Assembly (NCBI GenBank): GCA_002104945.1
Contig: MCFH01000025.1
Coordinates: forward strand, 310,001 to 374,000
Length of the DNA: 64,000 nt
Origin: Piromyces finnis finn
Taxonomy: Eukaryota > Fungi > Neocallimastigomycota
Reading direction: 5' to 3'
In this document: piece by piece, positions 1 to 64,000 of the stretch
How positions within the stretch are numbered: the first letter of the stretch is position 1
Layout of the letters: each line of letters begins with the position of its first letter
Position numbers and translations under genes: made by a program
Notes under the pieces: model-generated
Database searches by the model: none
Told to the model about the DNA's origin: nothing
The model's input: the letters and a program-made list of their open reading frames with translations, nothing else

Positions 1-857
1 TCAATTTATTATTATAGATACTATTAAATACAATATTAAGCAAGGGTATATTTATATAAAAAAAGTACAAAAGAAACCGGAATTGAAAATGAAAATGAAA
101 AATGTAAAGATGTTGTGGAGGATGATTATCATATAAAATCAAGGAACAGTATCAAAGATTTAAAAATAAAACTAAAAAATATATATCTTTATCAAATAAA
201 GTAAACCATAAAACAGTAGATGATATTGTTAATACATATAAAAAAAAAAGTAAATTTAAAAAGTAAAAAAAAAATAAAGAATCAATTTGTTTATTAGATA
301 ATGAGAATGATGAATTAACAGAATATTTAGTTGTTATTAAATTTGTCAAGTACATTAGCTCTTCAAAACTAAGTCAATTATCAAAATTAAATAACGACAA
401 TTGTAAAGATTTTGGAGTTAATTTAAATAAGGAAAATATAACAAAGATAAATAATTTTTTTTTGAATGAGAAATCTATACTAAATAATTCATTGAAAATA
501 ATTGTTTTAGTTTAATTTTAGGGAAAGAAAAAATCTGATTAAACTAAATGATTTTTTAGAATTTATAAAAAAATATTTTTCATTTTTTAAAATGGAGTGG
601 TAATAAAAGAAATGAATATTTTTATAACTTTCATTTTTACGACAAATTAAAATTCCATGAGTATTATCCAAATAGTGACAATATAAAGTATATTATGACA
701 ACTCAAATTAATTATTCAATATCAATATCAGAACAAATATCGAAAAGAATAAATTTAAATAAAATTATTAAACAATTCAAATATGATTTAAAAAAAAATA
801 TAGTACCTACAATAAATATAGAGTATGAACAATTTGATAAATATATTAAATTTCTAA

Positions 858-1163
858 CTTTAATTTTTTATCAAGTGTCCTACTTGATTTGCACCATGTA
901 TATTTTCTAAGGAATGCAATTGGCAAGGTATGAAATAATACAATTTGAGTTTTTCCACTTGGTAAAACATCTAATCTGAGCTAACGCACATTTGGCTGAC
1001 AATGGAGGAATATTCAACTATTTTGAGATAGAGTATAGAGATATAAACGATACAGCTTTGTAAACTCCGGCAACCCATCGTGTTCCTTTATTAACATGGT
1101 TCTGAGCAATCCTAGACCTAGCTTTGTTGGATTCAAGTAATGGTGCAAAGTATGAAACTCTGC
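858..1163 (-). mobile_element. Diverged internal fragment (post-RT region) of the adjacent non-LTR retrotransposon family
   Basis: Aligns by eye to 2480-2790 with about 19 substitutions and one 7-bp deletion (roughly 93-94% identity). Confidence 0.9.
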
Positions 1164-1495
1164 TTTTTTTTTTTTTTTTTTTAACGGCATCAAATATTTT
1201 TTAAACTTTATTATTAATTTAATTAAAATTATAATACATGTAATAAAAAAAATTAAACATAAAAAATAAAAAAAATATGTTTAAATAAACACAAATGAAT
1301 AAAAATTGGGTATAGTGTATTCTAGTAATTTTAATTAAAGTAAGAAAGCCACTATCATACTAAAGTATAATAATTGTATTTGACATCCAATGGGACACCG
1401 AGCCAAAGATCAAAATTTTATCATGGGACAAAATTATGATCTCCATTGGTTGCGCTGGCCCTCCTGGCCTGTCTTACTGTTTCTTCAGCATTGAA

Positions 1496-1659
1496 GCTCT
1501 TGGATGTTGCTTCAAACCTTTTGAACATTGACCATTGCTAGTCAATAGCAAAAGGCATGATTTTGGTTAGAAGTTTAACGCTCTTGGATGTTACTTCAAA
1601 CCTTTTGAATATTGACCATTGCTGGTCAATAGCAAAAGGCATGATTTTGGTTAGAAGTT
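1496..1659. repeat. 84-bp-period tandem duplication at the 3' end of the LINE ORF
   Basis: 1496-1575 matches 1580-1659 with 3 transitions. The peptide LLTKIMPFAID occurs twice. Confidence 0.95.
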
Positions 1660-4600
1660 CTGCTGTTACCGTCAAGAATGGTGTTCCTTCATAAATGCCC
1701 AATCGAATCTGACGCTTACAAAGTTCTTTCCATTCCCTTGAATTGTAATTAATATTGTTAAAACTTCTTCCCCCAAGAAGGAATTTAAATATTTTACTGC
1801 ACACACTAGAATAATCATACACATTAGTATTCACCGGATTATTAGAACTATTACTATCATTAAGTAAATTACTATCTAAATTAGAATTATTATCTTCACT
1901 ATTGCTATCATTACTAATATTATTATTTCTATTACTACTATTGTTATTATTACTATTGTTATTAATTCTACTACTATTATTGTTATTAGTACTATTGTTA
2001 CTATTACTATTGTAATTATTATTACTACTATTGTTACTATTACTATTAATATTATTACTATCTTTACTGATATTAGCATTTTCATTATTATTGATAGGAC
2101 TATTGGAATTACGTTGACTGAAAAAATTTAATAGCTGGACTATGGAATCATAATGTTTAATACGGATATCTCTAAATGTTGGACAATCTAATAACCAATG
2201 TTTAATACTTTGATCTCCACACTTGCAACATGGACAGTAGTTAGGACAAACTGGATCAACAAATTTGGCAGCTTTGGCAACTCTAGCATCCAACTTGTAT
2301 CCGCTTCTTGCTTTCAATAGCCAGTAGAAGCCATAGGCAAACTCTGGGTACTCATAACATAATTTAATAAAATCTTTAGTTTCAATAAATTTATTATCAT
2401 CATAATATTGCGCTTTGATTGAATTCCCTTTGAGATCTTTCCAATAAAAGTTTTTAACTGCTTTAACATCTCCATGTTTCTTTAATTTTTTATCAAGTGT
2501 CCTACTTGATTTGCACCACGTGTATTTTCTAAATTTAGGAATGTAATTGACAAGGTGTGAGATAATACAATTTGAGTTTTTCCATTTGTTAAAACATCTA
2601 ACCTGAGCTAACGCACATTTGGCTGACAATGGAGGAATATTCAAATCTTTTGAAATAGAGTATAAAGATATAAACGATACAGCTTTATGAACTCCGGCAA
2701 CCCATCGTATTCCTTTGTTAACATGCTTCTGAGCAATCCTAGACCTAGCTTTGTTGGATCCAAGTAATGGTGCAAAGTATGAAACTCTGCTAATCACTTG
2801 TGAGTTAAGTACTAGTTTTTTGAAAGGAATAGGAATATTAGGATTTCTTAAGAATTTACTGACTGAGAAAAGCCCTTTCAAAACCTTGTTATTAAGAGCT
2901 TTAATTACTGGTTTAAGGGACAGATTCTTATCAAATGGAACACCAAGATAAGTATAACAATCAGTAGTTGGAATGGGTTGTCCTGCTAAGTAAAATGTTG
3001 GATCTCTCTTGTTCTGATTTTCTATTGATTCAGGACGAATCACCATCGTTGAACATTTCTGGATACCAAATTCCATTTCATTATACAATGCCCATTCATT
3101 AACTCTTCTAAGCATCTTTTTTAAGCATCCTCTTGTTGGAGCACAAATAACTATATCATCTGCAAAAAGTCCACCACAGCATCGAGTGTCACCTAAACTG
3201 ACTCCTAGATCTTCGCACTCTCTAAATATATCATTAATAAAGAGATTAAAGAGAATAGGAGAAAGAGGGCAACCTTGACGGACTCCTTTCTTTACATCAA
3301 AAGATTTCGAGAATTGTCCATCTAATTTGACATTAGCCTTAGATGTTAAATATAAATTTTTGATAAATTGTAAACTCTTACCTCGGATTCCTAAACAATC
3401 TAATTTATGGAGAATATTACCGATTGGGACTGAATCGTATGCTTTCCTGAGATCTAAAAAGGCCAAATATGTCTCTTTATTATCTAATTGACGTCTACGG
3501 CATATTTCTTGGATTGAAATGAAAAGACTAATACTTTCTTCCTTTTTTCGAAAACCAAATTGTTCAGGTCTAATGAAATTATTCTTTAAACCATATTCTG
3601 AGATTCTAGTGGTGACAATTTTGGAAATCAACTTAATGCCATTATTGATAAGTGATATACCTCGATAGTTATCACAATCTGTCAAATCACCCTTCTTAGG
3701 AATAGAAACAATACTGGATTCATTCCATGAGTTGGGGAAATCTCCATCCCAAATACGGTTGAATAATTTAAGAATAAAATTTAAACCATGAGCATCATTA
3801 TCTGAAGTAGTATTACCAGAAGAATTATTATCTGTAGCATTATTAGAATCATTACTTGATGGAACTAATGCTTTGTAAAATTCAATTGGAATACCATCCG
3901 GACCTGATGCTTTATAATTTGGAGTAGTGAGGATAGCTGACTTGACTTCATCAATACTAATATCTTGGTTGATATCCCACTCATCAAGCATAGGAAGTGA
4001 AAAACGTTTATTCGTTGGTTCTTCATACCAATGCTCCAAATCAAGACTTACACCACTTGGGTCTGATGCAAGATTTTCGAAATGATCATGCCACACATCT
4101 AGTAGTTCTTCCGTAGCAACAACTAATTCTCCATTTTTATTTTTAATTGGTTGAGCAATAAAGAAAGAATCTTTTCCAATTTTTGCAGTTTTCTTGATCC
4201 ATTTCCAGGCCTTCTTAGGATTATGACTCTTCATATACTCACATCCTGTTTTAATCCAATGAAGATATTCTTGCTTCCTAAATTCATTACATCTTTTGTG
4301 GATGTAATCAATGAGTTTACGGTAGATTTTAATTCTTTTAATAAATTCATCTATATCATAAATTCTTTCTTTTTTAAATCTCTTATACAACTTCATTTTG
4401 ATTTTTTGAAGATTAAAAATTTGTTGTGAAATATGAAATGAAGACTTTATAACATTATTTGCTGAAGTAATACTGAGCTCGTCTGCAATTGAAAAAGCAG
4501 TTGAAGTAAACTCTTTGGAAAGTTCATCTGTAGAAACATTAGGATCGCTGGATTTTGCTGAAAGTATTTGGAATTTATTATGACTGAGAATAGATTCCTT

Positions 4601-6076
4601 TTCCTCAATACATTTTAATCTATTCCATTTCAGAATTTTCTTAGGAACATTAAAGTCATTAGAAAAATCTTCCATAGGAATAATTTTACCATTAATAAGA
4701 AGTGGCTTATGGTCTGATACAGGATAAAAATTATTTATAAATGATCCTGAGTGAACAAGATCTTTCATCTTCGAATTGATAAGAGCATGGTCAATGTCGG
4801 AAGATTGATCACCTCGAGTCCAAGAGATAGTAGACCCTCTAAGCGGAAGAATTTCCCAATCTCCTAATCCATTAGTTGATAACCAGTTGGATAATTTTAC
4901 TTTAGACATATTAAAATCACCAACAAGAATCGATGGATGGGATGAATGAGTTTGTAACCACAAGCGAACTTCTAACTTTGCATGATCAACATAGATGTTG
5001 TGATGACTATGAGGCATATAAACATTTCCAATCGAGCATTTGAATCTATTCCAGAGACTAAAAGTATAAATAGAAATAATATACTTTCCAGAGAAGTTTT
5101 CAAGTGAGGCTTGACATGAATTGTGAAAACCTAAATATAAACCTCTCATTCCCGGAACTGATTCGTCAGCTTTCTTGAAAAAGTGTCTATAGTTTCGCAA
5201 AGTAACACGACAAGGATAATCTGTATTCGATCCAGAACCATTACCAGTTTCTTGGAAACATAAGAATAATGGTTTGAAAATAGCTATGAAATAGCTAATA
5301 CTATCTCTCTTTTCGTGATTCCACCCATTGGTGTTCCAACTAAGACAAAAAGAAAAGTTATCAGGCTTGTTGGATGAGGAAGAATCGTTGCTATTATTAT
5401 TATTATTAAAGTCATCGTTATTAATGGATGATGCATCAGAGGAATAAGTAGAACTATTACTAGATGGCTGTGAAACTGAAGAACTATCAACTATTGAACT
5501 GTTATCAGAGTTGATAGAGCTATTAGAATTAATTGTTGAATGTTGAGATTGAAATTGTGTTTGCTGTAGATCTGGAATATTTTCATGATGGGAAACTTGT
5601 TGAAGATCCTGTTGAAGATCTTGTTGAAGATCGGATTGTTGATGAGATTGTTGAACTGATTGTTGAACTGATTGTTGAAATGATTGTTGAATAGAATGTT
5701 GATGTTTATTAGAAACTAAAATTTTACGTTTGAGAGTGGAAAAAGTGTATTTGTGATTCCTTCTACTACGAGCTGAAAAGGAAATTGAGGTAACTGAAAG
5801 TTTCTTCTTTAACATGTGTAAGATTTTAATACAATCTTTTGATGAACCATGAACCTTGACTAAGAAAAAGTGATCATTGAAAGTTTGAAAATATTTAACA
5901 CTAATAACTGAATTAAATTTATCTTCTAGAATAACCTCGAGTTTTTCCCATAGCATATTTACTGACCATGATCGAATACCACGGATAAAGAAGGAGCGAA
6001 TATCATCTAAGGGGATACCATAAGACCGGGTACCACGTCTGATATAATTCTTGTCTTTAATATAAAGGACTGACAT
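1538..6076 (-). CDS. LINE polyprotein: N-terminal extension, APE endonuclease, reverse transcriptase, C-terminal CCHC zinc knuckle
   Basis: APE motifs SWNTNG, FQET, VGDFN, DIDH, SDHKP. RT motifs KASGPDGIP, NYRGISL, QFGFR, FLDLRKAYDSV, GVRQGCPLSPILFN, LFADD, YTYLG. C-terminal CKCGDQSIKHWLLDC. Confidence 0.97.
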   Translation of the reverse strand: MSVLYIKDKNYIRRGTRSYGIPLDDIRSFFIRGIRSWSVNMLWEKLEVILEDKFNSVISVKYFQTFNDHFFLVKVHGSSKDCIKILHMLKKKLSVTSISFSARSRRNHKYTFSTLKRKILVSNKHQHSIQQSFQQSVQQSVQQSHQQSDLQQDLQQDLQQVSHHENIPDLQQTQFQSQHSTINSNSSINSDNSSIVDSSSVSQPSSNSSTYSSDASSINNDDFNNNNNSNDSSSSNKPDNFSFCLSWNTNGWNHEKRDSISYFIAIFKPLFLCFQETGNGSGSNTDYPCRVTLRNYRHFFKKADESVPGMRGLYLGFHNSCQASLENFSGKYIISIYTFSLWNRFKCSIGNVYMPHSHHNIYVDHAKLEVRLWLQTHSSHPSILVGDFNMSKVKLSNWLSTNGLGDWEILPLRGSTISWTRGDQSSDIDHALINSKMKDLVHSGSFINNFYPVSDHKPLLINGKIIPMEDFSNDFNVPKKILKWNRLKCIEEKESILSHNKFQILSAKSSDPNVSTDELSKEFTSTAFSIADELSITSANNVIKSSFHISQQIFNLQKIKMKLYKRFKKERIYDIDEFIKRIKIYRKLIDYIHKRCNEFRKQEYLHWIKTGCEYMKSHNPKKAWKWIKKTAKIGKDSFFIAQPIKNKNGELVVATEELLDVWHDHFENLASDPSGVSLDLEHWYEEPTNKRFSLPMLDEWDINQDISIDEVKSAILTTPNYKASGPDGIPIEFYKALVPSSNDSNNATDNNSSGNTTSDNDAHGLNFILKLFNRIWDGDFPNSWNESSIVSIPKKGDLTDCDNYRGISLINNGIKLISKIVTTRISEYGLKNNFIRPEQFGFRKKEESISLFISIQEICRRRQLDNKETYLAFLDLRKAYDSVPIGNILHKLDCLGIRGKSLQFIKNLYLTSKANVKLDGQFSKSFDVKKGVRQGCPLSPILFNLFINDIFRECEDLGVSLGDTRCCGGLFADDIVICAPTRGCLKKMLRRVNEWALYNEMEFGIQKCSTMVIRPESIENQNKRDPTFYLAGQPIPTTDCYTYLGVPFDKNLSLKPVIKALNNKVLKGLFSVSKFLRNPNIPIPFKKLVLNSQVISRVSYFAPLLGSNKARSRIAQKHVNKGIRWVAGVHKAVSFISLYSISKDLNIPPLSAKCALAQVRCFNKWKNSNCIISHLVNYIPKFRKYTWCKSSRTLDKKLKKHGDVKAVKNFYWKDLKGNSIKAQYYDDNKFIETKDFIKLCYEYPEFAYGFYWLLKARSGYKLDARVAKAAKFVDPVCPNYCPCCKCGDQSIKHWLLDCPTFRDIRIKHYDSIVQLLNFFSQRNSNSPINNNENANISKDSNNINSNSNNSSNNNYNSNSNNSTNNNNSSRINNNSNNNNSSNRNNNISNDSNSEDNNSNLDSNLLNDSNSSNNPVNTNVYDYSSVCSKIFKFLLGGRSFNNINYNSREWKELCKRQIRLGIYEGTPFLTVTAELLTKIMPFAIDQQWSIFKRFEVTSKSVKLLTKIMPFAID

Positions 6077-6493
6077 GATAATAAATTCTAATTAAAAATA
6101 TTGAATATAAAATAAATACTAATAAAAATTATAAATATAACGTATATGGAAAAAAAAATCTGTCTCTCTCTCTCTTCTTAAAAGTACTGGATAGTACAAA
6201 AATTGTTACGATGCTTTGTTTAAAGTTTCTTTTTTTGAATTCTAGTTGTAAATTTTCTTTAAAAATTCTAGTTTTGGTTTGTTGTTAGTAAATTCGAATC
6301 GCTTTTTGACACTAAACTTGTTTGACTTTACTTTTCATTAAATATTTAAATTGGTAAAAAATTTGAATCAAGAATGTCGACACCAGAAAGCTTGTGAATA
6401 GTATTTTTACATGATGTAGAGTGAATCAGTCTCTTACAAGAAACAATACAACAATAGCTACATGAATATAAAAATACAATGCAAATGCTAAAG

Positions 6494-6530
6494 TTGACTA
6501 CATTGGGCCAATAGCAAAAGGCATGATTTT
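6494..6530 (-). mobile_element. Short remnant of the LINE 3' coding end (KIMPFAI) upstream of the full-length copy
   Basis: caatagcaaaaggcatgatttt (6509-6530) is identical to the corresponding segment within 1612-1648; weaker similarity extends to 6494. Confidence 0.75.
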
Positions 6531-7112
6531 AGGGCACCAAGCATCCATTGCGCAATACTTGGATTTAATTCTTTCTACTCTCTCAGTACCATGAGCATGA
6601 GTAGACCCCCTTGAGAAACTACATTTATTAAATAAATGAAGGCACGTTCCCAAGAGTGTTGATAGAAACTAGCTTTAAGAAATAACTTAATAAATCTTTA
6701 TTATTAAAAGTTAAAATAACAAAAAAATTAAATAAAAAATAATACTTTTAAATGACTAATTATTTAAATTAATAAATAACCTTTAATTATTAATAAAATA
6801 TAATTTAAAACTTTTATATAAACATTAAATAAACACCGCATCAATATTAAATAACCAAAGCATATTTAACTTTTTTTTTAATTAATTTTATTAATATTAT
6901 GTAGATATTATATAATAATACTATTTATAAATTTTATTGTTTATTTCTTTTTTATTTTAAACACAAAGCTTTTTATATTATATTTTATTTGTATATATTT
7001 CCTTTTTAAAAAGGATATATTTTATATCTATAATTTTTATTCATTTTCAAACTTTATTAGCATTTTGAATAATTTTATATTTAAAATTAAATTATAAAAT
7101 AATTCAAAAAAT

Positions 7113-9110
7113 TTAAGCTTGTTCAACGTTTTCAAGGTACCATTGACCAAGGAATTCAAGAGACTTCTTTGGAATACGAGTACGTTCGTCATCGTTGTAG
7201 AAGTCAATGTAGGTCATACCGAAACGAGTTTCGTAACCGTTTTCCCATTCGAAATTATCAACTAAAGACCAGGCCATGTAACCACGGACATCAACACCAT
7301 CTTCGGCATAGGCAAGACGAAGGTTTTCAAGGTATTGAGCGTACCAGTCAATACGGTATTCATCGTTAATAATGGATCCTTCAATGTTGCTTTCATCTTC
7401 AATGATGGATTCATCGTAGGTGTCAGCGTATTCTGGTTGACCAATAGATTCGAAGTATTCCTTGGTAGCTAAATCGTTAGCACGGCTAACCTTGTAGTTT
7501 GGTTGGGCACAACCGTTTTCGGTAATGATAATACCGTTCTTAATTAAACCCTTGTAACGGTCAGCGAACCAGTTAAGACCAACACGGATAGTTGGACCGT
7601 ACTTGGTGTTCCAGGAAGAACCAGCTTGGGAACCAAGAGTTGGTGGAATGCAGGTCCATCCTTCACCACGACCACGGCAGTTATCATCCCACATATCTTG
7701 CTTGGAAGTTTCGAAGCTAGCTTCGTCATCAGTTGGTGGTTGGACGTAAGTACCATCTTCGTTCTTAACTTGTTCAGCCCAGTGAGCAGTGTAGGTGTTC
7801 CAACCTAAGAAGTCAGAAGATGATCCCTTTAAGAGCTTCTTTTCTTCTGGAGTGAAGACTGGCATATCCTTACCCATTCTTTGCTTGACGGAAGCTGGGT
7901 AATCACCAACCATTGGTGGGTCAGAGTACCAACCAATACGGAATTCAGCTGCTAAGTTGGCGTACTTCTTGTTGTTTTCTAATTCTTCTGGAGTGGTGTT
8001 AGCGTCTTGCCATGGGATTTGAGCTTCACCATCAATGGTAATACCAATAAGACCCTTTTGCTTCTTTTGGAACTTCTTACGGTAGACATTGACAGCCTTG
8101 GCGTGAGCAATAAGAATGTTGTGAGAACACCAGACATCTTCTAATCTTTGTGGAGCACGGTTAGCTGGAAGAACTTCAGCTCCCTTGTAGTATTGAGATG
8201 GACCAATTTCGTAGGAACAACCTCCTTCTAAATCAAGTCCAGTAGTGTCGTTTTGGAGCTTACGTGGAGCTTCACCAGTACATCTGTATGGAGCCTTACC
8301 TGGACCAAGACGGTAACCAGAAACACAGTTAACCCATGGTTCGTTAATGGTGATCCATCCCTTAACACGGTCACCGAAGGTTTCGAAACAGTATTCAGCA
8401 TACTTGGCGAAATCATCTTGGGAACGGTAATCTAACCAACCACCGTACTTTTCGTGAAGGGCGTATGGAAGATCCCAGTGGTAAAGAGTAGCAAGTGGAG
8501 TAATTTCGTTTTCAAGAAGAGTATCAATGACCATGTTGTAGTATTGGGTACCCTTTTCGTTAACGTTCCACTTACCATTAACCTTCTTGGCTTCACCATC
8601 TGGGAAAAGACGAGACCAAGAGATGGAGAAACGGTAGTGGTTAGCCTTCATGATCTTCATCATCTTAACATCTTCATCGAACTTGTGGTATGAATCACAA
8701 GCAACATTACCGTTGGTGGAATCTGGGTTGGTTCTGTCACCAGATTCAACGTTCTTTGGGTAAAGGTGGGTGAAGTGATCCCAAACAGATTCACCACGAC
8801 CATCTTCGTTCCAGGCACCTTCAACTTGGTAGGCAGCAGTAGCAGCACCCCACTTGAAGTCAGCTGGAAGCTTCTTCTTTGGAGTTTCTTCAGCAGATTC
8901 AAAACTAGAATCTTCAACATCATCAAGAGAACCGGTAACTTCAACAACTTCTTCGTCAGATGGAACGGCAACATCATCAGCACCAGCAACATCTTCGACT
9001 TCAGAGTTGAGAGCAACATCATCAGCAGCTGGAGCAGAAGTGTCCTTAACGATACACTTCTTAGCAGCAGTAACAGCTAATAAAGTAGTGAAAACAGAGA
9101 GAGTCTTCAT
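7113..9110 (-). CDS. bglA: Secreted glycoside hydrolase family 1 beta-glucosidase (anaerobic-fungal BglA/Cel1A type), intronless, no dockerin
   Basis: Signal peptide; FKWGAATAAYQVEG; acid/base TINEP; nucleophile ITENG; WSLVDNFEWENGY. Strong C-ending codon bias. Closely resembles Orpinomyces BglA from memory. Confidence 0.95.
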   Translation of the reverse strand: MKTLSVFTTLLAVTAAKKCIVKDTSAPAADDVALNSEVEDVAGADDVAVPSDEEVVEVTGSLDDVEDSSFESAEETPKKKLPADFKWGAATAAYQVEGAWNEDGRGESVWDHFTHLYPKNVESGDRTNPDSTNGNVACDSYHKFDEDVKMMKIMKANHYRFSISWSRLFPDGEAKKVNGKWNVNEKGTQYYNMVIDTLLENEITPLATLYHWDLPYALHEKYGGWLDYRSQDDFAKYAEYCFETFGDRVKGWITINEPWVNCVSGYRLGPGKAPYRCTGEAPRKLQNDTTGLDLEGGCSYEIGPSQYYKGAEVLPANRAPQRLEDVWCSHNILIAHAKAVNVYRKKFQKKQKGLIGITIDGEAQIPWQDANTTPEELENNKKYANLAAEFRIGWYSDPPMVGDYPASVKQRMGKDMPVFTPEEKKLLKGSSSDFLGWNTYTAHWAEQVKNEDGTYVQPPTDDEASFETSKQDMWDDNCRGRGEGWTCIPPTLGSQAGSSWNTKYGPTIRVGLNWFADRYKGLIKNGIIITENGCAQPNYKVSRANDLATKEYFESIGQPEYADTYDESIIEDESNIEGSIINDEYRIDWYAQYLENLRLAYAEDGVDVRGYMAWSLVDNFEWENGYETRFGMTYIDFYNDDERTRIPKKSLEFLGQWYLENVEQA

Positions 9111-11992
9111 TTTTATTTATTTCTTAATTTAATTCTATTTTTTTTTTATTTTTTTTTTTATATTTTTTACCAAATTTTTGGTTTAATATTAAAATTTAGA
9201 AAAAATATTGTTATTTATAGTGTTTTTGAGAATTATAAAATTATATTAAAATTGTTTTATATTGATTTTAATATATATAACAAATATATTAAATATAACG
9301 GGAAACAAGTGAAATAAATCAAGAATATTAATTCTATAATATAATAATAAATTAAATTGTACTATGAAAAAAGAAATAAATGATATATTGTGCAACCTAT
9401 AAAATTCTAAAATTTTTTTCTTTAAGCATATATTGATATAAAATAAATAGAATTAAAACAATATATTAAACTTTATTCGTATTAAATTTCAAACTTTATT
9501 TATTATATTAATTAATATTATACTTTTAAAAGATAATACAGTCATTAAAATTTTATTCTATATTGTAAAAAATAAATGATAATAAACCGAAAATTGAATA
9601 ATAATAGTAATAAGTAATGATTAATGATAGTTCAATGAAATTTTGATATGAATATTATGCAAACTTTATTTTTCTATTAAATTATTTTCTTTTACTTTAC
9701 TTTATTTTACTTTATTATTAGGTTAATACAAAACTATATTTATATTTATTATTGTTTTTTTTTTTTTAAATAAATAATTTTTTATTAGGAGAATAATAAT
9801 AATTTATTATAAAAAAGAAATAAAAAGAAATAGAATCTGAAACTTTATTAATTATATTTATGAATTAAATATTATAAATTAAAAAAGAAAATTATAAAAA
9901 CTACAATTTAATTTAAATAAATAATAAAAATTTATAGTTTAAGATTGCAAAATAATAAATACCTTCAAAAACCTATGAAAGAAAAAATATCACTTAATTA
10001 ATTAGTATCATAAGAAATATTGAACATTAAATATACTTAGAATTTTAAAATAAAAATAATTTAAAAGTAATAATAATTTGTATAAGTATTAAATATAAAA
10101 ACAAATTTTAAATTTTAAAAAATAGCTTTAACTTTTAATTATATTATTTTTTTAAAATGATTATCAAAAACTTTTTATTAATCATATATTAAAATTCTAA
10201 ATAACTTTTCATATATTATTATTAAATATAATATACTCATTTCAAATAAATAAATAGATAATATATTTATAACAAATTTAACTATAAAATGAACAATATA
10301 TTGGAAATAAATACTCTATGTTTTAAATAAATTAAATAATAATTAAAAATAATATAATTCTTTTAAAATATGGAATTAAATTCCTAATACCACTTCACTG
10401 CTATAAAACCCAAATTCTTCTTTTTTATATACCACTAGAAACATAATATCGTAAAATATAAAATTTTTGGGTATTTAAATTAATAATAAATCATTCAGAA
10501 TGAATAAATTAATCATTTATTTACTACATTATTATAATGCATGCCAAAATAAAGTTTGTTTTTGTTTTGTTTTGTTTTGTTTTATAAATATCATAAATAT
10601 AATAAAAAGAATAAACCAAAAATGTTAAATTTTACTTTTTACATTGAAAATTCAATTTTTCTATAATTTTTCTATAATTGAATGAATGATAATTTGATAG
10701 TCTTTTTTTTTTTTAAATATTAAAATCCTGTAAATTCATCTATCATAACAAATATAATAATAAAAATTACAATAAAATCTACTTATTAAATTTGTCAGTA
10801 GTATGAACACTAAAAAAAATATATATTTTTAACATATTAAATGAAAACTTGTTCAAATAATAGTTTTTTCTTCTTTTTGTTTAATAGTTGTAGTGGTGGA
10901 CCAAAAAACATTATTAGCATGAATAATTATTATAAGTTTAAAAGTCACAAAAATTTGACTCCAATTAATTTATTTAAAAGTGTATTACAAATTTTAAATA
11001 TAAATTAAAATAAAATTTGTCGATATTTATGTAATACAAATTAAATTTGTTTTTACTGTTTTAATATATTATAAAAATGGACTAGAATGAATAATCGGCA
11101 ATCCCTTTGAGTGGAAAAGAATAAAAATAAAACTTTATTCTTTTTTTCTTTTCTTCATAAAATGATTAAAATAAAAATGTTTATTTTATAATAATAAATT
11201 AGAACTGGAATATCTTTTTCAAAAAAAAAAAACTTTTAAACAATTTAAAATTTATAAACCTTTAAATAATAATAAAGTTTAATATTATGAAACAATAATT
11301 AATTAATTTAAAATTACAATTTTATATTTTATATGGTTTATAATGAAATTAAATTTATAAAATAAATATGGAAAATTTTCTATATTATATAATTATCATA
11401 TATTAACAATATAGTTGTTTTATGTTACAATAAAAAATTTAAAGTTAAATAGATACTACTTTATTAGTAATATTATGTATAATATATAATATTACAATAT
11501 AATAAATTATATACAATGTTTTAGTATATTTTAGTATATTTTAATATATTTTAATATATTTTAATATACTATATAATTATTCAAATATAATTTATAATTC
11601 ATATATAAATATTCTATAAAACAAAATTGAAACAATTATTATTTTAAAGTTGTTATTTTCACCATTTATGATTGTTTCATTTTTTTTAAAAATTTTAATA
11701 ATGATTTTAACCAATAAAAATAATGTAAAATTTTATTATTTAACAAAATTATATAAAAAAAGTTTCAAACGAATTGGATATCTTTTTATGGTGGTATTAT
11801 AAAAGAAATACACTAACGAAGATGACTGAAATGTAAAGGAATAATATGTAATGAGTATTTCTGTTAAGGTCCATTAAAACAAGAAAAATGGTTATATTAA
11901 AAATATATATATTCTTTTTCTTATAAATAATAATAAAAATACTGACTTTTTTTTTAATAAGGATTAAAATGCTATAATTAATACATGACTTT

Positions 11993-11997
11993 GTAAT
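11993..11997. repeat. Target-site duplication GTAAT (left copy)
   Basis: The same 5-mer flanks the other end at 17207-17211. Confidence 0.9.
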
Positions 11998-12214
11998 TAT
12001 TAAGAGTTGTTTAATTTAGGTTTATAATTATGTCAACTTTATTAATATATTTTATGATAAAGAACTACTTGCGTTACATTCTTCTAAAACTACATGTATT
12101 TATACATTTACATTGTGGCTTAAACATATAATCAAATACAATATATACAAATACGTTTTAATACATTTCAATACATTTGAATACATGTGACATAACGTTT
12201 TACATATTCTAACA
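11998..12214 (-). repeat. 3' LTR (217 bp)
   Basis: Matches 16990-17206 except at 12004 (g/a) and 12169 (c/t). Sense strand reads TGTTAG...TTAATA. Confidence 0.95.
12038..12043 (-). terminator. Putative AATAAA polyadenylation signal in the 3' LTR
   Basis: AATAAA on the element sense strand, downstream of the LTR TATA-like box. The motif is weak evidence in AT-rich DNA. Confidence 0.4.
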
Positions 12215-12226
12215 TTCCCCCTCAAA
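12215..12226 (-). other. Polypurine tract (TTTGAGGGGGAA) abutting the 3' LTR
   Basis: Typical Copia-type GAGGGGGAA immediately before the TGTT start of the LTR. Confidence 0.92.
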
Positions 12227-12585
12227 CCTAATTTTCTACTAAGTAAAATTTGGTTTGCTGGTGAATATGTGCATTTTATTATTTCTAAACTATTAACTAT
12301 AAACTAAATCTAATGTTTAAAATTTTTATATTTCATTAATTGGAATTTAAAATATTTCACATATATTATTCGCTAATTGCTTTAAAGAATTTAAATATTA
12401 CCCTATAACTTCGTTTTTATGGATAAACTGAAAACCTTTGTATAATTGGGTAGTATTAAAGTTTAAAATTTGGATTGGATATTCATAAATTGTTATATCA
12501 TCCATTAAGGATTGAAAACCCTTCCGGTTTTACATTATCCTATAAACTATATTGGTAATCTCTCTGAGATTTACACAGAATTATA

Positions 12586-12741
12586 GACAACACATGGTTT
12601 ATCTCTTTGATTTTACGTCCTTATGACAACACATATGGATAACTCTTTTTGGTTTTACGTTCTCTTAACAACCTATGGTTAATCTTCTTGGTTTTACGTT
12701 CTTCGGACAACCTATGGATAACTCTGGTTTTATGTCCTTAT
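12586..12741. repeat. Four imperfect ~39-bp tandem repeats inside the LTR element
   Basis: Units start at 12586, 12625, 12667 and 12706; approximate consensus gacaacctatggataactcttttggttttacgtycttat. Confidence 0.85.
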
Positions 12742-13129
12742 AATTACAATTTTCTTTAGAATATTAGCATAATTGTATTTCAATCTATTTGTAAATACTA
12801 ATTAATAATGGTAAAATTTTAATTAAATTCTTAATAGTTATTTAGTTTATGTATATTGAATTTTAACATTTTCTTTTAGGTGTTTTTCCTTCCTTTTATG
12901 CCTTTTGTATTGATTAATTATTCTTATAATATTTAAGAATATTTTACTTTGTATTTGAAATTTTGTTCTTTTCATTTTTACATATTGAATCTTATAAATT
13001 TTTACAATTTGAATTTCAATTCATTCTATTTATTAAGCCTTAGTTTCTATGCAATGTTTTAGTTATTTCCAATGTTTAACTAGAAACAAAAATTATTATC
13101 TTGAATTTTAAATTTCGTATATTCACTAC

Positions 13130-13141
13130 TTCCCCCTCAAA
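13130..13141 (-). other. Second, internal copy of the polypurine tract
   Basis: ttccccctcaaa is identical to 12215-12226 (15/16 when extended), 915 bp away. Confidence 0.8.
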
Positions 13142-13824
13142 TCTAGATGTTTAGTAATAAATACTTAGATTTGAAAAAGAGAAATTTAAATTTCATAAAA
13201 TTTCATTCATTTTGCATCAAATTTTCATAATAATGAATAATTTTCCATAACATATACGATAAGTATTAATACCTATATAAATAATAAATAACATATTCTA
13301 ATGTTTTCATTCATTTTTCTCAATTGCTTATCCTTTAAAATATAGTGAAATAATATTTTCATGATAATATATTTTAATGTAGTGATAATCATAGAATATC
13401 AAACTAATGAATAAAATATTCCTCAATTATGTATTTCTTTACTTCAAATTAAAATAAGTAGATATACCAGTAAAATTATAACAAGTTAATATTGTAAGAT
13501 AATGACATTTAAAATATCGATTGTTGAAGAGAATAAAGTTCTTCTAAATTATATCGAAGTCGGCTCGGTTAATTAGAATGTCAGCTAATTGGTCGGCGAT
13601 CACTCACTACGTTGAAAGTGGCGATTTATATATGAGGTTACTAAATCACCGTAAATTATATTTTAAAACGGCGTCACAACATTCTTGAATGTTGGTAATA
13701 AATAAATATGATGAATCAATGTCATCTAAATCTAAGGAGCCCTTACTATGAAGGTGCTACATTGTTATTGATGGGACCAAATTAAATATATATAGGTCTA
13801 AAACCATCATTAATAATTATCTAT

Positions 13825-13950
13825 GAATATAACTCATTTCACGCTAAGTTAAATCATGATAAGTTGTTAAAATATTATTGAATATACCCATTTCACGCTA
13901 GGTTATTCAAAGTATATATATATGTAGAATATGCTCATTTCACGCTAAGC
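13825..13950. repeat. Three spaced copies of a GAATAT-n-CATTTCACGCTA motif
   Basis: Perfect CATTTCACGCTA at 13835, 13889 and 13936. Confidence 0.85.
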
Positions 13951-14631
13951 ATTTCTAACTTTAATAAATTACCTCATTTGAAATATTTGCTATGTATATT
14001 AGCAATAACAGCCTACGGGATGAGCATTTGACCAGTAATATATTTGCTTTATAGGTAGCAATAATTTAAATAATGCTTTTGAGGCTAAATATTATCTTAA
14101 AGTATTGTTATAATGATTTAATTCAAAGAATAGTATACTGGATTAAATTATATAATACTGATTTGAGTGAAATTATCATAAAGAAATTGATTGACATTTT
14201 CACAAGGATAGTTTCAATGTTCATTGCAATAGGATATTTTATATAAACTTATCAAATAATGTTTAATTATTCTAATTCATGTTTCTAATTGTATAAATTT
14301 TATGTATTTTCTTTATGTTCTATCTTTCCTCTATGGCGGAAAGAATATTTTCTCATTAAAATAGTAGTAGTTAAAGTATTTGAACATTTCACAAACAATT
14401 TATTTACTTGAAATAAATATGTATGCTTTCAATAACAATAATGCTATTTTATGAATGTTAATAAAACTAATTCTTTTAAAATAAAATGAATGTTTGTAGG
14501 TGTATGTATGTTTATGAATATTTACATAATTGAATATATGGATTTTTAAATGATAATGAATGTAAATTGACATAATGAGTAAATCAAAATCAAATTAATA
14601 AATTTAATAAATTGAGTAAATTAGGAGAATT

Positions 14632-16176
14632 CTAATATACAATGTTTATTTGCCAAAACATTACTGACATTAAAATAATAAATACATTTGCAAGAGAAAT
14701 ATATTTGAAGTTAACAGTTCCGTTTGAATTTAAATTTAAATCATCAATACTACTTAAGCCATTATTTGTAAGATAACTTGTATTTTCATTAAGATTATTA
14801 TCGATGTAATACTTTTTCATGTCGGTATTACAATAACAAGTATCGCATATATCAGTTTGATCATTTTTGTCAGTATCATTAGGAGTACTAGTTGATCTAA
14901 TGGAATTATCAGAAATACTAGTTGATCTAGTGGATCTAGTTGAAAGGTAGTTTGATTCAATTCTAAAAATTCTAACAGGATTTTTTTCATTTCCTCTGAA
15001 ACCCCAGTCATTGGATACCACTTTAAAAGTGGAGGCGCTAATTGTCACACCGTTTCCGGCAACAATACCCATGTGATGACCATCTGTAATAATGTCACCT
15101 GGCATACTATGTTTTATACCGTAATCGCCTTCTCCTATAAAATCAAAACCAGGAACATTCATTGAATACCAATCTTTGGTACATGGTGGTCGATCAAGTT
15201 TGCTTTTTGCAGCTAAAATGGGATGCTTAAATCCATTTAATTTATTTGGAGTTCCAACATCATAACCAGAAGCTAAAATAACTTCATAGACAAATAAATT
15301 GCATTTAAATTCGTCTGCATTGAAATATACATTGGCTTTTCTTTTTGCCTGTCTACTGTTACTAAATGCCCAAGCAGTTTCACCAATATTTGTAAAAGCA
15401 TTTAAATAAATTTTATTTTGTATAGAATTACTAGATTTCGAAACTGATTCATCTATGTAAATATATGATGGGATAGGAATATTTGAATTTTCATTGTTAT
15501 CAAATGAATCACGTAATTGTCGGTTATATGTAAAATTTAATGTATCTACTGATCTTCGGTTTAGCCAATTGTCTTTAAAAAGATAAGCGAGGGATATTTC
15601 ATCATCAAATTTATATGTAATTTTAAAAGATTTCCCACTTCCAACACAAACTTCAGGTAACTTTTCCTCAACGAAATTGTACCAAAAACCTTTTTGGTTA
15701 TTCCATTCAAAATCCCAAATGTCATAACCCGAAAAATGTATTTTCACTGTGTTCCAACCTATTACAGGAATAAAATTATAATCAATATCGACACTATAGC
15801 TTCCTAATGTTAAACACCAAATACCTCGTCTTGATCCTTGTGCAGCACTTATTGTTTCTTTATTTATAATTTTATCTATCGATATTTTATTTTTAATTGT
15901 TTGAGAAAGTTCAACTAGCATATTTTTATAAGAATCAGCATTTTTCATTTCTTCTATTAATCGCGGGGAGGCGGGTACCGTATTTCCTGAATTACCTCTA
16001 TAGTGAGAAATAGCATCTCTCAAGCTTGATATAGATTTGTGTGTCGATGGTGTTACAAATCCGCAGATATTATGTATCTTTTCGAAAATTGATTCTTTAT
16101 CGAATATAACTAAACTTCTGACTTTATACAATAAGAGAAAAAAAAATAATAACTTAAGAATTAATCTATTCTTCAT
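14632..16176 (-). CDS. 514-aa secreted, probably GPI-anchored protein: colicin M-like domain plus NlpC/P60/CHAP-like amidase domain (LTR cargo)
   Basis: Intact intronless ORF. Hydrophobic signal (aa 1-21). AISHYRGNSG, LGSYSV, DIWDFEWNNQKG and SGKSFKI parallel colicin M motifs. KCNLFV...PGDIITDGHHMGIV...NDWGFR gives a Cys/His dyad. S/T linker and hydrophobic C-terminus. The ORF is certain; the domain calls are by eye. Confidence 0.7.
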   Translation of the reverse strand: MKNRLILKLLFFFLLLYKVRSLVIFDKESIFEKIHNICGFVTPSTHKSISSLRDAISHYRGNSGNTVPASPRLIEEMKNADSYKNMLVELSQTIKNKISIDKIINKETISAAQGSRRGIWCLTLGSYSVDIDYNFIPVIGWNTVKIHFSGYDIWDFEWNNQKGFWYNFVEEKLPEVCVGSGKSFKITYKFDDEISLAYLFKDNWLNRRSVDTLNFTYNRQLRDSFDNNENSNIPIPSYIYIDESVSKSSNSIQNKIYLNAFTNIGETAWAFSNSRQAKRKANVYFNADEFKCNLFVYEVILASGYDVGTPNKLNGFKHPILAAKSKLDRPPCTKDWYSMNVPGFDFIGEGDYGIKHSMPGDIITDGHHMGIVAGNGVTISASTFKVVSNDWGFRGNEKNPVRIFRIESNYLSTRSTRSTSISDNSIRSTSTPNDTDKNDQTDICDTCYCNTDMKKYYIDNNLNENTSYLTNNGLSSIDDLNLNSNGTVNFKYISLANVFIILMSVMFWQINIVY

Positions 16177-16975
16177 TTTAAAGAAGAGGTAAAAATATAG
16201 GAAGTTACAATAAACAATTGTTAAAGAATGAAAAATATTTTTATTTCAATTTTCTGAATATTAATAAGATTTATAAATGTTACTATTTAAAAGGATTTTG
16301 AAATTATATTACTTAATTGTAAGCAATTATACAAAATAAAATTTTGGATTTTATTAGCTAATTTATACTATTTGTGGTGAATAAAGTAAGTTGAGAATGA
16401 AATTCTATTGTTTATTTAATTCTAAATTTATATTTCGAATTTGTACTTTATTAACTTTGAATTTAATTTTACAATATCTATTCATAAATAGTTTCTAAAA
16501 TAATTAATTCTTTTCAATTTTGAATACTTTAATTTATTTCTGAGTTTTAGGCGTTGGTTGTATTTGAATAAAATAAATTTTATGTTGGTTCAAAATTATT
16601 TAGAGTTCAATTTGTTTTGTTTATTTTTAAATTTAAAGATTTAAATTAAAAGTTAAAAAATTCAAAATTCAATTTTAGAATAATTTGCTTTCGGAATTTA
16701 AAATTGTCTATATTATTTTAGTATAAGGAAACTTTGTTTATATCAGGTAATGTTTTTCTATTTTAGATTGCCATTTCAATTTCAAAAGTTTGAAATCTCA
16801 AATTCTAGATCTCAAAACAATTTTACCAAACATAGATAATTTCAGATTAAATAATTTAATTCTGATAGTTAGAATTTCCTACAGTTTTCTCCTATGACAA
16901 AATGTCATATCCGGCGGTTTGATTCATCTTTCAGAGAATCATTTGAGAATTAATGAGATTCTCTCTTGAGAGTCT

Positions 16976-16989
16976 TGAGACTCTTAATC
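16976..16989 (-). other. Primer-binding site complementary to the anticodon arm of tRNA-Lys(CUU) (half-tRNA type)
   Basis: Plus strand TGAGACTCTTAATC directly abuts the 5' LTR. GACTCTTAATC is the conserved tRNA-Lys(CUU) anticodon arm core (recalled). Confidence 0.75.
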
Positions 16990-17206
16990 TATTAAAAGTT
17001 GTTTAATTTAGGTTTATAATTATGTCAACTTTATTAATATATTTTATGATAAAGAACTACTTGCGTTACATTCTTCTAAAACTACATGTATTTATACATT
17101 TACATTGTGGCTTAAACATATAATCAAATACAATATATACAAATACGTTTTAATACATTTTAATACATTTGAATACATGTGACATAACGTTTTACATATT
17201 CTAACA
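16990..17206 (-). repeat. 5' LTR (217 bp)
   Basis: 215/217 identical to 11998-12214; contains four 10-bp subrepeats (atacattt-like). Confidence 0.95.
17089..17096 (-). promoter_or_regulatory. Putative TATA box (TATAAATA) in the 5' LTR
   Basis: Mid-LTR position upstream of AATAAA, consistent with U3-R-U5 order. Low specificity in AT-rich DNA. Confidence 0.4.
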
Positions 17207-17211
17207 GTAAT
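17207..17211. repeat. Target-site duplication GTAAT (right copy)
   Basis: Matches 11993-11997. Confidence 0.9.
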
Positions 17212-20029
17212 ATTAAAATAACTATAAAAACTATTTAATAAAAAAGTGTGTTTATAAATATTTAATAAATAAAAATATTTAATAACTAATAATAATATAT
17301 GAAATTTCAATAATACTTTTTTTTCCAAAATTTTTTATGTTAGTAATATATATAAAATAAATAATAATGTACATCTTCTTAAAGGTGTTGAAATAGCAAT
17401 TTTTATAATTATCATGGATATAAAGTATAATAAAAATTATTAACTTTTTTTTCATTATTCAAAGATTTATAATTATAAACTCTTAAAAATTATTATTACT
17501 GATAATTAATATAGTTTTACATTTGAGTTAAAAAAAAAAGTATTTTTATTATTATCATTATTTATTTATTTATTTTGTTTTTGTTTTTGTTTAATTATTA
17601 GTATTAAATAGGAAAAGTAAATATGGTTACACTTTTAAATTTCAATATGTTAATTCTATTTTACTAATAAATAATGTAATGATTATTAATATGTTCTTGT
17701 ATTACACATTTAAAAAGTTAAATCTTGCATTATCTATTATTTATTGACAAAAAATTAATAAACATTGTTAAATACCTCAGAATTGTTATTAGAAAAGATT
17801 TTTTAAAGATACTTAATTTATATAATTTATATATAATTTATTCTCTTTCAACTTTTAAGATCAAAACACTTTTCTTACGAGCTAAATTGATTTCCAAATA
17901 TACTCATTACTAACTTTTAAATATATTTTAAAAATATTAAAAGTTTAAAATTATTTACATTTTTTATTTATTAAAATAATAATAATTAATAAATAAAAAA
18001 ATAAAGTATTATCCAACTATTTTATGTTTTTGAATAATTTAAAAAAAAATAATAATAATAATAATATTTATGGATACCATTCAATATTAAACTTTTTATT
18101 GACCTTTTTTTTTAAAAAAAAATATAAAAATTTATAATATTATAAACTCTTTGAAAGTTATTCTTTGATTTTGATAAAAAAAAAAGAAATTTATCAACAT
18201 TTATTCTTTAATTTCTGAATAATAATAATATAATGATTATAGAATTATTGCAACTGTTTATCTTTTTTTTTAATTTTGTTTTTATTTTTAAATATCCAAA
18301 ATAATTATGTTAATAAAGATTTCTATTTTATTGTATAAACTAATGACTTATTTTGATTATATGAAAATTTTAAATCCAATATTTTATTATAATTTTTTTA
18401 ATAAGAACAAAATAAAATAATTATAATATATTAATAAATATATATATATAAAAAAAAAAAAGAAAGAAAAAAAGAAACTATCTAGTTTAATAAAACAGAG
18501 AATTACTTACTACTAACGATATTGTATATTAAACCCTTTAAATCTTAAAATTTCCTTAATACAGATTATCAATTATATGTCAAACATATTTTAAAAGAAT
18601 TTGAAATAATATATTTGGATATAAATAAATTTTTATTAGAGTGGAATTTAAAAATTCTCATTTTAACAATGTGTTAGTAATTTATATATAATTATAATTA
18701 TTTGATTTTTATTATTCTTTTATTCAATAATGTTAAATGTTAAAAAAAAAAAAAAAAAAGAGCATCATGACAATATTATATTTTATATATATATAAAATA
18801 AAAATTTTTTACATATGACTTAAATGATAATAGGGAATTGTAGGTTGCAATATTTTAAAGTTCATTTAGTCATTGATAATGAAAATTTATATTTCTTTTT
18901 TATTTTTATATATTATTAGATTTTATTATATACTCTCTTAAATATTTTTATTGATTAATTAGATATTATAAAAAAATTTTTTAATACAATCATTTAATCT
19001 AACCTAGTATTACAAAAATAATAAAGGATTAGATTATAATAAATATTAAATATCACTATTCATAATTATTTTATAATACAAACCTGAATAGCAATCATTG
19101 TTTTTTTTAATATTTTGGTGTTTTACATTTTCTTTTATCAATACTTTCAACACTACATGTAGTTAAAATTGATTTTAATTCCGTTATTAATTTTTATTTA
19201 ATAATTTTTCATTGTAATTATCAAAAAAATACATTCTATATCAATCCATTTATCATCAATTTCATCTTTACACTAAAGTACCAAAAAATTATACTCTTCT
19301 AAAGAACAAAGAACAAGTATAATTGGAAGCTTTGATCATTAAAAGAATATAATTAGTTGTAAAAATATATTATTAGCATATATTTCTATATATTTCTATG
19401 ATGAATCCACATAAAATCAATAATATATTATAAAAACATAATAGCATTAATTTTCCCATTTTAAAAGAAAATTTTATAGAATAATATTAGTGTTTAAGTG
19501 TTTATGTGTTTATGCTTATATTTAATCCTCTCTCTCTATATATATATTATTAAATATTAATAAAACTTTAATTATAAAGTTTTTTATTTATTTATTTATT
19601 TTATTTTATTTTTTTTTGTGTGTATTATTCAATTTATTACATTAAAAAAATATTAATTCTTTTTAATGCCTTTTTTTTTTTATTAATATTATTATATATA
19701 ATTTAAAGTCTAGTGTTTTTTTATTGTAATATAATTTTTATATTTTTTTAAATATTAAAAGTTAGTAGGACAATTTTTTCTTTCTTTTGAAATTATTATC
19801 AGAATAATAAGATAATATTTTTTTTTTTAAAAAAAATATATAAATATATAAAATCAAATTATATTTATTTTTATTTTTATTTTTATTTTACAATCTTATT
19901 TTTTGGAGAAAAATTTTATTAAAAAATAAAATGTTAATCGTTTTATGAAATCTAAATTAATGAGGATAGTGTAAATAATTTATATGAATATATTTTAAAA
20001 TTTAGAAAATATATAAAAGCTATTAAGCA

Positions 20030-30727
<10,698 letters not shown>

Positions 30728-31735
30728 AAAATCTTCAGTATTTAATATACATTGAACCAAATTTTTTTTTTTTTTTTAAAAAGATTATATATATTTTTTT
30801 CTTTTTAAAATATAAACAATATCCTATCGAATAATTATTACAAAAAAAGCAATATACATCTTTTATACATAACTTTATATTAAATTATATAATATTCTTT
30901 ATATTTTTATTAATTTTATTTTTATTTATTTTATCATTCATGTATAATATATCATTATATCATTATAACATTTCTTTTTTTTTTTTTTTATGCTTTATAT
31001 TTAAAAAAAAAAAAAAAACCTTTAAAAGTTTTTTTATAGAATTTCAAATCATTAAAAATTAATAATATATATAATATATACATTAAATTTATGTTATCAT
31101 ATTTCTGTTTTTATTCAAAAAAAAGAAAAAAAATTTTTTTACAAGTATTAATAAAAAAACTATTGTAAAAACAAAATAACCCTACAATACAAAATAAAAC
31201 AAAATAAAACAATAAAATAATAAAAGAAATTTTTTTAAAAAATTATAATAATTAAAAAAATGGTAAGATGATATCTACATATTTATTATTCTATTTTCGT
31301 ATATATATATATTAATTAGAATTAAAAATAATGATTAAATTGAGGCTCAATGTTAAAATTTATTATATTTATCTATGACATATTATATATATATTTTATT
31401 TTTATTTTATTTTATTTATTATTAGTATTTTGAGTTTTATTTTTTATTTTTTTTTATTTTCAATTTTTTTTTTAATAGTATATATTATTTTGTTTTTTAT
31501 CGATTTTAAAAACTTGTATATGATCAATAATTTAATCAAAGAAAATTTATATTTTAAGATACTTAAATTGTTAATTTTTTTTTTCTTTTTTCTTTACTTC
31601 ATTTTAATAATAAAATTATTAAATATAAAATTGTGTTATTCTTATCTAAATTATATAATAATAACGAAAAATAATTATTCATGCATAATATTTTTAATAT
31701 TTTTTTTATGATTTTTTAATTATTCTTTAAACTCT

Positions 31736-34347
31736 CTATAATTCATCTTTGGTTTCTTCGGCGAAAGGTGTTTCAGTTGGATTTTCTTCACTTAATGGAT
31801 CATCAACTTGTAATTTTCTTTCTAAAGCTTTTGTGGTGATAGTGTAAATAATCATACAAACGAAAATTAAAGCAGAGACAATCATACCAATTAAGTTCTT
31901 ATCAACCTTACTTTCATCACCCTTTTTGGATTCTTTTGGTTTTTGGGCTTTTAATTTCTTATCCTTATTGTAGATTTTAACAAACTTTAAGAAATCTTCT
32001 GGTTCATCAACAGCAATACACTTTAATCTTCTGCTATCAAATTCTTCTTCTTCGAATAATTTTATCATATCATCAAATGTACGTCTAGCATTATTTTCAC
32101 CTTCCATATATTTTATAATATCAATAATTAATTTGGCATCTTTAGAAACAATAGCACCATATATTGGGAGTGGTTCATCACGAACTGGTCCTGCCTTTGG
32201 ATTTGGTGGGTAATACATACTGAATATAATAGACCAATCGGTTTCAGAGTAAACATTACGCATTAAAACTAAAAGGTAGTATAATGAAATTAACATTTCA
32301 GATGGAAGAACGTAAGTTGGTAAAGATTCCATATCATATTGAACCTTTTTTTTTTTTTTTTTTTTGATATAATTTATTATTTAATATTAATTATATATTA
32401 AAAAATAAAAAATTAGTTTTTAACTATTTCTAATATATTCCTTTATTTATAATATATACAGTATAGTAAAATAATAATAAATTTATTCTATTAATTTATA
32501 CTTACTCTACTGTTTTCTTTTGGAATGAAACCACGTGGAAGCATACCCTTTCTAAAATCTGGGTACTTAGTTTGCATACCATCATATACAGCTTGTTGGA
32601 AATCTTGGTCAAGTAAATGAGAAATACATTCTCTATCCCATTTTTCTAAACCGAAGTATCTAATATCTGACTTATTTTCTTTTACCCATTCAATTGGATC
32701 CTATTTATTATTATTATATTTAAATTATATATTTAACAATTATCTTAGTATGATTATGATAATTTGAATAAATACTACTTCAAACAAATTTATATTCATT
32801 AATTTTTATATACATGCATTTTATTTAGAATATAAATAAAAATTTATTTATTAAAATTTTTATGATATCAATAAATGCATTAATATTCGTTTGAGTTTTA
32901 TAGTTACCCATGAACCTTTTTGTAAATCTTCTAAACCATTAATAATATTCTTTGGGTAGCCTTCTTCAGATGGACCATACTTTTGACAAAGATCTGCTAC
33001 TTCAGTATACATCTTCTTAATTTCAGAATCATTTGGTGCAGTTAATAAGCATTCATTAAAGGCTTCCATAGCTTTGTAGTATTCCTTCTTTTTCATTAAA
33101 ATTAAACCTTTACGATAGAAACCCTTTTGCCAGTGTGGTTTAAGTTCTAAACTTTTGTTAACCCAATATTCAGCTTCTTCGAGATTTTCGATTTTTAAGT
33201 AAGCAGCACAAATATTACCACAAATTATTTCGCTATTTTTGTTTAATTCAAAAGCTTCTTTGTATTTCTTTAAAGCTTCTTCAATATTACCAGCTTTATA
33301 TAATTCATTACCTTCTTCACGTAACTTTTGACTAGCTTCAGTATCCTTGAAATTCTTTTCAATTTCATCTAAGTTTTCTGCAAATTCTTTAGCTTTATCA
33401 GATTGTCCTAATGCAGTGTAAGCTATACATTCGTAATAATATTAATACAATTATAATATATTATAATAATAACATTAAAATAAAAATAAATATAATATTA
33501 ATATTAATAAATAAATATTTAATATGATTAATAATTAAAAATATCTAATAATAAAATTAAATTTATAAAATTATTATTTAAATTTTACCTTCAGCAATAC
33601 GATGTTTAGCAGTATCATGAATTGTCTTAACACCTGGAACAATTTCTATTTAAATTATTAAATATAATAGTATTTTTTTTTTTTTTTATTTAATTAATAT
33701 AGAAATATATCCGAGGAAAACTTTTTTTAATTTTTTTTTTTTTTTTTTTTTTTTTTATTTATGTATTTTTATTACCTTCTTGCATTTCAAGATCTGGAAG
33801 TTTAAGAACAGCTAAACCATCATCAATACATTTTTGGTACTATGTTAAAATAATTTAATTATTAATATTTTGGATAATTTTTTTTTTTTTTTTTATAAAT
33901 AATTATATATTTTAATATATTCCTACTTCTTTAATTTGGAAGTAACAGTTACATCTTTGAATTAAAGGAACATTTGGGGTAATTTTTGGAAAAGCAACAA
34001 TTAAATTAGATAAATGCTTAATAGCATCTTCATATTTATTTTGAGAAATTGCCTTTTCATTTTAAGATAAATATATACGAATGGGTGTAATTATTTTTAA
34101 ATGTTGTAAATTAAATCAGGATTTAAATAATTAAAAATTATGTGAAAAAAAGAGACGTTATTAATTAGTTTATGAAGCATATGCTTAGAGTAATAATAAC
34201 AACAATAGATATAAATATAATAATAATTACATAATATATTATAATAATTCGCATTTTAATATATTATATTTTTATTATGATATTTATCAAATTAAAACAT
34301 ACAATTTGAGCAGCAGAAATTAACATAATTGGATTGACTTGAGCCAT
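31736..34347 (-). CDS. TPR-repeat protein with one C-terminal transmembrane helix and terminal KDEL, multi-exon
   Basis: Exons give TPR motifs (REEGNELYKAGNIEEALKKYKEAFEL; KGFYRKGLILMKKKEYYKAMEAFNECL), TM LIGMIVSALIFVCMIIYTI, and end ...ETKDEL*. Confidence 0.8.
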
Positions 34348-34884
34348 TTTGTTATATTTTTTATTTTCTTAGTACAAAAAGAATGATAAATAATTTTATT
34401 GTTATGTTTTGTTACTTAAATATAATTTTATGTTTATGTTTTTTTGGTAGTTATCTAATAAATAAAAGTATTTATTAATCAATAATAAACTTTTTATTTA
34501 AATTGTGAATATATAATATTAAATATATTTTTAAAAATATTCTTTTTAGAAATAGTTTTTTTTCTTTTTTTTTTTTTTTTTTTGTTATTTCTTTCCTTTA
34601 TACAAAGTAGATTATGGAAAAGAAATAGGAGATAAAATTAAAAAAAAAATAAAAAATAAAAAGAATAATAATTTTATATATAATAAATATAAAAAAAAAA
34701 TAATCAATAATGGATGTTTGAATTTACTAATAAATAAAAATAAATAAATAATAATTATTAATTTAATAATATATTATTATATTATTAAAGTATTATATAA
34801 TTTATATAATATTATACTTTGTATTTCAATTAAAAAAGTTTATTTAATAGTAAAGTTGTAAAGTTACATATTATTATAGAGGAA

Positions 34885-34956
<72 letters not shown>
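34885..34956. repeat. (AAT)24 microsatellite
   Basis: Direct reading. Confidence 0.95.
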
Positions 34957-34960
<4 letters not shown>

Positions 34961-36530
34961 GAAACACTATCAACATACACACGTTTAAATGAGTATTGAA
35001 ATGTAATCAATATTAAATGTAAGCAATATTTTATCTACTTTTAATACAAATATTTTTTTATTAATGATAAAATAATATATATAATTTTAATAAAATTTGA
35101 AAACAATTATTTAAGAAACGTTTTATAAAACTTTCGATAATGGTAAAAAAGAGTTTACCACTTTTAATCAGAAACAATGACAGTATCGCAATATTAAATG
35201 CAAATAGTGTTTTTTATCAAATATATATTAATGATTATTTTATGCGTTTGACAAATCTTATTAATAACAATATAATTTTTCAATAGAAATAAATACATGG
35301 CCTATTGAAAGAATAAATATATTATTATAGTTCATTTCTTTAAATAACAAGAAAAATAGTTTCTATTTCATTTTTATCAACTTGTTATTTGTATATATGT
35401 ATATAAAATAATTATTATACCCATAATAAGCACCTTAATCATTTTATTAAACAACTGTATTTTATTAAACATCTTTTATTGATCCAATAATGAAATACCA
35501 ACTCTTTACTTATATTAATTGGATGATTGGATAAATTTCAAGATACAATTTATTACATTACATAAGACAAAATACGTAATTAAAAACTTGTATAATGAAT
35601 AACGTAGCGGATAAATTCATATTAAAAAAGTCAAAGAATATACTCTTTTTCTATTATAAAGATTTTTGAAATTAATTATAATACTGATAATATGGGGCTG
35701 ATAAAGTAAAATATAGTTGAAATATACAAGCCATATTTATTATTTTAACAAATATTTTACCAATATTTTAATGTTTGTTTTTATAATTATTGCTGCTATT
35801 TTTACTTATTTTCTAGTTATAAATAATGTTAAAAAAAAATTAAAATGTATATATTATTATTTGATAGTTTTATTTTTAATTTAACAATTCAACATTATCA
35901 ACATATGTATATAAATAAAATCTGAACCAATTTTCCTTCTTTTCATTTCTATTCGATTCATTTCTTTTTATTTCTTTTCTTTTCTTATATTATTTTATGT
36001 ATTACTTTATAAAAATTTTGGTAAGACTTTTTTAATTTTTTTTTTTTACTATTAATTATAATTTAAAGAAAAAAAAGTATATTCTATTTTTGATATGTAA
36101 ATAAATATATTTTTATAAATATAATAATATATTATTTTTAATAGTAACATTTTATTATTTTACAAAATTTTAATTATATTAAAAATTGATTTAATTAAAT
36201 TTTATGTAAATTTTCCATTTAATATGTAAAATATATTATTAATAAATAAATAACATGTGATTATCATTATTTATTACTATGGATATTGATACATAAAAAA
36301 ATTTCAATTTTATCATTTTCATTAATATTAAAATTGTGGCAAAAAGTAACAAAATTATTATTTAAAATAATTTTTAGCCATTATTAATTTTAGTTTTTTT
36401 TTTAATTTTCAAAAACTTTTATAGACTATTTGAAATTATAATTTTGAAATTTTATATAAAAAGTTAAATATTTATTTATTTTTTATTTCTTTTGTATTTT
36501 TTTTTTTTTTTTTGAAGTGAAAAAAAAACA

Positions 36531-39017
36531 ATGTTTTTATTAAAATCACTTTCAGGAAAAGTTTTAGGAAATAATGAAGTTAACATTGATAATGTTAAGC
36601 TTTCTGGTGAACTCTACCAACAAGTTCAACAATCAACTATTAGAAAGGTAACATCAGAATGTTTATTTCTTGATTCACTTATGACTATTCAAAAAACCAC
36701 CAGACCAAATTATTATAATTTAATTGTTACCCGTGTTTTTGATGAAGGAGAAGATGAACTTGAAAATGACAATTCTGAAGATGAATTACCTGACGACTAT
36801 TATGAGAAAGTATTTTTAATCACTGAAGATTCTAGATTTATTAAAAAAATTTGGAATCATGAAGACAAAAAGCAAAATGCCTTTTTTTGGTTAGAAAAAT
36901 CCGATGATAATAAAATTACTAGATATATATTTGTTCCATTTAAAGAAAGTGATTCTCAAATTTCAAATTTTGAAAAAGTAATTTATCAATGTATATACGA
37001 ATCAAAATTTAATAAAAAATTCACCAATGATGATGAAGAAACTTTAAATAAATACATTGAAGATTACAAAACAAAAAGTATAGTTTATAATACAGAGGAA
37101 GAAGTTATAAGAGGAAGTTCAATTGGTCAACAAGAAGAACCTCGTCAAGAAATCGATACTACTGTCTCACAAGCATCAGCAATTAATGAAAATACAACCA
37201 AAATAAACCCAGTAGAAAACAAACCATTAGGTTCAATGAAAAATATCTCAGATATTAATAAAGATTTGAATGTTAATGCTGATGGTGATGTTTACTGTAA
37301 ACCTCATAATATATTTAAATATGATATCGATGAATCTGAATTTAAACTTATTGCTACAGATACTATTGTAAAAATTACAAAATTTGATAAGTTTGATTAT
37401 GTTATGAAAGTCGAAGGTAATGTTCAAGTAGAAAAGAATATTGATTCTAACATGAATGAATCTTTTAATCATGAATTCAAATCTTTTATTTGGTGTATTA
37501 CAACTGATGACAATTTAAATGCTTATTCAATTGTTTTTGATACAATTGAAGATAAAGAAGAATTCCAAAGAATTATTAATTTATGTAAATATGAATATGT
37601 TCAAAGAAAATCAATTCAAAAGGTTAAAGATAATGAAGAATTTGAATATTTGTTAAGAGCCTTTGATAATAATTTAGTTATTACTGATGATGAGGAAGAA
37701 CATGATTTTACTAAAGACTATCCAGTTAATATTCCTGATAGTACTAATGAACCAAATTCATATTTTGTTTTAGAAGATGAATCTGAAGAAGAAGAAGAAG
37801 AAGAAGAAAAAACTAATAAAATTATTAAGAATGAAACTCAATCAGATGAATATGATGATAAAGAAGAGGAACCACCATCTGATGATGGTTTAACTAATGA
37901 AGAATTAGCTATGGCTTATAAATATGACAGATCATTTGTTGTTCGTGGTAATAAAATTGGAGTTTTCAAGCATACTGATAATAAAAAATTAAAATATGTT
38001 ACAACTATTGATAATATTCAAGGTTTGGATAATAACAAGTTTATTCCTGAAAATTTAATGCTTCATGAACAAGATAATACTTTATTAATGTTAAATAAAG
38101 ATGCTTATGATTCTGATGAAAATAAGGTCTTTAAAATGGATTTAAATAGAGGAAAGATCGTTGAAGAATATAATACTGACTATGAATATATCAAGGGTCT
38201 CTGCCCAACTTCAAAGTATGCTCAATTAACTAGTGAAAAAACTTTCCTTGGTTATAGAGAAAACTCACTCTTTTTACTTGATCCTAGATTACAAAAGAAG
38301 AACTTTATGGATGTCAAATTTCAATACACTTCCAATCCAAAGTTTACTTGTATGGCTACTACTGGTAATGGCAATATTGTATTGGGTAATGAAAAAGGTA
38401 AAATTAGTCTTTACAACAGAATCGGTGTTAAGGCTACCACAGTCTTACCAGGTATTGGCGATGAAATTATTGCTATTGATGTTACTAATGATGGAAGATA
38501 TCTTATTGCAACCACAAAATCTTATCTTTTATTTGTTGATGTTAAAGAAATGTTTGAATACAGTAATAAGAAGAGAGTTAAGCCAATTCCAAGAAAATTA
38601 CAACTTAAACCAGAAGATATTGTTAACATAAAGGAAGAAATTTCATTTACTCCTGCTAGATTTGATATTGGTGAAGGTCTTGAACGTTCTATTATTACTA
38701 GTACAGGTCCATATATGATTACTTGGAATTTACGTAGATTAAAGCTTAATCATGATGATTCCTACAGAATTAGACGCTGTAATGATACTATTGTATCTGA
38801 AAACTTTAGATATAATGAAAATAAGAACATTATATTTACTTCTCCAAATAATGTAAGCATGTTCAACATAATATTATATATATATGTATATTTAATTTAT
38901 TTATCATTGATATTAATCATATAATTTACTATCATTTTTAATTTTAATTCATAGGTTGCTATGGTTACTGAAGGTATGTTTAAGTCACCAAAGGCTGTAT
39001 TTTCTAAGAAGAAGTAA
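36531..39017 (+). CDS. VID27: Vacuolar import and degradation protein Vid27 (exons 36531-38852 and 38955-39017)
   Basis: LAMAYKYDRSFVVRGNKIGVF, FLGYRENSLFLLDPRL, IITSTGPYMITWN. GT-AG intron restores the C-terminus VAMVTEGMFKSPKAVFSKKK*. Confidence 0.9.
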
Positions 39018-39346
39018 ATCAATTTATCTCAATCCTTCAAGTCATAAAATGGAAATCTATTCCTATTAATAGAACTAAATTATACCTATGTCATTAAAAT
39101 TTGAATATGGACAGCAATCAATCATTCTTAATATTATTAAAAGAATTATTAATAGTTTTAATACATAGAAATAGCTTTTTTTCTTTTTTTTTTTTTTAAT
39201 GTAATTAGTTTTATAGATAGATTCATGCTTATTATATTATTTTAAAATGTATTGTTAATATATCTTTAAATATTTACTCTTTTTTTTTGTACTTTTTTTT
39301 TTTTGTTTAATTGTTATATAAAATGTAGATGGAATTAAACTAATAA

Positions 39347-39460
<114 letters not shown>

Positions 39461-39693
39461 TTGTTTTATGAAGTTGTAATAATTTTAACAATAGTAATAA
39501 TAGTAAATATCAATAGTAACTTAATAATAATAATAATTGTATAATAGTTTAAAAATATTGTTATTTAAGAAAAATGTAATAATAATAATATTTCATTATC
39601 ATATTCCTCCAATTATTTAGAGGTTTTATTTATTATATACATTTATTTATATATACTATTAACTTTTAATATGAATTACACCTATTATACCAA

Positions 39694-39910
39694 TATATTA
39701 AAAATAATAATTATATGGCATATACGATACCTGATCTTATAATATTACATTAGATAATATAAGATCCTTCTTTAACCATTTAAAATATAGAGAAAATTCA
39801 AAGTTATAATAAAAGATTGAAAGATAATTTAAACCAATATAAATTATTTTTTAAAATTTTAATGATTCTTTTTTATAGTATATGCTCATAGCTAAAAAAA
39901 ATTCTTTAAA
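39694..39910 (+). pseudogene. Heavily AT-eroded relic of the LINE ORF 5' end
   Basis: Reads T*SYNITLDNIRSFFNH versus TRSYGIPLDDIRSFFIR in the LINE (38/51 nt). Further colinear blocks match LINE WEKLEVILED and YFQTFNDHFFLV at the nucleotide level. Confidence 0.75.
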
Positions 39911-40559
39911 GAGGTTTTTTAAAAATTAAATAACTAGAACTCTTGTAAATTCAAAAATATATATATATTGAAGAATGATAAAGTTAAACAAACAATAAAT
40001 AGCGTAAAAACATGTTAGGCATTATAAAAAAAGTTAAAAATTAAACTTTGTATTTTTCATAATTACCCTTTTTTTTTTTTAATTATTTTATTTGTTTTTT
40101 AAGATTTTTTTTTTATTGATTGATTTTTAAAATTTCAATAATGTTTATTTATTATTATTATTATTATTTTTATTAATATTTTTGTTATTATTATTTAATA
40201 TTTGTGTTAATATTGTTATTTAAATGTTATTAACTTTTTTTTTTTTTTTTTTTTTTTTTTTCTTTGCTTTTTATCATTATTATTATTTTTTATTTAAATA
40301 TTTTATTTATGAATAAAAATTTTTATGATGTTTATAGGATTAATGCAATTGAAAAAATGATATAAATATTATAATAAAACTTTTCAAAATTTAATATATA
40401 TATATATATTGATTTGAATTTTTGTTTCTTCATCTAATATACAACTTTTAATGCCAATTTAACTATTTAATATGAAATAAATTTAGATGATTAATCATTT
40501 TTACTATATATAATTCCGTGATATAATTTTTTTTTGAAAAGTATTAAAATAACATAGAA

Positions 40560-42154
40560 TTAATCTCTCTTTAATGGGTATTTTTGACATTCAACACCAT
40601 CCTTTCTGATAATATATATTTCAACACAATCACCAGTATGAATATCACGTTCAGTTACAGATGAGAAAGCATCCTTTACTATTTTAATAGCCATTTCTTC
40701 AGTTAAATTAAGAGTTTCATTTTCATTAGATCTGTTTTTTAAACCAATCTTTGTTATTATTATTATTATTTATTGTTGTTACATTTTGATATAAAAATTT
40801 TATATAGAATTATAAAAATAATTTAAATATTTATCAATAAAAGAATTTCTCAATATTTAAAGCTTTTTTTCATAATAGTATAGAGTATCATACTTGACTA
40901 TCTAAGAATGGTTGTAAAAGTTCGTTACCACTACCAGCAGCTTGATATTGGACACGTTCAGCATTACCAACGGAATCATAACTGTAAACACATCCCTTAC
41001 CTTTTTATATAAATTTTGATTATAATTAATTTTTAACAAATTTAATCAATATTGCATTGATTTTATTTTTAAAATGAAAATCAATTTATAAAAGAATTTA
41101 AATTCATTATTTATAATACAAATAGAAACTAATAAGAAATGAAGAAAGGAATAGTTACCATTTTCATCAATACCACCAATAACACAAAAAACGTAGTATG
41201 GGAAGAAACGCTTTTGGTATAACATAATAGAAATTAATTGAGCAATAGCTGTAGTACTCATAGTTTTATCATGTTGGTGGAAGTACCACTTTTGTTTAAT
41301 AATATTATTTTGATTTAAAAGAAATTATAGTTATTTTTGCAGAAAATATATATATTTTGATGATAATTTTTCAAAATGATAATAAAAATAAAAGTATATT
41401 AAGTATAATTTTATTGAAGATTTATTATCATTATTTCATTATTAATAAATACATACTTCCATTCTTTGCTTAATCTTTTTGACAAAGTTTAAACCATCAG
41501 CATAAAAACCACTAGTACCAATGACAGTTTTATCTGAACTTTTATAATCAATCAAATAATTATTTAAATTTAAAAAGAATTTATATTATTTTATGCTTTT
41601 TTTTTTGAAAAACTACTTTTATTATTATATTTATTATTTTCAATATATATATACAGTTGATGAGCCTTTGGAGCATATCTACAATTGATGTGATATCCAT
41701 CACTTTGACGAGTATCAGCAGCTACAATACAGAAATCTTCTCCAGCAAGAGCCATTGTTGTACTAATTTAATTTTATTTCAATTTTAAATTTGAAATTAA
41801 TATCATTAAAGATTTATAATTTATTGACATTTTTTTTTTTTAATTTATTTATATTATTATTATTATTATTTTCATTTATTATTATTTTTGAATAAAATGA
41901 TAAATAATGAATATAATGAATAAATAAATTATTTTTATATAATTATCAAATTTAAATTTCATTAAAGTCCCATTTTATATTTTATTCAAAAAAGACACCT
42001 TTTTTTACATTTCAATACAAATACGAATAAAACATTTTATGCATATATAATTTATAATTATAATTTTAAATTACCCTCCATTATCTTCATATGGATCAAA
42101 TCTACTTGCAACTTGTCTACCTGGTTGAGCAGTTGGAATTGGTTCAGAGATCAT
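40560..42154 (-). CDS. PRE7: 20S proteasome subunit beta-6 (PSMB1 ortholog), multi-exon
   Basis: [50 protein letters not shown]. Confidence 0.95.
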
Positions 42155-42521
42155 TTTGATATATTATATTTTTTTTATTAAATAACTGAAAATAAAGCAA
42201 AAAGCAAAAATTAATAATTTAGAATTATCAAATTATAGTTAACTTTTATAATCAAGATCAATAAAAATTTATATATTATTATTACCAATATTTCAAATTT
42301 TTTGAAATACTTTTTTAAAAAATTATTATAAAAATTTTTATTATAAAATAATTTATAAGAATTTAATAATATATAAATTGTTTAATTATAATTTAATTTT
42401 ATTTTAATTATTAGAAATATTTTTTTTTAATAATTAAAATTAAATTGTAAAAAAAAATTAAATATTATATTAATTAATTCTTCATTATTATGAAAATTGT
42501 TTTTATTTTTTTTTTTTAATT

Positions 42522-42718
42522 TAAATAAAATAAAATAAAATAAAATAAAATAAATAAATAAATAAATAAATAAATAAATGAATAAATAAATAAATAAATA
42601 AATAAATGAATGAATGAATAAATAAATAAATAAATGAATGAATGAATAAATAAATAAATAAATGAATGAATGAATAAATAAATAAATAAATAAATGAATA
42701 AATAAATAAATAAATAAA

Positions 42719-42749
<31 letters not shown>

Positions 42750-42835
42750 ATAAATAAATAAATAAATGAATGAATGAATGAATAAATAAATAAATAAATA
42801 AATAACTAACTAACCAACTAACTAAATAAATAAAT
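42522..42835. repeat. Compound microsatellite (TAAAA/TAAA/TGAA/CTAA)
   Basis: Direct reading. Confidence 0.93.
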
Positions 42836-43988
42836 ATGTAATTAAATAAGTAAATAGAGAAAAAAATACTTCAAGTATTTATAAAATTTTTTTTAGAGAT
42901 TAATATAATAGTATTATTATTATTTGATTTTAAAAAAAATGAAATTTTTGATGGGAATTAACATTTTTTTTTAAATTTACTATATAGATTTATGTGATAC
43001 TACCATTAGATGCTTCTTTCTTTTTATTATTCATTTAACTACATACTACATCGAAGAGAAAGAAGAAGAAGAAAAGGAAAAATAAAAAAGTAAAATCAAT
43101 TAAAAAATATTAAATATCTTTTTTTGGAAATTTAAAATTAAATTTCTTATGCCCCAGTCGTTCCATATTTTTTTACATTTTAAATTAAATATTTCATGTA
43201 AAATATTCATTATTTATATATTATAAAATATATTGTACAATATATTTAATAAATGTATTTTTTTTAAAATTTTTTTTATTATATCTAAATATAGACGAAA
43301 ATTAATATATTGATAATAAGAGATAGTTACTTTTTTGGTGTTAAGATTAAAGATTTTAATTGACTTGGATAACAATAATACAAATCAAACTATTTTACAA
43401 TTAATTATATTTAACAAAGCAAAACATATTTAAAATAAAAAATAAATAAATAATAATTTTAATTTCCTTATACAATTTATATTTTCTTAATAATTCTTTT
43501 TTTATTAAGAATCCTAATAATGAAGAATATAAAATTTAAAATAAAATGATGTCACAATACAAATATTTATTGTAAATGCCTTTTTAATTCTTATTCCTTT
43601 TTCTTTATAAATTTATAATAGATAGATAAATAAGCAAGCAAATACAATTCAATTGATAATTAAATAAAATTATATAAATTTATATTTAATCAAGAAATTA
43701 AAAATTGATAAAAAAATTATAATTCTTAATATTTAAAATTAAAATTAATTAAATGACAACACCTTTCGTAAAAGTTGATTTTATAATTGTAGAAATCAAA
43801 TAACTCTATTTTAAATAATTAACAAATAATATTCATAAAAGAAAGATAATTTTCACCAATTTTATAATTTTATGGTGCAAAAGAAAATTTAAGATAAAAA
43901 AAATTAAAACATATTATATTTTATTGCCTCCTTTTCCCTCCTTGTAAATTCTTATCATATAAAATTAATTAACTTCTTAAAAACAAAA

Positions 43989-46668
43989 ATGGATATTGAT
44001 GATGATGTTATTGATTTATCGCAAGTTCGTGATGATTTTGATTTAGGATATCCAAAAAATAATCAAAATTCTTTGGGGATTTCTAATAATTCAAATTTTA
44101 ATTTTCAATTTAATTCAATGAATAACCACAATGACAGTTCAATGACTTTTTTTCAGAATACCTTTAATAAAGACAATGCATTAATTTCAAACAATTTTAT
44201 AAGTAATAATGATAATAATAATAGTAATATTCAATTACCATTTAGTAGTATGGACGATGAAAGTGATACAGAAATATTAATACCTCTTTCAAATGGTATT
44301 ATATATATAATATTGTTATATATAAAAAACTTAATAATAATAATAATAATATAAATAATTTTTAAATTATATAGGTAACGAAGAGTTAATTACCGATGTT
44401 GAACCTTCCTTCTCAATGGAGCGTGGTGAAGAAGACGCAACAATAGAAATAGAATTAGAATCATATGAAAAAGATAAATACTCATGGTTTTCAAAGTAAT
44501 TAAACATATATTAATATAAATAATAAAAAATATTATTTTTATTTATTATATTTATGTTCTATATTAGGTCACCCTTTAAAAGTAAAATATTAAACAATAC
44601 CAATAATAATAGTAATAACACTTTGACAAGCAATACTTTTAATAATATTTCTAATAACATTGATACCTTCAATAATGGTAATACAATATTTAATTTAAGT
44701 GGTCTAAAGAATAATAGTAATAAGAATGATAATAATAAGAATGATAATAATAAGAATGATAATAATAAATTTGGTATCACCAACACTTTTGACTTTAATT
44801 TTTCGAGTACAAAATTAAATATACCTAAATCTTTCAATAAAGAATCAGATAATTTGTTGTCATTGCCAAATAATAATATTAATACATCTTTAAGTAACAA
44901 TAATCTTAATAGCAATACCAATCTTTCTTTGGATAATAATGGTAATTTATCTTTTTTTTTTTTTATTCAAAGTATTTTTATTACTATTACTACTACTACT
45001 ACTACTACTACTACTAATATTATCATCTTACCTTTACTATTTTTTAAAACATAGACATTGAAAATAAAAGCTTTTTAGAAATAGTAGAAGATAAAAATAG
45101 TTCATCCCAAAAAGAATATGGTTTAGATATATTAAGTGATAATAATTTATTAAAATCAGATATTAAGCTAGAGGCTATAAGTCCACTTAAACTAGAAGGC
45201 AATTTCACAGAATCAAAACTATTTGTTAATCGGGACATTGACAAGAAAATAAATTCCAATATAAATACTTCTTTTGAAATTAATAATAAAAGTGAAAGTT
45301 CAACAAGAGTAAAAAGTATATTAGAAAAATATAAATTTAATTTCGACCATGAAGAAGACCGTTCTTCTTCTAATTTAAATAAGCCATTTTCATTAAATAA
45401 GGACCAAGAAAATAAATTATTTAATGATAAATTAAATAGTAAAAATGATAATTCAAGAAGTTCATTTATAACATCAGAAATTAATAAAATTCATGATGAT
45501 ATAACAAAAACTTTAAATGAAACTAATAAAAGTATTAATACTGAAGTAAAAATATCTAAAACCCCAGTTTCTAATGTATCAAGAAATAAATCCTTAGACA
45601 GTTCATTGGAAAGTACAGGGAAAATCCACCAATCACCCAAGTCATTTTTAAATAATAATTTAAATGATATCATGATTAATAAGAATAATAATGATACTAA
45701 TGATAAATTAGGGACTGAAAACAAAAGTAGTTTATTGAGTTTAGATACTTCTTTATCACCCATTGAAAAGAAAGAAACCAAAACTAATGATAAAAGAAGT
45801 TCATTGGGTTCTTTAAATTTGTCACATTTTAATTTAAGTTCTAAAAACGAAGATATTAGTAAAAGAATTGAAGAAATTCGGGAAAGATTAAAACTTAATG
45901 AAAGCCGACAAGAAAAATCCAAGGATAATATACAAAAAGATTCATCAATATTTCATTTCGAGGCAAAGTCAGAAAGGAAATCAACTCTTCAAGATATGAA
46001 AACTAAATTAAAAGATTATGAATTACATAAAATATCTAATAATGAATCTAACGAGGAAAATTTTAGTGATGGAACGGTATAATATTTTAAATTATTTTTT
46101 TTTATTTCTTTTTATATTGTAATTAATATTATTTTTTTTAATTCATTTAATTAAATCATTATTTTTCATTTATATAAATATATATTTAAAATAAAATAAA
46201 AATAAAATAATAAAATAATATATATAAAGAATGAATTAATAAATTCATCTAGTTTTGAACAATTAGAAATATCAAGCAAAGATGAAAAGAGACAAATTTC
46301 AAAGAAAAAACCATTTTCATTAGATAGTTTAAAGAACATTTCAAGTGATTCTTTCTCATTAAATCTAAATCTATCATCAAATTCAACGACTTCAATTTCT
46401 AATTCTTCTCAATATCCATCAAAACGTAGTTCAATACCAACTTTTTCTCAATTTTATTCTTTTAATAAAAGTTTAAAAGAATCAAAAAAATCCAAAAGCG
46501 TCTCATTAAATATACCCAAATCTCAATCACCTACTCCAACAATAGAACAACAACTTGCAAATCCATCATCAACTTTTAGAGTTGCAAAATATGCTAGAAT
46601 TAACAATACTAAGTTACCTATGCCATCAAAAGTGCCTAGAAAATTATATGATGAATTTTGTAAGTTTA

Positions 46669-46710
<42 letters not shown>

Positions 46711-47135
46711 TATCTTTTATTGAAAAAGTTAATTATTATAATTAGTTAAAATTTATTCATTACTCAATAATATATATAAATAATAAATTAATATTAGTGA
46801 ATTCAAGAGGTGATATATCTTCTAATCCAAATAGTACTTCTGAAATTAAACCTGTCGAACCAAGAAAACAAGCTATACCAATTTCAAAATTAAGACAACC
46901 TTCAAAATTAAGATTAAGACCTAATATATTGGTAAAATATTTTTTTATTAAAACTTTTTTTTTTTTTTACTATCGATATATTCTTGATATTAATCCTATT
47001 AAATTATTTTTTTATATCCTATATCATTTTTATTTATATTTTAGAATTCTTCCCAACAAAGCAATTCATCCACAGGTTCAAATTAGATCTATTAAAAGCT
47101 TAAAAAGCCTAAAAACAAACAAAAAAATCTTATAA
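43989..47135 (+). CDS. Hypothetical multi-exon protein, Asn/Ser-rich and low complexity
   Basis: The first exons (43989-44295, ~44374-44495, ~44568-44941) join in frame via GT-AG introns; later exons (~45053-46076 to ~47135) are inferred. No recognisable domain. Confidence 0.6.
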
Positions 47136-47908
47136 ATTTAATTTAATCTATTTAAATTATTTCTTTCTTTTCAATTATTTCCAATAATATTTTATAATTT
47201 TTTAAAGTATTAATATTTTTTATATAATTCTTATTGTTATTCAATAATGAATCATCATATCTTATTTATTATTATATTATCATTATTATTATATTTAATA
47301 TTTTTCTTTCTTTTTTTTTTTTTTTTTCTCTTCTTTTTATCTTTTTATAGAGTTGTAGGATTAACCATAGAATTTAGTTTGATAATAAAATGTATTATAT
47401 TTTTTTTTTTAAAAATATATTTATGATTATTTATTTAATTTAAATTTATTTTATTACTCTATTAATACATAATAAATCTAGTTTTATTATTATAAATGAA
47501 TTATTTATTCAAAAAAAAAAAAAGTAATAATAATAAAAAAAAAAATAAAAATGAAAAAAAATAAAAAAATCTTTAAAATATATATTTAATATTTAATTTT
47601 ATTTATAAAATACATATATATTATTTAAAATCTATTAAACTAAAAATTATTACTATTTATTTGTCCTATTTTTTTTTTTTTTTTTTTTTTTTTTTCCTGA
47701 AATATAAATAGATAAATAAATAAATTATAAATTAATTAAATAAATGAAATGAATAATTAAATAAGGGTTATAATAAAGCAATAAAAATAAATAATAATAA
47801 AAATAAGATTTATAAGGATTAAAAAAACAAACAAATGAACTAGAGTAGGATAGTGAGAAGAAGAAGAAGAAGAAGAAAAAAATTTTTTTATAATTTAATA
47901 CTCTTAGT

Positions 47909-50900
47909 TTACTTCTTCTTTTTAATATTATGTCTACCGTTCTTTTCACGTCTTTTTTCTTTAAGCTTTCTATCCTTTGTAATTTGTACAGCAGAACGAA
48001 GTTCATTCTTAGCATTTTCACTTGATGTTCTATGTTTAACAACACGAAGACGTCTACCCTTATGTTTCTTGATGGTAACTGTATTATTATCAACTTTACC
48101 TTCTCTTCTAGCTTCAGCTTCTAATCTTGCCTTCTTTCTCATTTGGTTCTTGGAATTTGGATTACCTGGTGTCATTTTAGTGTGAACAACACGACGTGAC
48201 TTGTAAAGTTGTGACATATTAACTGTGTTAGCTGATCCTTCCAATTCTTTTTCACCACTTCTTGGAATTTCAATTTTAGTCTTCTTTTGCCATTCCTCAA
48301 ATCTTTTACTCTTGTAACTTGCTGGAATAACATTACCACTTTCAGTCTTGATTCTTTTCTTGTTATCAGCACCAATAGTTTCACGAATAAATCTTTTCTT
48401 TTTAGAATCCCATTTTAAGGCTCCCTTAACATTCTTCTTTAAAGCCTTATCATCATCACCCATTAAATCCATACTGGCTGATCCCATTTGTTCAATAAAT
48501 GAACTACTACCTACATTGCTATTGCCATTAATACCATAACCACGTTCAGCATCGACACCTTGTTGGTAGTGTGACATATAGTACTCTTTATCTCTGAAAT
48601 CAGTAATTTCTCTCTTTCTCTTTTTTGATGATAAATTCTTGAATGTTTTCTATTATTATCATATATTTCCATGTAAAAAAAAAAAAGAAAAAAAATTAAT
48701 AAATATTATATTTAAGTAATTAAAATAATCACAAAAGAGTTACTTTATTATTATTTATAAATTTATAAAGAATTATTATTAGGTTTGTTATTTATTTTTT
48801 TTTATTAATTACCTCAAGTTCATCTTCATTAACTTCATCCAACTTTTTATTTTTATTAGCTGCAGCCTTCATTTGAGCTTTCTTTTCTTCAGCCTTTGCT
48901 ATCTTTTCTTGTTTAGCTTCAATAATACTAAATATTTGGGATCTTCTTTTTTGCATTAATTGTGCTTCTGCAGATTTAAGACCTCTTTTACCGACTTCAA
49001 AAATGGTTTCATGAGGTCTGAAACTTGTAAGGGAATTAACAATTTTAGCTCTTTCAATTTCATCCTTATCAACAACATTTGATAATATTGGATGAATACC
49101 AGCAAACTTTTCAATTAATTCTTTAGCATGAATGTAAGATTCATTAGAAGCTTTGGCTCTAGTTTTGTAATAAAGTTTATAAGCATTTTGGGTAACTTTT
49201 TTTAAAGCTTCTAAAGAAGCATTTAATTTAATTAATTTTTCTATGAAACCAGTTTCCATATCTAATGAATCTTGTGGGATATTACCGAAAATAATTTCTG
49301 ATGTATAATCTGGTTCTTCTCCATCTTGATAATCTAAAGCTAACTTTAATGGTCTTCCAGTAAATAATTGAAGATCAATAAAGTATGCCATCTTATAATA
49401 GTAAATATTACAGTAATTTTAAAAATTATTATTAATAGTTTTTATTATATATTTATTATATTTCATTTTGTATTAAAAAAATTTTTTTTTTATATCCTTA
49501 ATACTTACTTCATCACTTGAAACAAATGAATAAGCAATACCCTTTCTTCCTGCTCTTGCAGCTCTACCTACTCTATGAATGAAAATCTTTGATGAAGTTG
49601 GGAAATCGTAATTAATAACATTTTCTAAAAGAGGAATATCAATACCACGAGCAGCAACATCTGTTACAATAAGAATCTTTGAAGTACCATTACGGAATTT
49701 AGATATATTGATTTTTCTTGCAGTTTGATCTAATGAACCATAAATATAAGTGTTATCAATATTAGATTTATCTAATAATTCATGAAGATATTCTACATGA
49801 TGCTTTGTGGCAGCGAAAATAATTGTTGATTCATCCTCTTTAATAACATGTCTTAATAAGAATAATAAAGCTGATTCCTTTTCTATACGCTTAACTGAGA
49901 AAAATGCGGCCTAATTATAGTGAAAAATTTTTTTTATTTTATTTTTTGATGTATTTAAAAAATTATGTTATCAATATTATTTATATATAATATATTTATA
50001 TTTTTTTTTTTTTTAGAATTAATATTATATAAAATTTATTTTTAAATTAATATATTACCTGTAAATCTTTACTCATTTTAGAATCTACATCTAATCTAAT
50101 TAATGATGGATCAGTTAAACCTGCTTTAGCAAAATCAACTAATAATCTTGGAAGAGTAGCTGAGAATAAAATGGTTTGACGTTCTTGTGGTAATTTGAAA
50201 AGAATTTCTTTTAATTGTTCTTCGAAACCCATTTCAAAAAGTCTATCAGCTTCATCAAAAACTACATGTTGTACTGTCTTTAAATCATAATTCATTTCAA
50301 TAATTAAATGCATTAAACGACCTGGTGTAGCAATAATAATATCTGGATTGCCAGCAATGGCACTGAATTGTTCTTCCATATTATCACCACCAACAATAAC
50401 ACAAGTTCTTAAATCAGTATATTTACCAAAATCTTTAACGAATTTTAATGTTTGAATTGCTAATTCACGAGTTGGAGATAAAATTAATGCACGAACACCA
50501 ACCTATTTTATTTTTATTTTTTAATTTGATTTATTATTATTATTATTTTCTTTATTATTATTTTTTTTTATTTTTCTAAACTTATTTAAATAAAATTATA
50601 ATTAATATTGGGTTATAATTTTTATATTGTACCTTAACAGAGTGAGCCTTTAATTTTTCAATAATTGGAATTAAGAAAGAAGCAGTCTTACCAGAACCAG
50701 TTCTAGCCATAGCAACAACATCCTTTCCTTCTAAAATAATTGGAATAGTTTTTCTTTGAATTGGAGTTGGAACTTTGTATCCTTTGTGAATAATAGCTTT
50801 GTATACAAAACTACTTAAACCTATTATATATATGTTTGTATTTAATTTAATTTAATAGTTATTTTAATTATTTTTTCAGTTGTTTAAAATAATTTATTAT

Positions 50901-51569
50901 TAAAAAATTAAAAAAAAAAAAAAACATTCTCAATGAAATTCAATATAAATATTAAAAAAATAATGAAAGATTATTTTAATAAAATATTTTAAATCAATTA
51001 CCCATAGATTGAAAACCTCCAGATTTTTTATGTTTTCTATTGGCTTCACGAAGTTTTCTTTCAATTTCTTCATCTTCACTATCATCTTCACTTTCTTCAT
51101 CATCTTCATCTTCATCGTCTTCATCATCTTCGCTATCATCATAATTATCGCTTATATCATCGTCCATTTCATTATTTTGTTCATTATCCTCATTATCACT
51201 GTTATCTGAAAATGGTTCTGAAATTGCTGAATCATATTCTTCATCATCATCAGATTCTGAATTATCACTATAATCATTACTTGTTTGTGGTACTGTTTCA
51301 AATTCAGAATCTTCGTCTTTATCATAAACACCTTTCTTTTTCTTTTTTTCTAATGCTTTAGCTTCCATTTCCATTTTATATTTTTTTCTTGACAACCATT
51401 TCTTTTTTGGTTGTTGTTCTTCTTCAAAATCATCTTCTAAATTATTGTTAAATTTCTTATTCTTTTTATCATTTTTTTTATCCTTTCCTGTTGCTGAATT
51501 ATTTTTACCATTTTTTGGTTGTCCTGCATTTTTTACATTTAATTTTGAATTTTTCTTTTTTAATGCCAT
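47909..51569 (-). CDS. DBP10: ATP-dependent DEAD-box RNA helicase Dbp10 (DDX54), multi-exon
   Basis: [56 protein letters not shown], and C-terminal [10 protein letters not shown] and [15 protein letters not shown]. Confidence 0.96.
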
Positions 51570-52731
51570 TTTTACAGATTCAAATTATACTATTATTTTA
51601 AAAATATGTTTAAATATATATATATATATTATTATTAATAATTATGTTTCATAATTAAATTTTATAAACTACCTTTAAAAAACATCAATAATATCAATTT
51701 TTTAAGTATAATAATAATATTTAAAATTTACTCTCAAGTAGTTTGATATCTGAAAAAAGGAATAAAATTTTTAAAATATAGAAATATTAATTTTTTTTTT
51801 TTTTTTTTATTTTAAAATTATAAAAAACATTTTAATATTAAAATAAAACAATATTATTGGTTATTAATATTTACTTAAAATAATTTTTGTATTTATATTA
51901 TTAGATATAATAATTATATAAAAAAAAAATTTGACAGATAATTAATTTAATAGTTTTTATAGAGAAAATAACAACAAAGAGAAAAAAACTACGTTAACAT
52001 TGTTATATATAATAAATTCAAGTTCTCTTAAAGTAATTATAATTTATGTTGGCAAATTAAATATATTATTATAGTTTTTTTTTTAATATTAACTATAATT
52101 CTTCAAATTTATATTAATTTAACTCATATCTATATATGTTATACATATAAAATATATAAATTATATGTATAACATACTTCTTCTAAAGAAACAAAACAAT
52201 GAATTAAAAATGAAAAAAAAAAAAAAATTGTACTTATATTTAAACAAATAATAACTAAATATTGATAAAGTTAGAATAATCTTTTTCTATGACATAAAAA
52301 GAGTAAATAAAAGAGAATATTGATAATACATATTCATATTTTAAATATATATATTATACAAATATATATTTGTATATAGAATAATTTCACTTTCACTTTA
52401 AAGAGGTTAATATATTTATTATTATTATTATTTTTTTTATTTTTTATTTTTTATTTATTTTTTGTTAATTTGATGTGTTATTATTATTATTATTATTTTA
52501 AAATATAATTATAGTTAATATTGATTTTATGTTTTTTATTATTTTTTGTTTTTTAATATTGAAGATTATTGTTGTTAGTTGTATTGTTATTATTTATACT
52601 TTCAATATTTATTTGAAATAAATGAAATAGTTGTTTTGATCACAAAATTAAATATATATAATCCAGAACATTTAACTATTTAATTATATATAATTAATAT
52701 TTTTAGGGGTTAAAAAATATTAATATTGAAT

Positions 52732-54205
52732 TTATGCTCCATAACCACGAATATTTTCGGCAAATGCCCATTCAGTTTCTAATGAATATGGTTCACTAAT
52801 ATTAACACCAGCTGCAGTGACAGTAGCACGTTGTAACTAATTATTGTGTTTATTCATAATATAATAAATAATTAATACTATTAACTTAAAAATTCTTTTA
52901 TTAATAATTAATTAATAACTAGCTATTTACTATTAATCATTTTTGTAACATTCTTTTTTACCTTATTTAATGAACGGGCATCACGATAGAATAAGACTCT
53001 CATACAGTCATCTAATAATTTTTTAGCTTCTTCTTCGGTTAATGGTTCACCATTTCTTTTTTCAACAGCATTTCTTAATAATGGTTGAGCAATATAGGCA
53101 CCATAACCAGTAGCAATGGTTTCGGATTGGTAAGTAGTACCTCTTAAATTAACATATCCAAGGAAACTATAATAATTTAATCATATCAATATTTATTTAT
53201 CAATATATATATATATTGATATATTTTTTATATTTATATTATTTTTAATCACAAAAAATACTATATATATTTATATATTTTAATTTATATTTAAATTTTA
53301 AAATTTATAATATTAACCTCTTTCCGTCTTGGAAACCACCAACAACTAAAGCATTCCAAAGTGGATCAAATTTATTACGACGTTGATACATAACTTGACT
53401 TAAGTATTCGTAAATATTTTCTGGAGCTAATGGTTGTCCATTATTAGCATTATATTCTTTGGTCCTATATTAATGTATTAATTTTATTATTAAATTTTAA
53501 TTTCCAAAATTTATTAAATAATGTTTAATATTAGTCATTTATACTGTAACGTATAATGAAATTCAATTTTTCAAAGTGCTTAAATAATAAAAATAATTTT
53601 ATGAGAAATTTTATTTTTACATTAATTTGTCCATTAAATAGGTAATATATTGAAAGTCTGAAATATCACCAGAGGCACCAATAATAGTTGAATCACCAAC
53701 CTTGAGCATTCTTTCGACATTTCTGAATCTTGCAAGAGAACCATATGATGCTATATACATGTATATTAAAAAATTATTATATATTATATTATTATTATAA
53801 TTTTTATAGATTTTGCTGTCGAAAATGTAGACATATTTTCATAAATATTTTCTAGACACTATTTAGGAATTTACATATTTTCTAATATTTTTAATACCTA
53901 AACAATCAGTGGTCATCATAATACCGTCCTTATATTTAACAGCTAAAACTGAAGTACCAGTGACAATTGGTTGTCTTCATAATGATAATAGCAATAAAAA
54001 TATAATTATTAATACTTTTCATTTCTTTTTTTTTCTTTTTTTCTTTCTTTTTTTTTTTTTGTATATTATTAATTATATTTAATAATAATTACTGAGTTCT
54101 TGTCATTGGTGAAATGGCATTTAATGAATCAAGAGCTTCTTGATCATAATGTTGTTCCATTCTTTGGTAATCAATTGCATCAGCAAATGGATTTGGATAG
54201 TTCAT
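52732..54205 (-). CDS. PRE4: 20S proteasome subunit beta-7 (PSMB4 ortholog), multi-exon
   Basis: QPIVTGTSVLAVKYKDG, ASYGSLARFRNVERM, YQRRNKFDPLWN, IATGYGAYIAQPLLR, RVLFYRDARS. Confidence 0.96.
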
Positions 54206-55603
54206 TTTGATTTTTATTTTCTACAATATATATAAATCGAAAAAGGAATATTTATTTAAATAATTGTTTATTGATATTAATGGTTTATAATAATATGAAT
54301 TTTATCATTTAGTATTTTATATTTTAATTATAATTTTTTATTTTGAGATTCCAGTTTTTATATATTATTTATTTATTTTATTTCTATTTTTATTTATTCT
54401 TATTTTATATATTATATATATATATATGTTGAATTTTATTTGTGATAATTGTTATAGACCAAGTATTATAGTATATATAAATATTAATGATTTGAAGTAT
54501 TTATTATTTATCTGTTATTTAAATATGGATTAATAGTTTTATTTATTTAAAAAGTTTTTTTTTTATATTTTATTTTTTATTTATTGCTTATATTTGAATT
54601 ATTAAGTGATTTTTTTTTATTTGATCAATTATACATCTCTACAAATTTGACTGAAATTGAAATAGTAATTTTTCATTAATTATTTTAAAACTTTTCCATT
54701 TTTAAACTTTTTTATATTATTATTGAGATACATATAAGACTTATTTACATATGTTTTTTTTTTAATTATAATAAATGTTTAACTGTTTAAAATTAAATAA
54801 TAATATATATATAGTATTTTTGAAATTTACACTTTTTTCTTTAAAAGTTCTATTATTTTTTTTAAAAAAAAGAAGTTTTTTTTTATTAATATTTTTTTAT
54901 TTATTATTAATTTATTATTAATTTTTTTTTATAATTTACTATTATATATAAAATAATTTTTAATTATAAAATGATTAAAAAATTTTCCAAATAATTATTT
55001 ATATTAAAAAATTTATTTTATATTTTTTAAAATTTAATAATTAATAATTTTTTATAAAAAAAATTAATTAAAAAATATATAAATAATTTGTTTTTTTTTA
55101 TTAATTATGGAAAAGGTCACTTCATAAAATAGTTTTTTTTTTAAAAGAGAAAAAATAAAAATGATTTAAATATTATTGTTTATTCTTTAGTTACTGTAAT
55201 ATTTTTAAATATATTATAATAATTCATTATAAAGAATATATTATTTTCATTTATGATAACTATTATCGTATTTTAGAGAACATTATATTTTTGATAAAAA
55301 ATATTATTATATTATTGTATATATATTTAATAATAGATATTTAATAATAGATTGATGAATTTATAAAATTAAATGAATGAATGAATGAATAAATAAGTAA
55401 ATAAATAAATAAAGAAAGAAAAACCAAATAAATAATATAAACCAAAAAAAAAAAAAAAAAAAAAGATTAAATTATGAAATTTAAATTAAGGTATATTATT
55501 ATTAAAGATTGTTTTAAATTATTCTATCGTTTGCTATATTTATACATGATAATAATAATTTTTTTTTTGTTTGTTTTGTTTGAATAAAGAAATTATTAAT
55601 TTA

Positions 55604-56897
55604 TTAAACATCGAGAGTATTTGGAACATATTTTTCTCCATTTTTAAGTTTTTCATAAAGTTTTACGTAGAGCTAATATTGAATAATAATATTTATAAAA
55701 AAAAGTATTAATTAAATATATATACGTTTTTTTAAAGAATAATAATAAAAAAAAAAAAAATATAAAGTTTAAATTTCATAGCAAATTACCTCTTTACAGT
55801 TCAATTTTAACTCTGAAAATACATTTTCTACTTTTTTTTCATCTTTCTTTTTTCTATATTCTTCTATACGAAATCCATTTTGTTCCATCTTTAATTTTAT
55901 CTCTTTTAACGTATTATATCTGAAATGATATAATTCATGATAAATTTGGACTCTTTCGAGACATACTCTATCTATTACATATACTCTTTCTTTATCTTTT
56001 AATGGCTTATCTTTTATTTCTTTTAATGATACTTTATTATACTTTCTTCCTGAAAATGATACTGCAAATGATGATGTTATATACTTTCTACATGAATCAC
56101 ATTTTGTTTTTGGATATTCACTATTTACCGAAAAGTGAGGGAAGGAATCAATATCAGCCTATGTAATCAATCATATAAATTAATTTAAATTAATAAGTAT
56201 TAAATTTCTGAATTTTTATATTTTCATTCATTTCTTAATTATATTTAACTTACTTGAAATTTATTTGCCCATGGTGGCACTGGTGTAATTTTTTTGCAAA
56301 CATTATTAATTCTTTTATTTATAATTTGAAATGCTTTTTTTAATTCATTGATATCTTTATTGTTGTTATAAGAATAATAGAAAAACAATTAGCTTTTTTT
56401 TTTTTTTTTTTTTTAATAAATTTATTATATATTAAATATTGTATAAAGGTTTTGAAATTGAACATTACTTTTCTTCACATATTCTTCATGAATTAAAATT
56501 GCAATACAAAATTTGTATAATCTTTTAAATGCTTTGTATAGTTTCTTTCTTTGTTTTACATCCCCTATTTAAGAAATAAACATATTATTTATATTTATAT
56601 ATATTAAGTTTAAGTATGTATAGATATCACTATTATTATTGTTAATACTATTAATATTTTTTAAATAGTAATGAATTACATTTAGTTGTAAGGAAATAGA
56701 CTTCTTCATTTCCTGAATCACTGACAACGAAATCATCATTATCTGGGAAGTATCTTCTTACTGTGGAAGAATTTTCGTTTTCTGATTCATCTTCATTATT
56801 ATTTAAGTTTCCATAGGCACCATGTTTTCTCTCTATAATTTTTAATTTATTAAACAATATATATATATTAATTTCATTATATATATATTTATAATAT

Positions 56898-56958
<61 letters not shown>

Positions 56959-58315
56959 CTTTAAGTCTTTGTAATGCTAATGCTCTATTTTTATTTTTAT
57001 TTCTCAATCTTGAAGATCTTGATTCAATAGATTCTATTAAATATAAATGTAATTGTTTATGAAAAAATGTTAATAATTTTTATTTTTTTATATTATTATT
57101 ATTTATATTTCTTTCGTTGATTTTTTTATTGCTAAATTATTATTATATATTTATAAAAATATATTTAAATTGCCATGTTACTTTTCATTGATGATTCTGG
57201 TAATTTATTTCGTAATGAACTTTTCCTTCTGTTATGTTTATGGTTGTTTCCATCATCATCACTTATTTCAATTTCATCTGTTCCCTTTTTAAATGAAATT
57301 ATTTCTAAAACATCGTCATCACTATCATCACTGGATATTTCAATATTGTCGATATTTCCGGATGGTGAATCATCCATCATCATATTTTCTAAATCATTAA
57401 TAATACTATTGTCTCCGTTATATGTCTCATTTCTGGAAGATTCACTATCACTGTTACTTTTACTATCATCATTAACTGTTGGTATTTTAATATCACGACT
57501 TCTTAAACTTCTAACATTTTTCTCAGGTTCATTATTTTTTAGTTGAAAGGGTGGGCTTATTTCCACCATCATATTATTACTTTCGCCTATTTTTATAATG
57601 GTATTAGAATCTAATCTTGAACTACTTCTTAGATTATGACTATATTTTGGTTCTTCATTACTTTTAATTCTTTTACTACTTCTTGTATTGATGTTATTAT
57701 TGGTATCATTATCAAGATTACTACTGTCATCAGATGATATTGGCCTTTTTTGTTTTTTATCTTTACTATCATTTATATTATCATTTTCTTTATTATGATT
57801 TTTATGAAAGGAATCTGATTTTTTAGAATTATTTGGTTTTTCAAAGTCTAATTTTGAACCTTTATTTTCAGTATTTGAACTTCTAAGATTTCTTTTATAT
57901 ACTGAAGTTGAATTAATATTGTTATTATTTGTTTCATGTATTTCTCCTTCTTCTTCTTCACTTAAATCAATTAATATTGTAGTACTTTCATTTCCTTTAT
58001 TATTTTCATTCTTTTTATCATCATATTTATTATTTTTATTGTCATTTTGTTTTTTTTCTTTAAATTAAAATAATAAAAATAAAAATATTAATATTAATAT
58101 TTTTTTCTTTTAAAAATTGTTTTTTGTTTAATTTTTTATATAACAAAACAACAATATTTTACTTTATTTTTTTTGAATTTACCTTGTTGTTTTATATCTT
58201 TTTGATTGTCAGTATTTTTAACCAAAATTTCTGAATGAATATATTTGTAGTAAATGAAAAATATTATATATTTTATATTTAGTATAATAGTATACTTTTA
58301 ATATATAAAAAAGCA

Positions 58316-58355
<40 letters not shown>

Positions 58356-58890
58356 TTCTAATAAATAATAATAATAAAAAAAAGACAAAATGTTATTTTA
58401 TAAAGTCCATAAAAGTTTTACCTTTATCATCGTCAGAATCTAATATGGTTATTACTTTCATTTCTTCATCACTATCCCCAATTAAATCAATTACTTCATT
58501 AAAAGTATTTTTAAATTTCAATCTTTTCATTATACGTAATGGAGTTGCAATAGTAGCTTTTTGTTGAATAATAGGGTCATATGAAGTTTTTTTAAGAATA
58601 TCTTCCTCAGAATCGTCATCATCACTGTCTACATTATATATTTCCAACTTCTTTTTACTTCTTTTTTTCTTACTTTTTTTTGAGGAAGTTTTTGAATCAG
58701 ATGTTTGTATCGTTTTAGATTCCGTAGTTGAAGAATATTCGTATTCACTGTCTGTTTTTTTTTTCCTTTTATTATTATTTTTAGTTGGTTTTTCAGAGCT
58801 ATTTTGTTCTTGAGAAATTGAAGTTTCTGTTTCATTTAAATTTGATGTATCATTGTTTAAATTGTTGCTTTTTCGTTTTCTTAATTCCAT
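55604..58890 (-). CDS. CCDC82-like / DUF4211-type protein with long disordered Ser/Asp/Lys-rich N-terminus, multi-exon
   Basis: C-terminal exons give CDSC...RVCLERVQIYHELYHFRY, resembling the Cys/His pattern of DUF4211. ATG at 58890 and stop at 55604-55606 are inferred. Confidence 0.55.
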
Positions 58891-60152
58891 TAGACTCAAT
58901 TCACTATTTTAACAATAATCAACTCTTATAAAATAGGCTAAAATTATCAATTTTAAATAAAGTGGAAATAAATATTTAAATTTGTTTAAATAAATTTCAT
59001 TACTGATGTATAATATATATTTTATGGATTATAAAAGTTAATTATCAATATTATTATATTGTATAATATTTTATTTTCAAGACAAGTAAAGATTATAAAA
59101 ACAAAATGATATAAAATATATATATATATTAGAATTTTTAATTTGTTACTTAATGGTGTATATATATTACTTTTATTTTAATTTTAATAAAAGTATCTAA
59201 AAAAATAATTATTATAATATTTTATATCAATAATTGATATATAAAAATTTCTTTTTATTTTTGATGTCAAATAAAAAAAAATTTTTTTTTTTTAAATTAA
59301 TAATTTGGTGGAATTAAAAAATAAGAGATTAATTATTGAAGAAAAATTATTTTGAGCTTTCTTTCTTTCTTTTCTTTAATAATACATCTATTTTAAGTCT
59401 AATTTAATTCAATAATAAAAAAATTTTATAACATATTTAAAATATATCAAAAAAGTACTTTTTTTTTTTATTTAAAGTATCCATTATACAAAAGTTAAAT
59501 TATGTAAAAAAGATAAATTTTTATCAATATTTTATTTTTATGTTAATGGAAGAGTTAAAATATATTCTTAAAAGATCATAAAAAAAAAAAAAAACAAATA
59601 TACATAAAAACCAATTATAAATTATCAATTGAAAAGTAATAATAAAAATGGTGAACTATTTTTCTTTTTTTTTTTTTTTTTTTTTATTCATAAGGCATTA
59701 TTGATGTATCATTATAATTTAACGAGTGTATATATTAATTATATATTTATGTATCAACACAACAACAACGATATTATTTTGGCGTTTTTATTTACTTATA
59801 TATAAATGATAAATGCTTTTATTTATATATTTTTATTTATTTTATTTTATTTTTTTTCAATTGATTCGAGTAATATTTATAATTTCCTTTTTTTTTTTTT
59901 TTTTATATATATATATATATATATATGTATTTTTAATTATAATATTTTTCAAATGAAAAATATTTTACTAATGATATACAAAAGATAATTCCTATATCAT
60001 ATCTTTAAGTATTTAATGTTTTTTTTTTTCTCTTCTTTTTTTATTGTTATATTCATTGATATTGTTAATTATTATTTTGAATATGTTATTACAATTAATA
60101 AATGATCATTACAATTTATTTATCTATAAAATTATATATTTAAAAATAAAAT

Positions 60153-62186
60153 TTAATATTTTAATAAATTATTATAATTGATATATAATATGTTTTTTTG
60201 TTTATTTATATCCAAACCTTTTAAACGGTATATAGTAATTTCTTGTTGTTTAAAGTAACGTCTATTTTCTTCATCAATAAGAATAAGATTTAAATAATAT
60301 CTTGTAGAGAATTTTTTATTTATATCTCTGTAAGTTGGTGTTAAATCAAAACCACTAAGGAATAAACGAATTGGAATAGTTTCTCCTTTTTTAATTTGTT
60401 ATAAATATTTATAGTTTATGAAAACATAATTTATTAATTATTAAACCAACCATCAAGAATGATATAAAATAAATTTGTTATAATGATTTATAGGCTTTTT
60501 TCTTTTTACCTTTTACAGGTGCACCATCCATAATTTCAAATTTTGTAATGACTTCACTTTCATTATATTGATTTGGAGCTAATAAATAAAAAATACAGCA
60601 AGAATAAATATATACAAAATTATAAAGTAAAATTTTTAATACTTAAAATTGATAAAGAATTAAATTCACTTTTATATTTTATGTAATGGTGTAATATTTA
60701 CGAGCGCCAGTTGTTTCTCGTCGAATAATTGATAATTCCATATGTTTTATTTTTATACGAACTAATGAAAAGAATATCTTTCCTACAATGACATCCTTTA
60801 AATGATATCTTTATATATACAAATAAAATTAAATATATATTTTTTCCAATTAATATAATATAATATAATATTTTTTTTAAGGATGAATGAATAAACTTTT
60901 AAAGCTGAATGAGTAATACCTTGATTTATTATATTCAAAATCTATATGTAAGCAATCCTCAATACCGACTTCCATTTTAATTGAAGCATCAGTTTCTGGT
61001 GGAATTTTATATGAATAAACCCAAAGATCTCTTTCTTTTACAATATCACTTATTCTTCTAGAAATTGTAACTCTAACAAAATATCTTTTTTTTTTTTTTT
61101 TTAGTATAATAGTTTTGGATTAAAATAGTTTATATATACACATGAATATATAAATGAATATTAAAGTAATATCAAATTAAAAAGTCTTATTCCTATAATA
61201 GCTGAATATTGAAACTTCATTTATCTTTTAAAAATAATATTTTATTGTATCATTACCTTAATTTTACATTAATACCATAGTAACTTTCGTATTGTTTTTC
61301 AACATTTTTGAATTCGAATGGATAATTAAATGTTTGTCTTAATTCACCAGCTTCAGCAAGTTCAGCTGATAGATATAAAAATTGACTATGGTTTGTACGG
61401 TTATAGAAAAATTCTATAATACATTAAAATTATAATTGATAATAAATGACAATTATTACTATATTCCCAATTTTAACTTTTTGTATTCTGAGTTTAAAAT
61501 CTATTTTTATCTAAATGAACATTTTACCTATATCACCAATTAATTCAACTTTGATACCTTGATGTTCTAACTTCTTACCGTTACTAAGTTTAATTTCAAC
61601 CTTTATTTATTAATAATATATATCTTTTTCGTTAATATTTTAAAATATTAAACTTTATATTTTTATTATTAAATATTATTATATTGTAAAAATGGTAAAT
61701 AAAATAATAATAATAATAATAATAATAAAAAGTACATTTCCAGAAACAGTTTCTCCATCAAAAAATAGAGGTAATTTTGATTTTTGATCCTTTGAAGTTT
61801 TAACTTCAACTAATTTTTTATTATTTTCATCATCAAAGGTAATATTTATTTGAGCCGTTGACCCTAAACCAAATAAAGACTGAATAATTCATTATTATAA
61901 TAACATATATTATTATTAGAACAATTCCTTAAATTATTTATATAAAATTATTTGAATTTCAAAAGTGATAAATGGATTTGATATTATTAATTTATTTGAT
62001 AATTTTATATTTATTAATTCATTAATTCTAATACTATGAATATAACCATTTTAAACATAACATTTAACTTTTTTTAAAAAAATATTTTCAAAAAAAAAAA
62101 AAAAAAAAAAAAAAAACATTTTATTTATAATAATTCAAATATAATATATACGGTTTAAAAAGCAGGCAAATTACTTTACTTGCCAT
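60153..62186 (-). CDS. VPS26: Retromer subunit Vps26, multi-exon
   Basis: LEHQGIKVELIG, KQYESYYGINVKLRY, IKMEVGIEDCLHIDFEYNKS, MDGAPVKGETIPIRLFL, DEENRRYFKQQEI. Start and stop are inferred. Confidence 0.93.
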
Positions 62187-62429
62187 GTTTCTATTTTTTT
62201 TTTTTTTTTTTTTAAATTTTTTTATTTTTGCTATAATAAAATTCATACATTGAATGTTTTATTCATTTCAATTATTTTAGTTGATATATATACTTTAATA
62301 TGAATATGTTAATAATTTTTATGGTATTTATATTACCAATTTATTTTTTTGTACTTACATTCATTTTATTTTATTTTTTCTTTATATAAAAAGACTTTAA
62401 AATTTTGTTTAATAATACTTTTAAAGGCT

Positions 62430-62469
<40 letters not shown>

Positions 62470-63002
62470 AAGTGTATTACTATTATTATACTATTTGATA
62501 TAAATACTATAGTTAAATATATTCCAATTTTATAAATTCCTTATATATTTCTTTCTTTCCTTTGAGATTTTACTCAACAAAGCAGAAATAATAAATGGAA
62601 TTCTTTTATTATTTTTTATTTTTAATAATATTTACACTTCTCTATTTTTATTAAAAATAAAGAAAAGTTCTCAAAACATAAATTAATTGAAAATTTTAAA
62701 ATTAATTAAATCAAATATAATTAAAAGTAGATGAATAAATAATTATCCTGGATTTTTGGCAGAACCATTTTTTTTATGTAGAATTTACATAAAATATATA
62801 TTTTAAAAAAAATTTTTATCAACTATTTATTATCAATAATGATTATCAATTAATTTTTTTTTTTAATAACAATATTATTATTTTATTTTATCATTTTACA
62901 TACATATCATATATACAAAGGATTGAATAAATAATTCATTTTTATATAAATGCTAATAATGAATTATGAATTATTATAAAGTGACACTATTTGTATTTAA
63001 AC

Positions 63003-63948
<946 letters not shown>

Positions 63949-64000
63949 TTATAATAATAATAATAATAATTAAATGTGTGGGTATATATATATAGTTTTT

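Follow-up and report, generated by a model that had tools for sequence, protein, structure and literature searches.

Can an LTR retrotransposon that has lost gag-pol carry, multiply and exchange genes for antibacterial enzymes in a fungus? The question is raised by a 5,209-bp LTR element at positions 11998-17206, on the minus strand of the window (the whole 64,000-nucleotide stretch of Piromyces finnis DNA analysed here). We consider it likely that this element is a non-autonomous LTR retrotransposon of copia descent and of the large-derivative (LARD-like) type, which has lost gag-pol and kept its cis signals, and that its cargo is a secreted, probably GPI-anchored two-domain enzyme, its copying is by an autonomous copia and its cassettes are exchangeable.

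Structure of the element

The element is flanked by a 5-bp target-site duplication, GTAAT on the plus strand (ATTAC in element orientation), at 11993-11997 on its 3' side and at 17207-17211 on its 5' side. All features within it are on the minus strand. The 5' LTR (16990-17206) and the 3' LTR (11998-12214, TGTTAG...TTAATA) are both 217 bp long and differ from each other at 2 positions. The 14-nt primer-binding sequence GATTAAGAGTCTCA (16976-16989) immediately follows the 5' LTR and is not of the 3'-CCA type. The polypurine tract GAGGGGGAA directly adjoins the 3' LTR, and the polypurine tract region GGTTTGAGGGGGAA (12215-12228) is identical in all 21 family copies examined. Every feature listed in the original prediction was found in its place, in an element oriented along the minus strand.

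The sole ORF of at least 80 aa in the element is the cargo ORF (14632-16176), which is intronless, sense to the element and 514 aa long, and which starts 813 nt after the primer-binding sequence. ORF and RT homology searches of the element detected no gag-pol and no RT remnant. The segment at 16299-16975 is a 5' leader common to the lysozyme-type subfamily, as seen in the backbone alignment with sibling copy L050. Beyond the ORF, a non-coding 3' backbone (12229-14631) is conserved in the family: identity is 92-99% across the subfamilies compared in detail and falls to about 90% in copies elsewhere in the genome. This backbone lacks ORFs of at least 80 aa, shows no RT homology and gave no Rfam match; it contains a 39-nt tandem repeat in four units (12581-12741) and a second polypurine-like run near 13126-13143. 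We call the element LARD-like because its cis signals are complete, its multi-kb interior lacks gag-pol and includes conserved non-coding sequence, and a candidate helper has ends that match.

A family with exchangeable cassettes

P. finnis contains at least 23 copies of this family, and at least 41 genomic copies of the LTR are identical at 97% or more. Twenty-one full copies of 4.2-5.5 kb, the window copy included, were examined in detail. Where base-for-base comparison was possible, the two LTRs of a copy show 0-2 differences (0-1 in the 20 non-window copies). A distinct 5-bp target duplication was found at 19 of the 21 (18 of 20 when the window copy is excluded). Neither a gag-pol ORF nor an RT remnant was detected in any family copy. 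The family is young and recently active. The arrangement in the window is not a product of chance, since over 20 loci share its backbone and most of these have a duplication of their own. Additional copies with distinct target duplications and with other cargos had been predicted, and both were found.

The cassette slot lies about 0.9 kb from the 5' end of the element. Among the 21 copies it holds a GH24 lysozyme in 6, a colicin-M-like domain alone in 3, a seryl-tRNA-synthetase (SerRS) fragment in 10, an unknown ORF in 1 and the two-domain cargo of the window in 1. Positions 1-908 of the window element, LTR and primer-binding sequence included, are 92.8% identical to L050. The cassette unique to the window copy follows (14730-16298, element positions 909-2477), and similarity to the siblings begins again at element position 2478, inside the cargo ORF. 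The last 32 or so codons (14635-14729), which encode a hydrophobic, GPI-signal-like C-terminal tail, belong to the family backbone and not to the cassette, and lysozyme- and colicin-M-type ORFs end in the same tail. The backbone flanking the window cassette is 93-99% identical to the siblings, whereas the cassette itself reaches just 76% over one short stretch. A cassette swap is also seen where backbones are 98.4% identical yet the cargos stand at a dS of 1.15. Lysozyme and colicin-M-alone cassettes are framed by a common signal peptide with a Cys-rich module and by the common tail; the signal peptide of the window ORF differs from theirs.

The SerRS fragment is broken and frameshifted, and has been amplified to at least 10 copies. 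It lacks the gap of roughly 50 nt seen in the host-like gene, which fits capture through RNA. Since about half of the copies carry this broken fragment, the family captures genes generally, is no vehicle reserved for antibacterial cargo, and spreads useless sequence no less readily than enzymes. With this correction, the original prediction of an antibacterial-spreading retroelement is supported as to the element family and its antibacterial-type cargos. Amplification of the window cargo itself was not borne out: that exact cargo is single-copy in the assembly. Antibacterial surface enzymes nevertheless appear to be retained in the family.

A candidate helper element

We searched the genome for the 19-mer that joins the LTR end to the primer-binding sequence, and found 37 exact occurrences as compared to 0 for the reversed control. 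At least 7 of the 37 are followed on the same strand, about 3.2-3.7 kb downstream, by copia RT (RVT_2) domains, several of them in intact elements. This enrichment and this position indicate that the 14-nt sequence is a real primer-binding sequence. It is identical in several copia families of the P. finnis genome besides L076 (below), and a search for a specific tRNA complementary to it returned none.

L076 is an intact Ty1/copia element with a 1,532-aa ORF in which the integrase core (rve) precedes RVT_2. Its 280-bp LTRs start with TGTTAGAA and end with TTAATA, and it has its own 5-bp duplication. Its primer-binding sequence is the same 14 nt as in the window element, and its polypurine tract GTTTGACAGGGGAA is near-identical to that of the window element and stands in the same place. 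The LTR body of L076 aligns with about 170 of the 217 positions of the window LTR in a gapped global alignment, and the blocks of the 5' LTR common to both resemble, by eye, CCAAT-like, TATAAATA and AATAAA signals. Both elements have LTR termini of the form TG...TA and not TG...CA; as the autonomous L076 has them too, they are a trait of the lineage and not a defect. The two elements have in common LTR ends, primer-binding sequence and polypurine tract, and nothing beyond; L076 contains no cargo-type secreted-enzyme gene. The window element is putatively assigned to copia solely through the cis signals that it has in common with L076. An autonomous copia that agrees with the window element in LTR ends and primer-binding sequence had been anticipated, and the Ty1/copia L076 fits that description. 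It is a candidate autonomous helper, and its cross-mobilisation of the gag-pol-less family is plausible from these sequences.

We infer that the family is mobilised in trans and that the cargo ORF is expressed from the LTR. The LTR would drive a full-length element RNA, for which an autonomous Ty1/copia family of the genome, whose LTR termini and primer-binding sequence are those of the element and whose polypurine tract is nearly the same, would supply Gag, RT and integrase; new copies would then insert with 5-bp duplications. Cassettes would most likely be swapped when co-packaged RNAs recombine in the course of reverse transcription, with the common coding ends providing the homology. The retroelement thereby appears to copy and reshuffle antibacterial weapons by means of interchangeable cassettes.

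Domains of the cargo protein

The ORF in the window slot would encode a secreted, probably GPI-anchored enzyme that combines a colicin-M-like and an NlpC/P60 domain. A gene call, P0001, uses the same frame and starts at Met77. A signal peptide is predicted at about aa 1-22 (16111-16176) by eye from the sequence and its alignment, and together with a C-terminal small-residue site, a spacer and the hydrophobic tail, also recognised by eye, it gives the protein GPI-anchor-like features; secretion and anchoring are therefore probable readings of the sequence. No Pfam family matches the ORF at E up to 1, neither colicin M (PF14859) nor NLPC_P60, and the NCBIfam models recognise neither domain. All P. 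finnis homologues of the ORF sit in elements of the same or a related family, and aa 42-214 are 55-56% identical in protein sequence to the colicin-M-type siblings.

The colicin-M-like domain (about aa 40-200, 15577-16059) was modelled by AlphaFold2 with a pLDDT of 89.7. All of the top 15 Foldseek matches of this predicted structure belong either to M-class bacteriocins or to the BtpeA C-terminal domain, with a best E of 1.5e-4 and a range of 1.5e-4 to 4.5e-3 for 14 M-class chains. VIA-align gave a best Z of 8.8, with 12 entries of the class at Z 5.2-8.8 and the next unrelated structure at 4.1. A profile of 36 relatives matched no PDB colicin M chain by sequence. The catalytic motif of colicin M is D-x-Y-D-F...H-R. 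The cargo reads D-I-W-D-F, with Trp in place of Tyr, and 33-36 of the 36 relatives have the same Trp, Asp and Phe; no equivalents of the colicin M His and Arg were identified in the domain.

The NlpC/P60-like cysteine peptidase domain (about aa 250-410, 14947-15429; pLDDT 91.8) likewise comes from a predicted structure. VIA-align returned a Z of 12.5 with an rmsd of 2.7 Å over 109 residues, and of the 73 chains at Z of at least 8, every one listed is a wall hydrolase of NlpC/P60 type or closely related to this group. The cargo family profile weakly matches the Trichomonas NlpC/P60 structure 6bim (E 7.6e-4). The catalytic Cys is kept in 36 and the His in 38 of 41 aligned relatives, and both are present in the cargo ORF. 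Judged by these folds, the cargo is of bacterial type and plausibly antibacterial, and both domains may have wall-cleaving activities: the colicin-M-like domain would act on the lipid II wall precursor and the NlpC/P60 domain, as a peptidase, on peptidoglycan. The term "anti-peptidoglycan" that had been given to the cargo is too narrow for a protein with a fused colicin-M-like domain.

Maintenance of the cargo reading frames

The sibling lysozyme is a GH24 enzyme that matches the full PF00959 model (Pfam, E 1e-23 to 1e-25). Its E-8x-D-5x-T catalytic pattern is kept in all three lysozyme subtypes, and 6 of the 7 genomic GH24 matches are within these elements.

We asked whether the cargos are merely neutral passengers. 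A real element might take up any RNA by template switching, and its ORFs might be intact simply from youth, with no gain for the fungus. The broken SerRS fragment in about half of the copies agrees with this, as do the near-identical LTR pairs, which leave many copies too young for decay, and the mutation-corrected omega of about 1 for the colicin-M-type pair L043/L044. However, the antibacterial ORFs are open in 10 of 10 copies of the current family, and those of diverged subfamilies have taken 72-102 substitutions with 0 stops (P about 0.001-0.011; 102 neutral hits would leave no stop with a probability of about 0.001). The ORF has 0.8 indels per kb, as compared to 2.4-8/kb in the adjacent non-coding parts. 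In the lysozyme cargo amino-acid changes are significantly over-represented (N:S ratio 9.97, where neutrality predicts 3.01; p 3e-5), while all 16 Cys and the catalytic pattern are kept. The window cargo compared with L043 shows a dN/dS of 0.37 over a deep divergence. The reading frames of the antibacterial cargos are maintained, the cargo probably benefits the fungus, and we regard neutral carriage as unlikely.

The ORF might instead serve the element, as an env-like or accessory surface protein that moves retroelement particles between cells or hosts. The cargo ORF is sense-oriented and, by eye, begins with a signal peptide and ends in a membrane or GPI tail, as is the case for env-like ORFs of some LTR elements; the segment that encodes the tail belongs to the conserved backbone. 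Its ectodomains, however, have the folds of wall-degrading enzymes and not of fusion proteins, the copies with the SerRS fragment have been amplified at least equally without such an ORF, and the autonomous helper has no such gene. This role is very improbable.

The empty site

An empty-site allele with a single copy of the target had been predicted, and a contig from run X2, another isolate, shows it. The contig joins 11992 to 17207, omitting exactly the element and one copy of the duplication with 0 extra letters; the five duplication letters fit both sides of the junction. That the locus is an ordinary host gene with a solo LTR by chance on either side, or a repeat put together wrongly in the assembly, is scarcely credible. 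Nothing favours it beyond the risk of misassembly that any repeat carries, and this exact empty site, the matching 5-bp duplication, the recurrence of the backbone at separate loci and the absence of any copy of the cargo gene family outside such elements all speak against it.

In runs X1, X3 and X4, contigs are collinear on the window cargo ORF with 0-1 differences, and both flanks are at zero depth. Contigs of the order PPT-LTR-PBS also occur, as expected when the R-U5 and U3-R ends of transcripts merge. The three runs are transcriptome-like, but their RNA nature is a guess, as the ratios of unique-ORF to shared-backbone depth fit DNA copy number too.

Comparison with known systems

LTR elements are known to capture genes, as in maize Bs1, large retrotransposon derivatives (LARDs) and the capture of oncogenes by retroviruses. 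Like these, the P. finnis element keeps LTRs, primer-binding sequence and polypurine tract, has lost gag-pol, carries a foreign sense-oriented coding sequence and would be copied by helper proteins. The plant cases involve mostly gene fragments. Unlike the systems named, the P. finnis family has several complete, open secreted-enzyme ORFs in one fixed slot with common coding ends, and its cargo bears signs of selection. No fungal LTR element with a captured gene was found in the literature searched.

In Blumeria, EKA/AVRk1 effectors ride on LINEs. The ToxB effector is carried on a Helitron-like element in a fungus (bioRxiv 10.1101/2025.11.13.688278). What P. finnis has in common with both cases is a secreted protein, directed at another organism, whose gene is multiplied by a transposon; those carriers are a DNA rolling-circle element or a LINE with plant-directed cargo, whereas P. 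finnis has an LTR element with swappable cassettes for bacterial-wall enzymes.

The colicin-M-like domain resembles colicin M, pectocins M1/M2, syringacin M, PaeM and the C-terminal domain of the Bacteroides fragilis type VI effector BtpeA in its predicted fold (about 150 residues, Z up to 8.8) and in a D-x-(Y/W)-D-F motif at the matching place. It differs from this class in its sequence (8-15% identity, no Pfam match), in having no translocation or receptor domains, and in its eukaryotic signal peptide, its tail and its fusion to a peptidase. A limited literature search found no report of the colicin-M class in a eukaryote.

Tick dae genes are bacterial wall hydrolases acquired by a eukaryote. 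Other examples are GH25 lysozyme transfers to eukaryotes (PMC4241558), a phage lysozyme in bivalves (PMC5303276) and the NlpC/P60 enzymes of Trichomonas vaginalis (PDB 6bim/6biq), which are among the best structural matches to the NlpC/P60-like domain of the cargo (Z 11.8-12.0). In all of these a eukaryote living among bacteria uses wall-degrading domains of bacterial or phage type, as P. finnis would. The acquired hydrolases elsewhere are ordinary chromosomal genes, whereas in P. finnis every detectable copy of the cargo is inside a mobile LTR element.

Structure of the element and its family

The element at window positions 11998-17206 (minus strand) is bounded by the only long direct repeat pair that a repeat finder returned in the region, with a spacing of 4,992 bp. 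Aligned with each other, the repeats are 217 bp each with 2 differences. Both the 5' LTR (16990-17206, minus strand) and the 3' LTR (11998-12214, minus strand) start with TGTTAG and end with TTAATA. The 5-base target duplication ATTAC (in element orientation) lies on both sides of the element, and a polypurine tract (PPT), GAGGGGGAA, adjoins the 3' LTR on the same minus strand. The sense ORF of 514 aa (14632-16176, minus strand) starts 813 nt past the 5' LTR and is the sole ORF of at least 80 aa between the LTRs. These results confirm the observation on which the original prediction was built, namely an LTR pair with 2 differences, a target duplication, a PPT and a single long sense ORF about 0.8 kb from the 5' end; its coordinates (11993-17211) take in both target duplications. 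The interpretation placed on that observation is supported, with corrections. An Rfam search of the whole element gave no match, and a promoter and terminator scan was unremarkable, its models being bacterial and irrelevant to the fungal host.

The P. finnis assembly used for genome searches has 56.46 Mb in 232 contigs, and protein hits bear P. finnis locus tags. At least 41 of 136 candidate LTR copies are at least 97% identical to the LTR, and the internal region of the element matches dozens of genomic loci. We retrieved 20 additional full elements with lengths of 4.2-5.5 kb. Their LTR pairs have 0-1 differences where base-for-base comparison is possible, and 18 of the 20 have their own 5-bp target duplication, as had been anticipated for further copies. 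No gag or pol ORF is found in any of them, and when the backbone was compared with ten copia loci by tblastx and blastn, only low-complexity matches came up, with no trace of reverse transcriptase or gag. The elements form a young, multi-copy, non-autonomous family.

Sibling cassettes

At their ends (positions 1-434 and the final 2.6 kb) all elements agree, and the stretch between differs. Six copies carry an ORF of 400-401 aa with a shared signal peptide, a Cys-rich module, a GH24 lysozyme domain (Pfam E 1e-25, catalytic pattern intact) and the C-terminal tail of the window copy. Three copies have a colicin-M-like domain inside the same front and tail as the lysozyme type, and this domain is 55-56% identical to that of the window copy over aa 42-214. 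The most numerous subfamily, with 10 copies (L046-L049 and L056-L061), contains a frameshifted fragment of a seryl-tRNA-synthetase-like gene (e.g. L047:3147-3581, minus strand). A host-like seryl-tRNA-synthetase gene on contig C1 of the assembly (G000:C1:662548-662899) is ~67% identical to the fragment, which is without the ~50-nt gap of the host-like gene; this gap is probably an intron. One further copy has an unexplained 196-aa ORF (L062:1301-1891) with no signal peptide and no Pfam match, for which the only leads are weak ones to papain-like folds (PPPDE, LRAT, TseH-like). Copies with other cargos, which the original prediction had suggested looking for, are therefore present. In an older related element on contig C188 (L035:907-2190, G000:C188), a TGA stop separates a Cys-rich ORF of 212 aa from a following NlpC/P60-like ORF of 205 aa that has a hydrophobic tail; this makes a fourth type of cargo architecture, by now broken.

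All P. finnis matches to the window ORF, and six of seven GH24 matches, lie inside such elements. The window copy is itself a mosaic, with the leader of the lysozyme type and a unique cassette. Its 3' backbone is 98.8% identical to that of a colicin-M-type copy, and the 3' junction falls inside the ORF.

Predicted domains of the cargo protein

Pfam and NCBIfam searches with the 514-aa protein gave nothing significant, and a PDB sequence search gave nothing. An exhaustive HMMER search yielded 303 relatives, all unnamed, which fall into two independent domains at about aa 40-200 and aa 250-410. AlphaFold2 models were built on alignments of 36 and 41 relatives, respectively, and were confident, with pLDDT values of 89.7 and 91.8. 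For the first domain, the best 15 Foldseek hits were all colicin M, syringacin M, PaeM, pectocins M1/M2 or a Bacteroides type VI effector domain. A second structural comparison gave Z scores of 8.8-5.2 for 12 such entries and 4.1 for the next, unrelated entry. In this domain the motif D-I-W-D-F takes the place of colicin M's D-K-Y-D-F, and 33-36 of the 36 relatives retain its Trp, second Asp and Phe. The first domain is thus predicted to be colicin-M-like. The second domain is predicted to be an NlpC/P60 peptidase: against wall peptidases of the NlpC/P60 class its model scored Z values as high as 12.5 (73 chains at Z of at least 8), a weak sequence-profile hit to a Trichomonas enzyme backs this reading, and its Cys and His are kept among the aligned relatives. 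By eye, the N-terminus looks like a signal peptide, and the last 32 residues, with small residues, a spacer and a hydrophobic end, look like a GPI signal. By the folds of these models the cargo is of bacterial type, as in the original prediction, and plausibly antibacterial, and the protein would act on bacterial cell walls.

The nearest cargo relatives (44-57% identity) are on metagenome contigs of 19-20% GC, some with fungal chitin-binding modules, and probably come from other anaerobic fungi. No LTRs were found around the cargo relatives on three of these contigs (L073-L075), and a metagenome scan for the family-specific leader gave 0 matches. In a 924-aa relative on L073 (positions 179-2953, 19% GC), a tandem pair of colicin-M-like domains comes after long tandem repeats (153 and 135 nt), showing free recombination of this domain in what are probably anaerobic fungi. 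More distant relatives have an ordinary amino-acid composition. One of them comes from a contig densely packed with genes, at about 50-55% GC, consistent with the domain having come from bacteria or phages.

Selection on the cargo

Between the colicin-M-like domains of the window copy and the family copy L043, dS is 1.15 and dN/dS is 0.37, with backbones 98.4% identical. Such a dS despite this backbone identity shows that the cargo was swapped and did not diverge in place. Among lysozyme subtypes, substitutions amount to 8.3-8.5% in the ORF vs. 0.7-5.4% in the non-coding parts, and the ORF has one in-frame indel (0.8/kb) vs. 2.4-8.3/kb in non-coding DNA. The N:S ratio of the lysozyme cargo is 10.0, against a neutral expectation of 3.0 derived from the mutation spectrum seen in the non-coding parts of the element (p = 3e-5). 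The chance of zero stops in 102 neutral hits is ~0.001. The changes cluster in the Cys-rich module (28%) and beyond the GH24 domain (21%), without touching the signal peptide or any of the 16 Cys residues. For the colicin-M-type pair, omega is close to 1, and here too there are no stops (P = 0.011). These are pairwise tests of a simple kind rather than site models; they favour maintenance of open enzyme ORFs and diversification of the lysozyme type.

A candidate copia helper and the primer-binding site

A 19-mer made of the LTR end and the next 14 nt has 37 exact genomic matches and 84 with at most 1 mismatch (0 for the reversed control). Members of the non-autonomous family account for 23 of the 37, and at least 7 are followed, ~3.2-3.7 kb downstream and in the same orientation, by an RVT_2 match; several of these loci have open frames of 1,333-1,542 aa. 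One such copy, L076, was examined in full. It is a 5.2-kb element with 280-bp LTRs 99.6% identical and a 5-bp duplication, and its 1,532-aa ORF contains Pol_BBD and an integrase core (rve) before RVT_2, which is the Ty1/copia order. A gag_pre-integrase match between these domains scores below the Pfam cut-off. The first eight LTR bases, the TTAATA end and the 14-nt primer-binding site (PBS) are all identical in L076 and the window element, and the PPTs are GTTTGACAGGGGAA and GTTTGAGGGGGAA, respectively. An autonomous copia with the same LTR ends and PBS, as the original prediction envisaged, therefore exists in the genome, and its PPT is also nearly identical. By blastn, L076 and the window element have no similarity beyond LTR ends, PBS and PPT. 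About 170 of 217 positions of the LTR bodies align in a gapped global alignment, and by our reading the common blocks resemble CCAAT, TATA and poly(A) signals. We infer that the family is mobilised in trans by an autonomous copia. The family also lends itself to testing which cis signals are the minimum for borrowing copia proteins; helper and passenger have only LTR ends, PBS and PPT in common.

The same 14-15 nt follow the LTR in several distinct copia families genome-wide (LTR ends TAATA, TAAAA, TAACA and TTATA). A 14-nt stretch common to families with different LTR ends is the true PBS of the lineage, in agreement with the original assignment. Since it does not begin with TGG, priming is not by the 3' end of a tRNA, and its presence in all these families suggests that a single unusual primer, not of the CCA type, serves the entire copia lineage. 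The PBS looks like the complement of a tRNA-Lys(CUU) anticodon arm. We do not claim this tRNA as the primer: genome pattern searches, including one permitting an intron, found no such gene, and ARAGORN found no tRNA within the window.

A 39-nt unit is repeated about 4 times in tandem at window 12581-12741, within the conserved non-coding part. Its reading as a multiplied packaging hairpin is unsupported, because the repeat is absent from the helper L076 and the fold z-score is -0.57. A second PPT-like run, GATTTGAGGGGGAAGTAG, is found in mid-backbone at window 13126-13143.

Empty site and transcript-like contigs

The cargo ORF is present in four public sequencing runs (X1-X4), whose contigs were compared over 5,801 bases of the window. 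X2, from another study, has its own version of the ORF with 6 differing positions and a 9-nt deletion. One of its contigs joins 11992 straight to 17207, omitting 5,214 bases, i.e., the element and one copy of the duplication; five letters at the junction fit both sides and none is inserted. This contig is an exact empty site with a single target copy, an allele that the original prediction had named as a check on insertion.

Contigs of X1, X3 and X4 cover the unique ORF with 0-1 differences (14662-16362, 14756-16147 and 14821-16241). In these runs both flanks of the element have zero depth, and the contig sets total 28-45 Mb vs. 56 Mb for the genome. A contig in the order PPT-LTR-PBS is found in X3, and X1 has 15 PBS letters past the LTR end, as expected if both ends of full-length LTR transcripts were merged. 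The depth ratio of ORF to shared backbone is also compatible with copy number. We read X1, X3 and X4, whose run kind is unrecorded, as transcriptomes, so that transcription of the element is likely and the LTR may drive expression of the cargo. Contigs of three runs stop sharply at window 13979, with a coverage hole then at 14028-14221; a shorter RNA, abundant and derived from the 3' half, could account for this, as could mere breaks in the assembly.

A possible cassette system

We propose, tentatively and giving it rather less than an even chance, that the family is a retro-mobile cassette system for the antibacterial arsenal of the fungus. As RNAs packaged together recombine during reverse transcription, one catalytic module (GH24 lysozyme, colicin-M-like lipid II hydrolase or NlpC/P60 peptidase) would replace another, while the signal/Cys-rich front and the anchor tail on either side stay fixed. 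Copy number would be set by retrotransposition, and selection by gut bacteria would drive the fast amino-acid change.

Our limited literature search found no paper tying LTR elements to such cargo in fungi. Gene capture by LTR elements is already known, mainly as fragments in plants and as oncogenes in retroviruses. If the proposal is true, a fungal LTR retrotransposon can take whole functional genes on board, increase their copy number and reshuffle them. The family would also contain the first colicin-M-class enzymes in a eukaryote; a limited literature search found no report of colicin M in anaerobic fungi. Anaerobic gut fungi would then possess an undescribed set of enzymes directed at the bacterial wall, including the colicin-M-like domain, with a bearing on fungal persistence amid dense rumen and hindgut bacteria, and these may be of use as lytic enzymes. 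Many GH24 lysozymes have been reported in Piromyces, with no link to transposons (PMC8778642), and their abundance would result from transposon copying rather than ordinary gene duplication. Related cases are an effector amplified by a Helitron-like element (bioRxiv 10.1101/2025.11.13.688278) and transfers of antibacterial genes into eukaryotes (PMC4241558, PMC5303276).

Neighbouring DNA

A probable non-LTR retroelement lies at window 1538-6076 (minus strand): RVT_1 reverse transcriptase is the only domain of its 1,512-aa ORF. Downstream of it, a 255-nt stretch (910-1164) repeats its coding part 2537-2791 at 93% identity. A glycoside hydrolase family 1 gene at 7113-9110 (minus strand) has 40-45% GC, in contrast to the 13-20% GC of the DNA around it. 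Two ORFs of great length, 1,245 and 1,366 aa, lie at 22731-30727 on the plus strand; both show strong purine skew and lack a Pfam match, and the 1,366-aa ORF ends in a long array of 9-nt repeats (~29737-30700).

What the first reader, a model, noticed from the sequence alone, without database searches (positions are those of the whole stretch)
15592..16017. Colicin M-like (lipid II-cleaving) domain in a fungal secreted protein
Residues ~54-195 show four colinear motifs that parallel the colicin M catalytic domain as I recall it: AISHYRGNSG vs ALAHYLWGNG; LGSYSV vs LGNITL; D-I-W-D-F-E-W-N-N-Q-K-G vs D-K-Y-D-F-N-A-S-T-H-R-G (identical spacing); SGKSFKI...DEI vs SGKEYQI...GEI. The two acidic residues (D152, D155) are kept, while Y->W, H->Q and R->K are substituted, so activity or specificity may differ. 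ColM-family toxins hydrolyse the peptidoglycan precursor lipid II. A eukaryotic, transposon-borne version would be notable.
Basis: partly seen in the sequence, partly recalled or inferred. Interest (0 to 1): 0.9.

Follow-up and report, generated by a model that had tools for sequence, protein, structure and literature searches.

The report
Colicin-M-fold antibacterial toxin in gut fungus
A rumen-type anaerobic fungus carries an intact, probably bacterial-derived gene between two retrotransposon-type repeats; its secreted protein joins a colicin M-fold toxin domain, previously described only in bacteria, to a peptidoglycan-cutting domain, and looks like a weapon against bacterial cell walls.

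Summary
Window 14632-16176 (-) is one uninterrupted 514-aa ORF, and aa 54-195 carry the four motifs, which match the real colicin M (ColM) sequence. No Pfam, NCBIfam or PDB sequence search finds ColM.

The AlphaFold model of aa 30-206 (pLDDT 91.7) matches only the ColM family:
- Foldseek's top 15 PDB hits are ColM, pectocins, syringacin M, PaeM and the Bacteroides T6SS effector BtpeA.
- An exhaustive structural search of 48,161 chains puts the five ColM-type representatives first (Z 5.6-7.0).
- A profile-profile comparison aligns the motifs colinearly (P 0.001).

The domain defines an unnamed family of at least 87 sequence clusters. Bacterial members are C-terminal tips of RHS toxins, each followed by a small lipoprotein ORF. 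A separate clade holds anaerobic gut eukaryotes (Piromyces finnis, Tritrichomonas musculus).

The ColM positions D226, Y228, D229 and E241 have conserved counterparts (D152, W154, D155, E171). The essential H235 and R236 have none, so lipid II cleavage is plausible but unproven.

The C-terminal half has an NlpC/P60 fold. All four copies in the genome lie between LTR pairs, and a sister unit carries a lysozyme in the same slot.

Verdict: a new eukaryotic branch of the ColM fold, probably an antibacterial cell-envelope toxin.

The parts
14632..16176 (-). Complete 514-aa ORF without introns: signal peptide, ColM-fold domain, NlpC/P60-like domain, Ser/Thr-rich linker, CDTCYC motif and a hydrophobic C-terminal tail.
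   Evidence: ORF listing. Run X1 holds a 1701-nt contig over 14662-16362 with 0 mismatches and no joint; similar contigs occur in 4 runs from 3 studies.
16114..16176 (-). Predicted signal peptide, aa 1-21 (MKNRLILKLLFFFLLLYKVRS).
   Evidence: Read from the sequence: a basic n-region, a hydrophobic core and a small residue before L22. No predictor was run.
15577..16044 (-). Colicin M-fold domain, aa ~45-200.
   Evidence: AF2 model of aa 30-206, pLDDT 91.7. Foldseek, VIA-align and atlas matches to the ColM family. hhalign P 0.0011.
15985..16017 (-). Motif 1, DAISHYRGNSG (aa 54-64), equivalent to ColM A132..H135-Y136..G141. In the family A55 is invariant, H58 is in 40/48 and R60 in 36/48.
15790..15810 (-). 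Motif 2, TLGSYSV (aa 123-129), equivalent to ColM Y195-L196-G197-N-I-T-L. G125 is invariant and L124 is in 44/48.
15709..15723 (-). Motif 3, D152-I-W154-D155-F156, equivalent to ColM D226-K-Y228-D229-F230, the putative metal-binding/catalytic acidic pair. Family counts of 48: D152 35, W154 44, D155 41, F156 46.
   Evidence: The roles of the ColM residues come from PMC8469651.
15655..15678 (-). N167-F-V-E-E171-K-L-P174. N167 (43/48) and E171 (45/48) are the most conserved polar residues; E171 aligns with ColM E241.
15613..15642 (-). Motif 4, GSGKSFKITY (aa 179-188), equivalent to ColM S-G-K-E-Y-Q-I.
14941..15429 (-). NlpC/P60-like papain-fold domain, aa ~250-412, with candidate catalytic C292 (KCNLFVYE) and H368 (GDIITDGHHMGIV).
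   Evidence: AF2 model, pLDDT 82.9. The Foldseek list is dominated by RipA, CwlO, MepS, LytE, Trichomonas NlpC and Tse1. Alignment A5.
14635..14730 (-). C-terminal anchor signal (NSNGTVNFKYISLANVFIILMSVMFWQINIVY), either a GPI-type signal or a tail anchor. The last 98 nt recur at 94-98% identity at 8 or more other loci.
   Evidence: The same tail is found in P0003 and P0007.
16979..17206 (-). Upstream (5') LTR of the unit that carries the gene. It begins TGTTAG on the minus strand.
   Evidence: The genome holds at least 136 candidate copies.
11987..12214 (-). Downstream (3') LTR, 97% identical to the 5' LTR.
12215..12228 (-). Polypurine-tract-like GGTTTGAGGGGGAA immediately upstream of the 3' LTR, read on the minus strand.

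Best explanation
The gene encodes a secreted, probably surface-tethered, two-headed antibacterial protein of an anaerobic gut fungus (Piromyces finnis or a near relative).

N-terminal head (aa ~45-200). It is a divergent homologue of the colicin M catalytic domain and belongs to a so far unnamed family. In bacteria this family forms the C-terminal toxic tip of RHS polymorphic toxins, each paired with a lipoprotein-type candidate immunity ORF. Its most likely action is on the periplasmic or outer face of the bacterial cytoplasmic membrane, on an undecaprenyl-pyrophosphate-linked cell-wall precursor such as lipid II. The conserved acidic pair D152/D155, the aromatic W154, and N167/E171 would do the chemistry.

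C-terminal head (aa ~250-412). It is an NlpC/P60-type cysteine peptidase (C292/H368) that would cut peptidoglycan stem peptides. Cutting the wall would also open access to the membrane.

The fungus needs no immunity protein, because it has neither peptidoglycan nor undecaprenyl carriers.

The gene was probably acquired from bacteria. In this genome it is copied and reshuffled as the cargo of a non-autonomous LTR element family.

Shown here: the fold, homology at family level, the domain layout, the LTR context, the RHS context and an intact ORF.
Inferred: secretion, anchoring, the substrate, antibacterial use and the direction of transfer.
For: Fold
- AF2 model, pLDDT 91.7.
- The Foldseek top 15 PDB hits are all ColM-type or BtpeA, E from 1.7e-4 to 6e-2.
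- VIA-align gives Z 5.3-8.2 over 136-155 aligned residues, against 3.9 for the next entry.
- An exhaustive search puts the five ColM-type representatives at ranks 1-5 of 48,161 chains.
- The ESM Atlas structure search gives TM 0.61 over 156 residues to a cluster that is 100% PF14859, and TM 0.59-0.64 to RHS/YD-shell tips, DUF3289, TssD-DUF3289, Mu-F and eCIS toxins.
- The nearest cluster by language-model features is 'Colicin M domain-containing'.

Sequence
- hhalign P 0.0011 with colinear motifs.
- D152, W154, D155, N167 and E171 are conserved in both clades of the family.

Toxin context
- Four bacterial members carry RHS repeats.
- P0064 and P0125 are each followed by a small ORF that overlaps by 8 nt and starts with a lipoprotein-type signal peptide.
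- DUF3289, another ColM-fold family, is an experimentally confirmed periplasm-acting T6SS toxin (PMC11148199 and PMC12135965).

Module logic
- Paralogous P. finnis genes with the same leader, cysteine-rich region and tail carry either this domain (P0003, L005-L007) or a phage-type lysozyme, PF00959 (P0007, L018), in the same slot.
- The window copy adds an NlpC/P60-fold domain.

Self-immunity
- ColM does not cleave alpha-saturated, dolichol-type carriers (PMC8469651).

Genuinely fungal
- The gene is 30% GC in a 21% GC window.
- There are four copies on large scaffolds, all between LTR pairs.
Against: - The Pfam Colicin_M and DUF3289 HMMs and all plain sequence searches miss the domain.
- Z scores of 5.6-8.2 and TM of 0.4-0.6 are moderate.
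- H235 and R236 of ColM, each needed for more than 98% of its activity, have no conserved counterpart. ColM-type domains with degenerate motifs (PmnH, HxYDx5FK) are thought to be inactive.
- D152 is D in only 35 of 48 family members, yet even D226E or D226N kills ColM.
- No enzymology exists for any member of this family.
- A tethered protein of about 50 kDa must still reach the bacterial membrane through the wall or the outer membrane.
- The runs that hold the transcript-like contigs are only guessed to be RNA.
- dN/dS among the three recent paralogues is 0.4-0.76 on few changes, which is not informative.
Confidence: 0.6

Rival explanations
1. The fold and ancestry are those of ColM, but the chemistry or substrate differs. 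The domain might cleave another polyprenyl-(pyro)phosphate-linked glycan, such as teichoic-acid, capsule or O-antigen carriers. It might cut a different bond, using residues of its own such as H58, R60, N167 and E171 in place of ColM's His-Arg.
For: H235 and R236 are not conserved, whereas H58, R60, N167 and E171 are. The family is as distant from ColM as DUF3289 and BtpeA are. Even within ColM bacteriocins the catalytic mechanism is unresolved.
Against: The D-x-aromatic-D-F core and the downstream Glu, which form the metal-binding centre of ColM-type enzymes, are kept. The lipoprotein-type candidate immunity ORFs point to the same compartment as for ColM.
Confidence: 0.25
2. The domain has lost catalysis. 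It would serve as a lipid II or cell-wall binding (targeting) module for the NlpC/P60 head, or act by sequestering its ligand.
For: The ColM signature is degenerate. Hybrid bacteriocins with degenerate ColM motifs appear to rely on their second toxic domain. The window protein does carry a second, enzymatic head.
Against: In P0003 and L005-L007 the domain is the only effector-type module, and it sits where a lysozyme sits in the paralogues. In bacteria it is the sole toxic tip of RHS proteins that have candidate immunity ORFs. Polar residues are conserved across both clades.
Confidence: 0.1
3. The match is a chance or convergent structural resemblance, or the gene is a decaying passenger of a transposon with no present function.
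For: Z scores are below 8. No HMM hits. Expression is not proven. The gene lies inside a repeat unit.
Against: All ColM-type PDB representatives, and only those, head an exhaustive search of 48,161 chains. The colinear profile match has P 0.001. The language-model nearest neighbour independently carries PF14859. All four paralogous ORFs are intact. At least 87 clusters of homologues share conserved motifs.
Confidence: 0.05

Closest known systems
Colicin M and ColM-type bacteriocins (Pfam PF14859: ColM, PaeM, syringacin M, pectocins M1/M2)
   Same: They share the catalytic-domain fold. They also share colinear motifs: A..HY...G, LG, D-x-[YW]-D-F, a downstream Glu, and GK-x-[YF]-x-I. Both are antibacterial toxins. 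The bacterial relatives of the window domain have candidate immunity proteins exposed to the periplasm, as ColM has Cmi.
   Different: Sequence identity is about 12%, and the Pfam HMM gives no match. The His-Arg of DxYD(x5)HR is absent. There is no TonB box and no receptor-binding domain; delivery is by a eukaryotic signal peptide, or by RHS in the bacterial members. The window protein is fused to an NlpC/P60 domain and a C-terminal anchor. It is encoded in a fungus inside an LTR unit.
DUF3289 (PF11692) T6SS effectors
   Same: This is another divergent ColM-fold family used as a polymorphic-toxin module that acts in the periplasm. Its similarity to the model (TM 0.64) equals that of ColM itself.
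   Different: The DUF3289 HMM does not hit the fungal genome or the family. DUF3289 is bacterial only, is delivered by T6SS, and has DUF943 or small membrane proteins as immunity.
BtpeA C-terminal domain (PDB 9jdi), a Bacteroides fragilis GA3 T6SS effector co-secreted with BtaeB
   Same: It is a structural neighbour (Z 6.2 over 155 residues) and a toxin from gut anaerobes. According to the title of its paper, it is deployed together with a second, synergistic effector. The window protein likewise carries two heads in one chain.
   Different: No sequence similarity is detectable. The BtpeA paper (Li et al. 2025, Cell Host Microbe 33:1901) is not in the library, so its activity could not be checked here.
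NlpC/P60 peptidoglycan hydrolases acquired by Trichomonas vaginalis (PDB 6biq, 6bim)
   Same: They are a precedent for an anaerobic eukaryote using bacterial-type cell-wall hydrolases. The C-terminal domain of the window protein shares this fold, and Tritrichomonas musculus carries a homologue of the ColM-fold domain.
   Different: Those proteins have no ColM-fold domain, and no link to a transposon has been reported for them.

Membership tests
Colicin M family (Pfam PF14859) | Match to the Colicin_M profile HMM at or above the gathering score | tested here: not met
   There is no hit at E <= 10 for the protein, none at E <= 1 for the 48 family members, and none in the whole fungal genome in six frames.
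Colicin M family (Pfam PF14859) | Fold of the ColM catalytic domain | tested here: met
   The Foldseek top 15 hits are ColM-type or BtpeA. VIA-align Z is 5.3-8.2 over 136-155 residues. ColM-type chains take ranks 1-5 of 48,161. TM to a cluster that is 100% PF14859 is 0.61.
Colicin M family (Pfam PF14859) | Signature DxYD(x5)HR with essential D226, Y228, D229, H235 and R236 | tested here: not met
   The protein has D152-x-W154-D155, so Asp, aromatic and Asp are kept. The positions that align with H235 and R236 are variable (Q161/K162 when ungapped, W/Y in the hhalign alignment). The signature definition is from PMC8469651 and PMC5821083.
Colicin M family (Pfam PF14859) | Bacteriocin architecture: N-terminal TonB box plus a receptor-binding domain before the catalytic domain | tested here: not met
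   The N-terminus is a signal peptide followed directly by the domain. Bacterial relatives use RHS shells.
Colicin M family (Pfam PF14859) | [quoted passage not shown] | not testable with these tools
   This needs enzymology.
ColM-fold toxin superfamily (ColM, DUF3289, BtpeA-CTD, the 'novel Colicin M-like' toxins of PMC12419801) | Shared fold, detectable profile-profile similarity, and use as a toxin module in polymorphic toxin systems with a periplasmic immunity protein | tested here: met
   Fold. hhalign P 0.0011. RHS fusions. Downstream ORFs with lipoprotein-type signal peptides. Binding of toxin to the candidate immunity protein was not shown.
DUF3289 (PF11692) | Match to the DUF3289 HMM | tested here: not met
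   There is no match in the genome, while the E. coli control does match. None of the 48 family members matches.
NlpC/P60 superfamily (C-terminal domain) | Papain-like fold with a catalytic Cys at a helix start and a His on a beta-strand | tested here: met
   The Foldseek list is almost entirely NlpC/P60 enzymes. C292 and H368 are conserved in 5 of 6 homologues. No Pfam NlpC_P60 or CHAP hit was found, so this is a divergent member.
Non-autonomous LTR retroelement | Two near-identical LTRs in direct orientation, a TG start, a polypurine tract before the 3' LTR, many copies, and no gag-pol inside | tested here: met
   Two 228-nt LTRs, 97% identical. TGTTAG start and GAGGGGGAA tract. At least 136 candidate LTR copies. 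The only ORF of 150 aa or more inside the unit is the toxin gene. The target-site duplication and primer-binding site were not verified.

The most novel reading that the evidence does not exclude
A lipid II-degrading, ColM-fold enzyme family has crossed from bacteria into at least two lineages of anaerobic gut eukaryotes, Neocallimastigomycota fungi and parabasalid protists, and serves there as a surface-displayed weapon against bacteria. In Piromyces, a non-autonomous LTR element acts as a mobile cassette carrier. It copies and swaps antibacterial heads (lysozyme, ColM-fold, ColM-fold plus NlpC/P60) behind a common leader and in front of a common anchor. This would be a eukaryotic counterpart of bacterial polymorphic toxin systems.
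Probability: 0.4. Interest if true: 0.85.

Novelty: new variant of a known kind. Interest (0 to 1): 0.72.

Why it matters
ColM-type enzymes are the only known protein toxins that destroy lipid II, a validated antibiotic target. Until recently they were thought to be confined to a few proteobacterial bacteriocins. Full-text searches found no paper that links colicin M with Neocallimastigomycota or Tritrichomonas.

If the fungal domain is active, three things follow:
- It extends the enzyme family to eukaryotes.
- It offers a version that needs no TonB-dependent uptake and may act on Gram-positive rumen bacteria.
- It gives a concrete molecular handle on how anaerobic fungi hold their own against bacteria in the rumen.

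The LTR-borne cassette arrangement with exchangeable antibacterial heads would also be an unusual case of a retroelement spreading and diversifying a host-beneficial gene family. It may explain the GH24 lysozyme abundance reported for Piromyces (PMC8778642).

Tried and rejected
- Plain sequence searches found nothing. Pfam, NCBIfam and PADLOC on the whole protein gave no relevant hit. phmmer against PDB sequences gave none. The family profile against PDB sequences gave no ColM at E <= 10. Pfam on 48 members gave none.
- hhalign against a narrow, enterobacterial-only ColM alignment gave only E 0.053. It became P 0.0011 once Pseudomonas-type ColM domains were added.
- With the three-sequence alignment A6, the search for related loci found only two Victivallaceae MAG loci, both C-terminal fragments. 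A 401-genome sample of that phylum gave four fragmentary hits. No donor lineage can be named.
- Complex prediction of the RHS tip of P0064 with its downstream lipoprotein ORF returned no verdict. This is no evidence either way.
- Pfam found nothing for the two candidate immunity ORFs, and BLASTP between them gave only E 0.15.
- The paper describing BtpeA is not held in the library, so its activity could not be used.
- dN/dS among the three young paralogues (0.41-0.76) rests on too few changes to be informative.
- Bacterial contamination was rejected. The codon usage is AT-rich, the flanking LTRs are fungal, there are four copies on large scaffolds, and the leader and tail are of eukaryotic type.
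- A role in the fungus's own wall was rejected. The fungus has no peptidoglycan or undecaprenyl carrier, and ColM does not cut dolichol-type lipids.
Full report
**What is there.** Window 14632-16176 (minus strand) is a single uninterrupted ORF of 514 aa. The window is very AT-rich: 14-33% GC in 2-kb bins, with the gene at 30% GC. The best named relatives are hypothetical proteins of Piromyces finnis. The assembly is 56.46 Mb in 232 contigs. I therefore take it to be that fungus or a very near relative.

All four quoted motifs are present. I fetched the real colicin M gene from plasmid pAPEC-O1-ColBM (L003:899-1714:-).

The protein on record for this gene (P0001, 438 aa) starts at Met77. It lacks the signal peptide and the first motif. 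Homologues align across that N-terminal part, and the fold model places it with pLDDT 97-98. The 514-aa ORF is therefore the better gene model.

**Sequence searches alone do not find ColM.**
- Pfam, NCBIfam and PADLOC give nothing relevant for the protein, and phmmer against all PDB sequences gives nothing.
- The Pfam Colicin_M HMM does not hit the fungal genome in six frames.
- The DUF3289 HMM does not hit it either, although its E. coli control does.

**The domain defines a real family.** phmmer of aa 30-206 against 1.84 billion representatives found 87 proteins at E <= 1e-3 and 40 at E <= 1e-10. An alignment of 48 domains (A1) has this consensus: DAxxHYRSxxGGxVPAG ... TLGSY ... GxDxWDF ... 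NxxxExIP ... AGxGKPFxITY.

Counts of conserved residues among the 48 members:

| Residue | Count |
|---|---|
| A55 | 48 |
| G125 | 48 |
| F156 | 46 |
| E171 | 45 |
| W154 | 44 |
| N167 | 43 |
| D155 | 41 |
| H58 | 40 |
| R60 | 36 |
| D152 | 35 (plus 6 Asn, 3 Glu) |

**Fold.** AlphaFold2 with A1 gave a confident model (pLDDT 91.7, pTM 0.85).
- Foldseek against the PDB: the first 15 hits are all colicin M, syringacin M, pectocins M1/M2, PaeM or the C-terminal domain of the Bacteroides fragilis T6SS effector BtpeA. E runs from 1.7e-4 to 6e-2 and TM by query is 0.37-0.49. Nothing related follows.
- VIA-align re-scoring: Z 5.3-8.2 over 136-155 residues for these 12 entries, with the next entry at 3.9.
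- Exhaustive VIA-align of all 48,161 PDB cluster representatives: pectocin M1 (Z 7.0), BtpeA (6.2), ColM (6.0), syringacin M (5.9) and PaeM (5.6) take ranks 1-5. Rank 6 has Z 5.0 over only 67 residues.

The individual Z values are moderate. What carries weight is that every ColM-type representative, and only those, heads the list. The refutation condition 'a better match to an unrelated fold' is not met.

In the ESM Atlas, structural neighbours (TM 0.59-0.64) are a 'lipid II-degrading bacteriocin' cluster (100% PF14859, 156 residues aligned), DUF3289, TssD-DUF3289 fusions, RHS/YD-shell tips, Mu-F and eCIS proteins. The nearest cluster by language-model features is 'Colicin M domain-containing' (PF14859 in 47% of members, score 0.95).

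**Profile-profile test.** Against a narrow ColM alignment, hhalign found only the catalytic motif (E 0.053). I then collected 39 diverse ColM catalytic domains. With these the match rose to P = E = 0.0011 over 67 columns. It pairs TLGSY with YLGNITL, D152-x-W154-D155-F156 with D226-x-Y228-D229-F230, E171 with E241, and GKxFxI with GKxYxI. With a relaxed threshold the alignment extends colinearly to DAixHYRSxGG against AxaHYLWGNG.

**Catalytic residues.** In ColM the residues D226, Y228, D229, H235 and R236 are each needed for more than 98% of activity. D226 binds the divalent cation, and even D226E or D226N inactivates the enzyme. ColM-like domains with degenerate signatures (PmnH, HxYDx5FK) are thought to be inactive (PMC8469651; PMC5821083).

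The fungal domain keeps the Asp-x-aromatic-Asp-Phe core and the downstream Glu. Nothing conserved aligns with His-Arg: Q161 and K162 are variable positions. D152 itself is not invariant in the family.

The family has conserved polar residues of its own: H58, R60, N167 and E171, in both clades. I could not inspect the model coordinates, so whether these cluster around D152/D155 is unknown.

My reading is that homology to ColM is well supported, and that identical chemistry is plausible but unproven.

**What the relatives say about function.**
- Bacterial members are C-terminal tips of RHS/YD-shell proteins (P0064, P0079, P0086, P0088; P0048/P0125 are named 'RHS repeat-associated protein' by their source).
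- In two long contigs the toxin gene is followed by a small ORF (139 and 125 aa) that overlaps it by 8 nt. Each small ORF begins with a lipoprotein-type signal peptide. This is the classic layout of a toxin with a periplasm-facing immunity protein. It matches the compartment in which ColM and DUF3289 act.
- A 2025 survey also mentions an unnamed 'novel Colicin M-like' toxin domain with membrane-anchored periplasmic immunity proteins (PMC12419801). It may overlap the bacterial part of this family. It does not mention fungi or parabasalids.
- Single members are fused to LysM, a ricin-type lectin or lactococcin 972, and four are fused to chitin-binding modules.

**Eukaryotic members.**
- The genome has four copies of the domain.
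- Three of them (L005-L007, 432-434 aa) have this layout: signal peptide, cysteine-rich region, ColM-fold domain, acidic stretch, hydrophobic tail.
- Paralogues with the same leader and tail carry a phage-type lysozyme (PF00959) in exactly that slot (P0007 and L018).
- A metagenomic fungal-type protein (P0123, on a contig of 20.6% GC) has 14 six-cysteine repeats followed by two tandem ColM-fold domains.
- The cluster of P0025 contains KAK8843783.1 of Tritrichomonas musculus, a parabasalid gut protist.
- A maximum-likelihood tree splits the family at 100/99 support. One clade of 22 holds P. finnis, the chitin-binding fusions and the parabasalid group. The other clade of 26 holds the RHS tips.
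- Most rows of the tree are unlabelled metagenomic proteins. The number of transfers and the donor therefore remain open.

**The rest of the protein.** Aa ~250-412 were modelled at pLDDT 82.9. They match almost exclusively NlpC/P60 peptidoglycan endopeptidases: RipA, CwlO, MepS, LytE, Trichomonas NlpC and Tse1, with E from 5e-3. C292 and H368 are conserved in five of six homologues. After this domain come a Ser/Thr-rich linker, a CDTCYC motif, and a tail of small residues followed by 16 hydrophobic residues. That tail fits a GPI signal or a tail anchor (this is inference).

**Transposon context.**
- The gene lies between 228-nt direct repeats at 11987-12214 and 16979-17206, which are 97% identical.
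- Read on the gene's strand, each repeat starts TGTTAG. The 3' copy is preceded by GGTTTGAGGGGGAA, a polypurine-type tract.
- The LTR has at least 136 candidate copies in the genome. All four ColM-fold genes lie between LTR pairs 4.6-5.2 kb apart. A lysozyme paralogue lies about 0.7 kb from a copy of the same LTR, as the toxin genes do.
- Inside the window unit the toxin gene is the only ORF of 150 aa or more.
- The last 98 nt of the gene recur at 94-98% identity at eight or more loci.
- 'Transposon-borne' therefore holds, as a non-autonomous LTR unit. The target-site duplication and the primer-binding site were not verified.

**Expression.** Four runs from three studies of one organism hold contigs over the ORF. 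One is a 1701-nt contig over 14662-16362 with no mismatch and no joint. Total contig lengths of 20-45 Mb are smaller than the 56-Mb genome. All four runs have no coverage of the AT-rich spacer at 17388-17800. Both observations suggest transcriptomes, but the runs' kind is only guessed. I treat expression as likely, not shown.

**Mechanism proposed.** The protein is secreted through the ER and tethered at the fungal surface. When bacteria make contact, the NlpC/P60 head cuts peptide cross-links and the ColM-fold head destroys C55-PP-linked wall precursors. The fungus is intrinsically immune, because it has no peptidoglycan and because ColM does not cut alpha-saturated dolichol carriers.

My confidence in each step:

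| Claim | Confidence |
|---|---|
| ColM-fold homologue | ~0.9 |
| Antibacterial cell-envelope toxin | ~0.7 |
| Lipid II phosphoester cleavage specifically | ~0.4 |

**Novelty.** Divergent ColM-fold toxins in bacteria are recent knowledge: DUF3289 in 2024-25 and the BtpeA structure in 2025. A eukaryotic branch, its fusion to NlpC/P60 and an anchor, and its carriage on an LTR cassette family were not found in the literature searched.

I rate it a new variant of a known kind, of high but not extreme interest. This scan's first-stage notes had already flagged the LTR unit and the NlpC/P60 half on this same window.

Noticed in passing
G000 loci L005 (C192), L006 (C46), L007 (C157), L018 (C222); window 11987-17206: A family of LTR-bounded units of about 4.4-5.2 kb carries one secreted-protein gene each. 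The genes share the same leader, cysteine-rich region and C-terminal tail but have exchangeable middles: phage-type lysozyme, ColM-fold, or ColM-fold plus NlpC/P60. One unit examined (L017, C24) has no ORF of 150 aa or more.
   Followed up: partly
window 14632-14729: The last 98 nt of the gene, which encode the hydrophobic tail, recur at 94-98% identity at eight or more other loci of the genome. This suggests a shared 3' module among many surface-protein genes.
   Followed up: partly
P0158 (KAK8843783.1, Tritrichomonas musculus), cluster of P0025: A 184-aa parabasalid protein consists of the ColM-fold domain alone, without an obvious signal peptide. It groups with the fungal clade in the tree.
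   Followed up: partly
L019:179-2953 (P0123, metagenomic contig, 20.6% GC): A 924-aa fungal-type protein has a signal peptide, 14 tandem six-cysteine repeats (C..GG.C.NP..C.G....GLCPGG....CC) and two tandem ColM-fold domains. The function of the repeats is unknown; they may serve in targeting.
   Followed up: no
P0002 (282 aa, JGI metagenome): This homologue of the NlpC/P60-like domain has Asn in place of the candidate catalytic Cys and lacks the conserved His. It may be a non-catalytic version.
   Followed up: no
window 14729-16401, run X2: One contig of run X2, a slightly different strain, joins 14729 to 16401 and so skips 1671 nt that include almost the whole gene. It could come from a copy of the unit without the cargo, or it could be an assembly chimera at the shared repeats.
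   Followed up: no
window 1538-6076 (-) and 7113-9110 (-): The first is a 1512-aa ORF with a reverse transcriptase domain (RVT_1, E 8e-36), so another retroelement. The second is a 665-aa glycoside hydrolase family 1 gene.
   Followed up: no
window 22731-26468 (+) and 26627-30727 (+): These two very long ORFs (1245 and 1366 aa) have no Pfam match. They lie in a stretch with strong GC and AT skew; the GC skew reaches 0.39.
   Followed up: no
L008, L009, L010-L014 (Victivallaceae and related MAGs): The reference bacterial genomes searched hold only short C-terminal fragments of the domain (ORFs of 58-112 aa). They look like orphan or displaced toxin tips.
   Followed up: partly

Follow-up and report, generated by a model that had tools for sequence, protein, structure and literature searches.

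Does a gene of the anaerobic gut fungus Piromyces finnis encode an enzyme that cuts the bacterial cell wall, and against what would such an enzyme be used? We assessed this for a single, uninterrupted 514-aa open reading frame on the minus strand (14632-16176) of the window, that is, the whole 64,000-nucleotide stretch of DNA analysed. The frame reads from a probable signal peptide through a ColM-like domain, a CHAP/NlpC-P60-like domain and a Ser/Thr-rich linker to a GPI-like tail. Our main reading, to which we assign a probability of about 0.7, is that the second of the two domains is a divergent, catalytically intact NlpC/P60-CHAP domain, predicted to be exported, to cut the peptide part of bacterial peptidoglycan and to belong to a set of antibacterial enzymes, with a probable use against neighbouring bacteria.

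All parts of the gene lie on the minus strand. Residues ~1-21 (16114-16176) probably form a signal peptide, judged from a basic start and a Leu/Phe-rich core in the translation as read by eye. The N-terminal ColM-like domain (residues ~44-201, 15574-16047) was recognised from alignment with P0003 and standalone relatives and from structural matches. The CHAP/NlpC-P60-like cysteine hydrolase domain covers residues 252-406, which a script check equated exactly with 14959-15423, inside an HMM envelope of 244-425. The sequence-only reading had located Cys292, His368, TISAS and NDWGFR in this interval, and the script recovered every one of them in place, with KCNLFV at residues 291-296, PGDIITDGHHMGIV at 359-372 (including His367 and His368), TISAS at 378-382 and NDWGFR at 389-394. 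A low-complexity Ser/Thr/Asn-rich linker with a small Cys cluster inside follows (residues 407-483, 14728-14958), and the C-terminal tail (residues 484-514, 14635-14727) runs from small residues to a hydrophobic end, a shape from which it may function as a GPI anchor. This domain layout is not due to chance, because the frame stays open through 514 codons in DNA of ~27% GC, relatives of the hydrolase domain reach E 1e-76 (458 clusters at E ≤ 1e-3) and the window's copy retains 24 of the 24 positions that are conserved throughout the family.

Fold and catalytic layout of the cysteine hydrolase domain

The AF2 model of the domain had a pLDDT of 77.7 and a pTM of 0.77. Among 48,161 chains searched with VIA, the 30 best matches were nearly all NlpC/P60 or CHAP chains, led by 8er5 (Z 12.0), Trichomonas NlpC B3 (Z 11.8) and Acd24020 (Z 11.7), which aligned over 103-113 residues at 2.2-2.6 Å. 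Foldseek returned the same superfamily with a probability of 0.99-1.00, although with an E of only 3e-3, as did the ESM Atlas (TM 0.55-0.63), and language-model features also pointed to the NlpC/P60-CHAP superfamily. At the level of the predicted fold, the domain belongs to this papain-like superfamily, and residues ~245-415 would make up the papain-fold unit. The earlier proposal of a papain-fold NlpC/P60/CHAP-type domain with a Cys...His layout was thus upheld, as the top fold matches came from this superfamily only and the profile alignment fell on the catalytic residues.

In the model, Cys292 (codon TGC, 15301-15303; model residue 48) is the second residue of helix 47-58, and His368 (codon CAC, 15073-15075; model residue 124) stands at the start of strand 125-130. 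Alignment of the 81-sequence family with canonical PF00877 domains by hhalign (probability 94.3%, E 1e-7) placed Cys292, His368 and Ser380 (15037-15039, within TISAS) on the columns of the canonical Cys (of D-C-S-G), His (of H-V-G-I) and third catalytic residue (the His of ‘IHA’), and revealed that the family has its own insert of ~45 residues after the Cys helix and before the His strand. Superposition on solved enzymes implies that Cys292 and His368 would be juxtaposed. From their conservation and alignment columns, Cys292 at the helix start is the predicted nucleophile and His368 at the following beta-sheet the predicted general base, and Ser380, in the usual third position, may contribute to catalysis. 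The conserved polar residues Asn389-Asp390 at the start of NDWGFR (15007-15012) are alternative candidates for the third residue. Among 81 relatives, Cys292 was conserved in 75, His368 in 76 and Ser380 in 70, compared with 65 for Asn389 and 55 for Asp390, and Cys, His and Ser were lost jointly in P0002 and P0010. Ser in the third catalytic position, rather than His, Glu or Asn, is unusual.

Searches by sequence and by curated family models had a different outcome. The protein and its domain fell below detection in all curated models of Pfam, NCBIfam and PHROGs, PDB sequences gave no match to the domain by single sequence or by profile, and PF00877 (NLPC_P60) gave none even at E ≤ 10, with one of six relatives reaching E 0.062. 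RipC over the His motif (E 0.67) was the sole trace across these searches and was taken as a lead. For PF05257 (CHAP; cut-off 26 bits), neither the domain nor its fungal relatives matched, whereas five bacterial relatives passed (L004, 29.4 bits; L005, 28.0; L012, 30.4; L014, 32.6; P0099, 28.6) and other bacterial relatives scored 14-23 bits, such that the link of the fungal domain to CHAP is transitive. Of the proposed match to the NlpC_P60/CHAP families, homology to PF00877 stands at the profile-profile level, while the domain's own sequence lies below every curated model. Since neither curated models nor PDB sequences matched, the case for superfamily membership is built from structure prediction, transitive homology and the alignment of profile to profile. 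The domain is a previously unclassified relative of bacterial wall-cutting toxin enzymes. Enzymatic data for members of its family were absent from the literature searched.

The NlpC/P60-CHAP superfamily includes enzymes that do not act on peptidoglycan, and the substrate could instead be a gamma-glutamyl or amide compound, a lipid (through acyl transfer as in LRAT) or the wall or surface proteins of the fungus itself. Matches to Gsp amidase and trypanothione synthetase-amidase at Z 6-7 are consistent with such a substrate, as are the atypical Ser, the family-specific insert and the existence of eukaryotic relatives that have no signal peptide. We nevertheless regard it as improbable, given that every one of the top structural matches (Z 10-12) is an endopeptidase or amidase of peptidoglycan and that bacterial members are fused to peptidoglycan-binding OmpA and LysM. 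Under the main reading, the enzyme would most likely cleave the peptide of peptidoglycan, as an amidase or an endopeptidase, and would form part of the wall-attacking enzymes of the fungus.

Bacterial relatives, eukaryotic branch and partner domain

Bacterial relatives shared 24-40% identity with the domain, with tblastn E to 2e-21 and profile E to 1e-30 and below. They agree with the idea, already put forward from the sequence, that the domain is of a bacterial type, as they include polymorphic-toxin tips that pass Pfam CHAP. Fusions among them included OmpA (L004), LysM (L005) and eCIS_core (P0099). In P0064 the domain forms an Rhs tip, which adjoins a YkuD/Tlde1-like cassette and has a 203-aa gene 7 nt downstream. 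L003 and L004 have small genes immediately downstream whose products carry, as judged by eye, a hydrophobic stretch near the N-terminus, and we treat the small downstream genes as candidate immunity genes. This polymorphic-toxin layout, with a toxin placed C-terminally after a delivery or repeat region and an immunity candidate downstream, was seen in bacterial relatives only, and the fungal gene had no adjacent immunity-type neighbour.

In bacteria, the family serves as a delivered toxin module that targets other bacterial cells, and its eukaryotic branch was most likely acquired by horizontal transfer. Rows with eukaryotic and bacterial context were split by one branch of the tree with 100% SH-aLRT. 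We also considered whether the AT-rich relatives are bacterial and rejected this for P0202, the contig of which carries kinesin, SYS1, Syja_N and PQ-loop genes. The closest relatives came nearly all from metagenome contigs, with one from a Rhizamoeba saxonica transcriptome. These proteins stand alone and show no recognisable signal peptide, which is hard to square with an extracellular antibacterial role across the whole eukaryotic clade. A large survey of gene transfer into anaerobic gut fungi nowhere mentions peptidoglycan-targeting genes.

The many relatives that show no signal peptide would suit the processing of imported fragments, and anaerobic fungi live as degraders that secrete many enzymes. 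With its fold and residues unchanged, the domain could be a real Cys-His hydrolase for feeding or scavenging, one that digests wall fragments of dead or lysed bacteria, or muropeptides, for carbon and nitrogen and does not kill. We consider this unlikely, as the toxin contexts of the bacterial relatives (Rhs tip, eCIS cargo and adjoining candidate immunity genes), the pairing with a ColM-like toxin-type domain and the lysozyme genes on the same cassette (described below) all argue against it.

The partner domain aligned at 50-60% identity with P0003 and with P0165-P0169, relatives of 167 aa that consist of this domain on its own. VIA ranks 1-4 for its model (pLDDT 56) were pectocin M1 (Z 6.1), PaeM (4.8), the BtpeA CTD (4.7) and syringacin M (4.5), and the top six Foldseek rows for the same pLDDT 56 model were all colicin M or pectocin M, with non-significant E (0.17-0.66). 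The domain had no match in Pfam, where the colicin M family is PF14859, and the ColM catalytic signature was not seen in its sequence. Of the suggestion that the cysteine hydrolase lies behind a ColM-like domain, the order of the domains was borne out, while support for the ColM-like fold itself is weak (best Z 6.1, from a model with pLDDT 56).

As to whether this fusion exists elsewhere, the window's protein was the only one to match both profiles among the 191 proteins fetched, which represent part of the 458 clusters. A word search yielded no full-length relative, and no standalone ColM-like and CHAP-like genes were found adjoining on metagenome contigs. Export would proceed through the signal peptide, with tethering or release through the GPI-like tail, and the joined ColM-like domain would travel with the hydrolase. 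As the sequence-only reading suggested, the pair might attack the precursor of the wall as well as the mature wall itself.

Repeats, cassette and strains

The gene is flanked by a pair of 228-nt LTR-like direct repeats on the plus strand, the left copy at 11987-12214 being 97% identical to the right copy at 16979-17206. Its flanks are multi-copy by read depth and are common to loci with other cargo genes. The GPI-like tail and the 3′ flank form a repeated cassette, present with 95-98% identity at eight other loci, and the same tail and flanks accompany six genes for GH24 lysozymes and two for ColM-like proteins elsewhere in the genome. Cys-rich modules of the domain's relatives also occur on four canonical NlpC/P60 genes of the P. 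finnis genome, and the only CHAP-like paralog in the genome is broken by a stop codon.

It is possible, although we propose it only tentatively, that this arrangement is a eukaryotic counterpart of a polymorphic-toxin system. An LTR-type element would provide the flanks, the promoter region and the GPI-tail cassette, and the middle slot would be swapped among GH24 lysozyme, ColM-like and CHAP-like parts. The window's gene would then be a unique recombinant with two warheads, a CHAP-like hydrolase that opens the mature wall and a ColM-like domain that reaches membrane lipid II.

Contigs of four public runs, the RNA nature of which was guessed, cover the gene. Three are identical, and the fourth strain (X2) differs by six substitutions and an in-frame 9-nt deletion within the STR repeat of the linker. 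In runs X3 and X4, contigs span the coding part and have holes just upstream, a pattern that looks RNA-like but is suggestive only. Because the runs were kept as contigs and RNA was guessed, they establish the presence of the gene rather than its transcription.

These observations bear on another reading, in which a repeated LTR-type element carries the gene as inert cargo, intact because it is young and neither expressed nor used. Such a fate would be compatible with its position between nearly identical repeats, its multi-copy flanks, the guessed nature of the runs and the stop codon in the other CHAP-like copy. We judge it quite improbable, since the window's copy keeps every family-conserved residue, the second strain retains the frame with its indel in-frame, and the X3 and X4 contigs, suggestive though their RNA-like holes are, cover the coding part.

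Comparison with known systems

Few eukaryotes are known to have adopted wall-cutting toxins from bacteria, and those cases have been studied well (tick Dae2, Trichomonas NlpC/P60 and transferred lysozymes); the gene would add anaerobic gut fungi as a new host lineage. It also brings to light a CHAP-like family missed by curated models, in which Ser occupies the third catalytic position and one branch extends across eukaryotes, and a fusion with a second toxin-like domain that is unique among the fetched proteins. If active, the protein would bear on how slow-growing fungi hold out against rumen bacteria and would offer an unusually designed candidate for a lytic enzyme.

The fungal domain is homologous by sequence to bacterial PF05257 toxin modules (Rhs C-terminal tip, eCIS cargo, OmpA- and LysM-fused), with which it shares the motifs K-C-N-L-F-V-Y-E, G-D...G-H-x-G-I-V, T-I-S-A and N-D-W-G-F-R. 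It differs in that the fungal branch lies below the Pfam threshold and forms a separate clade with eukaryotic neighbours and no adjacent immunity gene, and in that the fungal protein carries a putative eukaryotic signal peptide and a GPI-like tail instead of a bacterial delivery domain. The canonical NlpC/P60 DL-endopeptidases (PF00877; LytE, CwlO, MepS, RipA, SagA and Acd24020) matched the domain best in structure (Z 10-12; rmsd 2.2-3.3 Å over 103-122 residues) and have the same Cys and His columns. The fungal domain, however, has Ser in place of the third His, K-C-N-L and R-P-P...D-W where the canonical enzymes have D-C-S-G and L-P-R, an additional ~45-residue insert and no match to PF00877.

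For the partner domain, the top structural matches, although weak (Z 6.1, pLDDT 56), were toxins of the colicin M type that degrade lipid II (ColM, pectocin M, PaeM, syringacin M and Bacteroides BtpeA). The Tae/Dae enzymes, which are type VI amidase effectors and their domesticated copies in eukaryotes such as tick Dae2, have the same history, in which a eukaryote adopted a peptidoglycan amidase that bacteria use as a toxin against each other. Genes of the Dae type occur in ticks as well as in other animals and protists, and no report of them in anaerobic fungi appeared in the literature searched. The Tae proteins belong to the same fold superfamily but scored lower than the NlpC/P60 endopeptidases (Tae3, Z 8.9; Tse1, 7.6; Tae2, 5.9; Tae4, 5.4); the likeness is structural, and the present case differs in its fungal host and in the fusion to a second domain of toxin-like character. 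The NlpC/P60 proteins of Trichomonas vaginalis (PDB 6bim, 6biq and 8ev4/8ev5) were close structural matches (Z 11.8 and 11.6) and are likewise laterally acquired papain-fold wall hydrolases of an anaerobic eukaryote living among bacteria. The Trichomonas proteins are canonical NlpC/P60 by their PDB titles, whereas the fungal domain represents a distinct CHAP-like family in another architecture.

Domain identity and predicted fold

The predicted C-terminal hydrolase domain of the window's protein adds a new and uncurated branch to the known NlpC/P60-CHAP superfamily, in a new host and a new fusion. We built a structure model from the domain aligned with five relatives (pLDDT 77.7, pTM 0.77) and compared it exhaustively with 48,161 PDB representatives, among which NlpC/P60 or CHAP chains took almost all of the top 30 ranks. 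Matches included NlpC/P60 of Clostridium innocuum (8er5, Z 12.0), NlpC B3 of Trichomonas vaginalis (8ev5, Z 11.8), Acd24020 of C. difficile (Z 11.7), SagA and LytE (Z 11.1 each), CwlO (Z 10.8) and the type VI effector Tae3 (Z 8.9). Foldseek returned the same superfamily at probabilities of 0.99–1.00, yet with E-values above 1e-3, while an ESM Atlas structure search recovered NlpC/P60 and CHAP clusters (TM 0.55–0.63) and language-model features of the domain also indicated both families. Together with a profile alignment to PF00877 (below) and bacterial relatives that pass the CHAP threshold, these searches uphold the papain-fold assignment proposed in the sequence-only reading.

Curated sequence libraries contributed little of use. 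Pfam and NCBIfam held no meaningful match for the protein, the sole trace being RipC over the His motif (E 0.67); PDB searches with a single sequence and with a profile returned nothing for the domain, nor did a search of PHROGs, and one of six fungal-type domain sequences reached NLPC_P60 (E 0.062). Because the curated libraries are silent, the original domain call could not have stemmed from routine annotation. Five bacterial relatives pass the Pfam CHAP cut-off, with others just under it, and thus provide a transitive link between the window's domain and a curated family. Our literature search found no paper tying Neocallimastigomycota or Piromyces to NlpC or CHAP domains, and peptidoglycan, lysozyme, amidase and bacteriocin all go unmentioned in the main survey of horizontal transfer into gut fungi. 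Elsewhere, Piromyces is noted to have GH24 lysozymes as well as a phage tail lysozyme, and according to one preprint gut fungi have acquired an immunity gene of the polymorphic-toxin type.

The gene occupies 14632–16176 on the minus strand (514 aa) in a window of very low G+C content (14–32% in 2-kb windows), and the domain, residues 252–406, corresponds exactly to 14959–15423. A script check on the ORF placed KCNLFV at residues 291–296 (with Cys292), PGDIITDGHHMGIV at 359–372 (with His367 and His368), TISAS at 378–382 and NDWGFR at 389–394, and all motifs and coordinates given in the sequence-only reading were correct. The reading frame is intact, and contigs from three public sequencing runs match the gene exactly. 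In a fourth run, from another strain (X2), the gene has six substitutions, two of them synonymous and four non-synonymous but conservative, and has lost 9 nt in frame at 14924, in the STR repeat of the linker. The X2 contig also carries a 2-nt insertion at 16137, in a T-run of the signal-peptide region, where depth is only 3 and an assembly error may be responsible. Contigs of runs X3 and X4 span the coding region with gaps just upstream, which would fit RNA, the kind of data that these runs are guessed to be, and the gene may be expressed.

Catalytic layout and the ColM-like partner

The model places Cys292 second in helix 47–58 and His368 at the start of strand 125–130, a predicted layout that is the papain-like arrangement. 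Using hhalign, we set an 81-sequence family alignment against nine canonical PF00877 domains, drawn from bacterial genomes as well as this fungus (94.3% probability, E 1e-7); K-C-N-L-F-V aligned on D-C-S-G-F-V, P-G-D-I-I...H-H-M-G-I-V on P-G-D-L-V...S-H-V-G-I-Y, and T-I-S-A on F-I-H-A. These columns put Cys292 and His368 at the catalytic Cys and His positions, in agreement with the Cys...His layout suggested earlier, and Ser380 at the third catalytic His position. Conservation across the family is 75/81 for Cys, 76/81 for His, 70/81 for Ser380, 65/81 for Asn389 and 55/81 for Asp390, and none of the conserved positions is changed in the window's copy. In two metagenome relatives, P0002 and P0010, all three of Cys, His and Ser are gone, with Asn for Cys and His and Val for Ser380, a pattern that would be expected of residues working as a unit. 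Among other metagenome relatives, P0025 has Arg and Gln at the Cys and His positions, and P0027 and P0042 replace Cys with Ser while retaining His. These five proteins may include candidate pseudoenzymes and a candidate Ser-nucleophile variant.

The closest relatives of the N-terminal partner domain are 167-aa standalone proteins (58–60% identity). Its ColM-like assignment is plausible but weakly supported: the exhaustive search was led by pectocin M1 (Z 6.1), followed by PaeM (4.8), BtpeA, an effector of Bacteroides (4.7), and syringacin M (4.5) in fourth place, and the first six Foldseek rows were all colicin M or pectocin M, but the model is poor (pLDDT 56) and the Foldseek E-values are non-significant. 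Whether the fusion exists elsewhere was assessed among 191 fetched proteins, of which the window's protein alone matched both domain profiles. The two domains might act in two steps, against the wall precursor and against the mature wall; an attack on both was proposed from the sequence.

A eukaryotic branch and its probable source

A maximum-likelihood tree divided the family, across a branch with 99% SH-aLRT support, into a 39-row clade, made up mostly of AT-rich-type sequences and including the window's, and a 42-row clade with all rows from bacterial genomes. When closer relatives were added and rows labelled by genomic context, nine eukaryotic-context rows fell opposite eight bacterial-context rows across a 100%-supported branch. 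Some rows, at least, have a genuine eukaryotic context: the neighbours of P0202 on its 20-kb contig (17% G+C) are kinesin, SYS1, Syja_N and PQ-loop genes, a hevein-type chitin-binding domain forms part of P0045, and P0261 comes from a Rhizamoeba saxonica transcriptome. The tree is unrooted, and we infer transfer from bacteria to eukaryotes because the superfamily is bacterial and phage-borne, the putative substrate occurs only in bacteria and many phyla are represented on the bacterial side.

For both domains, the nearest relatives are standalone proteins of 156–175 aa in which no signal peptide is apparent, encoded on contigs of 17–22% G+C (L046–L051), one of which is clearly eukaryotic; one such relative occurs in the Rhizamoeba saxonica transcriptome. 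Upstream exons may have been missed by prokaryote-style gene calling; alternatively, eukaryotes may have kept cytosolic forms, for which an antibacterial role would not be obvious. Two further architectures were seen. A Logan contig of 28% G+C (L045) encodes a 397-aa protein (P0030) with an unrecognised N-terminal region of ~240 residues before the CHAP-like domain, next to a BspA-type LRR gene. A 761-aa metagenome protein (P0005) combines about ten Cys-rich repeats with two papain-like domains, a second Cys...His module lying mid-protein besides the C-terminal CHAP-like domain.

Wall-attacking company in fungus and bacteria

The C-terminal tail of the window's protein is identical in P0003 and P0007, Piromyces finnis proteins and its only named close relatives. 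Across the 56.46-Mb assembly (232 contigs), the last 32 codons and 3' flank, up to 14729, recur at 95–98% identity at eight other loci with the GPI-like tail (L032–L039, on contigs C200, C189, C182, C43, C157, C46, C222 and C35). Six of these genes join a Cys-rich module to a GH24 lysozyme, and two have the ColM-like domain alone behind such a module. The coding middle varies among these loci; the common downstream flank (~13079–14729) is 90–98% identical and the upstream flank (~16299–16660) up to 95% identical, and 228-nt direct repeats, 97% identical, bracket the whole unit. Cys-rich modules of the kind carried by P0005, P0016 and P0061, metagenomic relatives of the domain, are also present on contig C212, ahead of four canonical NlpC/P60 genes in tandem (L023–L026, 13.7–23.8 kb; PF00877, 75–81 bits); each of the four has a signal peptide and two Cys-rich modules, and in one copy a TAG interrupts the matched region. 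This genome has a single further copy of the domain (L002, contig C188, 277068–280565), with a Cys-rich N-terminal part and a tail of its own, inside a related LTR-flanked element; it is probably a pseudogene, since an in-frame TGA (~1573–1575) stands where the invariant Trp269 aligns.

Searching 1.84 billion representatives with the profile gave 458 clusters at E ≤ 1e-3, of which 131 reached E ≤ 1e-10. When bacterial and archaeal genomes were scanned, twelve loci emerged at 24–40% identity; they belong to at least seven bacterial phyla, including Thermodesulfobacteriota, Cyanobacteriota, Verrucomicrobiota, Armatimonadota, Pseudomonadota and Acidobacteriota. In those bacterial proteins the domain is always C-terminal, and its partners include OmpA (L004) and LysM (L005), both of which bind peptidoglycan, and, in P0099, eCIS_core, a mark of contractile injection system cargo. 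That the domain accompanies wall-attacking enzymes in both kingdoms is the main argument for peptidoglycan as its putative substrate.

The question whether bacterial polymorphic-toxin tips occur among the relatives is answered by P0064, which has an Rhs core and is named 'RHS repeat-associated protein' in its source. Its gene, an orphan Rhs tip on a 4617-nt JGI metagenome contig (L027), lies 7 nt ahead of an unannotated 203-aa gene, beyond which come a YkuD/Tlde1-like gene and a second unannotated gene, of 253 aa; the locus resembles a series of toxin-immunity cassettes aimed at the wall. In L003 and L004 the toxin gene is directly followed by small ORFs whose N-terminus has a hydrophobic stretch, judged by eye, which is the usual toxin-immunity layout where the toxin acts in the cell envelope.
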